From assembly GCA_050246315.1 (NCBI GenBank), contig JBFWWG010000002.1, forward strand, positions 204,711-268,710: a stretch of 64,000 nt of DNA, in the 5' to 3' direction. Under the pieces are notes generated by a model. The model was given only the letters and a program-made list of their open reading frames with translations, searched no databases and was not told where the DNA came from. The stretch is from Nitrospiraceae bacterium. GTDB lineage: Bacteria > Nitrospirota > Nitrospiria > Nitrospirales > Nitrospiraceae. Within the stretch, counting starts at the first letter, position 1, and each line of letters starts with the position of its first letter. The translations under genes were made by a program, and so were the position numbers. Shown here in pieces: positions 1-64,000 of the stretch.

Positions 1-64
1 CGGAGGGGTGAAATACATGCTGCAACAGCGGGGTGGATTTCATATGACGGCATTCCTTTCTTCC

Positions 65-676
65 TCAGAGAATCTTGGTACTCTGCGCGCTGAGAATGAA
101 CTGTTGAATGCAGTTCCTCATCGCGGTCTTGATCATGACTTCGATCACACCTTCATCGTGACGAGCCTGACAGGCAAAATCCTGTTGAGTTCCGCCTTGT
201 TTGGTCACGGTCAATGAGACGGTCACCTGAAACACTCTCAATTCCCGCAATGCAAATTCCTCCACGACGCCGGAGATGACCGATGTCTCTAGCGGCGCCG
301 GTGTCCGTCCCGGCTCCTCCGGTTGATTCACCTGATACCCTGAATGGATCAGCTCTCGCTTCAGGGCGTCAGCAAACACGATGCCAATTTCGCGGGACAG
401 GTAGATGCGGCCGATGCCCTCAGAGGGCACACCAACTTCTCTCGGTCTCACTGATCTCTGCGTCGCCGGTTGATAGATGAAGTCGCTCACCTGGACGGAT
501 CCCTGCCCTTTGGCGTCGTTGGAAGGAATATAGTTGAGGGAAATGATCAGCGGGCAACCGGAGAGGAACAGGGCGAGGACCAACCAGATCCATCGCCCAT
601 ACCGATTAGTCAGAGCTTGCGGCATCACCGAACGATACGATCGTCCCAACGCCAAGAGACCATTCCTAACATCCAT
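65..676 (-). CDS. Hypothetical lipoprotein
   Basis: Hydrophobic stretch ending in lipobox-like FLSGC; 203-aa ORF; start uncertain. Confidence 0.6.
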   Translation of the reverse strand: MDVRNGLLALGRSYRSVMPQALTNRYGRWIWLVLALFLSGCPLIISLNYIPSNDAKGQGSVQVSDFIYQPATQRSVRPREVGVPSEGIGRIYLSREIGIVFADALKRELIHSGYQVNQPEEPGRTPAPLETSVISGVVEEFALRELRVFQVTVSLTVTKQGGTQQDFACQARHDEGVIEVMIKTAMRNCIQQFILSAQSTKIL

Positions 677-883
677 TGTATTCGACGGAACCAGAGGGGC
701 CTCCCGCCTGCCGGAGGCGCGCCGCCAGCACCGAATCCCTCATGGAACCACGACTTTGTCAAATGAGGTGCGCAACGCTATCAACGGCGAGGGATTGAGT
801 CAAGGCCGAAGCTTTCACCGAGGATGCCTCGCCCAAATGCAGATCGACAATGACTGACAGACGTTTGTGCCTGCCCTACACGT

Positions 884-1447
884 TCACTTCTTCGGCGGGG
901 GGAATTTCTCGAACATCTTCTCGGCCCCCTCACGGATCTGGGCTTCGTTCTCAGCGGGATCTTCCAGCACCGTGTCGCTGCCGCGCCCGCGCCAGATCAT
1001 ACGCTTGTCCTTGGCATCGTACATGTCCACGACCACAGTGCCGATGGTGACTGTGGTGGGACTGGTCGTCGAGGTTGAGACGCCGCCGCCCCACCCATAG
1101 CCGCCCCGATACCAGCCGTAGCCCGGACCCCATGCCGGCCCGTAGCCATAACCGAATGAGGTCGTGTTGTAATGCACCTCCTCGCCGGTAGCGGCATGAT
1201 AGCTCACCAGCATATCCGGATTGGCGTCCACTTTTTGATAGCCCTTGCTCGTAAGTTGTTCGTCAATAGCCGCGACAATCCGGGCATCGACGAATGGGCT
1301 CTTGGCGGGAGTGCCCTTGCCCCATGCATAGGTGTGATAGCTTGTGAAGTCCGTATTCTTATCGAAATCGACGACGATCTTCGGCGTACACGAAGCAAGG
1401 ACCACGCTCAGTAAGAGCGCCCCCCAAACTTTCGCGTCGACGATCAT
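884..1447 (-). CDS. DUF4136 domain lipoprotein
   Basis: Lipobox LASC; DFDKNTDFTSYHTYAW, Gly/Tyr-rich middle, GTVVVDMYDAKDKRMIWRG, FEKFPP end, all typical of DUF4136. Confidence 0.8.
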   Translation of the reverse strand: MIVDAKVWGALLLSVVLASCTPKIVVDFDKNTDFTSYHTYAWGKGTPAKSPFVDARIVAAIDEQLTSKGYQKVDANPDMLVSYHAATGEEVHYNTTSFGYGYGPAWGPGYGWYRGGYGWGGGVSTSTTSPTTVTIGTVVVDMYDAKDKRMIWRGRGSDTVLEDPAENEAQIREGAEKMFEKFPPPKK

Positions 1448-1719
1448 GAATGTCTCCAGCAATCGAGTCAGGATTCCCCCGTTACGCCGATCGCGGTTCC
1501 GACCAAACGTCCCACTCGCACGGTAGGTCGCTGGTATTGTAGACGAATCGAGAGCGAATGTTCATGGGGAGGAGGATGAATATGTCCATGTTGTCATTCG
1601 TTGAGTATTTGCACCTGGACGAGACGTGCATGGAGAGCCGATTCGGTTGCGATAAACGTTGGCACAATGCTAGTATCGCGCCCCTCTGGCGGTTGTAAGA
1701 CATCCGGGAGGGATCGCTT

Positions 1720-2406
1720 ATGTTTTCGCGCCGTATGGTTCTCGTCATCCTGGTCGTCGCTCAGTGCGTACTCTCATGGTCTCCAGTCTCGGCCCAAACG
1801 GCGGAAAACTATCGCAAGGGTCGATGGGAATTTATGATCGCGCCGCAATATACGCTCTCGAGGAACATTGGATTCCAAGGCGGAACGAACGTCAAGATTG
1901 AAGACAATTGGGGATTCGGCCTCCAGTTCGGCTACAACTTCAATGAGCACATCAACCTCGGCGGCTTGTTCTCCTGGAGCCGTCCCGATTACCAGGGAAC
2001 CGTCCAGGCAGCGCCGGGCGTTCCGATCGCGACAGGTCCTCGATCGACGAGCGGAACGATCGAAACTACCACCTTTGGCATGATTCTGACCTATAACATT
2101 TTGGCCCGTCCGTTGACGCCATACCTCGACGCGATGGTGGCGGGAACTTACGTCAACACCGACATCGCAGCCGGTCCGCCTGTCTCCGGCTGTTTCTGGG
2201 ATCCTTGGTTCGGCTATATCTGCGGGACAACACAGCCGACCAAATACGATACCTACCTGGCCTACGGATTCGGCGGCGGCCTTCGATGGGACGTCAATCG
2301 CTCGTTCTTTCTCCGAGGTGGGTTCAGGCAACAATTCGTCGACGTGGCCAACACCGGCACCCCGAGCTTCACGCTCTTCAAACTGGATCTCGGCGTTAAA
2401 TTCTGA
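1720..2406 (+). CDS. Outer membrane beta-barrel protein
   Basis: Signal peptide, alternating beta-strand pattern, C-terminal Phe (LDLGVKF). Confidence 0.8.
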   Translation: MFSRRMVLVILVVAQCVLSWSPVSAQTAENYRKGRWEFMIAPQYTLSRNIGFQGGTNVKIEDNWGFGLQFGYNFNEHINLGGLFSWSRPDYQGTVQAAPGVPIATGPRSTSGTIETTTFGMILTYNILARPLTPYLDAMVAGTYVNTDIAAGPPVSGCFWDPWFGYICGTTQPTKYDTYLAYGFGGGLRWDVNRSFFLRGGFRQQFVDVANTGTPSFTLFKLDLGVKF

Positions 2407-2501
2407 TCGGCATCGAGAAGCTCTGAGAAGGGAGCGGAAGGGCCGAGCCGACAATATCCGCACCTTCTTTCCGAACCGCACGAACGTCTCCTCAGCAAAC
2501 C

Positions 2502-2866
2502 CTATCAGGCTGTTAAACACTCTTCGCGTACCCGTGAAGGCCCGCACGGCGAGAGATCACGGATGAGCTCAGAGCCTCCTGCAAGATGGTCATAATGTCC
2601 GTCCTTCTCACCCGCCCACCCTATGATTGCTCCGCAATCGATCGCCCGGGACGCCCTTGCCACAAGCCGGCCTCGCGACACGAGGAGGCAAAGAGATCCA
2701 CACCGCCTTTGCTGTGAACCATCGACTCATCGGGCGATGCCCATCTATTGACGGTGGTGGAGAACTTCCTTCAGGGTTGAGTCTCTTCGCGTCAGACCCA
2801 TCGCACCAAGAATGAACAGCATTGAGCGCCCCGACAAAGCTGGCGGACTTTTTCGACATCCTGCTA
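2502..2866. mobile_element. MITE-like intergenic element (family C) with imperfect terminal inverted repeats
   Basis: Left end TATCAGGCTGTTAAAC resembles reverse complement of right end (TAGCAGGATGTCGAAA); 2768-2866 homologous to 63901-64000. Confidence 0.55.
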
Positions 2867-2925
2867 AGGTACCGTGGCGGGTTGAGATCCCGCCACGGCA
2901 GGGTTCCGGAGCGAAGAGCAGGTCG

Positions 2926-5900
2926 TTACGAACACCCGCTGGTGGCGCCGCAATTGTCACACTTCAAACAGGTGCCGTTGCGCACCATCTTGAACTGCTT
3001 GCACTCCTGACAGGGGTCCCCCTCATAACCCTGTTGGCGGGCGATCTGCAAAGCGGTCAACGTCAGCGTTTCCCTTTTCAGCTCCACCTTATGGGCTACG
3101 TTGCCATTGCCATGACTATGGGCGTGGCCCTGTCCGTTCCCACCATGATGACCGTTCCGCACCGGTAGATGCTCGGTGAGAATTGATGATTTGGCCAGCG
3201 CCGTCATGTCCACTTCTTCCGCGACACATTCGGGGTCCTGCTCGTCCTTCTTCATCGAATCCATCCGCAGGTCCTCTTCCTGGACCTGGGCAAGGTCGGA
3301 GCGTTCGAGATACGTGACGGCGAGCTCGCGAAAAATGTAGTCGATGATCGACGTCGCCATCTTGATCCGGTCGTTCAGCTTCACCGGTCCGTTCGGCTCG
3401 AACCGCGTAAACACGAAGGCCTCCACGAATTCTTCCAACGGCACTCCATGTTGCAACCCCAAGGAAATTGCGATCGCGAAATTGTTCATCAAGCTGCGGA
3501 AGGCGGCTCCCTCCTTGTGCATGTCGAGGAAAATCTCTCCCAACGTGCCGTCGCTATACTCACCGGTGCGTAGGTACAGCTTGTGCCCGCCGATAATGGC
3601 CTTCTGCGTATAGCCGCTGCGGCGCGCCGGCAACGGCCGCCGCTTGGCCAGATACCGGACCAGCACGCGCTCTGCCGCCTTCTCCGCCACCGTCATGACG
3701 GTCGGCATTGCCTCCACCGCCTTTCCACTGTCCGATGAGGCATTCAAGGGTTGGCTCAGCTTCGACCCGTCGCGGTAGAGGGCTACGGCCTTGACCATGC
3801 TCTTCCATGCAAGAAGATACGCGGCCTTGACGTCTTCCAATGTGGCGTCGGCCGGCATGTTGATCGTCTTGCTGATCGCCCCGCTGATGAACGGTTGTGC
3901 GGCTGCCATCATGCGGATGTGGGCATCGACCGCAATATATCGTTGACCGAGGCGACCGCAGCGATTTGCGCAATCAAAGATCGGCAAATGTTCCGGCTTG
4001 AGATGCGGGGCCCCTTCGATCGTCATGGTGCCGCAGCAAAAGTCGTTCGCGGCGACCACATCCTCTTGGGTAAAACCCAGCGCCTTTAACATATTGAAGG
4101 TCGGGTCCGCCATTTGGGCCTCGGTAAGCCCCAGTTTCTCCCGGCAGAATTCCTCGCCGAGCGTGAACTTGTTGAACGCGAACTGGATCTCGAAGGCCTG
4201 GCCCAGCGAACTTTCCAATCGCTCCAGCGCCGCGTCGTCGAATCCCTTCTGCCGTAAGGTCTCATGATTGACGCACGGCGAGCCTTTGAGAGTTTGCCGG
4301 CCGACACAGTAGGAGACGATGTCCTGGATCTGAGCCTCGCCATAGCCCAGCACGGCAAGTGCCGGGGGCAGGCTTTGATTGATGATCTTGAAGTAGCCGC
4401 CGCCCGCCAATTTCTTGAACTTCACCAAGGCGAAATCCGGCTCGATACCGGTCGTATCACAATCCATAACCAGCCCGATCGTCCCGGTCGGCGCAATGAC
4501 CGTCACCTGCGCATTCCGAAACCCGTAGGCCGTCCCTAACTCCAGCGCTCGGTCCCAGGCGCGGCGGGCCGCCAATAGAATTTCCGGTGGACAGTGCTCC
4601 GCTTGAATCGCTATCGGCTTGATCGTCAAGCCTTCATATTCACCAGCCGGAGCGCCATAGGCGGCACGGCGATGATTGCGGATCACTTGCAGCATTGGCT
4701 CCCGGTTTCGTTCATAGCCGAGAAAAGGCGACAACTCTGCCGCCATTTCTGCGGACGTCGCGTAGGATTCGCCGGTCATGATCGCCGTAATCGCGCCGCA
4801 AATCGCCAGGGCCTTTGGCGAATCATATGGAATGCCCTGTCGCATCAGGATGGTCCCGAGGTTCGCGTACCCGAGCCCGAGGGTCCGGAACTCATAGCTC
4901 TTTTGAGCGATGGCTCGGCTGGGAAACGAGGCCATCAGCACGCTGATCTCCAGCGTGATCGTCCAGAGTCGCACGGCATGCCGGAAGGATTCCAAATCGA
5001 ATTCTCCATCGGCATTGTAGAACCTGGCCAAGTTGAGCGACGCCAGGTTACAGGCCGTGTCGTCGAGGAACATATATTCCGAACAGGGATTGGAGGCATT
5101 GATACGCCCATCTCCGGGACAGGTATGCCACTCGTTGATGGTCGTGTCGTATTGTGTCCCGGGATCGGCACAGATCCAGGCCGCCCAGGCGATCTTGTCC
5201 CAAAGATCTCGCGCCTTGACCGTCCTGCTGACTTTGCCGTCGATTCGGCGCCGCAGTTCCCACTCGCCGTCCCGCTCCAGGACTTCGAAGAACCCGTTCG
5301 GGATCCGCACACTGTTGTTGGAATTCTGACCGGACACGGTCTGGTAGGCCTTCCCGTCCCAGTTGGTGTCGTATTCGTAAAATACGAAATGCGTGTAGCC
5401 CTGCTTGGCATAATCGAACATGCGCTGAATGTAGGCTTCCGGAACCGCATCCCGTCTGGCCGCAGATACCGCATCGCGCAAAACCGTATTTCTATTGATG
5501 TCGAGTTCGATCTGACCAAGCGATTCGCCGTCGGCCACGATGCAGGCCTTCAAGACGCTGTTCAAGCGCTGGGCGCAGATCTTCGAGCCGGTTACCATCG
5601 CGGCAACCTTCTGTTCTTCGACGACCTTCCAATCAATGAACTCTTCGATATCGGGATGATCGAGATCGAGACAGACCATCTTGGCCGCCCGCCTGGTTGT
5701 CCCGCCCGATTTGATCGCCCCCGCCGCACGGTCACCGATCTTCAGAAACGACATGAGCCCGGAGGACCGGCCGCCGCCGGACAAAGGCTCCCCATCGCCG
5801 CGCAACCGGGAGAAGTTCGTCCCGGTCCCCGACCCATATTTGAAGAGGCGCGCCTCGCGGACCCACAGATCCATGATGCCGTTCTCATTGACCAGATCGT

Positions 5901-6468
5901 CCTCGATGGATTGGATAAAGCAAGCATGCGGTTGGGGGTGCTCGAACGCATTGCTCGCCCTGACCACTTCCCCGACCGCAGGATCGAAATAATAGTGGCC
6001 CTGCGCCGGCCCCGTCAGGCCATAGGCATAGTGCAGTCCCGTATTGAACCACTGCGGCGAATTGGGCGCTGCCATCTGGCAAGCCAGCATGTAGCACATC
6101 TCGTCATGGAAGGCGGTCGCATCTTCAGCCGTCTTGAAATACCCGTGGTTCTTTCCCCAATGGGTCCAACAACCGGCCAGCCGCTCGAACACTTGCCGCG
6201 CATCCCGTTCGCCTCCAAGCACCGGCTTCCCGTCGGCACCGATCATTGGCTGACCTTCGGCATCCATCAGGGGAACTCCAGCCTTTCTGAAGTATTTCTG
6301 AGCCAGGATATCCACGGCTAACTGTGACCAGGAATTCGGCACATCGATGCTGTCCAGTTTGAAGACTGTAGATCCGTCCGGATTCCGGATTTCTGATGAC
6401 CGTTTCACGAACGTGAGGCCCTCATAGGGGCTGTGGCCGCGCTTTGTGAATCGTCGTTCAATTCTCAC
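2926..6468 (-). CDS. nrdJ: Vitamin B12-dependent (class II) ribonucleotide reductase
   Basis: [51 protein letters not shown] motifs; C-terminal TSCPD/Zn-ribbon; GTG start at 6468 after AAGGAGGGAG. Confidence 0.95.
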
Positions 6469-6587
6469 GACTCCCTCCTTGGAGGTCACCGAGTGGATGG
6501 ATGGTGGCTGGGCTGAACTGTCAGATACCAGGCTGCCGCAAACAGGAGGTCAGAAACGAGCTGTCACTGTCTGAGATATTCAAACGC

Positions 6588-6635
6588 CATCTACATATAG
6601 TGATCTCGATTTTTTGTCAACACTAAATGTTGTGG
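6588..6635. promoter_or_regulatory. Tandem NrdR boxes upstream of nrdJ
   Basis: CATCTACATATAGTGA (6588-6603) and ACACTAAATGTTGTGG (6620-6635) match consensus acaCwAtATaTwGtgt, 32 bp apart; TTGACA on the minus strand at 6615-6620. Confidence 0.85.
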
Positions 6636-7034
6636 ATTCATGTGGATTCCAGGGAAATCCTGTGAATAGCGCTGAAGGCACTCTAGGCAAGCATTCCATG
6701 ACTTTTTTTGGAGGTTATCCCCAGGGGCATGGAGAGAACATGGGACCTTTCCCTATCGGCAAAGGCCATATTTCCATCTTGCCTAGGGAGACTGTTCCCT
6801 AAGAGAGCAGGGGTACGGGCTCGTCTGAGGGGCTACTCTGACAGGGTCGGTGAGAGCCGACAAATTATGCTGCGGAAGAGACACGCCTGTCATCATATGC
6901 CATATGCCGTGGACAGCGTTTGACAATCCAAGAGCCGCTCAGTAGCCTACCTCCCTCGCGATCCTGGGCTGTGGTCAATGCAACAGCCTGCCCTGCCCTT
7001 TCGTAGTCGCCCTGACAATCAAGAGGAGGTCTTC

Positions 7035-7328
7035 ATGTACGTGTGGAGTAAGAATTTGATCATGGCATTGCTTGGGATCTTCCTCCTGTTGCTTGGCCTC
7101 TTTTTGCTGGAAGGGTCCGAAGGGGCGAGTAGCGGTTTGAAAGTTCATACGACCCAGTGGATGTCGTTGAACTATATCGGGCTCGTGATCTGGCTCTTTG
7201 TCTGGATGATCGATCAGGCCCGTGTGCGGGGAAAGAACGTGTGGCTGTGGCTGATTCCTTTCCTTCTTGCTCCGTTGCCGACATTAATGGTGTTCGTGCT
7301 GTTTCTCCAGCGTCGGGTGAAGGCCTGA
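7035..7328 (+). CDS. Small hypothetical membrane protein
   Basis: GAGGAGG RBS before ATG 7035; three hydrophobic segments. Confidence 0.65.
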   Translation: MYVWSKNLIMALLGIFLLLLGLFLLEGSEGASSGLKVHTTQWMSLNYIGLVIWLFVWMIDQARVRGKNVWLWLIPFLLAPLPTLMVFVLFLQRRVKA

Positions 7329-7344
7329 CGGCAGGTTTGTCGTT

Positions 7345-8592
7345 TCATTCCGTACGGGACGCCCCGGTCCCCATTCCCTCATAGCGAGTCAAATTTTCCC
7401 GCAGGTGCCAGAGCAATAGGAGTCCGGGCAAAGAGGCAATGAAGGTGACGACGAAATAGGGAGCCCAGCCGATCGTCTCGACCAGGTGCGCAGAAGGACG
7501 TCCCAGCAGGACCCGCCCCAGCGCCTCAACCGACGATAGCAAGGCGAACTGGGTCGCCGTGTATTTGTGGTGGCAGAGTGCCATCACTAACGCCACGAAG
7601 GCCGAGGTACCCATGCCGCCGGAGAGATTTTCGCAAGCGATCGCGAAGACCAGCAGCGGGTAGCTCTTTCCTCCCCAGGCCAACAGAACAAACGCCAGGT
7701 TCGAGACAGCCTGAAGCAGACCGAAGGCAAGCAGGGCTCGCACAAGCCCCAAGCGTGTCATGGCAAGGCCGCCGATCAGGGCACCCGCCAATGTCAGCCC
7801 CAAACCCAGCCCCTTCATGATGCCGACATCGGTGGCGGTGAATCCAACGCCCTTGATGAGAAACGCCGTGAGTAATGTCCCGGCAAAGGCATCGCCCAGC
7901 TTGTAAAGCGCGACCAGACCCAGGAGAGTCCCTGCCCCCGCCCGTGAGAAAAATTCATCCAAAGGTCCGAGCACGGCCTCCCGCAACGATGAGGGAGCCT
8001 GTTGAGCCGAGTTCGGTTCCTCGGCTATCCCGATGGCCCAGAGTCCGACCAGCATGACAAACGCCATCGTCGCGTAGGTCGCAGACCATCCGATCCGATC
8101 GGCCATCACCAGTGCGAGCGATCCCGCGACCAGCAATGCTAGTCGGTAACCGTTGACCCAAACGGCCGCGCCGAGCCCCCGTTCGAGCGGCCGAAGTGTT
8201 TCGGTGCGATAGGCATCGAAGACAATGTCTTGGGAGGCAGAGATGAACGCGACCGACAGAGCCACGATGCCCAGCAACCAAGGCCATTGAGAAGGATCGA
8301 TCAGCGCCATGGTCAGGACGCCGGCCATCAAGGAAGCCTGCGTCAGCACCATCCATCCCCTCCGTCGTCCCATCCAGGGTGGGACATAGCGGTCCATCAA
8401 TGGGGCCCAAAGAAATTTCAGCGTATAGGGCAGCCCGACCAGGGTAAACACGCCTATGGTGCGGAGATCGACTCCCGCGACGGTCAACCAAGCCTGAAGG
8501 GTCCCGGAGGTCAGAGCGAGCGGGAGCCCTGAGGCAAACCCCAACGGGAGCATCAGCCCTATACGACGATTCGCCAGTTCGCTGATTCGCAT
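7345..8592 (-). CDS. ampG: AmpG-family muropeptide MFS transporter
   Basis: LGFASGLPLAL, PYTLKFLWAPLMDR, GRRRGW, SASQDIVFDAYR, TATQFALLSS. Confidence 0.9.
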   Translation of the reverse strand: MRISELANRRIGLMLPLGFASGLPLALTSGTLQAWLTVAGVDLRTIGVFTLVGLPYTLKFLWAPLMDRYVPPWMGRRRGWMVLTQASLMAGVLTMALIDPSQWPWLLGIVALSVAFISASQDIVFDAYRTETLRPLERGLGAAVWVNGYRLALLVAGSLALVMADRIGWSATYATMAFVMLVGLWAIGIAEEPNSAQQAPSSLREAVLGPLDEFFSRAGAGTLLGLVALYKLGDAFAGTLLTAFLIKGVGFTATDVGIMKGLGLGLTLAGALIGGLAMTRLGLVRALLAFGLLQAVSNLAFVLLAWGGKSYPLLVFAIACENLSGGMGTSAFVALVMALCHHKYTATQFALLSSVEALGRVLLGRPSAHLVETIGWAPYFVVTFIASLPGLLLLWHLRENLTRYEGMGTGASRTE

Positions 8593-8737
8593 GAAACCTG
8601 GATAGTCAGAGCACGCAGGCGAAGCGGAGGCAGGATAACATTCTCGGCCGAGAGCATGTACAAATTACAGGAAACGGGAGGCATGCCGGAAGGTTCTCGG
8701 CACGACGCTCGAAAACGGCCGGTGAACGTGGATGGGA

Positions 8738-9139
8738 TTAACAGGCTTGGCCGTTGAATACGCAGGGTTTGTAACGACTGCGATCAAACTCGACGCCTTC
8801 CTGATACACAAGCTCGTTGCCGTTGACCCCGTCTTGTTCAGGGTCATTCCACATGGTGTGGTTCCACCAATAGAACAGCGGGAAGGACTCGGTATTGTAC
8901 ACGGGGTTACCATAGTTGCTGCGGCTATAGTCCTTCACCATCCGGCCGGTAATGTAGTCCACCTCCCCGTCGCCCTTGAGGGAGTAGAGGATGAGAAAGA
9001 GTCTCGCCTCGTGGTCATAGAGTTCATCGACCCGGGAACTCAATTCTGGTTCAGGCGGCAGGCTGCCGCTCGCCCATCCGAGTTGGTGCGGACCGGCGAG
9101 GGCCGCAGTCGCGACGATCAACCAACACCAGACTCTCAT
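8738..9139 (-). CDS. Hypothetical secreted protein
   Basis: GGAGGAG RBS before ATG 9139; signal peptide MRVWCWLIVATAALA. Confidence 0.65.
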   Translation of the reverse strand: MRVWCWLIVATAALAGPHQLGWASGSLPPEPELSSRVDELYDHEARLFLILYSLKGDGEVDYITGRMVKDYSRSNYGNPVYNTESFPLFYWWNHTMWNDPEQDGVNGNELVYQEGVEFDRSRYKPCVFNGQAC

Positions 9140-9286
9140 GAGAATCGCTCCTCCAAGTGTCGGGCGGACCGGCCAAATCAGCCACATCGTATCATGGGTC
9201 CTCAACCTGTTCAACGCAACCGGGGAACTACCCGAGTCGATCGGGATCCAGGATCGAAATTGACACGCTCTACTCCATGCCCCGGC

Positions 9287-9315
9287 TTGTAGACCGTGGA
9301 GTGCTTCCTTATAAT
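9287..9315 (+). promoter_or_regulatory. Sigma70-type promoter of mtaB-miaB
   Basis: TTGTAG-17 bp-TATAAT just upstream of mtaB. Confidence 0.55.
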
Positions 9316-9343
9316 CCCTCCTCCCATGAACGGACGCGATCGG

Positions 9344-10714
9344 ATGAAACGCGCGACCCTGCATACCCTGGGTTGCCGGTTGAACCAGGCCGAAACTGCG
9401 CACCTGGCTGGCCGTCTCAAGACCAAAGGCTACAGGCTTGTCGAATTCGGAGAACCGACGGACCTGCTTGTGCTGAACACCTGCTCCGTTACGCAGGACG
9501 CGGAACGGGATTCTCGCCGCGCAGTCCGGAGCACCTTGCGCCATTCACCCAAGGCCTTTGTCGCCGTGACCGGTTGCTATGCCCAAACCGGCGTGGAGGC
9601 GCTCCAGGGGATGGATGGAATCGACATGATCGTCGGTTCTCAGTTCAAGATGACCTTGCCCGATCTCCTCCCATCCCCCGAGGCGCTTTCGAAGCCGCCG
9701 TCACCTCACATTCTCCATAGCAAACGGATCGCACGGGAGGAATTCGTTCTGGACGGAACGGTCGAGTTCGAGGGGACGAGGGCGACCCTCAAGATCCAGG
9801 ATGGCTGTGATGTGATGTGCTCCTTCTGTATCATTCCCCTCGCGAGGGGGCGCTCGCGCAGCCGGGCGCTCAGCGACGTGCTGCGCGAGGGTGGCGAGTT
9901 GGTCGCCAAGGGTTACAAGGAATTGGTGCTGTCCGGTGTGAACATCGGAGAATATGAATCCGGTGGGGCCGGACTGGTGGATCTCATCAAATTGTTGGAA
10001 CTCCTACCCGGTATCGAACGGATCAGAATTTCCTCGATCGAGCCGACGACCGTGACGGCCGCACTGCTCGACCACATGGCCCGATCAAATCGACTTTGCC
10101 GACACCTGCATATTCCTCTGCAAAGCGGCAGCGATACGCTGCTCACAGCCATGAACCGGCCCTACACTGTTACGGATTTCACCGGGCTCATCGAGCTGGC
10201 GGACAGGTTGATTCCAGATGTCTGTATCGGCACCGACCTGCTGGTGGGCTTTCCAGGTGAACAGCCCGAACAGCATGAGGCGACGATCTCGTTGGTTTCG
10301 GCGCTTCCGATCGCCTATTTTCATGTCTTTCCCTATTCGGCCCGACCCAGTACGCCGGCCGCCAAGATGGCTGCGCAGGTTCGAAGCGCAACCATCACTG
10401 AGCGCACCGGCCGCCTGACCGAGCTCTCCCGCGCCAAACGGGTGGCCTACTATCAGCGATTCCTCGGGCATCGCCTCCCCGTCCTCTTCGAGCGGCCTGG
10501 CAGGAAGGGCCGGCGCATCGGCTTCACGGACAATTACCTCCGCGTACAGGTTTCCGGCGACGAGGATCTCACAAATGTCGTTCGAGCGGTCGAAATCACG
10601 GCCGTGCAAGATGGACTCGCATTGGGACACCTGGTATCTTCGCGTCCGGACGCAAGGACGCCGTTGCCTCTTCTCGCTGAACCCAATATAGACGGAACCA
10701 TCTGCACCCAATGA
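9344..10714 (+). CDS. mtaB: tRNA t6A37 methylthiotransferase MtaB
   Basis: TLGCRLNQAE, NTCSVT, VTGCYAQ, KIQDGCDVMCSFC, RIRISSIEP; start 9326 or 9344. Confidence 0.88.
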   Translation: MKRATLHTLGCRLNQAETAHLAGRLKTKGYRLVEFGEPTDLLVLNTCSVTQDAERDSRRAVRSTLRHSPKAFVAVTGCYAQTGVEALQGMDGIDMIVGSQFKMTLPDLLPSPEALSKPPSPHILHSKRIAREEFVLDGTVEFEGTRATLKIQDGCDVMCSFCIIPLARGRSRSRALSDVLREGGELVAKGYKELVLSGVNIGEYESGGAGLVDLIKLLELLPGIERIRISSIEPTTVTAALLDHMARSNRLCRHLHIPLQSGSDTLLTAMNRPYTVTDFTGLIELADRLIPDVCIGTDLLVGFPGEQPEQHEATISLVSALPIAYFHVFPYSARPSTPAAKMAAQVRSATITERTGRLTELSRAKRVAYYQRFLGHRLPVLFERPGRKGRRIGFTDNYLRVQVSGDEDLTNVVRAVEITAVQDGLALGHLVSSRPDARTPLPLLAEPNIDGTICTQ

Positions 10715-12060
10715 ACCATCCGCGTGTTCATATCGAAACGTTCGGCTGTCAGATGAACGAGTATGACTCGGAACTGGTCCGCTCGTTGCTCAAGCAAGAG
10801 GGGTTTGTGCTCACGGATGTGCAGGAAGCGGCCGACGTCGTCCTGATGAACACCTGTGCAATCCGGGAACACGCTCACACCAGGGTTTACGGCCATCTCG
10901 CCGAGCTGAAGGCGATCAAGCGACAACGCCCGTTGGTGGTCGGCATCCTCGGGTGCATGGCGCAAAATCTGAAAAAGGACCTCACGGACGCCCAGCCGAT
11001 TGTAGATCTTCTCGTCGGGCCGGACGGCTACCGCCAGCTTCCGGGAATGCTCAGGAAAGCCTGGCAGGGGTTGGAGGAGGGCGACACCGGTCGGCAAATG
11101 GCGGTCGACCTCTCGGAGTATGAGACCTACGAAGGCATCCTCCCTGACCGAACTCCGGGGGTCAACGCCTGGATCGCGGTCATGCGTGGGTGCGACAATT
11201 TCTGCACGTTTTGCGTCGTCCCTTACACCCGCGGACGCGAACGCTCACGCGACCCGGAGAGCATCCTGCACGAAACCCGCCTGCTGGCCGACCAAGGACA
11301 TAGGCAGGTGACCCTCCTTGGGCAGAATGTGAACTCCTACCGCTCCGACGGGTGGGATTTCGCGCGCCTGATCATTGCGGTCGCCGATGTTCCTGGAATC
11401 GAGCGGGTCCGGTTCACCTCTCCCCATCCGAAGGACTTTCCGCAGTCGTTGCTCGACGCCATCGCACAGCATCCTCGCATCTGCAAACACATTCACCTCC
11501 CGTTGCAGGCGGGGAACGACCGGATTCTTGCTCTGATGGATCGAACCTACACGAGGCGGGAATATCTCGATCTGGTCAAGCGCATCAGGAGGGCTCACCC
11601 GAGGATTGCCCTCACGACCGATCTCATTTGCGGGTTTTGCAGCGAATCGGATGGGGAGTTTGAGGACACCCTTTCGGCGGTTGAGGCGGTGCGCTTTCAC
11701 TCCGCGTTCGTTTTCAAATACTCGGAGCGCAAAAACACCATTGCGGCAAGGAAGCATCCGGACGATGTCCCGGAATCGGTCAAGGGCGACCGGGTCGGCC
11801 GGCTCGTCGAGGCACAGCGGCGTATCTCGCTGGCCCTCGCTCGTTCGCGCATCGGGCAAACCGTCTCCGTCCTGGTCGAGGGGACCGCAAGAAAATCGGC
11901 CGCTCAATGGATGGGCAAGACGGACGATAATCTGACGGTGGTATGGGATAAGACCAAGGCAACGAACACAATACCCGGACAATTCCGCCAAATCTTCATC
12001 GAGGGGGCGACAGCCGCCACCCTCTTGGGCTGCGAGGCCCCCACAGTGTCTGCCGACTAA
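10711..12060 (+). CDS. miaB: tRNA i6A37 methylthiotransferase MiaB
   Basis: TFGCQMNEYDS, GCDNFCTFCVVPYTRGRERSR, LLGQNVNSY, RFTSPHPKDF; ATGA overlap with mtaB. Confidence 0.92.
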   Translation: MNHPRVHIETFGCQMNEYDSELVRSLLKQEGFVLTDVQEAADVVLMNTCAIREHAHTRVYGHLAELKAIKRQRPLVVGILGCMAQNLKKDLTDAQPIVDLLVGPDGYRQLPGMLRKAWQGLEEGDTGRQMAVDLSEYETYEGILPDRTPGVNAWIAVMRGCDNFCTFCVVPYTRGRERSRDPESILHETRLLADQGHRQVTLLGQNVNSYRSDGWDFARLIIAVADVPGIERVRFTSPHPKDFPQSLLDAIAQHPRICKHIHLPLQAGNDRILALMDRTYTRREYLDLVKRIRRAHPRIALTTDLICGFCSESDGEFEDTLSAVEAVRFHSAFVFKYSERKNTIAARKHPDDVPESVKGDRVGRLVEAQRRISLALARSRIGQTVSVLVEGTARKSAAQWMGKTDDNLTVVWDKTKATNTIPGQFRQIFIEGATAATLLGCEAPTVSAD

Positions 12061-12414
12061 CGGCCAGACCCTCTCCTTTATCCCGAACCGAAACCATTCA
12101 CTGCGACTGTTCTCCACTCATCGACCGTGTACAATTTTCGACCTCGCTGCACGTTTCTGCGTACGTCTCCTTCATGGAGGCTGTCCGATCTCCATGCGGC
12201 GCCTGGCGGATGTCGGCTGGCGGCGTCGCCAGCTCATCAACAACGGGATCTCAGGCATCGTCAGTAGGGGTCAAGAATACTATCGGCATATCAATGTGTT
12301 AGTAGCTTGTGTGATTGAAGGCAGACGTGTGGTCATCTGGAAACACTTACTCACCGGAGACCGGAAGCCTGCTCCTGAATCAATTCATCACCGCAAGTTC
12401 AACCTCTCCAATCC

Positions 12415-12430
12415 AGGCATATCGATTGCT
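12415..12430 (+). promoter_or_regulatory. Sigma54 (-24/-12) promoter
   Basis: AGGCAT-ATCGA-TTGCT (GG-N10-GC); IHF-consensus TATCAATGTGTTA at 12289-12301. Confidence 0.6.
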
Positions 12431-12491
12431 TTACTAAGGTGATCCGAAGGCCGACACCGTCAACTTCATTACCAAGGATTAAGCAGCACAC

Positions 12492-12575
12492 ATGAGTCTT
12501 GAAGCAGTCATTTCGATCGGACTGGTAGGATGGATGGCTTTGGGCTTTGTCCTCATGGGCTTGGGCATCTGGTAA
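12492..12575 (+). CDS. Small 27-aa single-TM peptide (MSLEAVISIGLVGWMALGFVLMGLGIW)
   Basis: Almost entirely hydrophobic sORF about 60 bp downstream of a sigma54 promoter; below the ORF-track cutoff. Confidence 0.45.
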   Translation: MSLEAVISIGLVGWMALGFVLMGLGIW

Positions 12576-12656
12576 TCTCCCGATTCCAACCGCCCTTCTT
12601 CGCTCCCTGGAAACCCGTCATAACCGCTAATCCCTTCTCGACACCTGAGGTGTCCC

Positions 12657-13655
12657 ATGCGGAACGCAAGGTCGAATCGCACCCATCCTGGAACTTGTCG
12701 AGCATCCCTCTGGATAACCCTGAGCCTGCTTATCATTCTCTCGGCGGGTGGCTGCTCGAGCCTGTTGCAGGAGAGTCGTAATGTCCAGATAGGAAACCAG
12801 GGAACAGTCGAGATTGAGGAGATCGTGGACTGGTCCTTCGAGGCCAGTCATCCCATCGTCATCGATCGGGACACGATCATCCGAATCCTTCGTGGTATCC
12901 ATGTTGGGAACGGACAGGGCTCGGAGGCGTTCACCGATCGGGAAGTCGAAATTCTTTCCCCCTCGATTTCAACCGCGTTGGCAAAAGCACGCCCGGAGCA
13001 GATCGTCGTGTTTCAGGTTATTTCCAGACTCGACAACGCGCCGGAGGCAACAGGCGGAACGATCTATGTGAAGGGTCAATCGGTTTATCTCACGTTGACC
13101 CAGTTCCGATCCAAGCCGATCCACACCGGCTTTTGGTCCTGGGCTACGTCCAAACCTGTTCCTCCTCAAGAACTAATCACCGGGGCTCTAACCTTCCGTC
13201 CTGAGTCCACGGTCCGGATGCAGCGCGCCGCCCCTGAGGTCGCCATGAATTACGCCAACCTCTCCACGTTAGTGATTGACTATCTTGTCCTGGCCCGACT
13301 CCCAGACCATGAACTCATGCCCGCAGCGGCAGAGCCGCAGACCATCACGACAACGGGGGCCGCCCCAGACGACCAGCCGCCGGTTCAGTTCTACCCAGGC
13401 TCACCGCTGCTCGTACCGGCCCTGCCCACGGTTCAGAGTCAGGAGCGAAGCACACAGGCAGCGCAAGACCGACCGGCTTTTGTGCCCGCCGTCTCGACTC
13501 CTCCGAGCGAGTCTGCGGCATCCACAACTCAGGCCGGCGCTCAACCTGCTCACAAGGATCAGGCGAGGCACAGCAAGGTCGTCAAGAGCAAGAAACCTCC
13601 GAAACCCTCTTCCAAGGCCAGTGTCAAGAAAGTCCCGCAGACAGACACGCGCTAG
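12657..13655 (+). CDS. Hypothetical lipoprotein with Pro/Ala/Lys-rich C-terminal tail
   Basis: Lipobox-like AGGC after hydrophobic stretch; low-complexity tail. Confidence 0.7.
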   Translation: MRNARSNRTHPGTCRASLWITLSLLIILSAGGCSSLLQESRNVQIGNQGTVEIEEIVDWSFEASHPIVIDRDTIIRILRGIHVGNGQGSEAFTDREVEILSPSISTALAKARPEQIVVFQVISRLDNAPEATGGTIYVKGQSVYLTLTQFRSKPIHTGFWSWATSKPVPPQELITGALTFRPESTVRMQRAAPEVAMNYANLSTLVIDYLVLARLPDHELMPAAAEPQTITTTGAAPDDQPPVQFYPGSPLLVPALPTVQSQERSTQAAQDRPAFVPAVSTPPSESAASTTQAGAQPAHKDQARHSKVVKSKKPPKPSSKASVKKVPQTDTR

Positions 13656-13783
13656 CCCACATTATTATTCATGACGGTTCGTCGCGAAATTGTGGACTCG
13701 CTATGCCAGACGGGCACGCAAAGCCATGAGGAAGGGAGGCGGACTTGAAACAGTCTGTTGACTGACTGAACGGCGAGCCCGCC
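13652..13783 (-). mobile_element. Partial MITE (family A), inverted copy of about 29521-29647
   Basis: CTAGCCCACATTATTATTCATGACGGTTCGTCGCGAAATTGTGG...GGGAGGCGGACTTGAAACAGTCTGTTGACTGACTGAACGGCGAGCCCGC aligns with the reverse complement of the 29.4-kb element. Confidence 0.75.
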
Positions 13784-13785
13784 CG

Positions 13786-13872
13786 CCATACCAAGCTTCG
13801 CTTGGGCCGGCGGCTCATCGGGCGCAGCCCGTCTTCATTGATGCCGCCGGAGAAACACCTTCAGCGATTCTT
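13786..13872 (+). repeat. Dispersed palindromic repeat (family B)
   Basis: Homologous to the reverse complements of 46220-46304 and 46128-46206; internal CCGGCGGC...GCCGCCGG stem. Confidence 0.7.
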
Positions 13873-13943
13873 CCCCTTCTTTTCCATATCAAGCTTTGCT
13901 TGAACCGCCGCGTTCGATCACATCAATGCGGGCTAGAAGGCCG

Positions 13944-14648
13944 TTACGGAGTATGGCAGAGGTCGCTGTGCAGCAGAACCACCTCGCGTGAAAGCGGGGT
14001 TCGAAAGGTCATCCGGGAGTAGCAGGCATAGGTCACGTAGACATCCTGGAGACAATAGAGCGCCACCTCCTTCTCCTCTCCGCGTTCCCACATGGCCAGC
14101 ACCTGTCCTCCGCTGCCCGATTTATTGTCCACCTGCAGTGCACGAGCTAGGACATCCAACTTGATCCAGCCTCTCGTCTCCCAGTTGCTCCAGACCGCCA
14201 TCGTGTCGTAGACGGGGTCGGTCCTGAAGCGTGCCAAGCTTATCTCGACCGGCGGCTTCACATGATGAATGATGGAACGTTTTTTGATGAAGGGCAGGTC
14301 GAAACCCAGCCCGTTGTGGGTAACATACAGGGAGGGCCGTTCCTTCCCAATCCGCTGCCAGAACTGCTGGAGTAGCTTCCGTTCATCGTTGCCGTACCAG
14401 GCCACCGCACCCCTCGGCTCCATGTCGTCGCTGAACAGCACCAAGCCGATGCAGACGATACGGCTGAATGTCCCGTCGAAACTGGATCGCTCGTAGAGTT
14501 CATCCTCGGTTTTTCGCTGAGCATCGGCTTCCGCCAACGCGAAGAGGTCGTCCGCCTGAAGGTCGGCACCGTGCAACACCCGCCCGGTTAATCTGGCCCA
14601 CTCCTCGCGGGGAGCGGGAATCGTCTCTATATCGAGCACCACCTTCAT
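13944..14648 (-). CDS. PolB-related 3'-5' exonuclease (RNase H-like)
   Basis: LDIETIP (ExoI), THNGLGFDLPF (ExoII), YCLQDV (ExoIII). Confidence 0.8.
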   Translation of the reverse strand: MKVVLDIETIPAPREEWARLTGRVLHGADLQADDLFALAEADAQRKTEDELYERSSFDGTFSRIVCIGLVLFSDDMEPRGAVAWYGNDERKLLQQFWQRIGKERPSLYVTHNGLGFDLPFIKKRSIIHHVKPPVEISLARFRTDPVYDTMAVWSNWETRGWIKLDVLARALQVDNKSGSGGQVLAMWERGEEKEVALYCLQDVYVTYACYSRMTFRTPLSREVVLLHSDLCHTP

Positions 14649-14733
14649 CGTGTACCCTTCTCAGAAATCGACCATTTCGGAGAGCGACCCTTCTCGGTCG
14701 GTAGATTCCATCCCTCCATAGGAGTGCCTCCGA

Positions 14734-15147
14734 TTACGGGAGTTGAGAGGGCTCCGCCTGGAGTCGCTCAATCAACTCAGCATCGGCCGGCGGAAAGGCA
14801 AAGTCGGAAAGTTCTCCGGGCGTGACCCAGCGAAGCTCCGAGCAACCCAACGGTCGTGCCTCTCCCGCTTCGATACGGCAACGGAAAAAATGCAACTCGA
14901 CCCGACGCTCTGGATAGTCATGATTCACCACGCAGAGAGGAATGGGGAGGCTGATTCGCACCGCCAGTTCCTCCCACAATTCCCGTTTCAGGCAATCAAC
15001 TGGATCCTCGCCTGAGTCACATTTGCCGCCGGGGAACTCCCAGAGGCCTCCCAGATGTGCGTCAGCTTTCCGTTTGGCGATGAGATAGCGCCCGCCTTGG
15101 CCGATGACCCCCGCCGCAACCCTGGTCACAGGCAGCGGGCCGCTCAT
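14734..15147 (-). CDS. mutT: 8-oxo-dGTP diphosphatase (NUDIX)
   Basis: HLGGLWEFPGGK...LKRELWEE Nudix box, FPPAD; ATGA overlap with the upstream glycosylase. Confidence 0.8.
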   Translation of the reverse strand: MSGPLPVTRVAAGVIGQGGRYLIAKRKADAHLGGLWEFPGGKCDSGEDPVDCLKRELWEELAVRISLPIPLCVVNHDYPERRVELHFFRCRIEAGEARPLGCSELRWVTPGELSDFAFPPADAELIERLQAEPSQLP

Positions 15148-15890
15148 GCAGGACGACCGTCGCAAGGATAGCTCTTGCAGAAACGCTTCATGGGACACAA
15201 GAGACAGTAAGGATCCCTGGCAGTGCAGACCAGCGCCCCAAAATCCATCACCGCTTGGTTGAAGTCATACCCTTTGCCTCTCGGAATCAGCGCTTCGGAC
15301 AGCGCCCAGAGCAGAGCTTTGTTCGACTTGGGATTTCCCTGCCCGAGAAAGACCCGCTGCAACACCCGCATGACATTGGTATCCAGGATCGGCGCATCCT
15401 GATTGAAGGCAAACGAACGGATGGCACCGGCCGTATACCGACCGATTCCCTTGAAGGACAATAACTCATCGGCCTCACTCGGCAGTCGGCCTCCGTACCG
15501 CGACACCGTTTCACGGGCGATACTGTGCAGACGATAGGGCCTCACGTTATATCCAAGGGGGTACCAAGTCGCGCGTACCTCCTCCGGACGCGCCGTTGCC
15601 AGTGCGTCGAATGTCGGGAATCGCTCGAGAAACTCATGGTACTTAGGGATCACGCGATCGACCTGCGTCTGCTGGAGCATGACTTCCGATACCAAAATCT
15701 TGTAAGGATCGGAGGTGCGCCGCCAGGGCAAATCACGGCCGAACTCTCGATACCATTTCAACAGAGCCCGTGCGAAACGCCGCCTTTCAAGCGCGCTGAC
15801 GGCGGCCGACTCACTGCGACGACCGCGGACGGAATGCCGAGAGGAGGATCCGTCGCGTGGACGGGACCGGGCTGAACTTTTCTTGGCCAT
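15144..15890 (-). CDS. mutY: A/G-specific adenine glycosylase (HhH-GPD, FeS cluster), short form
   Basis: RDLPWR, LVSEVMLQQTQV, GIGRYTAGAI, DTNVMRV, CTARDPYCLLCPMKRFC. Confidence 0.85.
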   Translation of the reverse strand: MAKKSSARSRPRDGSSSRHSVRGRRSESAAVSALERRRFARALLKWYREFGRDLPWRRTSDPYKILVSEVMLQQTQVDRVIPKYHEFLERFPTFDALATARPEEVRATWYPLGYNVRPYRLHSIARETVSRYGGRLPSEADELLSFKGIGRYTAGAIRSFAFNQDAPILDTNVMRVLQRVFLGQGNPKSNKALLWALSEALIPRGKGYDFNQAVMDFGALVCTARDPYCLLCPMKRFCKSYPCDGRPA

Positions 15891-16123
15891 AATGAAAGAC
15901 TTAAGCGGAATGAGGCTGGATTGTAGGAATCTTCCGATCGAAAGTAAACCTGTGTCCGCTCAGACAGTGAACACAAACCGATATTGCAATTCCCAGGGAG
16001 TCCTCCCTATTCTGAGGTAAGATGAAAGCAGAGAATCGCAAAGTCCATCGACGCATCCAATGGACGCGCAACACGACGGAGAGCGCATTGTTTGGCCCGA
16101 TCCTTGAGGCCAAGAGCGCTGTT

Positions 16124-16660
16124 CTACCGTGATGGTCCAAGGCTGGCGACATAGAGCGGATAGATGCCGGTCTTGGCATCCGACACATAACGCGCCAGCA
16201 CATCACGAATCACCGGAAAGGCCAAGGAGTCCCAGGGAATCCGATCATGTACGAACAGGTCCACCTCCAGGCTTTCGGGGCCGGCGCGAAACTCCGGCAC
16301 CGCCAGTTTCCCCCGAAATACCATATAGACCTGGCCGATGTGGGGCATGCTCACCACCGCATACAACTGGCACGCCTGCACGGTCGCCTGTGCCTCCTCC
16401 AGCGTTTCCCGACAGGCCGCTTCCTCCGTGCCCTCCCCGAGTTCCATGAATCCGGCGGGGAACGTCCAGAATCCCACTCGTGGATCGATGGCTCGCCGGC
16501 ACAGCAGCACACGGTCTTCCCATTCCACGATGCAGCCGGCGACGATTTTCGGGTTTTCGTAGAGGATCGTATCGCACAGATCGCACACCAGTCTTTGCAA
16601 GTGATCGCCGGGCGGGACTTTCCTGCCGAGGGGCGCCGCGCACTGGGGGCAGAACTTCAT
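16124..16660 (-). CDS. NUDIX hydrolase with N-terminal zinc ribbon
   Basis: MKFCPQC...CDLC, YENPKIV, PAGFMELGE...RETLEE. Confidence 0.85.
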   Translation of the reverse strand: MKFCPQCAAPLGRKVPPGDHLQRLVCDLCDTILYENPKIVAGCIVEWEDRVLLCRRAIDPRVGFWTFPAGFMELGEGTEEAACRETLEEAQATVQACQLYAVVSMPHIGQVYMVFRGKLAVPEFRAGPESLEVDLFVHDRIPWDSLAFPVIRDVLARYVSDAKTGIYPLYVASLGPSR

Positions 16661-16693
16661 GGGTGCCGGTAACATCGCACGAGTTGTTGCTCC

Positions 16694-18730
16694 ATGCATA
16701 GCATAGAGGCCCGGCGCTTTGCATCAGGTTGGCGGCTGTTCATTCTCGTCACGCTGGTGCTCTTGGGAGCCTGCCGATCATCTCTGCCGGAATTGCCCAT
16801 CATGCCCATCGAGCCTCCGCTGCCGCCCGGGCTCCGCATCGACCCGGCGGTCGCGCGCCTGGCTCGCCAAGTCGTCCCCCTGCTTGAATCCAACGTCGGC
16901 TCGCACAATAAGGCCACGCTCTTGGCGCTGACCGGGGCGCGCACCTTTCCCGCCATCGGGAAGCGTGGCGATGCCCTCGATATTCTGCTGGACCCCTGGC
17001 AAGGCATGACCCAACTGGAATCCTATGGGCTCCTCGTCAGCGCGCTCTCCAAACACGGAGTTGAGGGGTTGGACGACCTGCTGCTGACCTTGGAGAAGAG
17101 CCGAATCAAACCGGACCATGAGATATTGGCGACCAAGCGGCTCGGTGGTAGCGAGAAGGCCGCCGGCGATACGTTGGCCGCGTTGCTCGAACAAGTGAAA
17201 CACCATTGCGAACGCGCCATGCGGCGGCTGTCGACTGAAGACCGCCAGTTTCTCTTTGACCACGCGATGCGGTTTCTCGATGATTTCAGTCCCCAGTTTA
17301 CGGATCCTGACAGTCAGACAAAATTTCTGCTCTACAGCAACCGGCGCTTTATCCAACTCATCCAAGAGTATGTGGATTATGATGCGCTGGTCACAGCCGC
17401 CCAACTCGCGACGAAACTGGGAAGCATGGACTTGCTGCGTAACCTCAACGAATCCCTCCGCACAGGCGCTAAGGTCAAGAAACCGCCGGAGGGCGTGAAG
17501 GGGGATGTGCTGCTGGTTCGCGAGACTACGGCCGGCACCATTGTGGTGGGAGGGCCTGGCTCCAACACCTACCAACTCGACGGCCGGATTGCCTTGATCA
17601 TCGACCTCGGCGGCGACGACGTCTACCGGGGGGTCATCGCGGCGTCGGGTCATGCGGAACAATCCGTCCATATCGTGATTGATCTGGCAGGCAACGACGC
17701 CTACTCCCCCAGCGTGCCGCTCGGGTTGGCGACAGGACGAGGTGGCATCGGGCTCCTCATCGACAAGTCCGGCAACGACAGTTACGAGTTATCCGAAGGG
17801 TCTGGAGGAACCGGATTTGCGGGGATCGGCCTCCTGTACGATGAAAACGGAAATGACATCTATACCGGTTCCAAATTCACCCAAGGCGCCGCGATCGGCG
17901 GGTTGGGGCTGCTCCTGGATGTCGAAGGAGACGATCAGTACCAAAGCTTCGGTTATGCGGTCGGCTTCGCTGGACCAGGCGGCATCGGGGTCGTCGCCGA
18001 CCTGTCGGGCCACGACAATTACCAATGTGGACACAAATACTCGAGCATATACAATGCCGTCGATGTCCCCGACGGTGATCGCAGCAGTCCTCTGTATCAG
18101 TTCGAATGTTTCGGCGTCGGAGTCGGATCAGGCATCCGCGTCCTCTCCAAGAACCAGGATGATCTGGCCTATGCCCTCGCGGGCGGTCTCGGAATGTTGC
18201 TCGAATTGGAAGGGGACGACCATTACCAGACGGCTAACTTTTCTCAGGGGACCGGTTACTTCTTCGGCACCGGGGTCAAGTTGGATTTAGGAGGAAACGA
18301 CGACCACTTGGCCGCCCGTTACGGGATTGCAGCCGGAGCGCATTATGGAGCCGGCCTCTTCATCGACTATCAGGGGGCGGACTACTACGACTCGACCGGC
18401 CCCCATTACAACGCGGGCGCCGCCTGGGATGCGAGTGTCATGCTCGGAATCGACGCCGGATCGGATGACGACATCTATTCCTTCGAACGTTCCAACGGTT
18501 TGGGAATCAGCCAACACAATGCCTGGAGCGCCTTTATTGAAGAAGGCGGGAAGGATCGTTACCTGGTCCCACGCGGGCTTGGGGTGGCCGAAGCCGGAAG
18601 CGTGGCAACCTTCTTCGATCTGGCAGGCGCCGACTACTATGCCCGCACCTTCCCCGCCGGCAGCGGCAGACGCAACAACCAGGAGACGGTCTCGGACAGT
18701 CCCGGGTCTCTGTTCGTCGATCGCCAGTGA
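16694..18730 (+). CDS. Large lipoprotein with about 12 DxxGxDxY Gly-rich repeats
   Basis: Lipobox LGAC; repeats DLGGDDVY, DLAGNDAY, DKSGNDSY, DENGNDIY, DVEGDDQY, DLSGHDNY and others. Confidence 0.8.
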   Translation: MHSIEARRFASGWRLFILVTLVLLGACRSSLPELPIMPIEPPLPPGLRIDPAVARLARQVVPLLESNVGSHNKATLLALTGARTFPAIGKRGDALDILLDPWQGMTQLESYGLLVSALSKHGVEGLDDLLLTLEKSRIKPDHEILATKRLGGSEKAAGDTLAALLEQVKHHCERAMRRLSTEDRQFLFDHAMRFLDDFSPQFTDPDSQTKFLLYSNRRFIQLIQEYVDYDALVTAAQLATKLGSMDLLRNLNESLRTGAKVKKPPEGVKGDVLLVRETTAGTIVVGGPGSNTYQLDGRIALIIDLGGDDVYRGVIAASGHAEQSVHIVIDLAGNDAYSPSVPLGLATGRGGIGLLIDKSGNDSYELSEGSGGTGFAGIGLLYDENGNDIYTGSKFTQGAAIGGLGLLLDVEGDDQYQSFGYAVGFAGPGGIGVVADLSGHDNYQCGHKYSSIYNAVDVPDGDRSSPLYQFECFGVGVGSGIRVLSKNQDDLAYALAGGLGMLLELEGDDHYQTANFSQGTGYFFGTGVKLDLGGNDDHLAARYGIAAGAHYGAGLFIDYQGADYYDSTGPHYNAGAAWDASVMLGIDAGSDDDIYSFERSNGLGISQHNAWSAFIEEGGKDRYLVPRGLGVAEAGSVATFFDLAGADYYARTFPAGSGRRNNQETVSDSPGSLFVDRQ

Positions 18731-18887
18731 GCGACAGCCCGACCACCCCTGAAAAAGCATGATCTTCCGCCTTCGGCTCCCCGTCTTCCACTTCGCTCCG
18801 GCCCCGTTTGCTTGACTTCGGCTCGCCCGTGTCTATCTCCAACGAGGAACCGCTACTCGGCGGTCCCGCAGGAGGAGAGGAGAGACC

Positions 18888-21287
18888 ATGAGTGACGAAA
18901 CCGATTTCACAACTCTGCCGATCGTACCGGTCAAACGAACCGTCTTGTTCCCCGGGGTCATGATGCCGCTGACGATCGGCCGGTCACGGTCGATCTCGGC
19001 GGTTGAAGCGGCTTCCAAGTCGGAGGACAAGACCCTCCTGGTCGTGGCTCAGCGTCAGCCGGATGTCGAACAGCCGACACAGAATGACCTGTACACCATC
19101 GGAACCAAAGCCATCATCAAGCAGATCGGCCGAACGCCGGACGGTCAACTGCATACACTCGTGCAGGGTGTGGACCGACAGGTCCTGATCAAGCTCGAAG
19201 GGCTGGATCCGTTCTTAGAAGGGCGCGTCCGGCCACTGTCGCTGCCCGGTGAGAGCGGGGCCGAAGCGGACGCACTGCATCGCGCCATCATCGATTTGAC
19301 AGGCGAACTGACCAAATTGGTACAGACCAGTGGTGTGACTGAAGCGCTCCTTTCCCTGGGTATGGATCCGGACCCAGTTGCGCTGGCCTATCGCGTGGCC
19401 TCGTTGTTGAACATGACGCTGGCCGAAGAACAGGCCTTGCTGGAAACCTCCACGCGTGAGGATCTTCTCCGCAACGTCTATGCCGCGCTTGCTCGGGAGG
19501 TTCAGATTCTCCAGATTCGGAACAAGATCGCGAGCGAAGCCCAGGAGAAAATCGGGAAGACCCAACGCGAGTATATTCTTCGCGAACAACTCAAAGCCAT
19601 TCAACGGGAACTCGGCGAGGACGAGGACGAGGAAGGCGATGCGGCAGAACTGCGGCGCCGCATCCGGGAAGCCGATCTACCCGAGTCGGTCAAGAAGGAT
19701 GCAGAGCGCGAGCTCGCACGCCTGGCCAAGCTGCCCCCGTCGGCGGGAGACCATCAGGTGATCCGCAACTACCTCGAACTTTTGCTCGAACTGCCCTGGC
19801 TGAAGTCTTCTGAGGACAGTCTCGATCTGGCTCGAGTGCGCCAAGTCTTGGATGAGGATCATTACGGGATCAAGGAAGTCAAGGAACGAATCGTCGAGCA
19901 TTTGGCAGTGTTGAAGCTGAACCCGACCGCGAAGGCACCGATCCTGTGTCTCGTTGGGCCTCCCGGTGTCGGCAAGACCAGTCTGGGCCAATCAGTGGCC
20001 CGCGCGCTCGGTCGCAAGTTCGAGCGGGTGAGTTTGGGAGGCGTGCATGACGAGGCGGAACTGCGGGGCCACCGGCGGACCTACGTCGGAGCCATGCCCG
20101 GCAGCATCATCCAGGCATTGCGACGCGCGGGGGTCAACAATCCGGTCGTGATGCTGGACGAAGTGGACAAGGTGGGCCGGGATTTTCGGGGTGATCCCGC
20201 CGCGGCCCTGCTGGAGATTCTCGATCCGGCGCAGAACCACACGTTTCGGGATCACTATCTGGATCTACCGTTTGATCTCTCGAAGATCATGTTCATCACG
20301 ACGGCGAACACCTTGGATCCGATTTCGCAGCCTCTCCTGGACCGGATGGAGGTCATCCGACTTCCCGGCTACAGCGAACAGGAGAAGTTCGAAATCGCGC
20401 AGCGTTACCTCTGGCCGAGACGGGTTCACGAGGCCGGGCTCAAACAGGAGTTAATCCGCCTCTCGCCAGAGCTCATGACGCTGATCATCGCCCGGTATAC
20501 CAGAGAGGCGGGAGTGCGTCAGCTTGAACAACAGCTCGGCAAGCTCGCGCGCAAGATCGCGCTGAAGATCGCCGAATCCCCGGCCGAGCAGATGGAGTCC
20601 CCCATCGACCTCGCCAAAGAGGAGGTCCAGGAATGGCTGGGCATGGAACGGTTCCAGCCGGAGGAAATCCGGAAAGACCTGCCTCCCGGCGTCGCGACAG
20701 GCTTGGCCTGGACACCGACCGGCGGTGATGTCCTCTACGTGGAAACCAGTCTGCTGCCTGGCAGCCACGATCTCACTATCACGGGGCAACTCGGGGAGGT
20801 GATGCAGGAGTCGGCGCGGGCCGCGCGCAGCTACCTCTGGTCACATGCCGAAGGGATGGGACTCGACATTTCCCGTTTCAAGCGGAACGGGTTGCACATC
20901 CATGTCCCATCGGGAGCGATCCCCAAGGATGGTCCATCCGCGGGCGTCACGATGGCGACGGCCTTGGCTTCGGCCTACACGGGCGTCCCTGTGCGGCGGG
21001 ATACAGCCATGACCGGTGAAATCAGCCTGAGCGGACTCGTCCTCCCGGTTGGAGGGATCAAGGAAAAGGTCCTGGCCGCTCACAGAGCCGGCATCACACG
21101 GATCATTCTGCCCAAGGCCAACGAGAAGGACCTTAAGGAGGTGCCGGAAGAGGTGCACAAGGCCGTGCAGTTCATCCTCGCCGAGCGGATCGACGACGTG
21201 CTGCGAGCAGCCATCGAAGAGACAGGCGGATCCGCGGCGAAAAGACCCGGCCCTACGGCGCCCGCCGAGACCGTCGAGGTCCTGTAA
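18888..21287 (+). CDS. lon: ATP-dependent protease La
   Basis: [39 protein letters not shown]. Confidence 0.95.
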
Positions 21288-21324
21288 GGCTGCTCGGTTT
21301 ACGTTGACACAGGAGTAAAGGATG

Positions 21325-21356
21325 AAAAGGGGCCGGCCGCTTGGCCGGCCCCTTTT
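21325..21356. terminator. Bidirectional intrinsic terminator
   Basis: AAAAGGGGCCGGCC-gctt-GGCCGGCCCCTTTT between convergent genes. Confidence 0.85.
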
Positions 21357-21399
21357 CTCTTGGATCACAAGCCATCAGAGATCGGAGGGACCGTCCTGA

Positions 21400-21924
21400 T
21401 TATCTGCCCGACACCAGCTTCCAGAGGGCTGCGATCCCCCAGAGCACCAACACGATGGCCCCAAGAACCACAAGCAGCGTGGTGACCGCCAACGAGAGGA
21501 CGAAGATCCAATCTTGAAGGGTTGAAGGACGCCGTTCCGCCGTCACATGTCGGCGCAGCAGATCCGCATTCCGGGCATTGCTGCGGAACCAGACCGAGAA
21601 CACATCCCCCACGAGCGGTACCGCACCGACAATCGCATTGACGGCCATGTTGGCGGACATCCGAACCAACACGATACGAGGTACCTGAAGCTTGGCTGCG
21701 AGAAGCAGGATCGTTGAACCGATGAGGCCGGCCAACGCATCACCCGCACCGGGCAACAGGCCGAGCAGCGGATCGAGCCCGAATCTGATGCCGGTGCCTG
21801 GGATCCGAAACGACGTATCCAAAATGCGGGCTATCAGGTCCGCAACCCGTCGAAGGTCCTCCCGTTGGTCCTGCGCCGGATCCGGATCAGCATTGTCGCT
21901 CTGCCGGCGGGCCGATTGTTTCAT
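21400..21924 (-). CDS. DUF4112 domain membrane protein
   Basis: LDTSFRIPGTGIRFGLDPLLGLLPGAGD...GAVPLVGD...NARN. Confidence 0.85.
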   Translation of the reverse strand: MKQSARRQSDNADPDPAQDQREDLRRVADLIARILDTSFRIPGTGIRFGLDPLLGLLPGAGDALAGLIGSTILLLAAKLQVPRIVLVRMSANMAVNAIVGAVPLVGDVFSVWFRSNARNADLLRRHVTAERRPSTLQDWIFVLSLAVTTLLVVLGAIVLVLWGIAALWKLVSGR

Positions 21925-22023
21925 CGTCAACCCTTGTGCGAGACTACCGTGGAGGCTGGAAACCTAGAAGCCGACGAGCAAGATCGGTTCATCGGCGGTC
22001 CAATTCGAGCAGGAGAATGAACC

Positions 22024-22434
22024 ATGGATATTCCCGCAACGATCGTGAAGGTCGTCAAGAGCGATGAGCAATGGCGGCAATCGTTGACTCAAGAGCAATA
22101 TCAGGTGCTGCGCAAGGAAGGCACCGAACGGGCCTTCGTCAACGCCTATCATGATAACAAACAGGCCGGCATCTATCACTGCGCCGGGTGCGACCTCCCC
22201 CTCTGGTCCTCCGAGCAGAAGTACGACAGCGGCACCGGCTGGCCGAGTTTTTGGCAGCCGATCGCGCCCCACGTCGTCGCCACCAAGACCGATTTTCACC
22301 TGCTCTATGCCCGCACGGAGGTCCATTGCGCGCGATGCGACGGCCATCAAGGGCATGTCTTCAACGACGGCCCCAGGCCGACGGGGCTCCGGTATTGCAT
22401 CAATTCGGCCGCGATCAAGTTCGTCCCGTCGTAG
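22024..22434 (+). CDS. msrB: Peptide-methionine (R)-S-oxide reductase
   Basis: [44 protein letters not shown]. Confidence 0.95.
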
Positions 22435-22449
22435 AAGAGGGGCAGAAAG

Positions 22450-22572
22450 GAGATGAGAAGTCTTATTCAGGGCCTCATTCCCTGGCGATTAGGAAAGGTT
22501 TTCGTGGCAACGCCAAATTATTGAGACTTGGCGGCTCGACGAGCCCCAAACATTGAATCCCGACCCCATTTA
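22450..22572 (+). repeat. ~125-bp element copy 1 (family R)
   Basis: Aligns with 22877-22998 and 27443-27569; ends ...TGAATCCCGACCCCATTTA. Confidence 0.75.
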
Positions 22573-22742
22573 TTCGACCCCCGGATCTCATCCTCGACGA
22601 CGGTCAGGTACTCGCGAATGGCGTCCTGGATGTTCTGAATAGCCTCCTGCTCCGTCGCGCCTTGGGACCAGCATCCAGGCAGGCCAGGAACCGAGACCGC
22701 GTAGCCTTCCTCCGATTTGTGAAGGGCGATGCGGTATTTCAT
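22518..22742 (-). pseudogene. hicB: HicB-family antitoxin, C-terminally disrupted, no HicA partner
   Basis: MKYRIALHKSEEGYAVSVPGLPGCWSQGATEQEAIQNIQDAI; the frame runs into the family R repeat after EDEIRG. Confidence 0.7.
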
Positions 22743-22876
22743 GGTGAACCTCTTTGTGGCAAATCCATCTTGGCCGCCGTTGCGAGGCAATGCTTCGCTT
22801 GCGGGCCGACTTGAGGACAGTGTATGTATCCATCCAGCGAATGTCCAGGCCAGATGGCCCCTGTGTGGTGTTCGCA

Positions 22877-22998
22877 AGCGGTGTGGGGAGGTTTAGTGAG
22901 GGCTCTAGTTCATGGTGAATAGGGAGTGTTTCCGCGAGGGCGGACTATTGAGTCCTGATATCTCGACGAGTCCCAAACAATGAGTCCCGACCCCATTA
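22877..22998 (+). repeat. ~125-bp element copy 2 (family R)
   Basis: TATTGAGTCCTGATATCTCGACGAGTCCCAAACAATGAGTCCCGACCCCATT. Confidence 0.7.
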
Positions 22999-23005
22999 CT
23001 ATCAC

Positions 23006-23082
23006 TCTTCAACGACGGCCCCAGGCCGACGGGACTCCGGTATTGCATCAATTCGGCCGCGATCAAGTTCATCCCGTCATGA
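23006..23082 (+). repeat. Duplicated 3' end of msrB (att-like direct repeat)
   Basis: 23006-23078 matches 22358-22430 at 71/73 nt and encodes [24 protein letters not shown]. Confidence 0.9.
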
Positions 23083-23159
23083 AACTCAGAATGCACGTCG
23101 TCGAACGTAGTCATGCAGTGATACGTTCCCTATCCATGACGGTTCGTGACACTCTACCC

Positions 23160-23361
23160 GTTTGATGCACAGAGTAGATGGACGAGAACACACGACAGCA
23201 CTCTTGCGCCCGCGGCGGGGTGAAGCCACGACCGGCTTGATGGGATAGCACCTTATCCATATTCCGACTCCACATTCTCAGCAAGCGACGCCAGGATATG
23301 AAACACTGTCGCCCAGGCCGAAGGCGGCATGAATTTCCTCCACCCTTGCCAAATTGCTCAT
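23160..23361 (-). pseudogene. Decayed SnoaL/NTF2-like gene (cassette remnant)
   Basis: MSNLARVEEIHAAFGLGD, frameshift, ILASLAENVESEYG*, then PRRGR; follows the attC with a GGAGG RBS; 3' boundary approximate. Confidence 0.5.
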
Positions 23362-23394
23362 CTCATGTCGCCTCCGTGGTAACAGATTCTTGGC

Positions 23395-23454
23395 GCCCAA
23401 CGGTGGAGTTAATTTGCGGCGCGTAGTGCCGTCGACTTCAACGACTTGTTAGAC
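23395..23454 (-). mobile_element. Integron attC site (60 bp)
   Basis: Minus strand: GTCTAAC-aagtc-GTTGAAGT-cgacggcactacgcgccgca-AATTAAC-tccacc-GTTGGGC, giving RYYYAAC...GTTRRRY with L boxes and canonical spacers; 27 bp after the SIR2 gene stop. Confidence 0.85.
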
Positions 23455-23481
23455 CCCACTGATTGCGGGGCGCTACTCCCG

Positions 23482-26400
23482 TCACTCTCGCATGCCGCAC
23501 CTCCGGAAGTATTCACTTAGTCGCTGGTATCGGGCATCTTGCGCAAGCTGTGGCGCAGCTTGCACGATCTCGTCCAAACATTGCCCCAACTCTGGGGGCG
23601 CCCACTGTTGATCGCCAATCACAGCATCTAACAGACGCAGAGCATCTGCCGGGAATCGTGCGGACAACCCTGATTCGTGCAGTCGATGTACGACGTAATG
23701 TGGATGTTCAATGGGTTGCAGCCAGTCTTGCACCGCAGTCAAAGCAGCGGGAAATTCAGTTCGGGCAGCAATGATCAGCCGGGTCAATGACTCGCCGATT
23801 CGCGGCGTGGCGAGGTTGCGGGACTTGGGCCAAACGTGTTGCCAGAACGGCTGGACCCGGTTCTTCCAATAGTCCTCGCGCTGGTCGGCGGCTCCTTCTA
23901 GGGCCTGAGACAGCGCCTGTGCGCATTCTTCCAGCCCTTCTTGAGGCAGCGCTCCAATCGCAGATCGGAACTCATCCACGGTGTAGCCCTCGGTCGGCCC
24001 GAGCGCTGCGTAAGTCAGGAAAGCTGCGAACTGCTGGCGGTCTTCGCCTAGGTCAGCGTAGTAGTTTGCGCTCTCCAGGAACTGCGGTTTGAACGCAATC
24101 AGCAAGGGCTGATACAAGCGTGGCGACCACAGGAAACCTTCCCACACGGCTTTTGCTTCAACCGGATTGCTCCAACTGAACAGCGGCAAGAGGTGTTGCT
24201 CGGCCCAAGCGCGATCAACGCGGAAGATCGCGATCAATCGCGAACCCAGCAGCACTCGGCCGTGGCGGAACCGATCCACCTGCACATCGCAGATTTCCGT
24301 GAAGAAGGGCTTGATGTCGGTTGGAAGCTGATCGTTGTCGTTCGGATTGCGTTTGAACCAAAGGTTGATCAACGCCTGCGTGACATGCCCGACCGGATGA
24401 TTGATGGCTTCGGTAACAGACTGCTCAATCGGTTCCCCATTGCGAGTCATCCCGGTGCCTGCTTCGAGTGGCAGGGCCAGAACTCGGTGGCACAGGTTCA
24501 ACAGAATTTCCTCGTGCAGATTGATCGACTTTGAAATGGTCTCAATCCACCACGTCACACCGTGGGCAATCTCCTGAAGCACGGCGTCGGGCATGGTCTG
24601 TACCAGAGGCGCGGCGTAGCGCCACATACGCTGAACCTGTTTCCCATTGCCCCATGCATACAGTGCATCACTCCAGCGACTTTTAAGCCAATTTCCCTGC
24701 GCAGCCAAATCAGCGAGAGCGAACAAGCAATTCAAAGGGTGCTTTTTGCAGACATCACGCCATGTGTCCTCGTGGAACGGCCGCCGTTCGGGTTGTGGCT
24801 TTGTAAGCCATTGAACGAGTTCACGCCGCTTTCGAGGTGCGATGTCGACATCCCGGCTTTCTTCATAGTCTGGATCGCCAGTGCCGCTCATCCAGTGGGA
24901 AAACTCGTCACGCTCGTTGGCTGCCACCTGCCATTGCGGGTAGGCATTGGACAGTTCCGCCAAGCGCGCCGCTGCGGGTACCCCCAGGGCGAGGTCCGAG
25001 GCATTCAATTTGGCCAAATGTAGCCAGACTGAACGAGCCACCAAGTCTTGCCACCGTTCCGGTCCCAGATCATCCCGGTACATCTCGCGCGGCGGGCCGG
25101 CCAAGATGGCGGCCTCCAGACGTTCCTGAGCGGCTCCTGCCAATTGGCGCCCCTGCAGAACGAACAGTCTGAACACCTCCCGCCCCGTATCGGTGGACCA
25201 CAGCCACCAGGCGCCATCGGCCAGCAGCCAATCCACCCACTGCTCGGGTGCGATGCACGCCTCCTGGCTGGCAGCAAACAGGGCCAGGCGCTTGAAGGTG
25301 GGATACGGCAACTCGAACCAGGCCTGGGCAATCCGCCTCGCACGAGCACTGTCATTACCGCGAAGCGCCAGCCACGCATCGCGCAGCAATTCGATCAGGC
25401 TCACCCAGTCGCGGAAACCCCGGTTCTGCCAGTGTGGGGTAATGGACGGTAGATCCCAGTGCGATCGGTCGCTGCGGTCGTCGGCCTCACCAAGCTCGCG
25501 CAACAAGTCCAGCGCATCACGTAGCAGTTGCTGAAAATCCTCCAGCAGTTGCGGCAAGGCGGATGTCCAGTGCTCGCCGGCAAGGTCGCGCAGGGCCGAA
25601 TGCACGTGATTGGCGACCAGCACCAGCTCCCAATCCACCAGTTGCCGCAAGCGCGTGGGTTCGCCCGTGTTCTCTTCCTCGTCGCCCCAACGAAACGGCT
25701 TCTTCAAGGCCACCTGGGGGGCGAGCAGCTCACGCAACTCCAGGCGCAGCGTGGTGGTCAGCCCCTCCCGCTTCAGCCGACCTTTCCATTGATAGAGATC
25801 GGGATCGTGCCACACTTTTTTCACCCGGCCACTGAGCAGCAGACGCCACAGTGTGCGCATCAAGGGGCCAGGGATGGCCTTGGGCGCCTGTAAGCGGATT
25901 TCATCCCGTTCGGCGGTCTTGCCGTCACGCTCCAGCAAGGCAAAGCGGTCCAGTTCGTCCTCGATCAGCCGCGGCCAGCGGTCATGCAACTGGCCGCCAC
26001 GTTGCGCGATCCAGATGACCAGCCGCGGGTCATCCAGATGGCGCGTGAGCCAGCGGGCCAGATGAACCATCACGTCGTCCCACTGGCTGCCGGTGACGCC
26101 ACCGGAGGCCAGCAGCATCGGTGGCGCGCGGTCATAGGGCGCTGGCCGGCGAATCAGGCTGAAACGCAATTTGGCGTCTGCCTCGTCGCGTGACGGCACG
26201 CCGAAGCGAGCCAGATCGCTGTGCTGAAAGCGTTCGTCCGAGAAGGCCTCCAGCAACCAGTCCAGCGAAGGGACGGGGTTGAAGTCGGCAAAACGTCTGG
26301 CCGGCAGTCCCGATTTGTCCGACAAGGCCCACAACATCCGGCCGACGAAATCGTCTTGTTGCGTGCTTGCCGAAGGCCGTGCCAGGGCGTGGCTGACGAC

Positions 26401-27312
26401 GATGCGCTCCTTGCCCAGGACGCCGTCGCGGTAGGTGTCCGCCCAGGCGTGCAAGGTTTCATGGAGTGCCGAATGGTCATGACTGCCAGTGGGTACTTGG
26501 TAAAGGATGGGCGTGACGCCCTTGGCTTCCCACTCGATGGTCTTGCGGTGTTCCTGCCCCGGCTCGCAATCGCCCAGCGCCCAGGCTTGCGGCGTGACTT
26601 CGCCCAACATCCGGTCGGCGGCCAGCGCATCCATCATGTAGCGCAACACCGGATCGTTGATGCTGTAGCCCACGAAGCAGACCACGTAGTTGCGGAACAG
26701 CTCGCTGACAAAACGGGCGGCCCAGCGTTCGGTGAGGTAGGCCAGGCCGAAATCGCCGCTGGTGACCACCAGCCGGTTCAGGGCCGTGTCGTCCTCTTTT
26801 TCGGGCAGCAGGCCGTGCAGGTAGACCAGCCCGTTCCAGCGGCTGTTCTTCGGGATCGGCAACATCGGCGCGGCATAGGCCTGGAACGCTTGGCCTGTGC
26901 GCTTAGCCGCCGTATGAAACACGCGGTCGAAGTTGGTGGTGACGAGCCGCAGCGCGCCGGCGCGGCTGCGCGCCAGCCGCAACAGTGCCGCCTGCGTATC
27001 GGTGGCACCCTTGCGGCGCAACTGGGGTTTCAGTGCCTGCGCCAGTGCACGGCGGACGGCCAGCCGCTGCCCAGGCAGGCGCTGCTCTAGCCGGTCGAGC
27101 GTGGCGTCGAACTGCCAACGGTCGAATGCCTCGCGCTCGATGTCCGAGAGCGCTGTGCTGTTCAGCTGGTAGATTTTCTCCACCAGCCCCTTGAAGTCTG
27201 GCAGGCCGGCGGGGTACGAAATGCCCGCGCCGCAGAAAAACACCACGCGACCTTCCTCGTGCGCCTGCAAGAGCGCATCCGGAATATCGGGGCCGTAGGT
27301 GATGAATTGCAT
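23482..27312 (-). CDS. dsr1: Anti-phage defence-associated sirtuin, Dsr1-type (SIR2_2 + DUF4020-like)
   Basis: VFFCGAGIS, LVTTNFD, LVYLHG, DFGLAYLTERWA, FVGYSINDP SIR2 motifs; long helical C-terminus with AINHPVG and WEGFLWSPR; 1276 aa. Confidence 0.85.
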   Translation of the reverse strand: MQFITYGPDIPDALLQAHEEGRVVFFCGAGISYPAGLPDFKGLVEKIYQLNSTALSDIEREAFDRWQFDATLDRLEQRLPGQRLAVRRALAQALKPQLRRKGATDTQAALLRLARSRAGALRLVTTNFDRVFHTAAKRTGQAFQAYAAPMLPIPKNSRWNGLVYLHGLLPEKEDDTALNRLVVTSGDFGLAYLTERWAARFVSELFRNYVVCFVGYSINDPVLRYMMDALAADRMLGEVTPQAWALGDCEPGQEHRKTIEWEAKGVTPILYQVPTGSHDHSALHETLHAWADTYRDGVLGKERIVVSHALARPSASTQQDDFVGRMLWALSDKSGLPARRFADFNPVPSLDWLLEAFSDERFQHSDLARFGVPSRDEADAKLRFSLIRRPAPYDRAPPMLLASGGVTGSQWDDVMVHLARWLTRHLDDPRLVIWIAQRGGQLHDRWPRLIEDELDRFALLERDGKTAERDEIRLQAPKAIPGPLMRTLWRLLLSGRVKKVWHDPDLYQWKGRLKREGLTTTLRLELRELLAPQVALKKPFRWGDEEENTGEPTRLRQLVDWELVLVANHVHSALRDLAGEHWTSALPQLLEDFQQLLRDALDLLRELGEADDRSDRSHWDLPSITPHWQNRGFRDWVSLIELLRDAWLALRGNDSARARRIAQAWFELPYPTFKRLALFAASQEACIAPEQWVDWLLADGAWWLWSTDTGREVFRLFVLQGRQLAGAAQERLEAAILAGPPREMYRDDLGPERWQDLVARSVWLHLAKLNASDLALGVPAAARLAELSNAYPQWQVAANERDEFSHWMSGTGDPDYEESRDVDIAPRKRRELVQWLTKPQPERRPFHEDTWRDVCKKHPLNCLFALADLAAQGNWLKSRWSDALYAWGNGKQVQRMWRYAAPLVQTMPDAVLQEIAHGVTWWIETISKSINLHEEILLNLCHRVLALPLEAGTGMTRNGEPIEQSVTEAINHPVGHVTQALINLWFKRNPNDNDQLPTDIKPFFTEICDVQVDRFRHGRVLLGSRLIAIFRVDRAWAEQHLLPLFSWSNPVEAKAVWEGFLWSPRLYQPLLIAFKPQFLESANYYADLGEDRQQFAAFLTYAALGPTEGYTVDEFRSAIGALPQEGLEECAQALSQALEGAADQREDYWKNRVQPFWQHVWPKSRNLATPRIGESLTRLIIAARTEFPAALTAVQDWLQPIEHPHYVVHRLHESGLSARFPADALRLLDAVIGDQQWAPPELGQCLDEIVQAAPQLAQDARYQRLSEYFRRCGMRE

Positions 27313-27442
27313 TCCTTGTGTTTTCTATCCAATACGCGCGTGCATTCGAGCGACTGAGAGCTCAGTCGGTCGAACACTCCCATTGAACGGCGCCGTGAAG
27401 CGCGCCGACCTCGCCCACGTGATTAGGCGTCGAGCGAAGCAG

Positions 27443-27569
27443 ATGCAGGGTCGGAGGTCTTAATCAAGTCCTATCGCCCTGGTGAATTGGAAATGTTTTC
27501 GTGACATCGGCAGATTATTGGGTCTTGGCGTCTTGACGAGCCTCGGAAAATGACTACCGCCCCCATTTA
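27443..27569 (+). repeat. ~125-bp element copy 3 (family R)
   Basis: GGGTCGGAGGTC...TTATTGGGTCTTGGCGTCTTGACGAGCCTCGGAAAATGACTACCGCCCCCATTTA; ends are roughly inverted repeats. Confidence 0.7.
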
Positions 27570-27575
27570 ACCATG

Positions 27576-27623
27576 CAGTTGTTTCAACTGGGTTTTGACG
27601 TCATAATGCGAGTTGTATAGGAT
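27576..27623 (+). promoter_or_regulatory. TA-module promoter with palindromic operator
   Basis: CAGTTG-ttt-CAACTG (27576-27590), then TTGACG-17 bp-TAGGAT. Confidence 0.5.
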
Positions 27624-27649
27624 CTTAGCCCTTTAAGGGGGAGGACGAT

Positions 27650-27850
27650 ATGTCGACGGCGGAACGCATTTTCAAAGAAGCACAGAAACTTCCCGATAGG
27701 CTAGCGGAAGAGGTACTGGATTTTATCAAGTACATTGAACTGAGGCACGGACTGAGAGACCGACTCACTGAAGAACTGAAACGGGCGCAGGAACCGGCCA
27801 TGCGCCATGTGTGGGACAACATCGAAGACGAGGTTTGGGATGGCGTGTAA
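27650..27850 (+). CDS. DUF2281-family antitoxin
   Basis: LPDRLAEEVLDFIKY and acidic WDNIEDEVWD tail; GGAGG RBS; overlaps toxin start. Confidence 0.8.
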   Translation: MSTAERIFKEAQKLPDRLAEEVLDFIKYIELRHGLRDRLTEELKRAQEPAMRHVWDNIEDEVWDGV

Positions 27851-28178
27851 GCCCGGCGATCTTGTTTTGATTCCATTTCCGTTCTCCGATCTGCAATCGA
27901 CGAAGAAGCGCCCTGTAATGGTCTTAACCGCACCGGATCGACATGCCGACTTCATTGAATTGGCCCTCACTTCGGTCCCGCAGCAGACCCACGCCCTTCA
28001 AGTTGATTCAGCCAGCATGACGGAAGGGATACTCCCTAAACTGTGCTGGATCAGGTTCGACAAAGTCTTCACCCTTTCCGAGAGCAGCATCATCAAAACC
28101 TTTGGTAAATTATCCTCACAGACGTTGCAGAGCGTGTTGCAAGGACTCTGTTCTGTCGTGGGATACGGTCCCAGATAA
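27840..28178 (+). CDS. mazF: PemK/MazF-family toxin
   Basis: GDLVLIPFPFSDLQSTKKRPVMVL...IRFDKVFTL. Confidence 0.85.
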   Translation: MACKPGDLVLIPFPFSDLQSTKKRPVMVLTAPDRHADFIELALTSVPQQTHALQVDSASMTEGILPKLCWIRFDKVFTLSESSIIKTFGKLSSQTLQSVLQGLCSVVGYGPR

Positions 28179-28205
28179 CCCCGATTCGACGATGTCACCA
28201 CCGCT

Positions 28206-28257
28206 TGCCTCCCTGCTCGCGGTTTCTTCACGAACCGTCACGAATAATGTGGACTAC
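28206..28257 (+). mobile_element. Truncated MITE (family A) right end
   Basis: TGCCTCCCTGCTCGCGG...TCACGAACCGTCACGAATAATGTGGACTA; overlaps the hydrolase stop codon. Confidence 0.65.
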
Positions 28258-29393
28258 GTGGAGCGCATCTCCCACTGATTGCCCATCATGCCCACTTTGT
28301 TGCGATGTCGCCGAAGATCGTCGTGCGGCATGCTGTCGATGCTCATGCGGATATCCGCGTTCACATGACCCACTAGATAGTAACTATGTTCGACCAGACC
28401 CTTCACGATGCTTGTGCAGTCGATCTGGTGCACCTTGTTATGCACCAGTGTCGGCCGGGCCGGGCCGTTCGATCCCAATCGGTCGGGATTGCCTTTGGTA
28501 TAGTCCGAGACGACCAATGCCGCGTCGCCACGGTTATAATAGACGCTCACGCTTCTGCCGAACTCGTGGAGTCGCCCCAGTGGGTGCCCCTCTTCCAATG
28601 CCGTATCGTCCACGTCGGGAGAGCAGAGAAAGATGTGTTCGAACAGACGAGGCAATGCGTTCCCCGGTGTGAAAGCGTCGCACCGTGTGAGCGCGTTTTG
28701 CAATAGATAGTTGCCCATGGAATGACACAACAGATGGAGATCCTGCTTGCAGAGCTCCTCCTCCGAACGACGCAGACTCGCGAGAAAATCCCGCACCTTC
28801 AGAATCCCGCGCCCCACCGCGTTGCCTGAACCGGCCGCCTCCGACCGGTCCGATTTGTAGGACACGAAGGGTAGCGCCATCCCGTCAGACGGCCAACTGA
28901 ACAGCACCACCTGCACATGCTGTTTCGGATCCCCCTCTGGACAATGATTCAGCATTTCCTGGAGCGACAGGGCCGAGCCGACCGCGTCAACCCAGGAGAC
29001 GTTGAAGCCATGGATATAGATCAGCACATCCGTATTCTTGAACATGATCGCTTGCAGATCGGAAAACGCCGCCTGCGATCCCAACTTGATCTTCTCCTGT
29101 TGACCCTCCGCGACGGATCGATCGATCTTTTCGCGATAGGCGACAATGTCGGCGGACTCAGCGCACTTGGAGAGATATTTGATCAAGCCCTCGCCGTTCC
29201 CCTGTCCCATGATCCCGCAGTCCGCATCCAAGAACTTGGCCATCTTGGCCTCATCGGCCTCCACGGTCAGCCTGCCGAAACGGAGGTTCTCAACCCCGTC
29301 GTCGCTGAATTTCTTGCCGTAGCCGTCGGGGTGCCAGCGGTCCTTGCCGAGGTAATTGCGGTTGGTTGCGTAGAAGAGTTCTAGCTCGGTCAT
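28254..29393 (-). CDS. Alpha/beta hydrolase (DUF900-like)
   Basis: FYATNR, YIHGFNV, FSWPSDG, CHSMGN nucleophile elbow, HSYY. Confidence 0.85.
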   Translation of the reverse strand: MTELELFYATNRNYLGKDRWHPDGYGKKFSDDGVENLRFGRLTVEADEAKMAKFLDADCGIMGQGNGEGLIKYLSKCAESADIVAYREKIDRSVAEGQQEKIKLGSQAAFSDLQAIMFKNTDVLIYIHGFNVSWVDAVGSALSLQEMLNHCPEGDPKQHVQVVLFSWPSDGMALPFVSYKSDRSEAAGSGNAVGRGILKVRDFLASLRRSEEELCKQDLHLLCHSMGNYLLQNALTRCDAFTPGNALPRLFEHIFLCSPDVDDTALEEGHPLGRLHEFGRSVSVYYNRGDAALVVSDYTKGNPDRLGSNGPARPTLVHNKVHQIDCTSIVKGLVEHSYYLVGHVNADIRMSIDSMPHDDLRRHRNKVGMMGNQWEMRST

Positions 29394-29405
29394 GCTCGTG
29401 GCTCC

Positions 29406-29647
29406 TTAGCGCGCATTATTCATGAACGCTGTTATTGCAATTGCGGATTCGCTGCTGGGCACCCATTGCTCCAAGATTGCAATGGGTCCCGGCCTGCGTG
29501 CGGAGTTTCAGCACGCAAGAGAGCGGGCTCGCCGCTCGGTCGGTCAACATACTGTTTCAAGTATGCCTCCCTCCTTCGCGGCTCCACGCGCCCGTCTCGC
29601 GACGCGACCCCACAATTTCGCGACAAACCGTCATGAATAATGCGCGC
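29406..29647. mobile_element. Complete MITE (family A)
   Basis: Perfect 17-bp TIR GCGCGCATTATTCATGA (29409-29425 / 29631-29647); internal core shared with 63179-63498. Confidence 0.85.
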
Positions 29648-29767
29648 CGCATATCGTGAAATGCTGTCACCGGCGCCGGCGGCGCTCGGCGAGATGTCCA
29701 TATCGGCTTCGACGACTGAAGTCAAGAACGAGCTGTCTGGATGCGCTCCACGAGCAATCGACTCGTC

Positions 29768-30649
29768 CTATCCCTCCTCCGATCGAGCAGGCGAGATCAC
29801 TTCGTACAGTGCGGAATAGTCCGCATCGCCCCATCCTTGACCGACGGCCTCAGATATGAGTGATCGCACTCCGTCCAACCCGCCGGTCTGTAGATTCAGA
29901 CTCTCCGCCGCTTCTCGGCAGAGATCGATGTCCTTCAACAGATGCCGAGCGGAGAAATTCGGATTGTCGTACTGCCGGTTGAGGAGCCGCGGTAATTTCT
30001 TCTCGAACATGGGTGCGAACAACGCACTGTCGCGCAACAGCGTCATGAACGATTCCACCGGAACACCGGACCGTTGAATCATCGCCAAACTAAGTGACAG
30101 GGCCGCGATATGCGAGGCGATCAATTGATTGAGCGCCAGCTTCACCAGAGCCGCCCGTCCGACCGGTCCGATCCAGCGAGGGTGAGGGCCGAAGCAGCCT
30201 AACAACCCCTGCCATGCGGCAAACTGTTCGGGGCTCGCTCCGACCATCACGAGCAGCCGACCTTCCTTCGCCTCGGCAAGGCTCCCAAGAACCGGAGCCT
30301 CCAGGTAGTCGCCACCGAGCGCGGCGATTTTCCGCCCGCAGGTACGGCTTTCGTCGGGACCGATCGTTCCCATCTGGATCACGGTCTTTTCGTTCAAGAC
30401 CGACGGTCCATCCAACAGATCCAACACGGCATGGATCGCCTGCGCATCCGCCAGCATCAGGATGATCACCCGTGCCTCCTGGATCGCCTGGATGGGATGT
30501 CCGGCCACCGGTATCCCTTGTCGCCGCAGGTCCTCAACCTTCCGACTCGTTCGATTGTAGAGACGCACGTCGTAGCCGCAGGCCTTGAGACGCAGCGCCA
30601 ACGGCCTCCCCATCAATCCTCCGCCCAGCACAGCAACCGTTACTGACAC
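29768..30649 (-). CDS. NAD(P)-dependent oxidoreductase (beta-hydroxyacid dehydrogenase family)
   Basis: GGGLMG, YNRT, EAPVLGS, KLALN, LLKD. Confidence 0.85.
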   Translation of the reverse strand: MSVTVAVLGGGLMGRPLALRLKACGYDVRLYNRTSRKVEDLRRQGIPVAGHPIQAIQEARVIILMLADAQAIHAVLDLLDGPSVLNEKTVIQMGTIGPDESRTCGRKIAALGGDYLEAPVLGSLAEAKEGRLLVMVGASPEQFAAWQGLLGCFGPHPRWIGPVGRAALVKLALNQLIASHIAALSLSLAMIQRSGVPVESFMTLLRDSALFAPMFEKKLPRLLNRQYDNPNFSARHLLKDIDLCREAAESLNLQTGGLDGVRSLISEAVGQGWGDADYSALYEVISPARSEEG

Positions 30650-30661
30650 GGCACCCTCCGA

Positions 30662-31456
30662 TTACTTTGGCAGCAACGCAATGACCCGCACCGGTCCTCC
30701 GCTCCCGCCTTTGATCTTCATCGGTAACAGGATCAGCGTGGCGCCCTTCGGGGGAAGCCTTTCCAGATTGGCGAGGTTCTCCAAGCCATAGAGGTTTGCT
30801 CCGTTGACAACCTGGTGAACAATAAAATCTCCCGACGGCCCATGGTCTATGCTGGCCGTGTCGATGCCGATTCCGTCGATCCGACGCTCCGTCGTCAGAT
30901 AGGCCGCTGCCTCCTTGGAAAACCCTGGAAAGTGCAGAGTGGCGGCGTCGTCGGGCGTCATGCTGCCCAGGTAGGCCGATCGGTCCGGCCAGAAGCGCCC
31001 CCAGCCGGTTCTCATCAAGACAATCGCTCCATCGGGAATCCTGCCATGAGCCTGCTCCCAAGTTCGGATGTCGTCGATCGTCATGCGATAGTCCCGATCC
31101 TGCCTCGCCGCCTCCGACACATCGATCACGACCGCGGGACCGATCAGATTCTGAAGCGGGATGGCGTCCAACGTCATCCCTTCCTTGGCAAAGTGAATCG
31201 GAGCGTCGAGATGCGTTCCTCCATGCTCCGCAGTACAGAATTGCGCCGAGGCGTACCAGTATCCCCCCGGGGAGGAACCCCACGAAGTCTGTTCCCAAGC
31301 GAAGGGCTTGTTGTGGGGCCAGTAGATCGTCTGTTCATCGAAGGGATAGGTGAGGTCAATGAGAGTCCGCTCATCAAGCTCGGCCAAAGCCGAGGACGCG
31401 AGCACGACCATCAAGGCCAGACTCATGAGAACGGACCGATCAATCGTTCGTGCCAT
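30662..31456 (-). CDS. Exported cyclase-family (kynurenine formamidase-like) hydrolase
   Basis: EHGGTHLDAPIHF, GIDTASID, LENL, GGSGGPVR; signal peptide. Confidence 0.85.
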   Translation of the reverse strand: MARTIDRSVLMSLALMVVLASSALAELDERTLIDLTYPFDEQTIYWPHNKPFAWEQTSWGSSPGGYWYASAQFCTAEHGGTHLDAPIHFAKEGMTLDAIPLQNLIGPAVVIDVSEAARQDRDYRMTIDDIRTWEQAHGRIPDGAIVLMRTGWGRFWPDRSAYLGSMTPDDAATLHFPGFSKEAAAYLTTERRIDGIGIDTASIDHGPSGDFIVHQVVNGANLYGLENLANLERLPPKGATLILLPMKIKGGSGGPVRVIALLPK

Positions 31457-31546
31457 GGTGGCTCCTTTGCACCTGTTCTCAACGTCCCGCTCACCACAGA
31501 CCGACGGGGCTGGCAGCAGCGTGATCGCCTATGCTACTTCTCTTCC

Positions 31547-32731
31547 ATGGTGGATGTCTCGCCCTCCGCTTCTCTTTCCGACTCTCTCTCTGGCGCCAGA
31601 GTGCCTGTCACCTATCAAATTAGAGGAGACGAGTCTCACGCGCGACGGCAGGCCGATCTCATCTGCATCGACCAAACGGTGGAAGCAGCCGAGGAGGTCA
31701 TCCCAGCCGGACCGATACGGGATCAATTACTCGGCCGCATCGAATCGTTCGACAGAGTTGGAGAGGACCGGTGGAGCGCCACGATCAGTTTCCCGATCGA
31801 GCTGGCAAAGGCTGACGCCGTGGACCTGCTTCATCTGCTGTACGGCACGACCAGCCTCAAGAGCGGCATTCGTGTCACAAGCCTCGACCTGCCGGAACAG
31901 GGGCTCGACGGCTGGACCGGCCCGCGCTTCGGACAGGCCGGCCTCAGAACGCTCCTGGGAATCCAGCACCGCCCCCTGGTCTGTGCTGTTCTCAAGCCAC
32001 TGGGCCTGTCGACACGAGACCTCGCAGTGCTGGCCTATCAATTTGCCCTCGCAGGAATCGATCTGGTCAAGGACGATCAAGGGCTCAACGACCAGCCCTT
32101 CTGCCGTTTTGAAGATCGAGTGCAGGCTTGCGCGGAAGCAGTAACCCGTGCCAATCGTGAAACCGGACAGCACTGCCTCTACGCTCCGCACATCGGCGCG
32201 GCCCTCCCGGTAGCCAGGGATCGCGCCCTCTTTGCGAAAGCCAGCGGAGCCGGCGCCCTGCTCATCTGTCCGGGACTTACAGGGTACGAGACCTTGCGCC
32301 TGCTGGCCGCCGATCCGGAGATCACGCTGCCCCTTCTGAGTCACCCAGCTCTCCTGGGCACCTATGCCATCAACTCCGATACCGGTTTGGCCCCTGCACT
32401 CCTCTATGGCCAACTCCCACGCTTGATGGGAGCAGACATCAGCCTTTATCCGACCTACGGTGGCGACTTTGCCATGACCAGCGCGGATTGTCGGGCCATC
32501 GCGCGCGCAGCCTCGACCCCGTTCGGTGGGACCAGATCGATGTTTCCCAGTGCCGCCGGCCGGATGGGCTTCGGACAGATTCCGGAGATCGCGACATTGT
32601 ATGGACCGGACGTGGTGTACATTCTCGGAAGCCGCATTCAGAAACATCCGGACGGCCTTGTGAACGGCTGCCGTCAGTTCATTCAGGCGATCAGCCGACC
32701 CTCGTCCTCAGACCGACCGTCCTGGTCATGA
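31547..32731 (+). CDS. RuBisCO-like protein (form IV)
   Basis: GPRFG, LKPLGLS, DLVKDDQGL, ANRETG, HPAL, MGAD, PTYGG; lacks the KDDE signature of true RuBisCO. Confidence 0.85.
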   Translation: MVDVSPSASLSDSLSGARVPVTYQIRGDESHARRQADLICIDQTVEAAEEVIPAGPIRDQLLGRIESFDRVGEDRWSATISFPIELAKADAVDLLHLLYGTTSLKSGIRVTSLDLPEQGLDGWTGPRFGQAGLRTLLGIQHRPLVCAVLKPLGLSTRDLAVLAYQFALAGIDLVKDDQGLNDQPFCRFEDRVQACAEAVTRANRETGQHCLYAPHIGAALPVARDRALFAKASGAGALLICPGLTGYETLRLLAADPEITLPLLSHPALLGTYAINSDTGLAPALLYGQLPRLMGADISLYPTYGGDFAMTSADCRAIARAASTPFGGTRSMFPSAAGRMGFGQIPEIATLYGPDVVYILGSRIQKHPDGLVNGCRQFIQAISRPSSSDRPSWS

Positions 32732-34992
32732 CTCTCATGGCACCTTCCGCCATCACGCCCGAGTGCCGCCGCACTGTTCCGGCCCAGCGGGCAGGACGGC
32801 CGCGAGTCCTGCTGATTATTCCTCCTCTGACCCAGCTCAATACGCCATATCCCTCCACTGCGTATCTGACAGGATTCCTGCGGTCACGCGGCTATGAGGC
32901 GTTTCAAGCCGACCTTGGTATCGAGATGGTTCTCTCCCTGTTTTCAAGGAAGGGACTGCAGGAGGTCTTCGAGACCATCAGGCGGCAGTCGAGTGACCTC
33001 CCGGGCGAGGCCAGACAAATGCTGGCGCTCGAACAGGCCTACGTCAACTCGATCGATGAAGTCGTCGCCTTTCTCCAGGGTAAGGACCCCTCTCTTGCCA
33101 CGCGCATTAGTCAGGGCCGATTTCTCCCGCAGGGACCCAGGTTCGCTCGGCTTGCGGATTCGGACGAACAATCAGCCGCACTGTCAACCCTGGATCGAGC
33201 CAAATATTTGGCGACTCTCTACCTCGAGGATCTTGCCGACCTGATTCATGAAACCGTCGCCACGCAGTTTGCACTGAGCCGATACGCCGAGCATGTCGGA
33301 ACCTCGGCTTCATCCTTCGATCAAGTTTTCCAGTCCCTCTCCGCCGCTCCATCCTTGACCGATCGCCTGATGCTTCAGGCCCTGGCTCAACATATGACAT
33401 CAGTTCGTCCCACGCTGGTCGGATTGACGGTACCTTTTCCGGGCAACCTCTACGGGGCCTTTCGCATCGCCCAATGGCTCAAATCCAACCATCCGACCAT
33501 CACCGTTGCGCTGGGCGGCGGCTATGCCAACACGGAACTCCGCCGTCTTCAAGACCCGAGGGTCTTCGACTATGTGGACTTTGTGACGCTGGACGATGGA
33601 GAAAAGCCGCTGTTGTATCTCCTGGAACACCTATGCGACCGGCGGGCGGTATCGTCGCTCTGCCGAACCTATTATCGGACGCAGAGCCACGTGGTGTTTG
33701 CGTTCAACCATTCTGAGCCGGATTTGTCCATCCAGGAGGTCGGCCCGCCAACCTACGACGGACTTCCGCTCGATCGCTACTTGTCGATCCTCGACACGAC
33801 AAACCCTATGCATCGCCTCTGGTCCGATGGTCATTGGAACAAGTTGACCGTCGCCCACGGGTGCTACTGGAAGCGTTGTACGTTCTGCGATGTCGGGTTG
33901 GATTACATCGGCCGTTATGAAGCGACGGCCACCGATGTCTTGCTCGGACGCATCGAGCGGTTGATCCAGGAAACGGGCCGCCGCGGATTCCATTTTGTGG
34001 ACGAAGCCGCGCCACCAGTCTCGCTCAAGTCGCTTGCGCTCAGATTGCTCGAGAAAGGCCTGACCATCTCATGGTGGGGGAACATCCGATTTGAGGAAGC
34101 CTTCACGCCGGACCTCTGCCGGTTGCTGGCGGCTTCGGGCTGCATCGCCGTCAGCGCCGGTCTTGAGGTGGCCTCCGATCGCCTGCTGGCGAAAATGGAC
34201 AAGGGCATTACCGTGGATCAAACGGTTCGGGTGGCAGCGGCCTTTCGGCAGGCCGGCGTCCTCATCCATGCGTATCTCATGTATGGATTCCCAAGCGAGA
34301 CGATCCAGGAAACGATCGACAGCCTGGAACGGGTCCGACAACTCTTCGCCGCAGATCTGATTCAATCCGCGTTCTGGCACAGATTCGTCGCCACCGCTCA
34401 CAGCCCGATCGGCCTCGATCCGGCAAGCCATGGCATCACGATTCTCGGACCGTTACATAAAGGGTTTGCGGAGAACGATCTGGTCTATGAAGATCGCTCG
34501 ACCTTGGTACCCGATTGGCTCGGGCTCGGCCTTCGCACCGCACTCTCCGCTTACATGGAACGGCAAGGATTAGCAAGACCGGTGCATCGCTGGTTCACCC
34601 ACCGCGCACCTGCGACGACCGTCTCAGGCGATTGGATCGCCTGCGCGTTGCGCGCGTCTTCGAAAACCGGCCGTTCCCTCGCCAATCGCAACCGTCGCCT
34701 GATCTGGATCGGTGGACAGCCGGTCATCGAGCGGAGCGACACACAGACTTGCATCGTCATCCTTCCGAACGTCACAGAGGATCGTCGCCTCCGTCTGAAC
34801 AGACCTCAGACGGATTGGCTGCGGGACTTGCTCGGAAGTGCGACTCCCCGGAGCCAGCAACCATCGGCGGCATACCGGAAACTGGCGGAGGTGCGAGAGA
34901 CCTATCCGTTCGGTGGCCCCGCGGCGTTCGACTCCTGGTCACGGAAACGCGCCTGGCAAACGATCAGACAGGCTGGCTTGCTGTTGATCTGA
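32728..34992 (+). CDS. B12-binding domain radical SAM protein
   Basis: PPLTQLNTPYPSTAYL, LGGGYAN, GCYWKRCTFC, FVDEAAPP; ATGA overlap with the RLP gene. Confidence 0.85.
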   Translation: MTLMAPSAITPECRRTVPAQRAGRPRVLLIIPPLTQLNTPYPSTAYLTGFLRSRGYEAFQADLGIEMVLSLFSRKGLQEVFETIRRQSSDLPGEARQMLALEQAYVNSIDEVVAFLQGKDPSLATRISQGRFLPQGPRFARLADSDEQSAALSTLDRAKYLATLYLEDLADLIHETVATQFALSRYAEHVGTSASSFDQVFQSLSAAPSLTDRLMLQALAQHMTSVRPTLVGLTVPFPGNLYGAFRIAQWLKSNHPTITVALGGGYANTELRRLQDPRVFDYVDFVTLDDGEKPLLYLLEHLCDRRAVSSLCRTYYRTQSHVVFAFNHSEPDLSIQEVGPPTYDGLPLDRYLSILDTTNPMHRLWSDGHWNKLTVAHGCYWKRCTFCDVGLDYIGRYEATATDVLLGRIERLIQETGRRGFHFVDEAAPPVSLKSLALRLLEKGLTISWWGNIRFEEAFTPDLCRLLAASGCIAVSAGLEVASDRLLAKMDKGITVDQTVRVAAAFRQAGVLIHAYLMYGFPSETIQETIDSLERVRQLFAADLIQSAFWHRFVATAHSPIGLDPASHGITILGPLHKGFAENDLVYEDRSTLVPDWLGLGLRTALSAYMERQGLARPVHRWFTHRAPATTVSGDWIACALRASSKTGRSLANRNRRLIWIGGQPVIERSDTQTCIVILPNVTEDRRLRLNRPQTDWLRDLLGSATPRSQQPSAAYRKLAEVRETYPFGGPAAFDSWSRKRAWQTIRQAGLLLI

Positions 34993-35084
34993 TCCGGTCG
35001 AACCGAGCGCATCCACACAATCGGAAAGGCGATGGACGCCCCGAATCAAGTGGTCGGACTTTTCCCCATTCCTGCCGGAAAAGC

Positions 35085-35110
35085 GAAGAGCCGCCCTGAG
35101 GCGGCTCTTC
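35085..35110. terminator. Hairpin terminator
   Basis: GAAGAGCCGCC-ctga-GGCGGCTCTTC between convergent genes. Confidence 0.7.
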
Positions 35111-35135
35111 TGCATTCCGACAGGCTATCCGGCCC

Positions 35136-35771
35136 CTACTTGTTGGGCTGTGGCGTGTACCGGAGATAGGGCTTGACGGCCTTAAACCCTTTGGGGAAGA
35201 GCTGCTTGGCTTCCTCGTCGTTGACCGCCGGCGTGATGATGCAGTCCTGCCCTTCCCTCCAGTTCACCGGCGTAGCCACCTTGAAGTTTGAGGTCAATTG
35301 CAGCGAATCGATCACCCGCAACAGCTCGTCGAAGTTTCTCCCGCAGGAGGCTGGGTAGGTCAGGGTGAGCTTGATCTTCTTATCCGGTCCGATCACAAAC
35401 ACAGACCGGACGGTCATGTTGTCGAGCGCGTTGGGATGAATCATGTCATAGAGCGTCGCAACCTTCTTCTCCGGGTCCGCGATCAGAGGATAGTTCACGG
35501 TGCAGTTTTGCGTTTCATTAATGTCGTTGATCCACCCCTTGTGGGCATCGAGCGGATCGACGCTCACCGCGAGCACCTTGACGTTGCGCTTCTTGAAATC
35601 GTTCGCGATCTTCGCCATGTAGCCCAGCTCCGTGGTGCACACGGGTGTAAAGTCCTTGGGGTGTGAAAAGAGAATGCCCCAACCGTTGCCCAGCCACTCG
35701 TGAAAGTTGATCTTGCCCTCGGTCGTGTCGGCCATAAAATTCGGCGCTTCATCGCCTAGTCGCAATGGCAT
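35136..35771 (-). CDS. 1-Cys peroxiredoxin (Prx6 type)
   Basis: FSHPKDFTPVCTTE, GRNFDELLRVIDSLQL, ATPVNW. Confidence 0.92.
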   Translation of the reverse strand: MPLRLGDEAPNFMADTTEGKINFHEWLGNGWGILFSHPKDFTPVCTTELGYMAKIANDFKKRNVKVLAVSVDPLDAHKGWINDINETQNCTVNYPLIADPEKKVATLYDMIHPNALDNMTVRSVFVIGPDKKIKLTLTYPASCGRNFDELLRVIDSLQLTSNFKVATPVNWREGQDCIITPAVNDEEAKQLFPKGFKAVKPYLRYTPQPNK

Positions 35772-35984
35772 GGGATGCCTCCTTTTTCTAGAAGATTTAT
35801 AAGGACGTAAGGCAGCGGCTCGGAAGGATGCTTGTCCGGCGAACCTTATCGTGTGCCTACGTTACAGCGGCAGCCACGCCATGTTCAAGAGCACCATGGA
35901 AGCCCTTCGACCATACGGAGGATGCGAGCAAGGCCCCGGATTGCTATAATGGGAAACGCGTGATTACCTACCAAGCGAGATACG

Positions 35985-37682
35985 ATGAAACTGCTGTTCA
36001 GATTGTTGATCCTGTGGCTCATGCTGTTCGAGGTGGAACGGTCCGGCCCATTTGCACAAACCGTCATGGACAGCGCCTCGGAGGGTTCCTCACAGACCCC
36101 TTCGACCGATGCCCCCGCTCCTCCTCCCGATGCTCAGGGTGCCGCACCCGAAGGCAGCCACAGTTCCGGCTCAGAGCCTAACCAAACCCCTGATACCAAC
36201 TCTTCCGGCCCTCAGGAGCTTGCGAGCCCCGGCTCCAGAGCGGCAGGCGAGCCGCAACCTCGTCCGGATTTGCCCTCGGAACTGACCTTGCCGACCCCGC
36301 AGGTGCAGGAGAGCCCCCTTCCCTCTCCGCACACCCCGGCTCCCAGCCCCATTGTGCCACATCCGGAAGCGCCTCCGGTTCCGCTGGAAGCGGAACCCAT
36401 GAATGAAAAGCCGCCGGCGCAATCATCTGCGACTCCGTCTCAGGCCGAAGAAGAAGCGGCGCCTCCGGAGTCAATGCAGCCGTCGCCTCTGGTGACGACG
36501 ACGGAGGCCAATCCCCTGGATGAGGCCAGGGTTCTGCTCCTCAAGGGTGAGTACCTGGACGCCGCAACCCGGTTCCGACAAACGGTTCGCGACTACCCTG
36601 ATCTGATCGAGGCGCGGCTCGCACTGGGGGAGGCCCTCGCGGCACTGGGCGACATGGACGGGGCCCTTGAGGAATACCGACGCGTCATTCAGCGCGATCC
36701 ACAGGCCACCGCCGGCCATCTAAAAGTCGCCGGGCTCTTGATGGCCAAACGCCATTGGAAGGAGGCGCAGGCCGCCTTGAATATCGCCGTCGCCCAACAG
36801 CCGACTCACCCTCAGGCTCACTATGCGATGGGTGTGATTCGATACAGCGTCGGCGACACAGGCGGGGCCATTGAAGCCTTTCGCCGTGTTATCGAACTCA
36901 AACCGGATTCTGCTGACGCCCATTATCAGCTCGGATTGTTGCTGAAATTGACCAAGCAGAAAAGAGAGGCCGCCGTCGAATTCGCCACGGCGGCCGCTGC
37001 AGGCCATCCCCGCGCCCAATATTTTATCGGCGCCGCCTATGCTTCCGGCAGCGGCATCGACAAGCAGATGGCCACGGCGGTGCAATGGTGGATGGCGGCG
37101 GAGGATCACGGTGTGCAAGAAGCCCATGATGCGCTGGCGCGCCTACGGCGGGCCGTTTATAAATGGCCGGACACGCCAGAAGGCATCAAGGCTGCCCAGG
37201 CTTTTGCCGCCTACCGCGACGCGCTCTGGAAAGAGTTCCCCTCGATTACCCGCAGCGACAGGGAAGACAGTCTCGGCGGACATCTGTTGGCGCTCAATCA
37301 CATCGGCGAAGCGATCCCGGTGCTGATTCGGGAAGCGAGCGCCATGGATACTTTGGCCGGATCGCAATTAGCCCTCATCTACGAACGAGGTGCGGACCCG
37401 ATTGTCGCTCCCTTTGACACCCGCATCTTGCGCTACTTCCAATCTGCCGCTTCCGAAGGCGTACCTCAGGCGAAGTTGACGCTGGCGCGTATCCGCGCCC
37501 TCGGCCTCGGCGTTCCCGCCGACAAGCAGAGCGCTCTGAACCTGCTCAAGGGCCTTCACGGAATTAAGGCGGAGCAGCTCCTGGCCGATTGGGCCGCTGC
37601 CGCAAACGGTGCGATACCTCCGCCGACCGGACAGGCACAACAGTCCGGCACGGCACCAGGTTCCAACAACAATACCAACTGA
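35985..37682 (+). CDS. Exported TPR/SEL1-repeat protein with Pro/Ser/Glu-rich linker
   Basis: Signal peptide, long low-complexity region, TPRs (AHYAMG, AHYQLG), SEL1-like AQYFIGAAYASGSG; extended -10 TGCTATAAT at 35942-35950. Confidence 0.8.
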   Translation: MKLLFRLLILWLMLFEVERSGPFAQTVMDSASEGSSQTPSTDAPAPPPDAQGAAPEGSHSSGSEPNQTPDTNSSGPQELASPGSRAAGEPQPRPDLPSELTLPTPQVQESPLPSPHTPAPSPIVPHPEAPPVPLEAEPMNEKPPAQSSATPSQAEEEAAPPESMQPSPLVTTTEANPLDEARVLLLKGEYLDAATRFRQTVRDYPDLIEARLALGEALAALGDMDGALEEYRRVIQRDPQATAGHLKVAGLLMAKRHWKEAQAALNIAVAQQPTHPQAHYAMGVIRYSVGDTGGAIEAFRRVIELKPDSADAHYQLGLLLKLTKQKREAAVEFATAAAAGHPRAQYFIGAAYASGSGIDKQMATAVQWWMAAEDHGVQEAHDALARLRRAVYKWPDTPEGIKAAQAFAAYRDALWKEFPSITRSDREDSLGGHLLALNHIGEAIPVLIREASAMDTLAGSQLALIYERGADPIVAPFDTRILRYFQSAASEGVPQAKLTLARIRALGLGVPADKQSALNLLKGLHGIKAEQLLADWAAAANGAIPPPTGQAQQSGTAPGSNNNTN

Positions 37683-37693
37683 GTTCATCATCG

Positions 37694-40534
37694 ATGAGCC
37701 TCGGCCAGATCGCCGTAGACGTGATGGCGCGCCGGTCCTTTCCGTCGCGCCTGATCCAGGCGACGGCAATCGGCGGGTTGTCGGCCATTTTGGCGGCAGG
37801 AATCTTCGCCGGGGCCGGACCTGTCACGACCCTGCTCGATCGCGCACTGTATGACTGGTGGGCGATGAGACAAGCGACACCCTCTGTCGAAACGGTCATC
37901 ATCATCGGCGGCGGGAACGAATCCCGACTAGTCGAGCCGGGTTTGCGGCGAGAACAAGTCGCGCGCGTGATCGATGCGCTACATCAAGCCGGCGTGCGGG
38001 CTATCGGCCTGCTCGACCCGCTGATCACACCCGGCGCTCCGGAACAGGGCGGAGCCGCCGGCGATACGCTGCTGGCCGAAGCGATCGCACAGAGCGGCAG
38101 AGTGGTGATCCCGCTAGCCTTGATCCCGCAGGAGGGCCTTCGGCCAGGATCAACGGCGGACCGAGAGAACGGTATCACTCCGGTGCACCGGCAGTGGCTC
38201 CCGGTGGTCGATCCCAACTATGGAGGAGCGCCCGAGACCGTCCTCCTGGCCCCGCCGCTCGGGTCGCTCCTGGAAGCGGCAGCCAACGCGGGCCATCAGA
38301 TCCTCACTCCGGACCGGGACGGAGTCATCCGGCACACACCGCTCTTCGTTCGGCTAAACGATCGTTTCGTTCCGGCTTTCGGCTTGGCGCTTTGGCTGAC
38401 CGCCTCCGATCTCTCCAGCTCTCACCTCACCTTCCGGTCCGGTTCTTCGCTGAAGATTCGCAGGTCCGGCTCGACCGAACAGGATCTGGTTCTGCCACTC
38501 GACGGAATGGAGCGACTGATGCTCCCCGCGTTGCAAGCCCCCTTGCCTCCCTCGGCAACGGTCATCCCGACAGAAGAGCTGCTGCGCTTGGTTGAGGCGA
38601 ACGACTTCGATCTCCTCCGCACCAGATTCGCTCACACCATCGTTCTGCTCGAAACTAGAGAGCGGGAGAAGGCAGTCTGGCGCATGACCAGACCTCCCCT
38701 GACTGACTATCATCTTCTGACATCGTTGATGACCGGTCGCTGGGCCACGCCCTGCGCCCCATCAGTCACTGTCGCCGTTTCCTTGTTGCTTCCCGCAATG
38801 GGCGCCTGGCTCTTCCTCACCTTGCACGCCGGGAGAGCGATCGCTCTGGCTAGTGTGATCATGCTGGCCTATTTGGGGCTGGCCTTTGGTTTGCTGTCCT
38901 TCTCTCACCTCGTCCTTCCGGTATTCGTTCCTCTCTGTGCTCTCTTGGTCACAACCGGCTGTGCCCTGATGTGGAAACAGACTGCCGCCGGAGTACAGAT
39001 CCGGCTCCTGGAACAGGATGTTCAGCGTGTCCAGGCACACCTTACCGCGGTACGCGAAGCCGTGGCTTCCCAGGAATCCCTGGTCGAGCGGCTGACCGAA
39101 GACCTCGAAGCGGCAAGAACCGGCATGCTGGAATCGGCCACGAAAGCCCGTTCGCTCGAATCGTCCGCCCGGTCGATGCAGCAGGCGCTTGAGGAGGCTG
39201 CGGCAAAGGAGTTGGAAGCGCGCCGCCGCCTGAGCGAACTGGAGACGGATCTCGCCGGCCTGAGGGCCGCCTCTGTCACGGACGAGCCGATGCCACAAGC
39301 CGAGTGGGAGGACCTCCGCGAGGCATGCCGGCAGTTCAATATTCTGTCACGGAACCCGGCGGTGTTGAAGAGTTTCAGAGAGGTCAAGAAGGCCGCACGT
39401 ACTCCGATTCCCATTTTGATTCTCGGAGAATCCGGCACCGGCAAAGAACTCTTTGCCCGCGCCGTCCATCTGCTCAGTCCTCGATCCGCCCAGCCGTTCA
39501 TCGCCGTCAACATGGCGGCGATCTCACCGGAGCTGTTTGAAAGCGAATTATTCGGTCATGTTCGCGGAAGCTTCAGCGGAGCGACCCAAGACCGTCCGGG
39601 CTATTTCGAGTTGGCGGACCGGGGCACGCTCTTCCTCGACGAAATCGGCGATCTCCGGCCCGACCACCAGAGCAAACTTCTGCGGGCGCTGCAAGAACGG
39701 ACATTTTATCGCGTGGGAGCCACCAAACCCTCCACCGTGGATGTCCGCATTATCGCCGCCACCAATCGGGACCTGATCCAAGGAGTCACGGACGGTTGGT
39801 TCCGTTCCGACCTCTATGCCAGGCTCCGTGGTTTGCCTGTGACCCTGCCGCCATTGCGTGACCGGCGCGAGGACATTCCGCTCCTCGCAGACCATTTCCT
39901 GAAGGCGGCGGGGACCGCCATGTCCCGGTCTCCGCTCAGCTTCACGGAAGACGCCCTGAAGACGTTGGAGGAATATGCCTGGCCGCACAACGTGCGTGAG
40001 TTGCAACAATGCATCGAACAGGCGGCCGCCCTGACAGACGGGGATCTCATCGGAGTCGAAGACCTCCGACTCACACGACCCTTTCCGCCACGATCCCCTC
40101 GCACCGGTGGAGCAGGGTCCTCGCCCCCGGATGTGGCAGGAGACAGGGCGGTACTGGAATGCCTCCGCACTCACCGATTCGACATGCAAGCCACCGCAAG
40201 CGCTTTGGGTTGGGATCGGAGTACCGTCACGCAGCGATTGAAGGGACTCTGCTTCCAGGCTCTTGTCGATCACGGGCACGACAAGGTCCTGGCGGCGACC
40301 GCCCTAGCCCAGGACCCCGGCCTGATCCGAACGGTTGAATTGAAACTCATCGAGTACACCGATCACCTGTTCCAGGTTGCCCGAACCTATCCCTCCGCGA
40401 CGGACGCGATCGAGGCCTGTCGGAGACGATTCAAGAATCTGTCCGATCGTCACTTCAAGGCGGTGGAAGTACTGATCCAACGAGAGTTTGAAATGCTCGG
40501 TCGAAGCAACCGACTTCCCTCTCAAATCCAATAG
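37694..40534 (+). CDS. Membrane-anchored CHASE2 / sigma54-dependent transcriptional activator
   Basis: CHASE2 motifs (DRALYD, PDRDGVIRH), 3 TM helices, coiled coil, GESGTGKELFA, ELFGHVRGSFSGA, LFLDEIGD, WPHNVREL, HTH; start uncertain. Confidence 0.88.
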   Translation: MSLGQIAVDVMARRSFPSRLIQATAIGGLSAILAAGIFAGAGPVTTLLDRALYDWWAMRQATPSVETVIIIGGGNESRLVEPGLRREQVARVIDALHQAGVRAIGLLDPLITPGAPEQGGAAGDTLLAEAIAQSGRVVIPLALIPQEGLRPGSTADRENGITPVHRQWLPVVDPNYGGAPETVLLAPPLGSLLEAAANAGHQILTPDRDGVIRHTPLFVRLNDRFVPAFGLALWLTASDLSSSHLTFRSGSSLKIRRSGSTEQDLVLPLDGMERLMLPALQAPLPPSATVIPTEELLRLVEANDFDLLRTRFAHTIVLLETREREKAVWRMTRPPLTDYHLLTSLMTGRWATPCAPSVTVAVSLLLPAMGAWLFLTLHAGRAIALASVIMLAYLGLAFGLLSFSHLVLPVFVPLCALLVTTGCALMWKQTAAGVQIRLLEQDVQRVQAHLTAVREAVASQESLVERLTEDLEAARTGMLESATKARSLESSARSMQQALEEAAAKELEARRRLSELETDLAGLRAASVTDEPMPQAEWEDLREACRQFNILSRNPAVLKSFREVKKAARTPIPILILGESGTGKELFARAVHLLSPRSAQPFIAVNMAAISPELFESELFGHVRGSFSGATQDRPGYFELADRGTLFLDEIGDLRPDHQSKLLRALQERTFYRVGATKPSTVDVRIIAATNRDLIQGVTDGWFRSDLYARLRGLPVTLPPLRDRREDIPLLADHFLKAAGTAMSRSPLSFTEDALKTLEEYAWPHNVRELQQCIEQAAALTDGDLIGVEDLRLTRPFPPRSPRTGGAGSSPPDVAGDRAVLECLRTHRFDMQATASALGWDRSTVTQRLKGLCFQALVDHGHDKVLAATALAQDPGLIRTVELKLIEYTDHLFQVARTYPSATDAIEACRRRFKNLSDRHFKAVEVLIQREFEMLGRSNRLPSQIQ

Positions 40535-40660
40535 ACTCCATGCGGGGCTATCCCCGCATCCCCTCAACAGCCTCTGAATTCCCGCAAGGTATCCATCAGA
40601 AACGTTCTCGTATCCTGCTGTTTTTGCGTGAGTATTTGACTCGCTCTCGGTTTGGCTCTT

Positions 40661-40676
40661 CGGCACCCCAGTTGCT
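40661..40676 (+). promoter_or_regulatory. Sigma54 (-24/-12) promoter of the OmpA-sortase operon
   Basis: CGGCAC-CCCAG-TTGCT, GG-N10-GC. Confidence 0.8.
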
Positions 40677-40895
40677 CATCCTAGGCTCGAACGATGGCTT
40701 GATGGAATGAACGGCCGGAATGAAAGGAGGTGACGGAAAGCGCTGTTCCATCGGAGCCACGAAAGAAGGAGCGATAACAGATCACACCCGCACCACCTTC
40801 TCTCAGGGAGTACGGGTTGCTCTCCCGTCGTACTGGGCTCTGGGGGAGCGAGAGACAACGCTAGGAGATCTTTCAGGAAGAAAGGAGTTCCATCC

Positions 40896-41747
40896 ATGAA
40901 CAAAGGTGCCGAACACATAGTCTATGCCGCCAATCCGACAGCCGGCAGCGCCGCCCAGGGAGAACAGACGGATCGCGGCGTGAACGAAGTCATGATCGTG
41001 GGAGGGAGCGTGCTGGTGCTGGCCATTGGGATAGGGATCGCCTGGATGGTGGCTTCGCAATCGGAGCAGACGACGCGGGCAACGTCCGTCTCCTTCCCAT
41101 CATCGCCCATCGTGATGCCGGAGGTTTCGACCTCCGCGGGTCGCACGGGCGAGATCGCCGGCCAACCGGTACAACAACCTTCTGTCTCGACGGCTGCCCT
41201 CCCGACCCAACTCAAAGAGTCGCACCACGCCGATATTTCGTTTGATTTCGGGAAAACGCGACTCACCAATGAGGCCAAGGTCTATCTCGACGAGCATGCG
41301 GCCTTTATGACCAGAAACCAGGACTATGGGCTCCTCATCCAAGGTTACACCGATGGCCGCGGTTCGTCGCTCTATAACAGAGCCCTCGGTCTCAAGCGGG
41401 CTGAATCCGTCAAGGCTTACCTGATCAGCCTCGGGGTGCCGGAGCACCGGATCAAGACCGCAAGCCTCGGCGAAGATGGAGTCCTCTGTCTTGACGACAG
41501 TTTGGACTGCCTCATGCTCAACCGCCGCGCCCATCTGGAGTTCATTAAGGTCGGGTCCACACATTTGATGCCGCCTGTGGAGTCGGTCCCAGCGGACAGC
41601 ACAACCGTCCCGTCGGAGCCTGTCACGGCTGAACCGATCGTAGAACCGGTTCAGGATTCGACCGATACTTCCATCCCCCTTCAGCCTGTCGAATCACAGG
41701 AGCCTGAAAATCAGCTCGTGCCGGACGAGCCAGGCGTCACGCCTTAA
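40896..41747 (+). CDS. OmpA/Pal-family peptidoglycan-binding protein (PdsO-like)
   Basis: FDFGK, GYTDGRGSSLYNRALGLKRAESVKAYL, SLGE, NRRA; N-terminal TM. Confidence 0.85.
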   Translation: MNKGAEHIVYAANPTAGSAAQGEQTDRGVNEVMIVGGSVLVLAIGIGIAWMVASQSEQTTRATSVSFPSSPIVMPEVSTSAGRTGEIAGQPVQQPSVSTAALPTQLKESHHADISFDFGKTRLTNEAKVYLDEHAAFMTRNQDYGLLIQGYTDGRGSSLYNRALGLKRAESVKAYLISLGVPEHRIKTASLGEDGVLCLDDSLDCLMLNRRAHLEFIKVGSTHLMPPVESVPADSTTVPSEPVTAEPIVEPVQDSTDTSIPLQPVESQEPENQLVPDEPGVTP

Positions 41748-41829
41748 CGAACTTGCTGCGCCGGAGGCCGGCATGGTCCGACCTCCGGCTCCTCCAAGAG
41801 CCTTAAACGATTCGCCCCCAGGAGCTCCC

Positions 41830-43956
41830 ATGCGAATTCTTGCAATCGACAGGCATCGTGTCCGGCTGATTCCCCTCTTGATCCCACTCATGATGGCCCC
41901 GGCTCTGATCTCGTCGCTATCCACTCTGCAGGAGATCGCGTCCGCCGCGGACGACGGACAGGGAATGTCATTGAAGGAGGTCACCAGCGGGTCGCTTTTG
42001 TTGAAAGGCCAACCCGGCTTGCTGATCCCGGCGCCGACTCTCCATACCGACGTGACCATCTCTGTAAGCGGCCTCATCTCCCGCGCCAGGGTGAGCCAAC
42101 AGTTTTCCAATCCAGGCGAGACTTGGCTGGAGGGCATCTATGCCTTTCCCTTGCCGGAGAGAGCCGCCGTGGACCATCTCAGGATGAAGATCGGCGAACG
42201 GATCATCGAGGGCCAGGTCAAGGAACGGAGCGAGGCGAAGCAAACATACGAACGGGCCAAATCAGATGGCAAACGCACGGGTCTCGTTGAGCAGGAACGA
42301 CCCAACCTGTTCACAACCTCGGTCGCTAATATCGGGCCTCATGAAACGGTTCAAATAGAAATCGAGTATCAGGAGACGATCAGGTCGGATCATGGGAAAT
42401 TTCATCTTCGCTTTCCGATGGTCATCGGCCCTCGTTACATCCCGGGGCGTCCTCTCGACAGCGTGACCTCATCAGAACCACCTTCTTCGTCGAACCACAG
42501 TGCTCAAGGCCATGGTTGGGCGCCGGACACGGATCAAGTACCGGACGCCTCCAGAATTACCCCTCCCGTGCTGCATCCCTCTCAAGGCCCCATCAATCCG
42601 GTCAGCCTCTCAATCGATCTGATGCCGGGATTCCCGATCTCCCATGTGGATGCGCCCTACCATGCTGTTCAGGCCGTATCCGAGACCGCCACGCATTGGC
42701 GCATCGCGCTCCGGGACGGCGCGGTGCCTGCGGATCGCGACTTCGAATTGATGTGGCGGCCGTTGCCCGGCTCCATGCCGACCGCGTCCCTGTTCACCGA
42801 ATCACGCGAGGAATCGCACTATGGCTTGCTGATGATCACGCCGCCGGCGATCGAACATGACTCGTCGATCGGAGGTCCGCGTGAGGTCATCTTCGTCATC
42901 GACACGTCCGGCTCGATGTACGGACTGTCTCTCGATCAAGCCAAGGACGCGCTGCGCCTGGCGCTCTCCCGGCTGCGCCCGGAGGATCGCTTCAACATCA
43001 TTCAATTCAACAGCGTGACGCACCGGTTGTTTGCCGCTCCGCAGCCGGGCGTCCAGGCGCAACTCGATCAGGCGATTGGCTACGTCAACGGACTTCAAGC
43101 CACCGGGGGCACGGAAATGCTTCCAGCCCTCACCCTCGCCCTTGACGGCTCACCCCAGCCCGGTCGGCTGCGGCAGGTCATCTTTCTGACAGACGGACAG
43201 ATCGGAAATGAAACGGAATTGTTCACCACGATCCAGGAACGCCTGGGCGATAGGCGTCTGTTCACCGTCGGCATCGGGTCGGCGCCCAACAGTTATTTCA
43301 TGCGGCGGGCGGCAGAGATCGGGCGCGGCGCCTTCACCTATATCGGAAGGATCGACGAGGTGCGGGACCGCATGACCGATTTGTTCCAAAAATTGGAACA
43401 CCCGGTACTGACCGACCTCGCAATCACAGACGAGGGCTGGAGGCAGATGGACCTCCTGCCGGCACAGATTCCCGACCTCTACATGGGAGAACCGATTCTG
43501 CTCGCACTCAAGGCACCGTCGTTTCCTAATCACGTCACACTCAAGGGACGGATCGGCGCTCGGCCGTGGCAAGCCGAGTTCTCGTTGATCGATCGCCAGG
43601 ATCGGGAAGGCATTGCGGTCCATTGGGCCAGAGAGACAATCCACGCCCTCACGGAGCGCCTCGTCCACAGTACCGATCACGCCTCGCTCCGAAATCAGAT
43701 CGTCGAGGTCGCGTTACAGCATCACCTGGTCAGTCGATTCACAAGCCTGGTGGCGATCGACGTCACACCGGTCAGGCCGGTCATGGAGGCGGTGCACACA
43801 AAGCCGCTTCCGACCAACCTACCTCACGGTCAGGACTATGAACACATCTTTGGCTTGCCGCAGACTGCTACCTCCGCATCCCTCCATCTCATGATCGGCG
43901 GACTGGCGCTGTTGTTAGCGATGCTCTTCGTGACGCGTTTCAGGTCTTCCACATGA
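41830..43956 (+). CDS. Sortase target protein (VIT + vWA, LPQTA sorting signal)
   Basis: YAFPLPERAAV and VEQERPNLFTTSVANI (VIT), DTSGSM (MIDAS), C-terminal LPQTA + TM + basic tail. Confidence 0.9.
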   Translation: MRILAIDRHRVRLIPLLIPLMMAPALISSLSTLQEIASAADDGQGMSLKEVTSGSLLLKGQPGLLIPAPTLHTDVTISVSGLISRARVSQQFSNPGETWLEGIYAFPLPERAAVDHLRMKIGERIIEGQVKERSEAKQTYERAKSDGKRTGLVEQERPNLFTTSVANIGPHETVQIEIEYQETIRSDHGKFHLRFPMVIGPRYIPGRPLDSVTSSEPPSSSNHSAQGHGWAPDTDQVPDASRITPPVLHPSQGPINPVSLSIDLMPGFPISHVDAPYHAVQAVSETATHWRIALRDGAVPADRDFELMWRPLPGSMPTASLFTESREESHYGLLMITPPAIEHDSSIGGPREVIFVIDTSGSMYGLSLDQAKDALRLALSRLRPEDRFNIIQFNSVTHRLFAAPQPGVQAQLDQAIGYVNGLQATGGTEMLPALTLALDGSPQPGRLRQVIFLTDGQIGNETELFTTIQERLGDRRLFTVGIGSAPNSYFMRRAAEIGRGAFTYIGRIDEVRDRMTDLFQKLEHPVLTDLAITDEGWRQMDLLPAQIPDLYMGEPILLALKAPSFPNHVTLKGRIGARPWQAEFSLIDRQDREGIAVHWARETIHALTERLVHSTDHASLRNQIVEVALQHHLVSRFTSLVAIDVTPVRPVMEAVHTKPLPTNLPHGQDYEHIFGLPQTATSASLHLMIGGLALLLAMLFVTRFRSST

Positions 43957-44540
43957 TGGGCACATTCCACCGGCTATCAGGCTGCTTGGCCATCGGCATC
44001 ATGGGTTGTTTCGGGATGTGGGAATTGGCGCAAGGAGGGTGGATCCACTTGAAGGCGTCATTGGCGCAACACTTACTGCAACAAGCATGGGCGCAGACGA
44101 TTGCGCGACAAACCCCAATCAAACCCTGGCCCTGGGCAGACACCTTTCCTATCGCCAGACTCTTGGTATCGCGTCACCAGATCGATGAGATCGTGCTGGC
44201 CGGCGCCAACGGACGGACGTTGGCGTTCGGACCAGCTCACCATGAAGACAGCGCGAAGCCTGGCATGATGGGCGTCAGCATCATCACCGGTCATCGGGAC
44301 ACCCATTTCCGGTTTCTTCACCGGTTGGAGCCGGGTGACCGGATCGATGTGCAGACCGTACATGGCGCCTTGGTCAGCTACCGGGTCCTGGGCAGCAGCG
44401 TGGTGGACGGCCGGCTGCCGTTACAGGTTTCGGGAGGGGACGAAAACGTTCTGCTCCTGGTGACTTGCTATCCCTTCGATGCCTTGGTGTCGGGCGGGCC
44501 GTTCCGGTATGTCGTGATGGCAGAGATGAGTGATCGGTGA
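43953..44540 (+). CDS. Class GN (proteobacterial-type) sortase
   Basis: KPWPWADT, LAFGP, GHRDTHF, LVTCYPFDA, GGPFRY. Confidence 0.9.
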   Translation: MMGTFHRLSGCLAIGIMGCFGMWELAQGGWIHLKASLAQHLLQQAWAQTIARQTPIKPWPWADTFPIARLLVSRHQIDEIVLAGANGRTLAFGPAHHEDSAKPGMMGVSIITGHRDTHFRFLHRLEPGDRIDVQTVHGALVSYRVLGSSVVDGRLPLQVSGGDENVLLLVTCYPFDALVSGGPFRYVVMAEMSDR

Positions 44541-44555
44541 CCCAGCATAGAGTCG

Positions 44556-44633
44556 AGGGGACTGGCTCCGCGGTCTGGATCGCTAGGGGACTGACACCCT
44601 TCACCGCGTCTGCGCGTGGTGTCTGTCCCGCTT
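44556..44633. repeat. GGGGACTG-type palindromic element
   Basis: Two GGGGGACTG starts; GGGACTGACACC...GGTGTCTGTCCC stem downstream of the sortase. Confidence 0.4.
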
Positions 44634-44706
44634 CTGAACCAACCGTAATTGCAGCAGCGCGACTCAAGTTTGTGGCCGGGTATCCGAAAAAGAAACGGGA
44701 ATACCC

Positions 44707-45069
44707 ATGGCCGTCACGAAGCCCCATGCCTCACGCCTGCGGATCTCCAATGATCCGATGTATCAGCTCTTACGCGACGGGGCGATCACCGAGTTCAACG
44801 CCAAAAAGGCCGCGGGCCAGACGGTAAGCCTGCGCAACTGTGACCTCCGGGGCCTTGACCTGCGTGGATTGGACGCGGACGGCTTAGATTTCAGCGACAG
44901 TTATTTCAGGCAGGCCGACCTGCGCGGCGTGGATTTCCGCCGCGCGAACCTCGAAGGGGCCAGCCTCAACAATGCCCAGATCTCAGGCGCCTACTTCCCC
45001 CTGGAACTCTCCCCTGAAGAAATCACCCTGTCCCTCACCCACGGCACTCGCATGCGGTACCGGAAATAG
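44707..45069 (+). CDS. Pentapeptide repeat protein
   Basis: CDLRG LDLRG...ADLRG VDFRR ANLEG ASLNN AQISG. Confidence 0.9.
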   Translation: MAVTKPHASRLRISNDPMYQLLRDGAITEFNAKKAAGQTVSLRNCDLRGLDLRGLDADGLDFSDSYFRQADLRGVDFRRANLEGASLNNAQISGAYFPLELSPEEITLSLTHGTRMRYRK

Positions 45070-45316
45070 CCTCGGCACGCGCTGTTCCAACTCCTGCACG
45101 CAAAGAAGGCCTTGGCGCAGTCCGAAGCGTCATATCCGGCGTCGGAGCGGTGCCCCCATGCACCAAGAGCTTATTCACCCTGGGCGAGGTCAGCCACCCT
45201 GTCCTTGCCTACGGCATTCCACTCGCTATATTCTGTCATCCGCAGTATGGAGCATCTCACCTGCGGGTTGATCATTCCGAGCCTCGAGCCACCCAGCTCG
45301 AAGAGGAGTATCCGCC

Positions 45317-45499
45317 ATGGGGAAAATCGTCGAGTGCGCCAAGGTTGATCCATCCTCCGGATGCAAGCACGTCGTTCGTGGGAAGACCGAAGAAGAACTC
45401 CTGAAGAACGCCATGGAACATGCGAAGCAACACGGAATTCGGGAGGCAACGCCCGAACTCATGGCTAAAGTAAAAGCAGCGATCCGGGACGAGAAGTAA
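45317..45499 (+). CDS. DUF1059 small protein
   Basis: C...GC..VRGKTEEELL...HAKQH pattern; GAGGAG RBS. Confidence 0.8.
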   Translation: MGKIVECAKVDPSSGCKHVVRGKTEEELLKNAMEHAKQHGIREATPELMAKVKAAIRDEK

Positions 45500-45660
45500 G
45501 AGTTTCGATCCCAACGTTCATGGCCTCACAATCGGCTGACCCTGACGGCGCTGGAGGTCGGCGGCTGATGGGCCGGCGGTACAGCCGAAGGTTGGTGCGG
45601 TACAACCGAAGGTTGGTATAGATGGGCGGCGTCCGATGCTTACCCTGATCCACTACACGA

Positions 45661-45732
45661 AGCGAGACGGCACGGACGATTCAGGAACACCGTCACGAGG
45701 CGTTCGAGGCCGAAGCCCGCCGGGGTTGCTCG
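45661..45732 (+). repeat. 72-bp direct repeat copy 1 (tRNA flank)
   Basis: 65/72 identical to 46018-46089. Confidence 0.85.
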
Positions 45733-45852
45733 CAGGTGAGGACGACGCAGGCGTACCCAAAGTGGTACGTCGAGGAGGCTGATCGAGAACGACCCCGCCG
45801 GGCGAGAGAATCGGATGCCGCAGTAGGTGTTGTATGGATCGTTCGTGCCGAA

Positions 45853-45929
45853 TGGTGCGCCCGGCTGGAATCGAACCAGCGACCCACAGCTTAGAAGGCT
45901 GTTGCTCTATCCAACTGAGCTACGGGCGC
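45853..45929 (-). tRNA. tRNA-Arg(TCT)
   Basis: GCGCCCGTAGCTCAGTTGGATAGAGC...ACAGC-CT-TCT-AA-GCTGT...GGTTCGATTCC...GGGCGCACCA. Confidence 0.95.
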
Positions 45930-46017
45930 ACAGGAAGTGTTGAGTGCTGATGAGTTGGGAACAAGACTTGCCGTATCCTGCCAAGCACTCACGCCATACT
46001 TGGTCTTCTGACAAGCC

Positions 46018-46089
46018 AGCGAGGCGGCACGGATGATTCATGAACACCGTCACGAGGCGTTTGAGATCGACGCCCGCCGGGGTTGCTCG
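46018..46089 (+). repeat. 72-bp direct repeat copy 2 (tRNA flank)
   Basis: 65/72 identical to 45661-45732. Confidence 0.85.
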
Positions 46090-46127
46090 GTCCGTTGAGT
46101 CGTCGGCTCATACACCCACAAGCGAAA

Positions 46128-46301
46128 GAAAACACACCTGAGGTGTTTCTCCACTGGCGCAAGGAAGAGGGCTACTCCTGATGAGCCGGCGGCACACGCC
46201 AAGTCGTCAATGACAGGCCAAGATTGCTAGAGCGGTTTCTCCGGCGGCGTCATATGGGGAAGGCTTCGCCTGAAGAGCCGCCGGTACTAGCAAGCTTGGT
46301 A
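46128..46301 (-). repeat. Two tandem family B repeats directly 3' of tRNA-Pro
   Basis: Both align with 13786-13872 (GGCTCATC...GGAGAAACACC). Confidence 0.65.
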
Positions 46302-46378
<77 letters not shown>

Positions 46379-46382
46379 ACAT

Positions 46383-46982
46383 TCACTTAACTGCCTCACC
46401 TACTTGTAGCAGTTCTTTCGCCCGATGAAAAGCGCGGGCTCGATGGCTGACCTGATTCTTTTCCTCCGGCGTCATCTCGGCCAGGGTCTTGCCCATTTCC
46501 GGAACCAGAAAGACCGGATCGTACCCGAACCCTGACGCCCCCTTCGGTTCCTCCGTGATGACTCCGTCCAAGGTTCCCAGCGCTACCTGGACCCTCCCGT
46601 CTGGATAGGCAATGGCAGCGGCGGTAACGAAGCGAGCCTGCCGCCTGGCTCGATGCACGCCGTTGAGTTCGTGCAACAGCTTCCGCCAATTATCCTCATA
46701 GGTCGCCGACTCCCCCGCGTATCGTGCGGCATAGACTCCCGGGCGTCCATCAAGCACCGCCACCTCCAAGGCGGTGTCGTCGGCAATCGCGGGGAGCCTG
46801 GTGTACTCCATGGCCGATCGCGCTTTTTTGATGGCGTTGGCTTCGCAGGTGGACCCGTCTTCAACCACGTCGGGCGCGCCTGGAAAATCTCCGATCGTCC
46901 GCAATCGAACGCCCAAGTCTTGAAGCAGGGCCTGCAGCTCCTTGCACTTGTCTTTGTTTCTTGTTGCAACAATCAGTTCCAT
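46383..46982 (-). CDS. rdgB: dITP/XTP pyrophosphatase
   Basis: [42 protein letters not shown]. Confidence 0.92.
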
Positions 46983-47008
46983 AATACAACGTCATGTGAT
47001 ACTTGATC

Positions 47009-47755
47009 TTAATCGAGCTTGCCGATCAGGTTCTTCTGGAGCGTCACCAACTGCTCGATCGCCTGCCATCCCAGATTCAAGAATTCATCAAGATCCTTCC
47101 GGTCGAAGGGGTCTCGCTCGGCCGTTCCCTGGATTTCGACAAACCGACCCGACCCTGTCATCACCAAGTTCAGATCGACTTCGGCGGCGGAATCCTCATC
47201 ATAGGCAAGGTCTACCATCGAACGGCCCCCGACCTTGCCCACGCTCACAGCGGCCAGGTAGTCAAGCATGGGGCGCTGTTTGATCATGTCCTTCTTCTTC
47301 AGTACCGCACAGGCATCGGCCAAAGCGATGAAGGCCCCAGTGATCGAGGCAGTTCTGGTTCCGCCGTCGGCCTGTATCACATCGCAGTCAATCCAGACAG
47401 TCCGTTCTCCCAACTGGGTCATGTCCACGACCGCACGGAGGGAACGCCCCACCAGCCGTTGAATCTCCAAGGTTCGCCCCCCCTGTTTTCCCTTCACTGC
47501 CTCGCGCGGGCTCCGATCGTGGGTGGCCCTGGGGAGCATGGCATATTCCGCTGTCACCCACCCCTGCCCCTTGTCCTTGAGAAACGAGGGCACCTTTTCT
47601 TCGACGGATGCCGTACAGATGACTTTCGTATCGCCCATCTCCATCAGCACCGACCCTTCGGCGTACTTGATGAAGTTCCTGGTGACCTTGATCGGACGCA
47701 ACTGATCGCGTCGCCGGCCGTCCTTGCGGACTGTCTTATTGCCCAATTCTGTCAT
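47009..47755 (-). CDS. rph: Ribonuclease PH
   Basis: [50 protein letters not shown]. Confidence 0.95.
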
Positions 47756-47847
47756 GGTTGTCCCTTTCACCGAACGGAGGATGTTGCCGGCCGTCTCTAC
47801 AGAGTTCGCGCAGCGGAGCCGATTATAGGAAAAGCACGGACGAAAGA

Positions 47848-48006
47848 TCAAACCTCCGGATCTTGCGGCGGACCGGATTCCATCGCTCGACCTTCCGTGC
47901 CGGACCGAGTTCTTCGAGCAACCCGTACACGGATGTACAGCAACAACACGATGAAGATACCGATCGTGTACAGAAACAAATTTTCGTACTCGAACTCATA
48001 GGGCAT
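47848..48006 (-). CDS. Small single-TM hypothetical protein
   Basis: [32 protein letters not shown], a TM followed by basic residues. Confidence 0.45.
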
Positions 48007-48142
48007 GGGATAGCTTATGACTGAGCACACGTCCGCATAGCAATCGATGAGTTCCCTTCACTGGAGAGGGGTTAGAGCCCGCAGGAGGGATGAAGCAGTG
48101 GCAGTTCCAAACCGACCAAAGCTGCTACATTTTTGCCGACAC

Positions 48143-48158
48143 TGGCACAAACTCTGCA
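48143..48158 (+). promoter_or_regulatory. Sigma54 (-24/-12) promoter
   Basis: TGGCAC-AAACT-CTGCA about 115 bp upstream of the HD-GYP regulator. Confidence 0.7.
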
Positions 48159-48272
48159 TCCATTTTTTGCGCTTTTCCGCCGAGCCAGGCAGGATCGCCC
48201 GGCGCATAGCGTGACTTCATGATGAGACGAGACCGTCACCATTCCCCAACTCCAAGGGTCTAATCAAACACA

Positions 48273-49415
48273 ATGGACGCCGCCACACTGCAGCGAAGCC
48301 TGGCCAACCGCACGATGCTGATCGTCGATGATGAGGAACCGATTCGAAAGCTGCTGTCCGCTCTGCTGGAACGGCACGGCTATAGCTGCATCACCGCAGC
48401 AGACTCACGAGATGCCCGAGCCAAGCTCAGCGAACAGGAGGTGGCCATCGTCCTGTGCGACGTCAATATGCCCGGCGAGTCTGGAATGGACCTGGTGCGG
48501 CACATTCTCCATAATGACGCCACCATCGCCGCCATCATGGTGACTGGCCTCGACAGTCCCGTCCTGGCCAATGCCGCGCTGGACATGGGGGCCTTCGGCT
48601 ATATCATCAAGCCGTTCGAAACCAACGAAGTCTTGATTAGCGTCTCCAATGCGCTCCGCCGCCGCAGGCTCGAAATCGAAAACCGCGCGCATTGCGAAAA
48701 CCTCGAACAAATGGTGCGGACCCGAACCGTGGCGCTCCAGCAGGCGTTGGAATGGCTGGAGCGGAGCGAGAAGGAACTGCGTTTCTCGCGAGAAGAAACC
48801 ATCCAACGACTGGCCATCGCCGCCGAGTTCCGAGACCACTCAACTGCCAAGCACATCCAACGCATGAGCCGCTATTGTGAATTGCTGGCGCGTCGATTCG
48901 GTGTACCGGACGAACAGTGCGACCTCATCCGCACGGCCAGCCCGATGCACGATATCGGTAAGATCGGCATCCCCGACCATATTCTCCTGAAGCCGGGCAA
49001 ATTCACCCCGGAGGAATTCAGTATCATCGCGCAACATGCGGAGATTGGCTACCGCATCCTCAGCGGTTCCGATGCGGAACTTTTAAAGGTCGCGGCCGTT
49101 ATTGCTTGGACCCATCATGAGCGGTTCGACGGCACGGGATATCCCCGGAAATTGCAAGGCACGGACATTCCCCTAGAAGGCCGCATCACCGCCATTGCGG
49201 ACTCGTTCGATGCGCTCACGACCCAGCGTGTCTACAAGCCGGCTTATGCCGTCAGCCACGTCGTGGATCTCATGCGACAGCAACGCGGCGCCCATTTTGA
49301 CCCGGGGCTGCTGGACGTCTTTCTTGATTCAATGGAGGACGTCCTCCGGATTCAGAAGGAATATCCGGACGCGCTCGGAGCGGCTGCGGTGACGTTCAAT
49401 GAGTCGCCCATTTGA
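48273..49415 (+). CDS. Response regulator with HD-GYP c-di-GMP phosphodiesterase domain
   Basis: IVDDE, CDVNMP, KPF receiver; HDIGKIG, HHERFDGTGYP. Confidence 0.92.
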   Translation: MDAATLQRSLANRTMLIVDDEEPIRKLLSALLERHGYSCITAADSRDARAKLSEQEVAIVLCDVNMPGESGMDLVRHILHNDATIAAIMVTGLDSPVLANAALDMGAFGYIIKPFETNEVLISVSNALRRRRLEIENRAHCENLEQMVRTRTVALQQALEWLERSEKELRFSREETIQRLAIAAEFRDHSTAKHIQRMSRYCELLARRFGVPDEQCDLIRTASPMHDIGKIGIPDHILLKPGKFTPEEFSIIAQHAEIGYRILSGSDAELLKVAAVIAWTHHERFDGTGYPRKLQGTDIPLEGRITAIADSFDALTTQRVYKPAYAVSHVVDLMRQQRGAHFDPGLLDVFLDSMEDVLRIQKEYPDALGAAAVTFNESPI

Positions 49416-49565
49416 CGGCACCATCCGCCATCCGATAGAGTTCGTCATCCCGTTCTGATCTTGCCGAGAAGACCGATGATGACCGCCGAAGCCACCTCAC
49501 CGCACTTGCCCAATCATGACCGATCCTCCCTGTCGACTTCTTAACCTCCTGAGCACGACGCACAA

Positions 49566-50072
49566 ATGCAATGTCCCCGCCATTGGCTGTCCTATGTGTG
49601 CGAGTCCGTGATCGAGGCCGGGGAACTGCCTTCCTGGGAAGCGGTACCCTATTTCTGCGACCGGCTCTTCAGTGAACACCCCAATCCGTCCATTCTCCAG
49701 GCCGAGAGGCCCTATGAGGCGTCGCAAACGCTCCTTCAGCGGCTCTATCGCCCGATCGTTGAAGCCGCTGCCCGAGAAGTCGAGATACCGTCCTCGGCCA
49801 TGCTCCATGTCTTCGTAGATGTGAGCCTCACCGGGAAGTCGGCCGTGCTGGTCGTCTATTTCCCGGGTCAAAATCGCCCTCATCACCTGTTGATGCTTGA
49901 TGCCGTCAGGACATGGGATCTGGTGTTCAAGAACACGATGGTGTTCAACGAGTGGGCCGAAGAGCGGGCCAAGTGGGTGGCGGAAGGATTGCGGTCGGCG
50001 GTCGCTTCATCCCAAACGGATCTCCTTGACCAGACCATTTCCTACCGGCTAGCGTCTCTCTCTGGCTCATAG
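49566..50072 (+). CDS. Hypothetical protein
   Basis: 168-aa ORF filling the gap with protein-like composition; overlaps the metH 3' end by about 30 bp. Confidence 0.5.
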
Positions 50073-53000
50073 CCTAAATTCGGCGCGAGCCAACGTTCAA
50101 TTTCTGCGACCGTCATCCCCTTTCGACGCGCGTAGTCCTCCACTTGATCCCGTCCGATCTTGCCGACGCCGAAGTAGCGTGCCTCCGGATGGGCAAAGTA
50201 CCACCCGCTGACCGACGCGGCCGGATACATGGCCAACGACTCCGTTAGCGTGATCGAGGCATGCTTCTCTGCCTGGAGCAGGTCGAAGATCAACCGCTTC
50301 TCCGTATGGTCCGGGCTGGCTGGATAGCCGGGCGCCGGCCTGATGCCCCGATACCGTTCACGGATCAGTTCCTCGTTGCTCAGCCGTTCGTCCTCACCGT
50401 ATCCCCATTCGCGCCGGACCCGGAGGTGTAGATATTCCGCAAACGCCTCGGCCAGCCGATCGGCCAAGGCCTTGGCCATGATCGAATTGTAGTCGTCATG
50501 GTCGCGTTCGAACCGTTCGCAGAGCGCTTCGATGCCGATCCCGGCGGTCACGGCGAACGCGCCGACAAAATCCTGCCGACCGGCATCCTTGGGCGCCACG
50601 AAATCCGCTAGCGCCAAATGGGGCTGATCGGTCGGCTTTTCGGATTGCTGCCGCAGAGTATGGACGGTTGTGAGCACCCGGATGCGGGCTTCATCGGCAT
50701 AGACCTCGATGTCATCCCCCACGCTGTTGGCCGGAAACAGCCCGTAGACTCCCTTCGCGGTCAAGAGCTTGCGGGCGACAATGTCCTTCAGCAACCGTTG
50801 GGCGTCGTCGAACAATTCCTTAGCCTTGGGTCCCACCGTCGCGTCCTGAAAGATTGTCGGATAGCGGCCTCGCAGTTCCCACGTATGGAAGAAAGGCGTC
50901 CAATCGATATACTCGACCAACGCCTCCAGCGGCTGGTGTTCGATCACCCGGACCCCGCATCGTGCCGGAGACGGCACATCAAGGGCGGCCCAGTCGGTTA
51001 CGAACTTCCTGGCCCGCGCTTCTGCGAGAGGCGCCAGATGTTTCGGGCCTCGGTCCTGATGAGCCTGCCTGATCTGGTCCTGGTCGAGCCGAATCTGCTC
51101 GGTGAATCGCGCGCGATCGACGGGATTCATCAGTTGCCCCAATACCCCGACGGCCCGGGACGCATCCAGCACATGCACCACCGGTTCCCCATAGGCCGGC
51201 GCAATCTTCACGGCCGTGTGGGCCTTGCTGGTGGTGGCGCCGCCGATCAGCAGCGGAATCTTGAACCCTTCGCGATTCATCTCTCGGGCCACGTGCGCCA
51301 TTTCCTCGAGCGAGGGCGTGATGAGGCCGCTCAATCCAACCAGATCGACTCCCTCGGCCTTGGCCGTCGCCAGAATCTTCTCACAGGACACCATGACTCC
51401 CAGATCGATGACCGTATAGTTGTTGCAGCCGAGCACAACCCCCACAATGTTCTTGCCGATGTCGTGCACGTCGCCCTTGACCGTCGCCAGAAGGATGGTC
51501 CCCTGCGAACGTCCTCCCCCCGCCTGCTTTTCCGCCTCCATATAGGGAAGCAGATAGGCCACCGCCTTCTTCATGACCCTGGCGCTCTTCACCACTTGCG
51601 GCAGGAACATCTTGCCGGCTCCGAACAGATCGCCGACAATGTTCATCCCGTCCATCAACGGCCCCTCGATCACCCGAAGTGGTTTGCCGATCTTCAGGCG
51701 GGCTTCCTCGACATCCTGCTCAATGTAGTCCGTAATCCCTTTGACCAATGAGTGCGACAGCCGTTCCTCGACCGGTGCGTGGCGCCAGCTCTCGTCTTTT
51801 GCCGCCCCCTTCTCCTTCTGCTTAACCGTCTCGGCAAACGCGACCAATCGTTCGGTGGCGTCCGGACGGCGATCGAGCAGCACATCCTCCACGAGTTCCA
51901 GCAGATCTTTGGAAATTTCCTCATACACGGCCAACTGGCCGGCATTGACGATACCCATGTCCAGGCCGGCTTGGATCGCATGGTAGAGGAAGGCGGCGTG
52001 CATCGCCTCGCGGACGAGATTGTTGCCGCGGAACGAGAAGGAGATGTTGCTGATGCCGCCGCTCACCTTGCAGTGCGGAAGATGAGATTTGATCCAACGC
52101 GTGGCCTCGATGAAGTTGACGGCATAGTGGTTATGCTCTTCCATGCCGGTCGCCACAGTCAGAATATTCGGATCGAAAATGACGTCCTCGGGCGGCACAC
52201 CCTCCTGTTCGGTAAGAATCCGATAGGCCCGCTCGCAAATCGCGATCTTGCGTTCAAACGTGTCAGCCTGGCCGGTCTCGTCGAACGCCATCACCACCAT
52301 GGCGGCCCCGTACCGGCGGATCAGCCTGGCATGACGGCGGAAGACCTCTTCCCCTTCCTTGAGGCTGATCGAGTTGACGATGCCCTTTCCTTGGATGTTC
52401 TTGAGCCCGGCCTCGATCACATCCCATCGGGAACTGTCCACCATGATCGGGACCTTCGCGATCTCCGGTTCAGAGGCGATGAGGCGCAAAAATTTTTCCA
52501 TCGCGGCCTCGGAGTCGAGTAACCCTTCATCCATGTTCACATCGACGATCTGCGCACCCCCTTCGACCTGCTGGCGTGCGACGCTCAGCGCCTCTTCGTA
52601 GCGGTCGCCGAGGATCAACTGGGCAAACTTCGGGGAGCCTGTGACGTTCGTCCGCTCACCAATGTTCACGAAATTGGAATCGGGCCGGACCGTAACGGCC
52701 TCCAACCCGCTCAGGCGGAGATGCCGCTCGACGGCATGCGGCTTCCGCGGAGGCAGCCTCTTCACCCGTTCTGCGATGGCCCGGATGTGATCGGGCGTCG
52801 TCCCGCAGCAGCCGCCGACGATGTTCAGCCAGCCATTCAACGCCCACTCCTCCAGTTGCGGTGCGAGCGTGTCCGGCGTCTCTGGAAATCCCGTCGGTAG
52901 CAGCGGATTGGGCAGCCCCGCGTTGGGGTGCGAACTGATATAGATCGGCGCCAGCCTGGCGAGTTCCTCGATCAAGGGCCGCATCTCCTTTGGTCCCAGC

Positions 53001-53737
53001 GCGCAATTCATCCCAACGCTCAGCAGGGGCACGTGCGAGATGGAATTCCAAAATGCCTCGACGGTCTGGCCGGTCACGCCGCGATTACTACCGGCTTGAA
53101 TAAACGTCACCGAAGCCATGACCGGAAGACGCGCCCGGCGCTCCTCGAACAGTTGCTCGATGGCGAAGAAGGCGGCCTTGGCGTTCAGCGTGTCGAAAAT
53201 GGTTTCGACGAGCAGGAGATCGGTTCCCCCGTCCACTAATCCACGGACGTGGTCGTAATAGGCCTGCACCAACTCATCGAAGGTGGCTCCGCGGGCGCCG
53301 GGGTTGTTGACGTCTGTGGAGATGGACGAGGTTTTGGTCGTGGGACCGATCGCCCCGGCAACAAAACAGACACGGTCCGGTTGGGTATGAGTGACCGTGT
53401 CGACGGCTCGACGAGCGCATTCAGCCCCCGCTTTCGAAAGTTCGTAGGCGAAGGACTCGAGACCGTAATCCGCCAAAGAGATCGCTTGAGAATTAAAGGT
53501 GTTGGTTTCGATGATGTCGGCGCCGGCATCGAGATAGTGCCGGTGGATCTCCTCGACGACGGCGGGTCGGGTCACGTTCAGCAGATCGTTGTTGCCTTTG
53601 AGATCCTTCGGCCAATCTTGAAAACGTTCGCCCCGGAACGCGGCCTCGTCCAGCTTATACCGCTGGATCATCGTGCCCATGGCGCCATCAAGAATGAGAA
53701 TGCGCTCCCGCAATCGTTGTTCGATCTTCTGTGTCAT
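50042..53737 (-). CDS. metH: B12-dependent methionine synthase
   Basis: [54 protein letters not shown]. Confidence 0.96.
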
Positions 53738-53918
53738 GTCTCTTTGTTGAACTCCCTGCTCATCGCGTGAACCGACGTAATTGCTCATCCTCAGGTGCAA
53801 GGCTCCGAGGCCGATCTTATCGAGAAGCCCTCACCCCTTCAACAATTGCGCGATTGTGCGGAGCGTTGCTTGACTTCAGGACGCCCCCTTCGTAGGATGA
53901 AAAAACCGGAGCCTGATC

Positions 53919-54698
53919 GTGGTCGCAACGCCCCGCCTGTCCATTGGCAGTCTTGTGTTCGTATGTCTGTTGCTGTGTCTGCTCCCCGCTTCCGCATCGT
54001 CCGCCCCATACTTTGAAGACGGATATCTCGGACTCACCCAAACCGAATTGCACGAGAAACTTGGCATGCCGCAGGCGGCCCGCGACCGCAAAGCGGCTCT
54101 CCGAGTGTTCAAATACTATTCCTATGCAGACTGGCAGAAATACTTCAAAAAACTGATCTCGCCGCAAAACGGCGAGGATGTGTATACCTTCAAACGGGAC
54201 GGCATCGAGGTTCGGTATTCGTTCGGCTTCGTCATCAACCCGAATGACCATTCAGACGAGCCGACCCTCTACGTGAATCTCGTGGACGTGGAATTTTCCC
54301 CGCCGGTCCCGATTTCCCAGGTCCCTGCGCTCGTCCCGGAGTTTCGCCCTCCCTCCGAACCAGATGCTCCGGCGTTCCGTTCCAATATCTGGTTGCTGGT
54401 CTTCAAGGGCAATCCGTCTTCGGACGCTCGCTTCGTTGTGCGCGATCCAACGAAAGATCGATGGGACTGGAGCCTGGCGTTCCAACTCTTTTCGCTTCAG
54501 GGGCTTCCCCAGCCCTTGACCTTGACCGCCAAAGTCGATCGGATGGAGATCGCCGCGCAAAGCCTCCAACTGACCCAGAAGCGACTCAAGAACACGCATG
54601 AGCCCATCTTGAATCCCTACTCCCAGGAGTTCGCGAATCTCCCGCCGCCGGCCCCACCGGCTCCCAAGAAAATTCCCATGCCTCAGTATGCGGAATAA
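53919..54698 (+). CDS. Hypothetical exported protein
   Basis: Signal peptide ending ASSA; 259-aa ORF. Confidence 0.7.
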   Translation: MVATPRLSIGSLVFVCLLLCLLPASASSAPYFEDGYLGLTQTELHEKLGMPQAARDRKAALRVFKYYSYADWQKYFKKLISPQNGEDVYTFKRDGIEVRYSFGFVINPNDHSDEPTLYVNLVDVEFSPPVPISQVPALVPEFRPPSEPDAPAFRSNIWLLVFKGNPSSDARFVVRDPTKDRWDWSLAFQLFSLQGLPQPLTLTAKVDRMEIAAQSLQLTQKRLKNTHEPILNPYSQEFANLPPPAPPAPKKIPMPQYAE

Positions 54699-54788
54699 CT
54701 GCTGTCGGTGCTCGACCACTGCGAGAGGCTGAAGAACTCGATACGGTCGCCTTGACCGGCCGCAATCGGCTTCGTTACGATACGCTGC

Positions 54789-55235
54789 ATGGACGCTCCT
54801 GCTCAAGCGACGAAGACCGATCTGTTATCGGACCTCGGTGAGGACCACGCCATCCACAGCCTGCCGGCCTCAAGCGAGCCGGTTGCGGTCGCTGACGCAG
54901 CCTCCAAACCGTTCCTGTGCCGGCCGCTTGTGCGCAAAGCCATCTATGTCGGTTTCGCTTTGATGTTTCTCGCGATGCTGGCCTGGCGATTCTACCCCGT
55001 GCTGACCGATCCCACCTTCGAAAAACACGTGGCGGAGAAACGCGTCGCCGTGGGTATGACCAGGGAACAGGTGATGCAGTCCTGGGGCTCGCCCTACACC
55101 ATGCGGGTCAGCTTCACGGATGACGGGTTGCGCCGCGAAGAATGGGTGTATGAGGACTGGATCGACAGCGCCACGGTCAAACACCGGTACCTGTATTTTG
55201 AAGAGGGCGTGTTGGTCGGAGGATGGTATCACTGA
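54789..55235 (+). CDS. Membrane-anchored SmpA/BamE-like domain protein
   Basis: TM followed by VAVGMTREQVMQSWGSP...EEWVY...LYFEEG. Confidence 0.65.
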   Translation: MDAPAQATKTDLLSDLGEDHAIHSLPASSEPVAVADAASKPFLCRPLVRKAIYVGFALMFLAMLAWRFYPVLTDPTFEKHVAEKRVAVGMTREQVMQSWGSPYTMRVSFTDDGLRREEWVYEDWIDSATVKHRYLYFEEGVLVGGWYH

Positions 55236-55242
55236 GCAGAAT

Positions 55243-55476
55243 TCACGATGCAGCGGGTGGGCCTGCCTCGTCTCGTAACCCCCGCACCAAGATCTCTGCA
55301 CGGGCGTAATCATCCTCCAAGACCATAATGACCCGCTGGTTGAAAGGGAGCGGGAATCCGGGATACAGGCTTCCGAACCAGTCATTCTTGACGTAATAGA
55401 GAATGTCGTTGGCGTCTAACAGACTCCGCATGACCGCCAACTGCCCTTCGTCCTGCGGTTCAATCAAAGCCACCAT
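55243..55476 (-). CDS. DUF2007-like protein
   Basis: RSLLDANDI...V.V.EDDYARA pattern; AAGGAGG RBS. Confidence 0.65.
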   Translation of the reverse strand: MVALIEPQDEGQLAVMRSLLDANDILYYVKNDWFGSLYPGFPLPFNQRVIMVLEDDYARAEILVRGLRDEAGPPAAS

Positions 55477-55572
55477 CGCGGTCCCCTCCTTGAGCCACCC
55501 GCCGCGAATCCGGACAATCGTTTGCAAATTCTCAGGACCGCCCGTACACTGCCGAAGAACGCAGCAGACGGT

Positions 55573-55857
55573 TCAGGGCGTCTCGGTGATCTGTACGCGA
55601 CGCGTTCGTCCCGCCCCTCCGGAAATCGTGAGCACGCGTTTCCATTCGCGCACTTGATAGACGGCCCAGGCGTTTGGATTTCCTCGATAAAACGCGTCGG
55701 CATCTTCTCCGCTGGCATTGAGAAAGATTGGCTCGGTAAAGCCTTCTTCGAGCACGTAGTCGAGTAGACAATCCGACGTGAATCCTGCACCCTTGAGTAC
55801 AATATCGGCAAGAAACGTCATGATCTCCTCGGTCTTTTGCAGCGTGACGGGGTTCAT
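55573..55857 (-). CDS. Hypothetical protein
   Basis: 94-aa ORF from MNPVTLQKTEEIM; GAGG RBS. Confidence 0.6.
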   Translation of the reverse strand: MNPVTLQKTEEIMTFLADIVLKGAGFTSDCLLDYVLEEGFTEPIFLNASGEDADAFYRGNPNAWAVYQVREWKRVLTISGGAGRTRRVQITETP

Positions 55858-55917
55858 CGGCGTCAGATCCCTCTTGCCTGTTCTCCTGAGACTGGACGAT
55901 TCTAGGAGGCGCCTCCC

Positions 55918-56709
55918 GTGAAAGCAAGGCAATCCCGAACGACGAATCCAACAACGGCGCGTGCGCCGCTCACCCGTCAAGCCTTCCTGGAGGCCTGTCT
56001 CGCATTCATGGATCGCAAACACCACTGGGCTTGGCCCATCCTCATGGGACCAGGCATCTCAAAAGACCAACTGCGGATACACTACCAGCAGGAATATCTC
56101 GTCTACGTCAGAGACTTTCCCGTTCTCCTCGCACGAGTCCATGGTCAGAACCCGCCTCCGGACGTTCGCCGAATGCTGGCGGCCAACATCTATGAAGAGG
56201 ACACGGGCGGCCTGTCGTTCGGACGATCCCATCCCGAACTGTTCCAGGAGATGATGGAGGGACTAGGGTACGATGTTGACGATTTTCGGCGAGCCAGGCT
56301 CTTGCCGGCCGCCTCTATCTATCGTGCGTGGCTTGAGAGGGTCTCGGTCTATCGAGACTGGGTCGTCGGCGCGGCGGCGCTCGCCGTTTTCGTGGAAGGC
56401 AGCGTCAAGGACCGCCGGGAGATCGCCGAGCCCTCCAAACCGAAATCCCCGGACGAAATCGAATCCTATATCGCGCAGCATCCTCTCGTGCGGCATCATC
56501 GCATCGCCCGCACGCAGATGGATTTGATCCGCGCTCATCAGCAGGTCGAAGCCGGGCATCGTCAGGATGCCTATGCCATGGTGCTGACCCACGCCACGAC
56601 GGCACGACAACAACGGGCTGTGCTGACCTGTCTCTCCAAAGCCCTCGCGCTCTGGGTCAAGTACCGGGACGAAGTGGCCAAAGCGTGCCGCCTTCGTAAG
56701 CCATCGTGA
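55918..56709 (+). CDS. Heme-oxygenase-like diiron enzyme (PqqC/TenA/CADD family)
   Basis: YVRDFP, NIYEEDTG...SHPELF, VEGS, HQQVEAGH. Confidence 0.75.
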   Translation: MKARQSRTTNPTTARAPLTRQAFLEACLAFMDRKHHWAWPILMGPGISKDQLRIHYQQEYLVYVRDFPVLLARVHGQNPPPDVRRMLAANIYEEDTGGLSFGRSHPELFQEMMEGLGYDVDDFRRARLLPAASIYRAWLERVSVYRDWVVGAAALAVFVEGSVKDRREIAEPSKPKSPDEIESYIAQHPLVRHHRIARTQMDLIRAHQQVEAGHRQDAYAMVLTHATTARQQRAVLTCLSKALALWVKYRDEVAKACRLRKPS

Positions 56710-57602
56710 TCGTCCGCCTTCTTCTGATGCTGATCGTGGCCTGTTCGGCATGGTGGCCTCAGCAACCACTTTACGCCCATGAACCTCAACCTCCCTCCCA
56801 GGATCTCGTCCTCATCCCGGCCGGAGAATTCCTCATGGGTAGCCCACTCGGCAGCGACTCGTTCCCCGACGAGGCGCCTCAACGGCTGGTCTTTCTGAGC
56901 GCTTTCCTGATCGATCGCTTTGAGGTCACACAGGAGAACTATCGGCGATTTGTACAAGCGACCGGACATCGCGTTCCGGAAAACCCGAAGCCGGCCTCGA
57001 CCTTATGGGAGGACGGCAGACCCTTAGCGGAAATCGGCGACCACCCGGTCGTCAACGTCAGTTGGGACGACGCCCTCGCCTATTGCCGCTGGTTGGGGAA
57101 GCGGCTGCCGACGGAAGCCGAATGGGAGAAGGCCGCCCGTGGGACCGACGGACGCCGCTTCCCTTGGGGAGATGAGTGGGACTACGCCAAGGCCAACAGC
57201 GCCAGCTACTGGGCCGGCCGTACAGTCGACTTTCAAAGCGGCGCAGACTGGGAGGCCTTCTGGATCTCAGGAGAGGGGGCGAAACTGTCCAAAGAAAAGG
57301 GCATCAAGGGTGAGGTCCTCACGCTTCCGGTCGGCAGCTTTCCAGATGGAGTAAGCCCCTACGGCCTCTTCGATATGGCGGGCAATGCCGCGGAATGGGT
57401 GCAGGACTGGCACGACCCCAACTACTACCGATCAGCGCCCTTGGTCGATCCGCCCGGGTCCACGCGCGGCGCGGTCAAGGGCATGAGAGGAGGCTCTTGG
57501 CTCAAACCCTTCATGAGCTTGCGAACCGCCGATCGCGATTGGGGCGTGATGGACAGCCGGCCCAGCGGCACCGGATTCCGCTGCGCCAAGGATGCCTACT
57601 GA
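56706..57602 (+). CDS. Exported FGE-sulfatase domain protein (SUMF1/EgtB/PvdO family)
   Basis: IPAGEFLMGS, HPVVNVSWDDA, RLPTEAEWEKAARG, DMAGNAAEW, RGGSW, GFRC. Confidence 0.9.
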   Translation: MIVRLLLMLIVACSAWWPQQPLYAHEPQPPSQDLVLIPAGEFLMGSPLGSDSFPDEAPQRLVFLSAFLIDRFEVTQENYRRFVQATGHRVPENPKPASTLWEDGRPLAEIGDHPVVNVSWDDALAYCRWLGKRLPTEAEWEKAARGTDGRRFPWGDEWDYAKANSASYWAGRTVDFQSGADWEAFWISGEGAKLSKEKGIKGEVLTLPVGSFPDGVSPYGLFDMAGNAAEWVQDWHDPNYYRSAPLVDPPGSTRGAVKGMRGGSWLKPFMSLRTADRDWGVMDSRPSGTGFRCAKDAY

Positions 57603-57734
57603 ATCGCTCTCTGGTGAGGCTTCCATCCCCGCCGGGACTACCAACTCCCACCGACACAACACAGGATCGCACAATTTACTAGGGCCGCGGCCCTTCGAAT
57701 GATAGGCTCCACCCAGCGCGCATCCCATTCGATC

Positions 57735-58514
57735 ATGGAGCCGATGATGTTCGCGGAGCTCATGTTTCCCGATGTTCTTCCCTACCTGTTTGCAATTCTT
57801 GCCCTACTGATTGTCTGGCAATACCATCAAGTTCAGGTCATAAACGGTCGCATCCTCGCCATCGATATTTTCGATCGTTCGGGCGTACGTTTTTATCTCT
57901 ATGTCACTCCGGGTGAGGACGCGCTGTGTCCTCACTGCGCCGCCTCGAACGGCACCGTCTACCTCCCGTCTCAGGTGGCTCGAAAGGACTTTTGTCCGTC
58001 CGGCGGTCCCTGCCTCAAGACAACTCCCTGTCCGGGAGTGCTGGTGGGGTTATACGGCAGTTGGCTGGAGGCCCGAGGGGTCCTGGAACGGGTCAGACAA
58101 AAGACGGCCTCGGTCTCGCTACGCCTCTCACAGCAGGAATTACGCGGCCTGGTGAACGGACAGTGGGAACGAAGCATCAGCGCCGAAACCGACCGACTCG
58201 CGATTCAACTGTTGGAGGCCATGTCGTACGAAACCGTCAATTCGGAGCTGGCGATCGCCGCCTATCGCTTTACGGTCGAGCAAGCCAAAGAGATTCGTCA
58301 TCTGATGTTGTTGGTTCCGGCTTACCTCCGCCTGATTCACCTCTTAATCCAGACTGGACGACGAGAGGAAGCGTGGCACGCGATCGAACGGTTCGAGACG
58401 AGGTTTCCCGTCAACAAACGCGGCCGCCACTTCCCCTCCTCCGAACAGCGAGACGCGGTCCGTTTACACAAATCCCGTCTGGTCGACAGCCGGGCTCTGC
58501 CGTTGTCAGCCTGA
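57735..58514 (+). CDS. Hypothetical membrane-anchored protein with Cys cluster
   Basis: N-terminal TM, CPHC...C...C...C, helical C-terminus; start uncertain. Confidence 0.7.
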   Translation: MEPMMFAELMFPDVLPYLFAILALLIVWQYHQVQVINGRILAIDIFDRSGVRFYLYVTPGEDALCPHCAASNGTVYLPSQVARKDFCPSGGPCLKTTPCPGVLVGLYGSWLEARGVLERVRQKTASVSLRLSQQELRGLVNGQWERSISAETDRLAIQLLEAMSYETVNSELAIAAYRFTVEQAKEIRHLMLLVPAYLRLIHLLIQTGRREEAWHAIERFETRFPVNKRGRHFPSSEQRDAVRLHKSRLVDSRALPLSA

Positions 58515-58593
58515 CAGGCGCCATCCTCGTCTTCACCGGGAAGTTGGACCAGGTCCCGGAGCCGACCGATTCTCTGACAGATCTCGCACTGCC

Positions 58594-59283
58594 CTACCTT
58601 CTGAACTGCGGGGGAATTTGGTCCGGCGGAGGTGGTGGAGGAGGCGGCGCAATCGGACGTGTCCCGAAGAACGGAGGATAGGGTCCCCAAAACGGACTGT
58701 AGTACGGCCAATGGCCATAGGGAGAGCCCCAGTACCAGGGCGTCCAATAGTAAGGCGGATAGCCCCCGCCGTAGGCAGTCTGCAAAGTCTGGTTGGACAG
58801 TTCCTCGCTCCAATCAGTGAGGTGTTTGATCTCGATGACCGGATACTGGTATTCGGTCTCATCGAGACGGCGCACCGTCGAACCGGAGACCTCGCCGACG
58901 ATGGTCACCGGCGTCCCAGGTTCGAGCGTCGCCGGATCGAGAAATTCCTTCCTCACCGCCAGAAACCGGCCTTGCGACCGCATCCGTTGCTTCGTTTCCA
59001 ACGTCCCGTCCGAGGTAGGAAGCTGCAAGACTTCCACTTCAGTCTGCTCCTTCGTTAACTTCGATTTGATCACGATCCCGCCGAGCGCCACGACGCGGCC
59101 GACATACTCGGACGGAGCAGCCCGCAGAGCTGGAAACGCAATCGTCGAGTCGATCTGCTGCTCTAAGTCAGGAGGAATGCCGATGAGGGCGGCATCCTTG
59201 CGCACCTGGTGTTCCGATTCGGCGCAACCGCCGAGCCACAGTCCTGCCAGCAGGCAAGCCGTCGTCAGGTACAACCGGTTCAT
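58594..59283 (-). CDS. Slp-family outer membrane lipoprotein
   Basis: LGGC lipobox, LGGIV, GRFLA...FLDP, YQYPVI, Tyr/Pro tail. Confidence 0.85.
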   Translation of the reverse strand: MNRLYLTTACLLAGLWLGGCAESEHQVRKDAALIGIPPDLEQQIDSTIAFPALRAAPSEYVGRVVALGGIVIKSKLTKEQTEVEVLQLPTSDGTLETKQRMRSQGRFLAVRKEFLDPATLEPGTPVTIVGEVSGSTVRRLDETEYQYPVIEIKHLTDWSEELSNQTLQTAYGGGYPPYYWTPWYWGSPYGHWPYYSPFWGPYPPFFGTRPIAPPPPPPPPDQIPPQFRR

Positions 59284-59296
59284 GCTCGCGCCTCGG

Positions 59297-59944
59297 TCAA
59301 AAATGATAAGAGACGCCGAACATCAGATATTGGGCCGCATATTCCCCTTGAAAACCGCCGACGGACCCGAAGGCTCCGGCAAACTGAAATGTCGCGTCTG
59401 TGTATTTATACTCCGTGAAGACCGCCACACGCGGCGTGACGAAGGCGCGCAGACCGGCCAGCAGTTGCAGCGACGCGGATGTATCCGTATCGCTGGTTGT
59501 CGTCGGCGAATTCCCTATATGGCCGATAGCTGCTCCCCCGCCGATGCCGATGTAGGGTTGATAGGTCCGGCCCGGATAGCGCGCGATCAGGTTCAGCCCT
59601 ATCGTGGTGACTCGAAAATGGACGCCCGGAACATACCCTGCGCTCCCTTCGAAACTCTTGATATTGGGAGTGGTATTAAAGGCCTCGACCTCCAGCCCGA
59701 GCCAACCGCCGCCGGGGAAGTAACCGAGTTTCGCTCCATAGGCGATGGAGTTAGCCAGATCAAAGTCCGAAATCTGAGGAGTCAGAGTGGTCAAACTGCC
59801 GGTGCCTTGGATATCCTTGAGCCGGTCGCCGAACGTCGGTCCGACCTGCCCTGCCACATACCATTCGGCTCCGGCTCGCTCCGGGGCTGACCAAAGCGCG
59901 AGACCCACGGCAAAAATCACGAGAATTCCGGCAGCCAGACGCAT
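59297..59944 (-). CDS. Outer membrane beta-barrel protein
   Basis: Signal peptide, AEWYVAG, QPYIGIGGG, FTEYKY, C-terminal GVSYHF. Confidence 0.85.
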   Translation of the reverse strand: MRLAAGILVIFAVGLALWSAPERAGAEWYVAGQVGPTFGDRLKDIQGTGSLTTLTPQISDFDLANSIAYGAKLGYFPGGGWLGLEVEAFNTTPNIKSFEGSAGYVPGVHFRVTTIGLNLIARYPGRTYQPYIGIGGGAAIGHIGNSPTTTSDTDTSASLQLLAGLRAFVTPRVAVFTEYKYTDATFQFAGAFGSVGGFQGEYAAQYLMFGVSYHF

Positions 59945-60040
59945 ACTCCTCTCCGTCGGCGATACGGCAAGACGATGGTTCATCGTACCATGCCGATCCT
60001 CGCTCCGATAGGCCGCGAGGGCTGATCATCCGGAACTCTC

Positions 60041-61636
60041 CTATTCGGGACGTTCCTCGCCGACCTCCACCGCCACCTCCTGTGCTTGAGTCGTTTGCAT
60101 CCGGCCGTCTTGGAAAATCTTCCTCAACGTTTCGCGGCGGCGTTGCCAATGATGCTGGGCGACGGACTCCATCCGCCGGTCCACTCGCTTGGACCAACTC
60201 CACACGAGCCAGCCGATGCAGGCATAGACGCCGCCGATGACAAGGTTCGGATAGGGACACCAACGGGCGATGGCATCGGCAACCGCCGGGAACGGCGGCA
60301 AGCCATACCACCAGCCGACAGCCGGGATCGACGCTGCGACGAAGGTATAGTAGGACATCTTTCCGCTTCTGACCGCTCCGTGCATCCCATCAAGCAGGGA
60401 CTCCTTCCTCGCATGACCTGCGTTCGGCCCGCTACCCCGCGTCACCTGGTGCTCGATCGCACGCAGGGTCTCGTCCTGCGGCCAAGCCCGGTTGTCATTC
60501 GTCCGGACCACCAGGCACCGATTGGGAAGGTTGACCGGCGCATACCAGCCGGTGCCGTTCGCAATGCGCTCGAACACGCTGATGTGAACCCTCGGTTGGG
60601 CCATGTGGTGAGTGCGGCAGAGTTTGACGATGTCGCGCGGCTCCCACCGGTAATACAGTCCCCAGCCGGCCCGTGCATCGTACAGTTCATCGTGCACATC
60701 CTGGTGCGCCTGCACATAGTCGCGATCCGCCTTGATAAACCGTAATCCGCACCGCTCCGCTTCCGCCATCATCCAATCCAAGGCGACCAGCGACATGCCG
60801 TGCTTCACATACCCCCCGCCTACGTTGGAATGCACGCCGGCAAACCAGACCTGGTCCACTTGGGTGGTGCGAATCCCCTGCTCGTTCCACAATTCCGGAT
60901 GGAAGGTGCGGCGGTCATCGTCGATGGACAAGGCGTGACAGGCGCGTTTGATGCGGCTGCTAGGCGTCAACTCGGAAAAGCGCATGGGGTAGATCCAGTT
61001 GAACAGATCGCGTAGCTCCTCGAACGGAGCTCCGACTGCCCCAACCGTATCCCAGACTCCGACAAATTCAATGGTCACAACGCCGTTGGGCACGCACTGG
61101 CCGTCGATGACGGCGCCAAAGTCCTCACGTCGTCGACAATCCTCCGTCAAAGGATCGTCTGCCGGCCGGTTGTCACGCCGGGCTTGTTTCGTGACGCGTT
61201 GGAAGGCCTCTTGACGGAACGCTGTCCAACAGTGGTGTATCCGCTGCTTCAGCGATTCGTGCCCAACCTTGTTGATATCCAGGATGCCGCAGTATTCGAT
61301 CATGCCCGATAGGGCTCTGACCGTATAGGCCCCTCGGCTGAACCCGAAGAGGTAAATGCGGTCGCCCGGCTCATAGACATGGACCAGTTCCGTATAGAGA
61401 TCCTTGACGTTCTTGCGAAAGCCGAGGCCAAACGCCCCGCCGATCAATTTCAGCGGAGTCAGGCGAGACGTGCCCACCCCGTCGTCGTAGAAGGCGACCT
61501 GCGGGGTCAGTCTCTGGTCATCCTTGTGACCCTGGATATCGACTGCTTCATACAGCTTGAAGACGTTCGTCCCGCGCGCCTTGATAGCGGTGTTCCCGGT
61601 GCCATCCGAGCAAAGCACAATGTTCTTTCCTCGCAT
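60041..61636 (-). CDS. DUF2235 (Tle1-like) alpha/beta hydrolase with C-terminal TM helices
   Basis: CSDGTGN, YDDGVGT, GFSRGAY, GVWDTV, GVHSNVGGG. Confidence 0.88.
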   Translation of the reverse strand: MRGKNIVLCSDGTGNTAIKARGTNVFKLYEAVDIQGHKDDQRLTPQVAFYDDGVGTSRLTPLKLIGGAFGLGFRKNVKDLYTELVHVYEPGDRIYLFGFSRGAYTVRALSGMIEYCGILDINKVGHESLKQRIHHCWTAFRQEAFQRVTKQARRDNRPADDPLTEDCRRREDFGAVIDGQCVPNGVVTIEFVGVWDTVGAVGAPFEELRDLFNWIYPMRFSELTPSSRIKRACHALSIDDDRRTFHPELWNEQGIRTTQVDQVWFAGVHSNVGGGYVKHGMSLVALDWMMAEAERCGLRFIKADRDYVQAHQDVHDELYDARAGWGLYYRWEPRDIVKLCRTHHMAQPRVHISVFERIANGTGWYAPVNLPNRCLVVRTNDNRAWPQDETLRAIEHQVTRGSGPNAGHARKESLLDGMHGAVRSGKMSYYTFVAASIPAVGWWYGLPPFPAVADAIARWCPYPNLVIGGVYACIGWLVWSWSKRVDRRMESVAQHHWQRRRETLRKIFQDGRMQTTQAQEVAVEVGEERPE

Positions 61637-61900
61637 AGGAGTTACTCCTCTCCGACCTCGGGGTTGACGGATTCATTCATTCGTCCAGCAGCGGGCAGAC
61701 ACCGTCAGAGAAGGACAGGACCGTACAGATTGGAGAATCAGCAAGCTCCGCACCGCCCGGCTGGTGAAGGAATTTTCCTGTATGATCCGACTTCTACGAA
61801 ACGGACGTGTTCCAGAAGGACTGACAAAGTCGTATCGCCTGATCTTCGCGTTATGGAGGCATCTCGCAAACGATACAGAATCGGAACCGTACAGCCGGAC

Positions 61901-62422
61901 TTACTTCACCCGCTGCAGGAGACCTTCGGCAACCGCTTCTTGAGGTTGGCCCCCGACGATCATGTCCTTGTCGCCAAAGTGCGAGATCGCACGGCGCCGG
62001 ATGCGCATCTTGAGTCCTTGGGGAACCAGCTCGTATTCGAAGATCACGACTTCCTGCTGCTGGTCCAAATAGCCACCCCCGGCCTTTTCAAACGACCCCT
62101 TCAATGAGACGAGCAGTTTGCCTGGCTGTCGATCAACGCGCTCGACGATGATCCGCTGCACACCCCCGCCGGGCGGTACGAATTCGATTTGCTGTCCCGG
62201 ACTCGCGAGTTCCACCTGGCGGGTGACGTTTCGGTCGTTGGTATAGGTGTAGACCGGATAGTCGTCCCGGCTGAACAACACTTCCACCTCGGCCTCTTCC
62301 CCTTCGGCCTGCAAGAGCCCTTTCCACGTTCCTGACAATTCTCCGGCGTAAACCACGCCGAGGCCCGCCTGGAACGACAGCAGCCAAATGAGGAAGAACA
62401 CGGACTTCTGCCCCATACGCAT
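61901..62422 (-). CDS. Hypothetical exported protein
   Basis: Signal peptide ending VYA, then GELSGTWKG. Confidence 0.7.
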   Translation of the reverse strand: MRMGQKSVFFLIWLLSFQAGLGVVYAGELSGTWKGLLQAEGEEAEVEVLFSRDDYPVYTYTNDRNVTRQVELASPGQQIEFVPPGGGVQRIIVERVDRQPGKLLVSLKGSFEKAGGGYLDQQQEVVIFEYELVPQGLKMRIRRRAISHFGDKDMIVGGQPQEAVAEGLLQRVK

Positions 62423-62505
62423 CTTCTCGTGGATTGTCTTTGGATGGTGGCGGAAGGGTAGCGCGAAAGCTGCCCCTGGTCAAACCCGCGGAGGCCGATG
62501 TTCTG

Positions 62506-63168
62506 TTATGGAAGCAAATAATCGATCTGCTCGATGCGCACAACCGGCATCACCATTCCCATGCCTTCTTCATCATGACTGAAGTCGTAGATGATGGATT
62601 CCTCGGGAATGAGCTTGCCGCTCATGACGACCAGCACGTCGATCGTCTGCCCTTTCTCCAATTTGCGGCGCAGCGTCGCCCTCGTCCGTGGATTCGGGAC
62701 GGCCGAGAGGTTACCCGGCAGATCATCCGGCTTGAATCGGACGAGTCCCCATTTGGTCAAGATCACCGAGGGGCCGATGGCGACGGCAAAGGAGGCGGAG
62801 TACGGGTCATAGGCCGTCAGTTGTCCGGCCCATACGAAGGCGACACGCCAATTGAGTGCCTCTCGCCCCACACGCCGATCGTCTCGTGCGCGGTTAAAGA
62901 GAAGCAATCGTTCATCAAATGCAGGATCGTGATGACCCTGTCCGTACAGAATTCGCCAATCGGGAGGGGATTGATCAAGCGCTTCGAGGAAGGCTTCGAT
63001 GGCAGGCGCCTCAATGAGCACATGCGTCTCGTGCGGCAGGAGCGTCTCGATTTTTGACAAGGGGCTCGTGCGGAGCGGACGTACACTCTGCGGCTCCAGC
63101 GCCGTCGCGTCGAGCGGCAGCGCCCACCACAAGCAGAACCCGGCCAGGAGCCTACGCCAGGCCATCAT
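62506..63168 (-). CDS. Hypothetical exported protein
   Basis: Signal peptide MMAWRRLLAGFCLWWALPLDATA. Confidence 0.7.
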   Translation of the reverse strand: MMAWRRLLAGFCLWWALPLDATALEPQSVRPLRTSPLSKIETLLPHETHVLIEAPAIEAFLEALDQSPPDWRILYGQGHHDPAFDERLLLFNRARDDRRVGREALNWRVAFVWAGQLTAYDPYSASFAVAIGPSVILTKWGLVRFKPDDLPGNLSAVPNPRTRATLRRKLEKGQTIDVLVVMSGKLIPEESIIYDFSHDEEGMGMVMPVVRIEQIDYLLP

Positions 63169-63178
63169 GCGGTCAGCC

Positions 63179-63498
63179 CTAGCCCACATTATTCATGACC
63201 GCATTCATGGACCGCTTCCACAACAACCGCCGTGCGACCCATTGCCGCCAAGGAGCAACGGGTGCCCCGGCTACGACGGGCTTGGCTGCCGGTGTCCCGC
63301 ACCCGAGCGGGCAGGCTCGCCGCTCGGTCGGTCGACATACTGTTTCAAGTATGCCTCCCCTCCTCGCGCCTCCGCGTGGGAGCACCCATGGCGACAGGGT
63401 AACCCTTGCTCTCTCTATTGCAAGGGGCCGAAGCAATGAGGCCAACACATGGCGTCTTGGCGGTTTCGTCACCAACCGTCATGAAAAATATGGCCTAG
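63179..63498. mobile_element. Complete MITE (family A) bounded by CTAG at both ends
   Basis: CTAGCCCACATTATTCATGAC ... GTCATGAAAAATATGGCCTAG; core GCTCGCCGCTCGGTCGGTCGACATACTGTTTCAAGTATGCCTCCC shared with 29406-29647. Confidence 0.85.
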
Positions 63499-63818
63499 GC
63501 CGGCGATTCGGCCAAGACCCGATCGAAGGTGGTCGTGAGCGCGGTCACTGCCCGGTGATCGGCCGTCAGCACACCGGCGCCAATGAGGACAGCAAGACGC
63601 GGTCGAGGATCCAGACGGCGCACCGCCGCCTGTGGAAGGCGAGATGTCTCAAGCACCTTCTGATACGTGCTCAACCAAGATTCCGTCACGACTCGCAATC
63701 CGGGATCAGTCGGCTTCATGCGTCCCAGTTGGATCTGCTGCATGAGCTTGATCAACGGATCGGACTGTCCGATCGTCGTGATCGCCCGTTGGAGCAGGGT
63801 GTCGGAGGATTCGGACAT
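63495..63818 (-). CDS. Hypothetical protein
   Basis: 107-aa ORF, AAAGG RBS; its stop codon lies in the MITE's CTAG. Confidence 0.65.
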   Translation of the reverse strand: MSESSDTLLQRAITTIGQSDPLIKLMQQIQLGRMKPTDPGLRVVTESWLSTYQKVLETSRLPQAAVRRLDPRPRLAVLIGAGVLTADHRAVTALTTTFDRVLAESPA

Positions 63819-63900
63819 TGCGAACCTTTCTCTCCAAACAAGCAGCTAAAGAACAGTTGAACCGTTCGCCCCTTGAAGAGCCCGTGGCGAACGAAGAGAG

Positions 63901-64000
63901 CCTTCAGGGTTGAGCCGCTTCGCGTCAGACCCCTGCCATCAGGAGAGGACAGCAGTGGGTGTCCCAACAACGCTGGTGGTCATGTTCAACATGCGGTTAG
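63901..64000 (+). repeat. Family C element, second copy
   Basis: CCTTCAGGGTTGAG..CTTCGCGTCAGACCC...GCTGG..G...TTC.ACAT, colinear with 2768-2866. Confidence 0.75.

Follow-up and report, generated by a model that had tools for sequence, protein, structure and literature searches.

The window, i.e., the whole 64-kb stretch of DNA that was analysed, contained a variable island between two convergent core genes, msrB and a DUF900 hydrolase gene. The island comprised a HicB-like gene, a displaced fragment of the msrB 3' end, the segment with dsr1 that is very probably an integron cassette, and a MazE/MazF-like gene pair. The features, in window coordinates, were as follows.

22435..28253, no strand: variable island, flanked by the convergent msrB and DUF900 hydrolase core genes
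23257..23394, minus: short remnant that follows the attC, comprising GGAGG, an ATG and a frame of 27 codons
23395..23454, minus: attC of the Dsr1 cassette, 60 nt (genome coordinates G000:C2:228105-228164), core motifs intact, L stem eroded
23401..27374, minus: very probable Dsr1 integron cassette as a whole, 3974 bp, from the upstream core G|TTCGAC (TT) to the downstream core G|TTGGGC (G)
23482..27312, minus: dsr1, 1276 aa, with a SIR2 NADase domain at the N terminus and then a sensor region of about 1000 aa
27313..27374, minus: cassette leader, a conserved 62 nt from the core site to the ATG, with the inverted repeat CTGAG..CTCAG and a ribosome-binding site
27369..27428, minus: decayed attC of the preceding cassette, R'' GCCTAAT and R' GTTCGAC, part of the L'' arm missing
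27650..28178, plus: DUF2281 antitoxin-like and PemK/MazF-like toxin genes, upstream of the decayed attC and on the opposite strand to dsr1

The antitoxin-like gene matched Pfam PF10047 at E 2.4e-4, below the curated cut-off, and the toxin gene matched PF02452 with 40 bits (cut-off 23.1); a promoter-like site was present at 27595-27623 on the plus strand. A 116-nt local repeat in three copies was considered as an attC and rejected, being without core sites and found nowhere else in the genome.

The gene at 23482..27312 is identified by its sequence as a full-length Dsr1, the type of sirtuin named in the original prediction. Its protein scored 2115.3 bits against the NCBIfam Dsr1 equivalog NF041818 (curated cut-off 1400 bits), with residues 1-1270 aligned to model positions 1-1263, and the PADLOC comparison that had been proposed as a check gave 2431.8 bits against the Dsr1 model PDLC02183. 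Pfam SIR2_2 matched residues 123-269. The motif GAGIS (residues 28-32), N127 (in TTNFD) and H166 (in LHG) aligned with the SIR2 NADase KomC (8zsf); the histidine mutated in the entry 9xvc, KomC(H146N), appears from the entry title alone to be the counterpart of H166. The family, defence-associated sirtuin 1 (Dsr1 or DSR1), is reportedly that of Gao et al. 2020. By analogy with it, the C-terminal region would sense a phage component, the SIR2 domain would then degrade NAD+ and the phage would be starved.

With no array promoter (Pc) nearby, dsr1 would be expressed from its leader or by read-through; ahead of the gene on the minus strand, a simple consensus scan detected no sigma-70-like promoter. 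Parts of dsr1 were present, at an identity of at least 99% and at low depth, in contigs of four RNA libraries from as many studies; such matches do not imply transcription, and stretches left uncovered carry no meaning. One of these contigs bridged the attC (23308-23585) and one bridged the gene start and the core site (27290-27511). The stretch was also held by 14 DNA runs, which are all flagged as possible sources and were therefore not counted as independent.

The attC site behind dsr1

The 60-nt site was located exactly as first described, in its motifs, its distance from the SIR2 gene and its cassette orientation. Read on the minus strand from 23454 to 23395, it consists of R'' GTCTAAC (23454-23448), a 5-nt spacer, L'' GTTGAAGT, a 19-nt centre, L' (A)AATTAAC, a 6-nt spacer and R' GTTGGGC (23401-23395). 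The two R boxes fit the inverse cores RYYYAAC / GTTRRRY. The site begins 27 nt past the dsr1 stop codon, in the orientation of a 3' attC of dsr1. In the L box, GTT-G-AAGT stands opposite AATTAAC with a single bulged base (G on the top strand, C on the bottom strand), and the same bulge letter occurs in the array attC at C1:512691-512754 of this genome.

Two covariance models were built: R1 from seven attC sites, with the window and its close homologues (the relatives' loci L028 and L009) contributing none, and R2 from 18 attC sites. The covariance-model alignment seated all 60 positions without a gap. R1 gave the site 32.4 bits (E 1.2e-5), the sole match below E 0.7 in the 64 kb, with the next at 13.3 bits, and R2 gave 35.4 bits (E 4.5e-6), with the next-best match in the window at 13.7 bits; these E-values are rough, as our own models are built from few sites, which were chosen partly by the same core motifs, and the calibration was shortened. 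A lack of any such match had been named as grounds for giving up the attC. Genome-wide, R1 gave the site an E-value of 8.2e-4 (150 of 2524 first-look candidates scored) and ranked it among the sites adjoining the two intI genes of the genome and those of a four-site cluster at C2:426871-428719. R1 is weakened by its alignment (A2), where the three pairs after the bulge fit only four of the seven rows. A strict motif-plus-fold heuristic returned only two sites in 28 loci and was dropped as too strict. The Rfam scan of the window returned two tRNAs only. On the strength of the independent covariance models, together with the same position behind dsr1 in relatives and the compensatory changes there, the site is identified by its sequence as an attC.

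The fold is weak. The minimum free energy (MFE) of the bottom strand was -8.3 kcal/mol, and z against shuffles was -0.45 for the bottom strand and +0.96 for the top strand. With the R box forced to pair, the canonical bottom-strand fold reached -4.9 kcal/mol and differed from the MFE fold, compared with -10.5 kcal/mol for the L028 attC and -16 to -20.6 kcal/mol for array attCs of the same genome. By comparison with shuffles and with the array attCs, the bottom strand thus formed no stable canonical single-strand hairpin, and the expectation that it would fold was not borne out. The earlier label of a canonical attC holds for the core motifs, spacers and bulge, which are intact; the structure is eroded and the hairpin weak. 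One pair, T20-A41, is the compensated form of C20-G41 in L028. We read the weak fold as erosion of a former attC. As the site folds so weakly, this dsr1 copy is probably stranded, outside the two integrons of the genome.

A second, decayed attC at 27369-27428 had been overlooked in the original prediction. It shares an exact 18-nt match (E 0.003) with a genuine attC at G000:C2:427424-427498, with the R'', L' and R' boxes aligned, and its R' (GTTCGAC) forms the 5' boundary of the Dsr1 cassette. R1 and R2 did not detect it at E up to 10. Of the two or more attC sites within 4 kb, away from any intI, that are expected of a CALIN, one was found by covariance model and the other is recognisable only by its homology to a genuine attC.

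The decayed gene with a ribosome-binding site that had been noted after the attC was recovered as GGAGG, an ATG and a 27-codon frame, and no relative of this remnant (23257-23394) was found in the genome or in the fetched loci. It may be a leftover of a following cassette. Visually, the final ~25 nt of the remnant look similar to the 3' end of a hairpin site behind a methyltransferase gene in G007, a strain of the same genus.

Cassette boundaries and relatives

On the 5' side, relatives assigned to five phyla became similar to the locus from a G|TT core onwards, which lies 56-63 nt ahead of the ATG; most relatives are metagenome bins, whose phylum labels depend on binning. This start at the core was seen in L009, L014, L017, L029, L030 and L032. 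The leader was kept in six relatives (alignment A5). Across seven genomes, mean identity was 27% over the 60 nt 5' of the core, i.e., chance level, versus 64% over the 40 nt from the core on. On the 3' side, similarity ran through the stop codon and the 27-nt linker to R'' and was lost past R' (alignment A6).

Whether homologues are also followed by an attC had been raised as a check, and for part of them this was the case. R2 placed an attC directly behind dsr1 in four of 28 relatives' loci (L014, L017, L028 and L029), the L028 site scoring 42.8 bits, and attC remnants were recognised by eye behind dsr1 in three more (L009, L030 and L032). The remaining 20-21 of the 28 had no attC. The L-box letters of the relatives' attCs differ from those at the present locus and the pairing is the same. 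Across seven attCs, 86.8% of cells were paired versus 22.8-39.3% for slid partners, and four of the six L-helix pairs had changed on both sides, both in an alignment fitted to the model. In a quick tree from an unfinished search, using 21 of 29 sequences, the attC-bearing dsr1 genes did not form one clade. Beside the broken dsr1 of G030 (L042), R1 and R2 found no attC at E up to 10.

Similarity in the relatives is thus bounded by the G|TT core and the attC, which makes the segment 27374..23401 an integron cassette by descent. The segment (minus strand, 3974 bp) is very probably an integron gene cassette composed of a 62-nt leader, an intact dsr1 and its own attC. Bacteria assigned to several phyla carry cassettes that are nearly identical to it. 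The original prediction that a large NADase defence gene had been delivered by integron recombination is supported by the identity of Dsr1, the identity of the attC and the G|TT boundaries.

Proposed arrival of the cassette in the slot

The lack of an intI gene holds for the window. The genome itself, that of a member of the Nitrospiraceae, encodes two full-length, intact IntI (C1:515191-516135 and C8:84930-85862; 462 bits, cut-off 265), both on contigs other than that of the window, so the proposed search for an integrase elsewhere was positive. Further attC clusters lie on other contigs, and a four-site cluster is listed at C2. Among the genomes of five relatives, whose assemblies are fragmented, no Dsr1 cassette was found beside an integrase: in four the cassette and every IntI match over the cut-off were on different contigs, and in G005 the cassette was ~155 kb from a truncated IntI match.

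In the proposed sequence of events, IntI would once have excised the unit from an array as a circle, which would then have entered a small integrase-less cluster, at one of its attCs, in the intergenic slot between msrB and the DUF900 gene. Alternatively, recombination in the core genes on either side may have brought the cluster in as one block. The attCs at both ends of the cassette would have decayed afterwards; in the downstream one, the R boxes, spacers and bulged base survive and most of the stem energy would have been lost, and the copy is therefore now probably fixed or rarely moving.

It is possible, though we hold it to be somewhat doubtful, that IntI never acted at this place and that homologous recombination in the flanks brought in the whole content of the slot, together with the cassette, from another strain. 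The variable region is bounded exactly by the stops of the two convergent core genes, and strains of the genus differ in what it holds. In G006 the slot is empty, with 91 bp between msrB and the DUF900 gene; in G007 a different content of 1162 bp, including the methyltransferase gene, lies between window positions 23256 and 28254, and one RNA-library contig has the G007-type joint alongside the present allele. The slot also carries a duplicated 73-nt msrB 3' end, which marks another kind of site-specific insertion. On the other side, the decayed attC is closest to an attC of its own genome (C2:427424-427498), which points to local integron activity, and the content in G007 has GTTAGAC at its start, 35 nt ahead of its ATG, much as in a small cassette array; R1 and R2, at E up to 10, found no attC in the slot of G007 (L043) or of G006 (L044). 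Import would moreover concern the last step only and is compatible with a cassette origin. The data fit either IntI action at this very place or a homologous exchange of the flanks that brought in assembled content.

Continued mobility of the cassette, with the genome's own IntI enzymes recombining the weak-stem site and dsr1 movable into the arrays on C1 or C8, is unlikely. The R''/R' cores, the 5- and 6-nt spacers and the L-box bulge are intact, as are both IntI genes, T20-A41 compensates the C20-G41 of L028, and dsr1 is intact here versus broken in L028, L032, L029 and L042. Against this, the canonical fold is 11-16 kcal/mol weaker than those of array attCs in the same genome and is not the MFE fold, the upstream partner site is a wreck, and capture drops as cassette size grows, according to a preprint (10.64898/2026.03.17.712381).

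It is scarcely credible that the 60-nt site resembles an attC by chance, or that it is a common transcription terminator: its folding energy is indeed no better than that of shuffles and false positives are expected among lone attC calls by the account of PMC4889954, but the covariance-model scores exceed the next window match by 19-22 bits, the same site with compensatory changes follows dsr1 in L028, L014, L017 and L029, and no T-run follows it and a terminator scan lists nothing there. Equally remote is the reading that the attC belongs to the downstream neighbour, a short frame with a ribosome-binding site after the site, since the orientation fits a 3' attC of dsr1, and the 27-nt linker and R'' are conserved with dsr1 while the sequence past R' is unrelated in every relative (A6).

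More broadly, we tentatively suggest, at somewhat less than even confidence, that integron integrases have carried a full-size, single-gene Dsr1 cassette of ~4 kb among at least five bacterial phyla and that it was repeatedly dropped outside arrays, its attC then decaying. If this is true, ordinary defence islands receive large defence genes through integrons, and the reported rule that defences borne on cassettes are small would in part be an artefact of detection, owing to the 4-kb limit for clustering attCs and to the discarding of lone ones.

Comparison with known defence cassettes

The DSR1 of Garb et al. (preprint 10.1101/2021.12.14.472415) belongs to the same family by the curated equivalog at full length and by the SIR2 motifs. 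By that preprint's account, DSR1 tested in Bacillus subtilis gave a transient NAD+ depletion and the culture did not collapse. Phage-triggered NAD+ depletion and protection are described there for DSR1 of the family and would by analogy be expected of the present Dsr1. The difference from DSR1 as known from the family lies in the carrier, here an integron cassette.

Phage-defence integron cassettes have been described as the BRiCs of mobile integrons (Kieffer et al., 10.1101/2024.07.02.601719) and as cassettes of sedentary chromosomal integrons (Darracq et al., 10.1101/2024.07.02.601686). Like these, the present one is a single-gene anti-phage system arranged as leader, ORF and attC. Kieffer et al. 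report homologues outside integrons. One of these lies in a small defence island and carries a "pseudo attC", and its genome contains both an integron and a CALIN, a situation that matches the present one. Darracq et al. describe cassette systems as smaller than elsewhere, "streamlined" and never of more than two components, whereas the present Dsr1 is full size (1276 aa versus a family model of 1263 positions) in a cassette of ~4 kb. The locus is thus a counter-example to the census conclusion that cassettes carry only compact systems. Neither "Dsr" nor "SIR2" is mentioned in the main texts of 10.1101/2024.07.02.601719 and 10.1101/2024.07.02.601686, whose supplementary tables may list Dsr1.

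As with CALINs and lone attCs, by the accounts of Cury et al. (2016; PMC4889954) and Neron et al. (2022; PMC9024848), the cassette lies away from any integrase, and this genome likewise has complete integrons. Of the two sites here, one alone can still be detected, so that the default of at least two attC sites would leave the locus unreported. The span from attC to attC, ~3.9-4.0 kb, is at the 4-kb clustering limit, a value chosen as double the size of the largest cassettes known at the time (~2 kb). Judging from the method passages, such cassettes would tend to escape censuses that apply this limit and require two or more attC sites, and looser settings around known large defence genes may reveal the integron share of the traffic into defence islands. 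The locus also suggests a fate for such cassettes, in which they enter small integrase-less slots, the attC erodes and the gene finally resembles any gene of a defence island. Defence genes in integron cassettes have been in print since 2024-2025; new here is a cassette this large carrying Dsr1, its 3974 bp being roughly double the upper size of known cassettes as given in 2016.

The dsr1 gene and its adjoining attC site

The original prediction described a Dsr1 gene followed by an attC, an accurate observation at these positions:

27312 to 23482, minus strand: dsr1, a single long open reading frame of 1276 aa
23454 to 23395, minus strand: attC site of 60 nt, beginning 27 nt past the dsr1 stop, at C2:228105-228164 of the host genome

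Its interpretation of the pair as a defence gene carried by an integron cassette was supported by Dsr1 models, attC covariance models and the cassette boundaries of relatives. The match to the NCBIfam equivalog NF041818 (Dsr1) spanned the whole protein and scored 2115.3 bits (curated cut-off 1400); the PADLOC Dsr1 model scored 2431.8 bits. The only Pfam match was SIR2_2 (residues 123-269), and among solved structures the matches (best E 4.4e-4) were weak and confined to small SIR2 NADases. In a weak structure-database alignment, the GAGIS loop, N127 and H166 aligned with conserved positions of KomC. No promoter was found for dsr1. RNA-library contigs overlapped the gene, an overlap that is no proof of transcription. 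The window copy was intact, and the relatives at loci L028, L032, L029 and L042 (the last in genome G030) were pseudogenes with in-frame stops or split pieces. One dsr1 pseudogene, without an attC, came from a genome of the host's order.

The outer boxes of the attC site are R'' GTCTAAC and R' GTTGGGC. R'' is followed by a 5-nt spacer and L'' GTTGAAGT; after a centre of 19 nt come L' AAATTAAC and a 6-nt spacer leading to R'. Two covariance models were built from attC sites, and all attC model matches refer to these. R1 comprised seven sites and 13 base pairs (four sites from beside host integrases and three flanking dsr1 relatives elsewhere), and R2 comprised 18 sites; neither drew on the window or on the close homologues at L028 and L009. 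Calibration of both was shortened, making the E-values rough. With filters off, R1 matched 23395-23454 on the minus strand of the 64-kb window at 32.4 bits (E 1.2e-5; runner-up 13.3 bits), and R2 gave the same site 35.4 bits (E 4.5e-6; runner-up 13.7 bits). R1 was also applied to the whole genome, where 150 of the 2524 first-look candidates were scored. It gave 12 matches at E <=1: three in an array on contig C1, two in an array on C8, four clustered at C2:426871-428719, one on C5 adjoining an intI fragment, a solitary one on C13, and the dsr1-side site (E 8.2e-4).

Folding evidence went the other way. The bottom strand of the dsr1-side site folded at -8.3 kcal/mol (z -0.45), no better than shuffles, and the top strand at -5.3 kcal/mol (z +0.96 versus shuffles). 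With the R-box AAC/GTT pairing forced, the best fold was -4.9 kcal/mol. Comparison values were -16.0 to -20.6 kcal/mol for host array attCs, -19.8 for the L014 site and -10.5 for that of L028, the nearest homologue; in all of these the canonical shape was the minimum free energy fold. Relative to L028, one L-stem pair is gone from the window site (G.A for G-C) and another is kept by a double change (T-A for C-G). The core boxes and model matches fit a canonical attC, the bottom-strand fold does not, and we interpret the site as derived from an attC whose stem later eroded.

Cassette boundaries in dsr1 relatives

Dsr1 relatives sharing 51-89% protein identity were compared at 28 loci. R2 placed an attC immediately 3' of dsr1 in four of the 28 (L014, L017, L028 and L029). 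Remnants were recognized by eye in three more: a decayed site at L009, R'' only at L030 and R''-spacer-R' at L032. None was seen at the remaining loci by R2 and eye. At L030 (6859-6874, a Methylocaldum replicon) the site breaks off past R'' into unrelated sequence. At L032 (6864-6883, a gammaproteobacterial bin) R'' abuts the 6-nt spacer and R', as though the entire hairpin had been deleted. In alignment A6 the linker from the dsr1 stop to R'' was conserved, and the sequence beyond R' was unrelated in all cases.

On the other side of the gene, GTTAGAC or GTTAGGC occurred 56-63 nt upstream of the ATG in six relatives (L009, L014, L017, L029, L030 and L032); the window counterpart was GTTCGAC (27375-27369). 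Mean pairwise identity among seven sequences (alignment A5) was 27% in the 60 nt preceding this core versus 64% in the 40 nt from the core on, the latter being 65-90% once L029, which carries an indel, was left out. At L017 and L029 the upstream core is the end of a complete attC found by R2. Because upstream-core and attC boundaries were found in relatives, the Dsr1 cassette could be delimited as follows:

27374..23401, minus strand: Dsr1 cassette, 3974 bp, from the limits of similarity in relatives, with a conserved leader of 62 nt ahead of dsr1
27428..27369, minus strand: decayed attC of 60 nt upstream of dsr1, from its likeness to the attC at C2:427424-427498

The decayed element shares an exact 18-nt stretch with this genuine host attC, and the R'', L' and R' boxes align. 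Its L'' arm is short by about 15 nt, AAT stands where AAC is expected, and neither R1 nor R2 detected the element. The cassette picture first proposed was right about the downstream attC but overlooked this upstream one. With attC-derived sites on both sides, the Dsr1 cassette therefore probably lies in a degenerate integrase-less cluster.

The L boxes of dsr1-linked attCs varied in letters and preserved their pairing. In alignment A8 (seven sites), which was fitted to the covariance model and is hence biased towards its pairing, 86.8% of cells were paired versus 22.8-39.3% with slid partners, and both-sided changes occurred in four of six L-helix pairs. The seven relatives and the window host, mostly metagenome bins, are assigned to five phyla: Nitrospirota, Planctomycetota, Thermodesulfobacteriota, Fermentibacterota and Pseudomonadota. 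A quick tree of 21 of the 29 sequences (broken or partial copies excluded, careful search unfinished) placed all attC-bearing genes within one well-supported clade of 13 rows, which also held attC-less genes.

Host integrons and the genomic slot

The host belongs to the Nitrospiraceae; its Lon protein shares 99% identity with that of one Nitrospiraceae bin and 70-75% with those of Nitrospira species. The absence of an integrase, as first noted, was true of the window, but the host genome carries two full-length intI genes elsewhere, each adjoined by sites of attC architecture:

C1:515191-516135: intI, full length, no stops, well above the TIGR02249 cut-off
C8:84930-85862: intI, full length, no stops, well above the TIGR02249 cut-off

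The C8 region (83079-85871) forms a complete integron in which intI is divergent and cassettes 1 and 2 encode the PADLOC defence candidates PDC-S15 (FRG domain) and PDC-S35 (CAP12/Pycsar-type TIR domain). In the second integron (C1:505909-516420), intI and cassettes share a strand, with a transposase-like frame between them. It includes a cassette of ~3.4 kb for a 1060-aa protein that matched neither Pfam nor PADLOC; ESM Atlas features (0.92) pointed, as a lead only, to FTP/M36-type metalloprotease-like clusters. Further debris comprised an integrase-less cluster of 4-5 attC sites (C2:426164-428719), a C-terminal intI fragment with an attC 600 nt off (C5:132231-133040) and a lone attC (C13:15347-15407). 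Among five relatives' genomes, the Dsr1 cassette and all IntI matches over the cut-off were on separate contigs in four; in the remaining genome, G005, the cassette lay ~155 kb from a truncated IntI match.

The cassette occupies a variable stretch:

22435-28253, no strand assigned: variable stretch of 5.8 kb flanked by two core genes, msrB and DUF900 hydrolase, which are convergent

Two genomes of the host's genus differed in this slot. G006 had 91 bp, and G007 had 1162 bp of content in place of window 23256 to 28254, a joint also present on one RNA-library contig. The G007 slot holds a class I SAM-methyltransferase gene (locus L043, 385-1320) with GTTAGAC 35 nt upstream of its ATG and a 3' hairpin (z -2.0) ending in GTTAAGC. 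R1 and R2 gave no attC match there; the unit may be another decayed cassette.

The final 73 nt of msrB are doubled (22358-22430 and 23006-23078, 97% identical), with 575 bp encoding a HicB-like antitoxin between the copies. The G007 msrB has the second-type 3' end only. The arrangement resembles the outcome of a small, site-specific insertion at the msrB 3' end by an element carrying its own replacement end. A ~116-nt repeat occurs in three copies, one partial (22455-22570, 22946-22997 and 27441-27567), of which one abuts the HicB-like gene and one precedes a MazE-like gene; it had no copies elsewhere in the host genome and no attC core sites. A further repeat, at 29400-29647, is MITE-like: it is 250 nt long, carries terminal inverted repeats of 44 nt and has many matches at 80-96% identity in the host and in other genomes of its genus and family. 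The 97-codon frame across it is probably not a gene.

Proposed history and comparison with known cassettes

From the gene identity, site and boundaries, which the analysis shows, a course of capture and decay may be reconstructed. IntI would have inserted the cassette at an attC belonging to a small cluster; alternatively, the whole cluster could have been imported through exchange of flanks. Both flanking attC sites would afterwards have decayed, leaving dsr1 as a fixed defence gene. By analogy, the SIR2 domain would deplete NAD+ once the C-terminal region senses phage. According to Garb et al. (10.1101/2021.12.14.472415), DSR1 shields B. subtilis against phage phi29, with a transient NAD+ drop and a culture that does not collapse.

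Cury et al. 2016 (PMC4889954) set the attC clustering limit at 4 kb, which was double the size of the largest cassettes of that time (~2 kb), and discarded lone attC sites; by default, IntegronFinder 2 reports clusters from two sites up (PMC9024848). We infer that such census settings would under-report large stranded defence cassettes. The words 'Dsr' and 'SIR2' were absent from the main texts of 10.1101/2024.07.02.601719, 10.1101/2024.07.02.601686 and 10.64898/2026.03.17.712381, whose supplementary tables may list Dsr1. Full-text matches to 'Dsr1' and 'integron' had neither word in any title or abstract.

Kieffer et al. (10.1101/2024.07.02.601719) describe a homologue that carries a pseudo attC and lies in a small defence island; its genome also contains both an integron and an attC cluster without integrase (CALIN). 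According to Darracq et al. (10.1101/2024.07.02.601686), cassette-borne systems are smaller than elsewhere and never have more than two components. Defence genes in integron cassettes are thus already published, and the Dsr1 cassette joins a known type, within which it stands out by its size, its cross-phylum spread and its stranded state.

Follow-up and report, generated by a model that had tools for sequence, protein, structure and literature searches.

The window analyzed here, that is, the whole stretch of 64,000 nt, derives from a Nitrospiraceae bacterium (assembly GCA_050246315.1, contig JBFWWG010000002.1, positions 204,711 to 268,710 of the forward strand). It embeds five genes, all on the forward strand, which are reported in Table 1 together with the DNA elements accompanying them; ORF and domain searches recovered, each in its place, all the five co-directional genes claimed in a preliminary description of this DNA. 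A scan for terminators inside the operon and between the five genes found none that was convincing, and an Rfam search of positions 35700-45300 (E up to 1) returned zero family matches.

Table 1. Genes and DNA elements of the locus (positions refer to the window).
Feature	Position	Strand	Remarks
Exported TPR/Sel1-repeat protein, 565 aa	35985..37682	+	Pfam matches: TPR families, Sel1 (weak)
One-component membrane sigma-54 activator, 946 aa	37694..40534	+	CHASE2, Sigma54_activat, AAA_lid_14, weak HTH_8
Enhancer-like palindrome, ATGCGGGG-CTAT-CCCCGCAT	40540..40559	.	6 nt past the activator stop codon
Sigma-54-type -24/-12 element, CGGCACCCCAGTTGCT	40661..40676	+	Start site predicted near 40688
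Shine-Dalgarno-like leader motif, GAAAGGAGGTGA	40722..40733	+	In a 5' untranslated region of ~209 nt
Inner-membrane-anchored OmpA-like peptidoglycan-binding protein, 283 aa	40896..41747	+	OmpA domain, 64.4 bits
VIT-vWA sortase target, 727 aa	41773..43956	+	TIGR03788, 775 bits (cut-off 551.65)
Class GN sortase, 195 aa	43953..44540	+	TIGR03784, 202.2 bits (cut-off 158.25)

The activator, whose reading frame is open from a TTG at 37589, is built of a first transmembrane span, a periplasmic CHASE2 domain, a hydrophobic block of three spans, a coiled coil, an AAA+ domain with its lid, a helix-turn-helix (HTH) and a conserved C-terminal tail. According to hydropathy, the single span lies at about residues 20-44 and the hydrophobic block extends from about residue 358 to 427. 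The CHASE2 domain (PF05226; 64.5 bits, cut-off 26.3) is matched by 20 of 20 relatives, none of which shows a LysM insert in it, and is the only one in the genome; the Sigma54_activat domain scores 213 bits and is flanked by a match to AAA_lid_14, and HTH_8 reaches 20.6 bits, under its cut-off of 22, with 18 of the 20 relatives matching it at E values up to 0.01. No receiver domain was detected in the protein by domain search, which implies that a kinase is not needed. Thus, domain search and hydropathy agree with the earlier view of a membrane-spanning activator of the type CHASE2-3TM-coiled coil-AAA+-HTH devoid of a receiver. The alignment of its orthologs revealed that the Walker A motif GESGTGKE and the sequence FLDEIGD are invariant; the loop reads GSFSGA in the window protein, two substitutions away from GAFTGA, and most members of the family have GSFTGA. 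According to Table 1 of PMC4641369, GSFTGA and GAFSGA loops occur in Desulfovibrio enhancer-binding proteins to which regulons have been assigned. The protein has the AAA+ features of a bacterial enhancer-binding protein, namely a Sigma54_activat domain with Walker A and B motifs and a GAFTGA-type loop; on the DNA side, a conserved palindrome and promoter are present (see below), as is rpoN in the genome, the HTH_8 match of the window protein being below cut-off. In 25 orthologs the HTH segment DRSTVTQRLKGL shows little or no variation, in keeping with the invariance of the DNA site. A recorded protein, P0003, equals the activator at 100% identity and coverage; the sensor half of the activator is matched, at E values up to 1e-10, by 71 cluster representatives among 1.84 billion.

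The TPR/Sel1 protein consists of a hydrophobic N-terminal leader, a Pro-rich linker reaching residue ~175 and TPR/Sel1-like repeats from ~178 to 545; the hydrophobic N-terminus is shared by every row of a 25-row alignment of its orthologs. All its matches to repeat families lie under the family cut-offs, and its matches among solved structures are generic. It is not a member of the ExoR family, the match to model NF045484 being limited to 18.8 bits (E 0.00076) against a cut-off of 450. Its gene ends 11 nt before that of the activator, and gaps of 5-40 nt separate the two in most of the loci compared.

As for the three remaining genes, the OmpA-like protein has a short cytoplasmic N-terminus, followed by a transmembrane span (residues 32-50), the OmpA domain (116-214) and a tail rich in Pro and Glu. 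It cannot be assigned to the PdsO family (TIGR03789), since it scores 56.9 bits versus 152.2 and only the OmpA domain is matched (positions 137-241 of 243 of the model); nevertheless, being a wall-binding protein encoded at the head of the operon, it may function in the manner of PdsO. The target gene, beginning 25 nt past the OmpA-like gene, codes for a protein whose C-terminus, GLPQTATSASLHLMIGGLALLLAMLFVTRFRSST, carries LPQTA, a transmembrane span at 702-720 and the basic tail RFRSST. With its VIT and vWA body it thus possesses all the attributes of marine_srt_targ proteins (TIGR03788), and a GLPxT[AG] signal is found in 18 of 19 target orthologs. The sortase, whose start overlaps the target stop by 4 nt, covers positions 4-174 of the 174 of TIGR03784 and is present in single copy in the genome. 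The catalytic motifs of class GN enzymes, which we take to comprise a His, a Cys (in a TLxTC-like context) and an Arg, are represented here by GHRD, LVTCYP and RYVV; L[VIL]TC[YF]P and R[YW][VIL]V are shared by all the 19 sortase orthologs and GHR by 18 of them.

Between the activator and the OmpA-like gene, the preliminary description had placed a canonical sigma54 promoter. Its place and the GG-N10-GC spacing hold, while “canonical” is slightly generous, since the element starts with CGGCAC instead of TGGCAC, with a C at the first consensus position. The 64-kb window contains a single GGCAC-N5-TTGC, chance predicting 0.67, and 51 of 100 shuffles contain one or more; hence the site is no rarer than chance and not significant alone, its weight coming from conservation. 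The conservation of the motif in relatives had been set beforehand as a test able to refute the circuit, and the comparison of 31 Nitrospiraceae loci, together with 17 from Methylomirabilota, showed that every one of the 31 former has, ahead of the OmpA-like gene, a site with GG-N10-GC spacing and TTGCT, these loci being kin and the counts over them not independent samples. Scored against 12 consensus positions, 22 of these sites reach at least 10 (maximum 11), six reach 9 and three reach 8, the background of sites scoring at least 10 being 0.028 per 530 nt; three genera show a degraded -24 half (TGGTCT or TGGCCT). The Methylomirabilota loci all carry the site as well (17 of 17, with 9-11 of 12 positions). 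A scan of 1.46 Mb, both strands included, yielded just 31 instances of the strict form NGGCAY-N5-TTGCT.

The palindrome follows the consensus GCGGGG-N4-CCCCGC, and its core GCGGGG begins 119 nt upstream of the promoter element, a distance that is of 119-123 nt in most Nitrospiraceae loci; an additional half-site, TCCCGCA, lies at 40580-40586. Over all the 48 loci the palindrome is exact in 36, has one mismatch in eight and is missed by the pattern in four, against a background of 0.018 per 180 nt. Four such palindromes exist in the genome, and only the one described here has a sigma54-like site beside it, so that there is no sign of a regulon elsewhere. In the leader, the motif GAAAGGAGGTGA or a near variant recurs in 30 of 31 Nitrospiraceae sequences; across the leaders compared, neither a conserved start codon after it nor a conserved or consensus fold was found. 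A 59-aa ORF (40720-40899), whose stop overlaps the OmpA-like start, was discarded, being conserved only in a 95%-identical relative.

Two studies provide RNA-library contigs whose first positions, 40705 (directly against adapter letters) and 40703, fall just past the promoter element; this is a weak hint, as such contigs cannot show start or strand. Another contig, from a 95-99% identical relative, extends from 40821 to 44289 and so bridges the OmpA-like gene, the target gene and that of the sortase. In one run a single contig runs the length of the stretch, which suggests that DNA may be present in such libraries. The RNA contigs of runs X1, X2 and X12 leave parts of the stretch uncovered, to which no meaning is attached here.

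The distribution and organization of these genes were analyzed in a sample of 151 Nitrospiraceae genomes, 58 of which harbor a TIGR03784 match. In 48 of the 58 the sortase shares its contig and strand with a match to the sensor half of the activator, located upstream at a distance of at most ~23 kb; the remaining 10 are fragmented assemblies, in which the two matches fall on different contigs or are not among the matches listed. Gene order was then compared in 34 Nitrospiraceae and 18 Methylomirabilota loci. The TPR/Sel1 gene is immediately 5' of the activator in 33 of 34 and 18 of 18 of them, respectively, the single exception being a locus that runs into a contig end, and the OmpA-like gene lies downstream of the activator in 30 of 34 and 17 of 18, figures that hold also for the complete TPR-activator-OmpA order. 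Thus, the synteny of the two regulatory genes with the sortase genes, which the earlier description required in relatives, is borne out. Many genera have the activator set apart from the OmpA-like gene by 2-9 kb of unrelated genes, most of which run on the opposite strand; in such loci the palindrome and the promoter remain by the OmpA-like gene, and the TPR gene remains by the activator. The inserted genes are too heterogeneous (Na/H exchanger, GT87, methyltransferases, AbiU2, AsmA-like) and too often in opposite orientation to be considered parts of the system.

The TPR-activator-OmpA trio is present also in loci lacking target and sortase, so that the two regulatory genes have as their partner the OmpA-like gene, invariably the first one behind the promoter, and not the sortase; moreover, the presence of the sortase switches at least 12 times on the activator tree. 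Judging from gene order, the conserved unit is represented by the TPR/Sel1 protein, the activator, the enhancer with its promoter and the OmpA-like gene, target and sortase being a facultative downstream pair. The module seems to have passed as a cassette from one of the two phyla to the other, the Gram-negative sortase pair having been plugged into it, or lost from it, repeatedly. Hence, the notion of the activator as the regulator of a sortase operon is sustained by linkage and promoter, but has to be corrected in that its constant partner is the OmpA-like gene.

The preliminary description had also maintained that the activator replaced the PdsS/PdsR two-component system. At the family cut-offs neither protein was found in this genome (best scores of 106.8 bits for TIGR03785 and 131 for TIGR03787, with cut-offs of 612.2 and 335.7), PdsR was found in none of the 151 Nitrospiraceae genomes, and no DNA-binding two-component pair was found near the locus; “replaced”, though, is an evolutionary claim. 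A response regulator located 4 kb downstream (48273-49415) was rejected as a candidate regulator, since its output domain is HD_5 and it is without a DNA-binding domain.

The possible interaction of the TPR/Sel1 protein with the CHASE2 domain, whose docking had been suggested as a check, was explored by structure prediction. The complex scored 0.74, 0.74 and 0.70 in three runs, whereas the best of three controls scored 0.00; the mark adopted for this score is reached by 116 of 157 solved complexes and by 2 of 215 mismatched pairs, a calibration that holds roughly for predictions run, as these were, on custom alignments. The runs have at least 91% of their contacts in common, and the pLDDT of the partner is 86. 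A sequence search for solved relatives of the CHASE2 part found none (best E 0.3), which makes the recall of a solved complex unlikely. The predicted interface includes the invariant GGAAxD segment (activator residues 119-124) and is, on the activator side, more conserved than the rest of the protein (0.42 vs 0.29; 136 of 10,000 random sets as high); this is not the case on the TPR side (0.49 vs 0.44; 2094 of 10,000). The prediction supports a contact, and the TPR/Sel1 protein is accordingly regarded as the predicted periplasmic partner of CHASE2; it might act upon the activator either as an inhibitor or as a co-receptor.

On the whole, we suggest, with a probability of roughly 0.65, that the locus may represent a self-contained envelope-signalling module in which the TPR/Sel1 protein and the CHASE2-AAA+ activator would drive, via the palindrome and sigma54, the OmpA-target-sortase operon. 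According to this model, the TPR/Sel1 protein would bind CHASE2 in the periplasm and set or gate its state; CHASE2 would be joined, through the three further spans and the coiled coil, to the AAA+ sigma-54 activator portion with its C-terminal DNA-binding domain, which would recognize the GCGGGG-N4-CCCCGC site adjoining the 3' end of the activator gene. Acting from this position, ~120 nt upstream, the AAA+ ring would then remodel the closed complex of RNA polymerase and sigma54 at the promoter element, giving a single transcript for the membrane-anchored OmpA-like protein that binds the wall, the LPQTA-bearing VIT-vWA protein and the class GN enzyme expected to process the latter. The core of the interpretation originally advanced is preserved, with a change of emphasis, the OmpA-like gene being the constant output and target and sortase facultative. 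One may guess, by likeness to Shewanella PghKR, that the cue is wall or envelope damage.

Different explanations have to be weighed against this model. It might be that the activator does drive the operon via sigma-54, the TPR/Sel1 protein being a periplasmic scaffold or chaperone for the OmpA-like or VIT-vWA products and merely co-expressed. Such repeats are generic protein-binding scaffolds, in keeping with the sub-cut-off and generic matches reported above, and the TPR side of the predicted interface is no more conserved than the rest; however, in split loci the TPR gene stays by the activator and not by the output genes, loci without target and sortase retain it, and the complex prediction beats all three controls, so that we deem this possibility unlikely.

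A quite improbable reading assigns the palindrome and the promoter to another regulator, be it a repressor or any of the remaining 27 strong sigma-54 activators, with the CHASE2 activator controlling genes elsewhere. The genome does harbor 28 strong Sigma54_activat matches, the activator included, and its pairing with the site consequently rests on linkage and on the co-conservation of HTH and site; nonetheless, all 48 loci examined, from two phyla, combine site and activator, both HTH and site are nearly invariant, and no second palindrome paired with a sigma54-like site exists in the genome. We infer that the activator, and no other regulator, uses the palindrome. Lastly, the -24/-12 match might not be a working promoter, the operon depending on read-through of the TPR-activator transcript or on a sigma-70 promoter that escaped recognition. 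This idea, to which we assign a very low probability, would fit the co-direction of the five genes, the lack of a convincing terminator between them and the fact that the window site alone is not rarer than chance; yet no sigma-70-like match was found between 40534 and 40896, site and palindrome persist at near-fixed spacing despite the 2-9 kb of opposite-strand genes inserted in many genera, and, weakly, the RNA contigs of two studies begin just past the site.

The self-contained module proposed above can be compared with known systems. The activator resembles the enhancer-binding proteins NtrC, DctD and PspF in its central Sigma54_activat AAA+ domain, with Walker motifs, GAFTGA-type loop and AAA lid, in its C-terminal Fis-type HTH and in the location of the upstream site ~100-130 nt from a -24/-12 promoter. 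Unlike them, it has no receiver, GAF, PAS or V4R input, and the N-terminal CHASE2 placed between membrane spans makes it an integral membrane protein. In Sinorhizobium and its relatives, ExoR is an exported Sel1-repeat protein that, together with ExoS/ChvI, sets an envelope-related transcription program by targeting the periplasmic portion of a membrane sensor. The analogy is functional only, since the sensor is a histidine kinase there and a CHASE2-AAA+ fusion here, where the binding is a predicted one. It is tentatively conceivable, although we rate the idea at somewhat less than even odds, that a family exists of integral-membrane sigma-54 activators reading the periplasm directly, with CHASE2 gated by a dedicated Sel1/TPR co-receptor and the tethered AAA+ ring acting on an enhancer beside its own gene.

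In Shewanella oneidensis, PghK/PghR (PdsS/PdsR, SO2192-SO2193) accompany pdsO-SO2195-SO2196, according to the available parts of bioRxiv 10.1101/2023.05.05.539549 and PMC13712847; the latter also reports that the sortase target protects the envelope under cell-wall-acting antibiotics, that the operon is induced by PghKR and that Nitrospiria are among the lineages in which the sortase gene follows the target gene. As far as those parts describe it, the Shewanella locus shares with ours the order of the output genes (OmpA-like, VIT-vWA TIGR03788 target, class GN sortase) and the adjacency of a dedicated regulator, which is, however, a histidine kinase with an OmpR-type response regulator, divergently transcribed, instead of a single CHASE2-sigma54 membrane protein placed after a TPR/Sel1 gene; peptidoglycan damage as inducing signal is, in the same sources, shown only in Shewanella. 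In addition, the Nitrospiraceae locus differs in its -24/-12 promoter with upstream palindrome and in an OmpA-like protein that fails the PdsO model, and target and sortase are dispensable for the Nitrospiraceae/Methylomirabilota module. A further parallel is provided by the PEP-CTERM/exosortase system with PrsK/PrsR and the TPR lipoprotein PrsT (PMC1569441), in which, from what the consulted part of that paper conveys, a diderm protein-sorting system is likewise encoded with a sigma-54 activator and a TPR protein; unlike here, the exosortase is unrelated to sortase and the activator is a response regulator with a separate kinase. The locus is not a PrsK/PrsR/PrsT member by either TIGR02915 (271 bits, cut-off 503) or TIGR02917 (62 bits, cut-off 312), both of which the window proteins match below threshold.

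The statement that such a circuit is not known as characterized is in agreement with our literature search, in which the consulted parts of the sources, including PMC4641369 and PMC3162934, describe neither a CHASE2-sigma54 activator nor a regulator of the Nitrospira sortase locus; Figure 7B of PMC13712847, outside those parts, may show neighbouring genes. Judged by these sources, the sortase system itself is known and the way it is regulated here is new.

The first physiological role of a Gram-negative sortase system has only just been assigned, and the presence of the same output operon on a wholly different input in two other phyla suggests that it answers a general envelope need. Since the OmpA-like gene, and not the sortase, is the constant output, the focus of experiments shifts to the OmpA-like protein. 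The compactness of the system (one sensor-activator, one partner, one promoter with a defined DNA site) makes the membrane-bound mode of sigma-54 activation testable, and with it the ligand of the poorly understood CHASE2 domain and the inducer of the sortase operon in Nitrospira-type nitrifiers, which are important in wastewater treatment. If the family of integral-membrane activators considered above exists, CHASE2 would gain a defined protein ligand, and nitrite oxidizers and Methylomirabilota would possess a previously uncharacterized envelope-stress pathway controlling wall-tethering proteins.

The five genes listed in the preliminary description were confirmed as co-directional open reading frames with the claimed domain types (Pfam and NCBIfam) in the genome carrying the window (G000:C2:204711-268710; 4.39 Mb in 30 contigs).

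Coordinates of the genes and candidate regulatory elements of the module in the window
Feature	Position	Direction	Remarks
TPR/Sel1 protein	35985-37682	co-directional	TPR and weak Sel1 signal (Pfam/NCBIfam)
Activator	37694-40534	co-directional	CHASE2 64.5 bits (cut-off 26.3), Sigma54_activat 213 bits, AAA_lid_14, HTH_8 sub-threshold
Palindrome	40540-40559		6 nt past the activator stop
-24/-12 element	40661-40676		reads CGGCACCCCAGTTGCT
OmpA-like protein	40896-41747	co-directional	OmpA domain (Pfam/NCBIfam)
VIT-vWA target	41773-43956	co-directional	passes TIGR03788 (775, cut-off 552)
Class GN sortase	43953-44540	co-directional	passes TIGR03784 (202, cut-off 158)

The TPR/Sel1 and activator genes are 11 nt apart, the activator and OmpA-like genes 361 nt, and the OmpA-like and target genes 25 nt; the target and sortase genes overlap by 4 nt. 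As had been described, LPQTA, a membrane span and a basic tail (RFRSST) make up the C-terminus of the target; the sortase carries the motifs GHRD, LVTCYP and RYVV. The OmpA-like protein is not PdsO by the model (56.9 versus 152.2 bits), and its single span in the hydropathy profile (residues 32-50) argues for a MotB-like inner-membrane anchor. No receiver domain was found in the activator with Pfam or NCBIfam; its closest named relative is a Nitrospira tepida protein (75% identity). Its hydropathy profile reveals one span at about residues 20-44 and a hydrophobic block of 70 residues at about 358-427, which, in our own topology reading rather than that of a tool, would be long enough for three spans returning the chain to the cytoplasm. 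The HTH is followed by some 85 residues (about 860-946, window about 40270-40534) that contain the invariant CxRRFKNLxxRHF and lack a Pfam match of their own; weak HTH_30 (PucR-type) matches fall in the C-terminal region of the activator in 13 of 20 relatives. The genome harbors rpoN (426 bits), 28 strong sigma-54 activators and a single CHASE2 domain.

The comparative analysis of 151 Nitrospiraceae genomes revealed a TIGR03784 match in 58 (54 above the cut-off) and a match to activator residues 1-520 in 125, the paralogous family included. The synteny between activator and sortase holds in relatives, since 48 of the 58 sortase-positive genomes have an activator match that shares contig and strand with the sortase and lies 5 to about 23 kb upstream of it; in the remaining 10, one of which (G006) is flagged unpublished, the matches are on different short contigs or are not listed. 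We fetched 20 sortase-positive loci and 20 with the activator match elsewhere or without sortase, and mapped the window proteins by tblastn on these and on one further locus (L003), 41 in total. A TPR-linked activator is present in 34 of them and is preceded by the TPR gene in 33, the exception ending at a contig end, so that the TPR gene, too, is syntenic with the activator. The OmpA-like gene follows the activator in 30 of the 34; of the other four, two end at a contig end and two show no such gene over about 9 kb. The activator and OmpA-like genes are separated in several genera by 2-9 kb of unrelated genes, most of them on the opposite strand. The order OmpA-like gene, target, sortase is found in all 20 loci selected for sortase; the 14 other TPR-linked loci have no target or sortase, and 10 of these keep the TPR-activator-OmpA arrangement.

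The remaining seven loci (L111-L117) harbor a paralogous clade of CHASE2-sigma54 activators, 25-28% identical in the sensor half and with no TPR or OmpA neighbours, which is absent from the window genome (one CHASE2 match only); the L111 paralog has a Trypsin_2 peptidase gene and several proteins without any family match immediately upstream. In a locus of the same genus as the window (L083, G024:C1, about 3045-5092), target matches in two frames (query residues 28-169 and 171-709) suggest that the sortase substrate gene carries a frameshift or was misread in sequencing. The sortase gene of the window is followed by that of a 120-aa pentapeptide-repeat protein (44707-45069; 74-99% identity), which is conserved far better than the module proteins and, in one locus lacking target and sortase (L103), comes directly after the OmpA-like gene; a 96-aa ORF with no family match (44537-44827) overlaps. 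The upstream flank (32488-35771) holds a B12-binding radical SAM gene (+) and a divergent 1-Cys-type peroxiredoxin gene (-), a pair whose position is kept in two genera (g1 and g37). Downstream of the module lie rdgB and rph (-), a receiver-HD_5 protein and metH.

The module is also found in a second phylum. A search with the sensor half (E up to 1e-10), begun from the Methylomirabilota genome G151, matched 43 of 201 genomes of this phylum; one of the 43 (G252) is flagged unpublished. All 18 loci fetched harbor the TPR-activator pair; the OmpA-like gene is next in 17, the last one stopping at a contig end. The target continues in 6 of the 18, with a full sortase in 5 of these. In L144 (G167:C7, about 4590-4923) a full-length target is followed by a 36-residue sortase fragment and a second short target-like fragment, so that the operon seems to be decaying at its sortase end. 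The sensor half is uncommon: a search at E up to 1e-10 retrieved 71 cluster representatives out of 1.84 billion. In a rapidly computed maximum-likelihood phylogeny of 60 activators (all rows above 700 aa kept; midpoint root only) the paralogs split off (SH-aLRT 100) and the TPR-linked family forms one group (100), among whose Nitrospiraceae rows the Methylomirabilota ones are nested as a single group (100) adjoining that of the window (89); this hints at a transfer of the module between phyla. Across this tree the sortase label must change 12 times or more and, therefore, the target-sortase pair has been lost or gained many times; the choice of loci was biased, so locus proportions carry no meaning.

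The -24/-12 element had been regarded as a canonical sigma-54 promoter. The site is in place; it departs from the consensus at its first base and, standing alone, proves nothing, because matches occur about as often as expected by chance (one GGCAC-N5-TTGC in the window versus 0.67 expected; 27 matches to the 16-mer consensus with two mismatches allowed versus 28.3). Its conservation is a different matter: a GG-N10-GC site ending in TTGC lies upstream of the OmpA-like gene in 31 of 31 Nitrospiraceae loci, window included (at least 10 of 12 consensus positions in 22, 9 in six and 8 in three, against a background of 0.028 sites scoring at least 10 per 530 nt over 1.46 Mb scanned), and a TGGCNCG-N4-TTGC-type site (9-11 of 12) in all 17 Methylomirabilota loci with the OmpA-like gene. 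The strict NGGCAY-N5-TTGCT occurs 31 times in all 1.46 Mb.

The alignment anchored on this site exposed a palindrome, GCGGGG-N4-CCCCGC, with an additional CCCCGCA half-site on its downstream side. Among 48 loci from the two phyla the palindrome is exact in 36, has one mismatch in 8 and is missed by the pattern in 4 (one N-masked, two with a longer spacer, one with a half-site only), against a background of 0.018 per 180 nt. In most Nitrospiraceae loci 119-123 nt lie between its start and the promoter element downstream; repeated GCGGGG/CCCCGC elements lie 70-135 nt upstream of the promoter in 17 of 17 Methylomirabilota loci. Where insertions split the locus, palindrome and promoter stay with the OmpA-like gene. 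The core palindrome occurs four times in the window genome, with a sigma54-like site nearby at this copy only, and the regulon therefore looks like one operon. Between palindrome and promoter there is a conserved A/T-richer patch, at the position expected for a candidate IHF site.

An anti-Shine-Dalgarno complement motif, GRAAGGAGGTGA, lies at 40722-40733, and at the same position in the related loci L083-L122. In 30 of 31 Nitrospiraceae leaders it is found 31-50 nt after the -12 element and 75-160 nt before the real start codon, with no conserved start codon or fold accompanying it. By analogy with STAB-SD, a Bacillus element that stabilises leaders by binding ribosomes, it may act as a ribosome-binding stabiliser. 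A similar AAGGAGGAA directly after the Methylomirabilota promoter may be the true ribosome site.

Parts of 39500-42500 are contained as assembled contigs in 20 RNA runs of seven studies; four of the runs were mapped on 35700-45300. A 997-nt contig of run X1 covers 40705-41680, its left end abutting adapter letters, and a contig of X2, from another study, starts at 40703, that is, 15-17 nt downstream of the start predicted near 40688. In X12, from a relative 95-99% alike, one contig (40821-44289) extends through the OmpA-like and target genes and ends within the sortase gene. X8 holds the whole stretch in a single contig, and thus the libraries may contain DNA; as contigs give no starts, strands or levels, they are a weak hint at the promoter start.

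In the TPR orthologs a hydrophobic N-terminus is joined by a variable Pro-rich linker to a conserved repeat region. The proposed partnership with CHASE2 was modelled from residues 40-380 of the activator and residues 176-545, the repeat region, of the TPR/Sel1 protein, using an alignment of 25 rows for each. The complex scored 0.74, 0.74 and 0.70, the best of three controls 0.00; 116 of 157 solved complexes attain this score mark, as do 2 of 215 mismatched pairs, a calibration that is rough for our own alignments. The runs have at least 91% of contacts in common, with a partner pLDDT of at least 86. The prediction supports, and does not demonstrate, binding of the TPR/Sel1 protein to the CHASE2 domain, for which sequence search found no similar solved structure. 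Predicted contacts take in the invariant GGAAxD segment of CHASE2; the activator side of the interface is more conserved than the rest (136 of 10,000 random sets as high), the TPR side is not (2094 of 10,000). The leader of several orthologs in the alignment (among them L100, L106, L118 and L003) contains a lipobox-like L-x-[GAS] followed by a Cys; the window protein has no Cys at that position. Depending on the genus, the partner may be a lipoprotein or soluble.

In Shewanella oneidensis, ampicillin or the absence of PBP1a induces pdsO-SO2195-SO2196 more than 17-fold. Next to this operon, in divergent orientation, lie the genes of a two-component system that detects damage to peptidoglycan, SO2192/SO2193, since renamed PghK/PghR (bioRxiv 10.1101/2023.05.05.539549). 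According to a 2026 paper, induction is PghR-dependent and beta-lactams and D-cycloserine are tolerated with the support of the target SO2195; Nitrospiria are recorded there as having homologs with a sortase gene behind them, with no mention of their regulators in the portion of text available to us (PMC13712847). The output operon in the window is homologous to this one and has a CHASE2-AAA+ activator next to it. A literature search on CHASE2 and sigma-54 yielded no description of this architecture. Among Desulfovibrio activators with assigned regulons, GSFTGA and GAFSGA loops are listed (PMC4641369, Table 1).

According to the proposed mechanism, the activator would sit in the membrane with the TPR/Sel1 protein as its periplasmic partner, bind the palindrome behind its own gene and then drive the sigma-54 promoter of the OmpA-like gene, together with target and sortase where present. 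A five-gene module of this kind is the best-supported picture. The circuit of the preliminary description passes every computational test available and is therefore supported, with one correction: its constant output is the OmpA-like wall-binding protein, with the target-sortase pair as an optional passenger. The sortase system itself is already known; the regulation proposed here would be a new version of its control.
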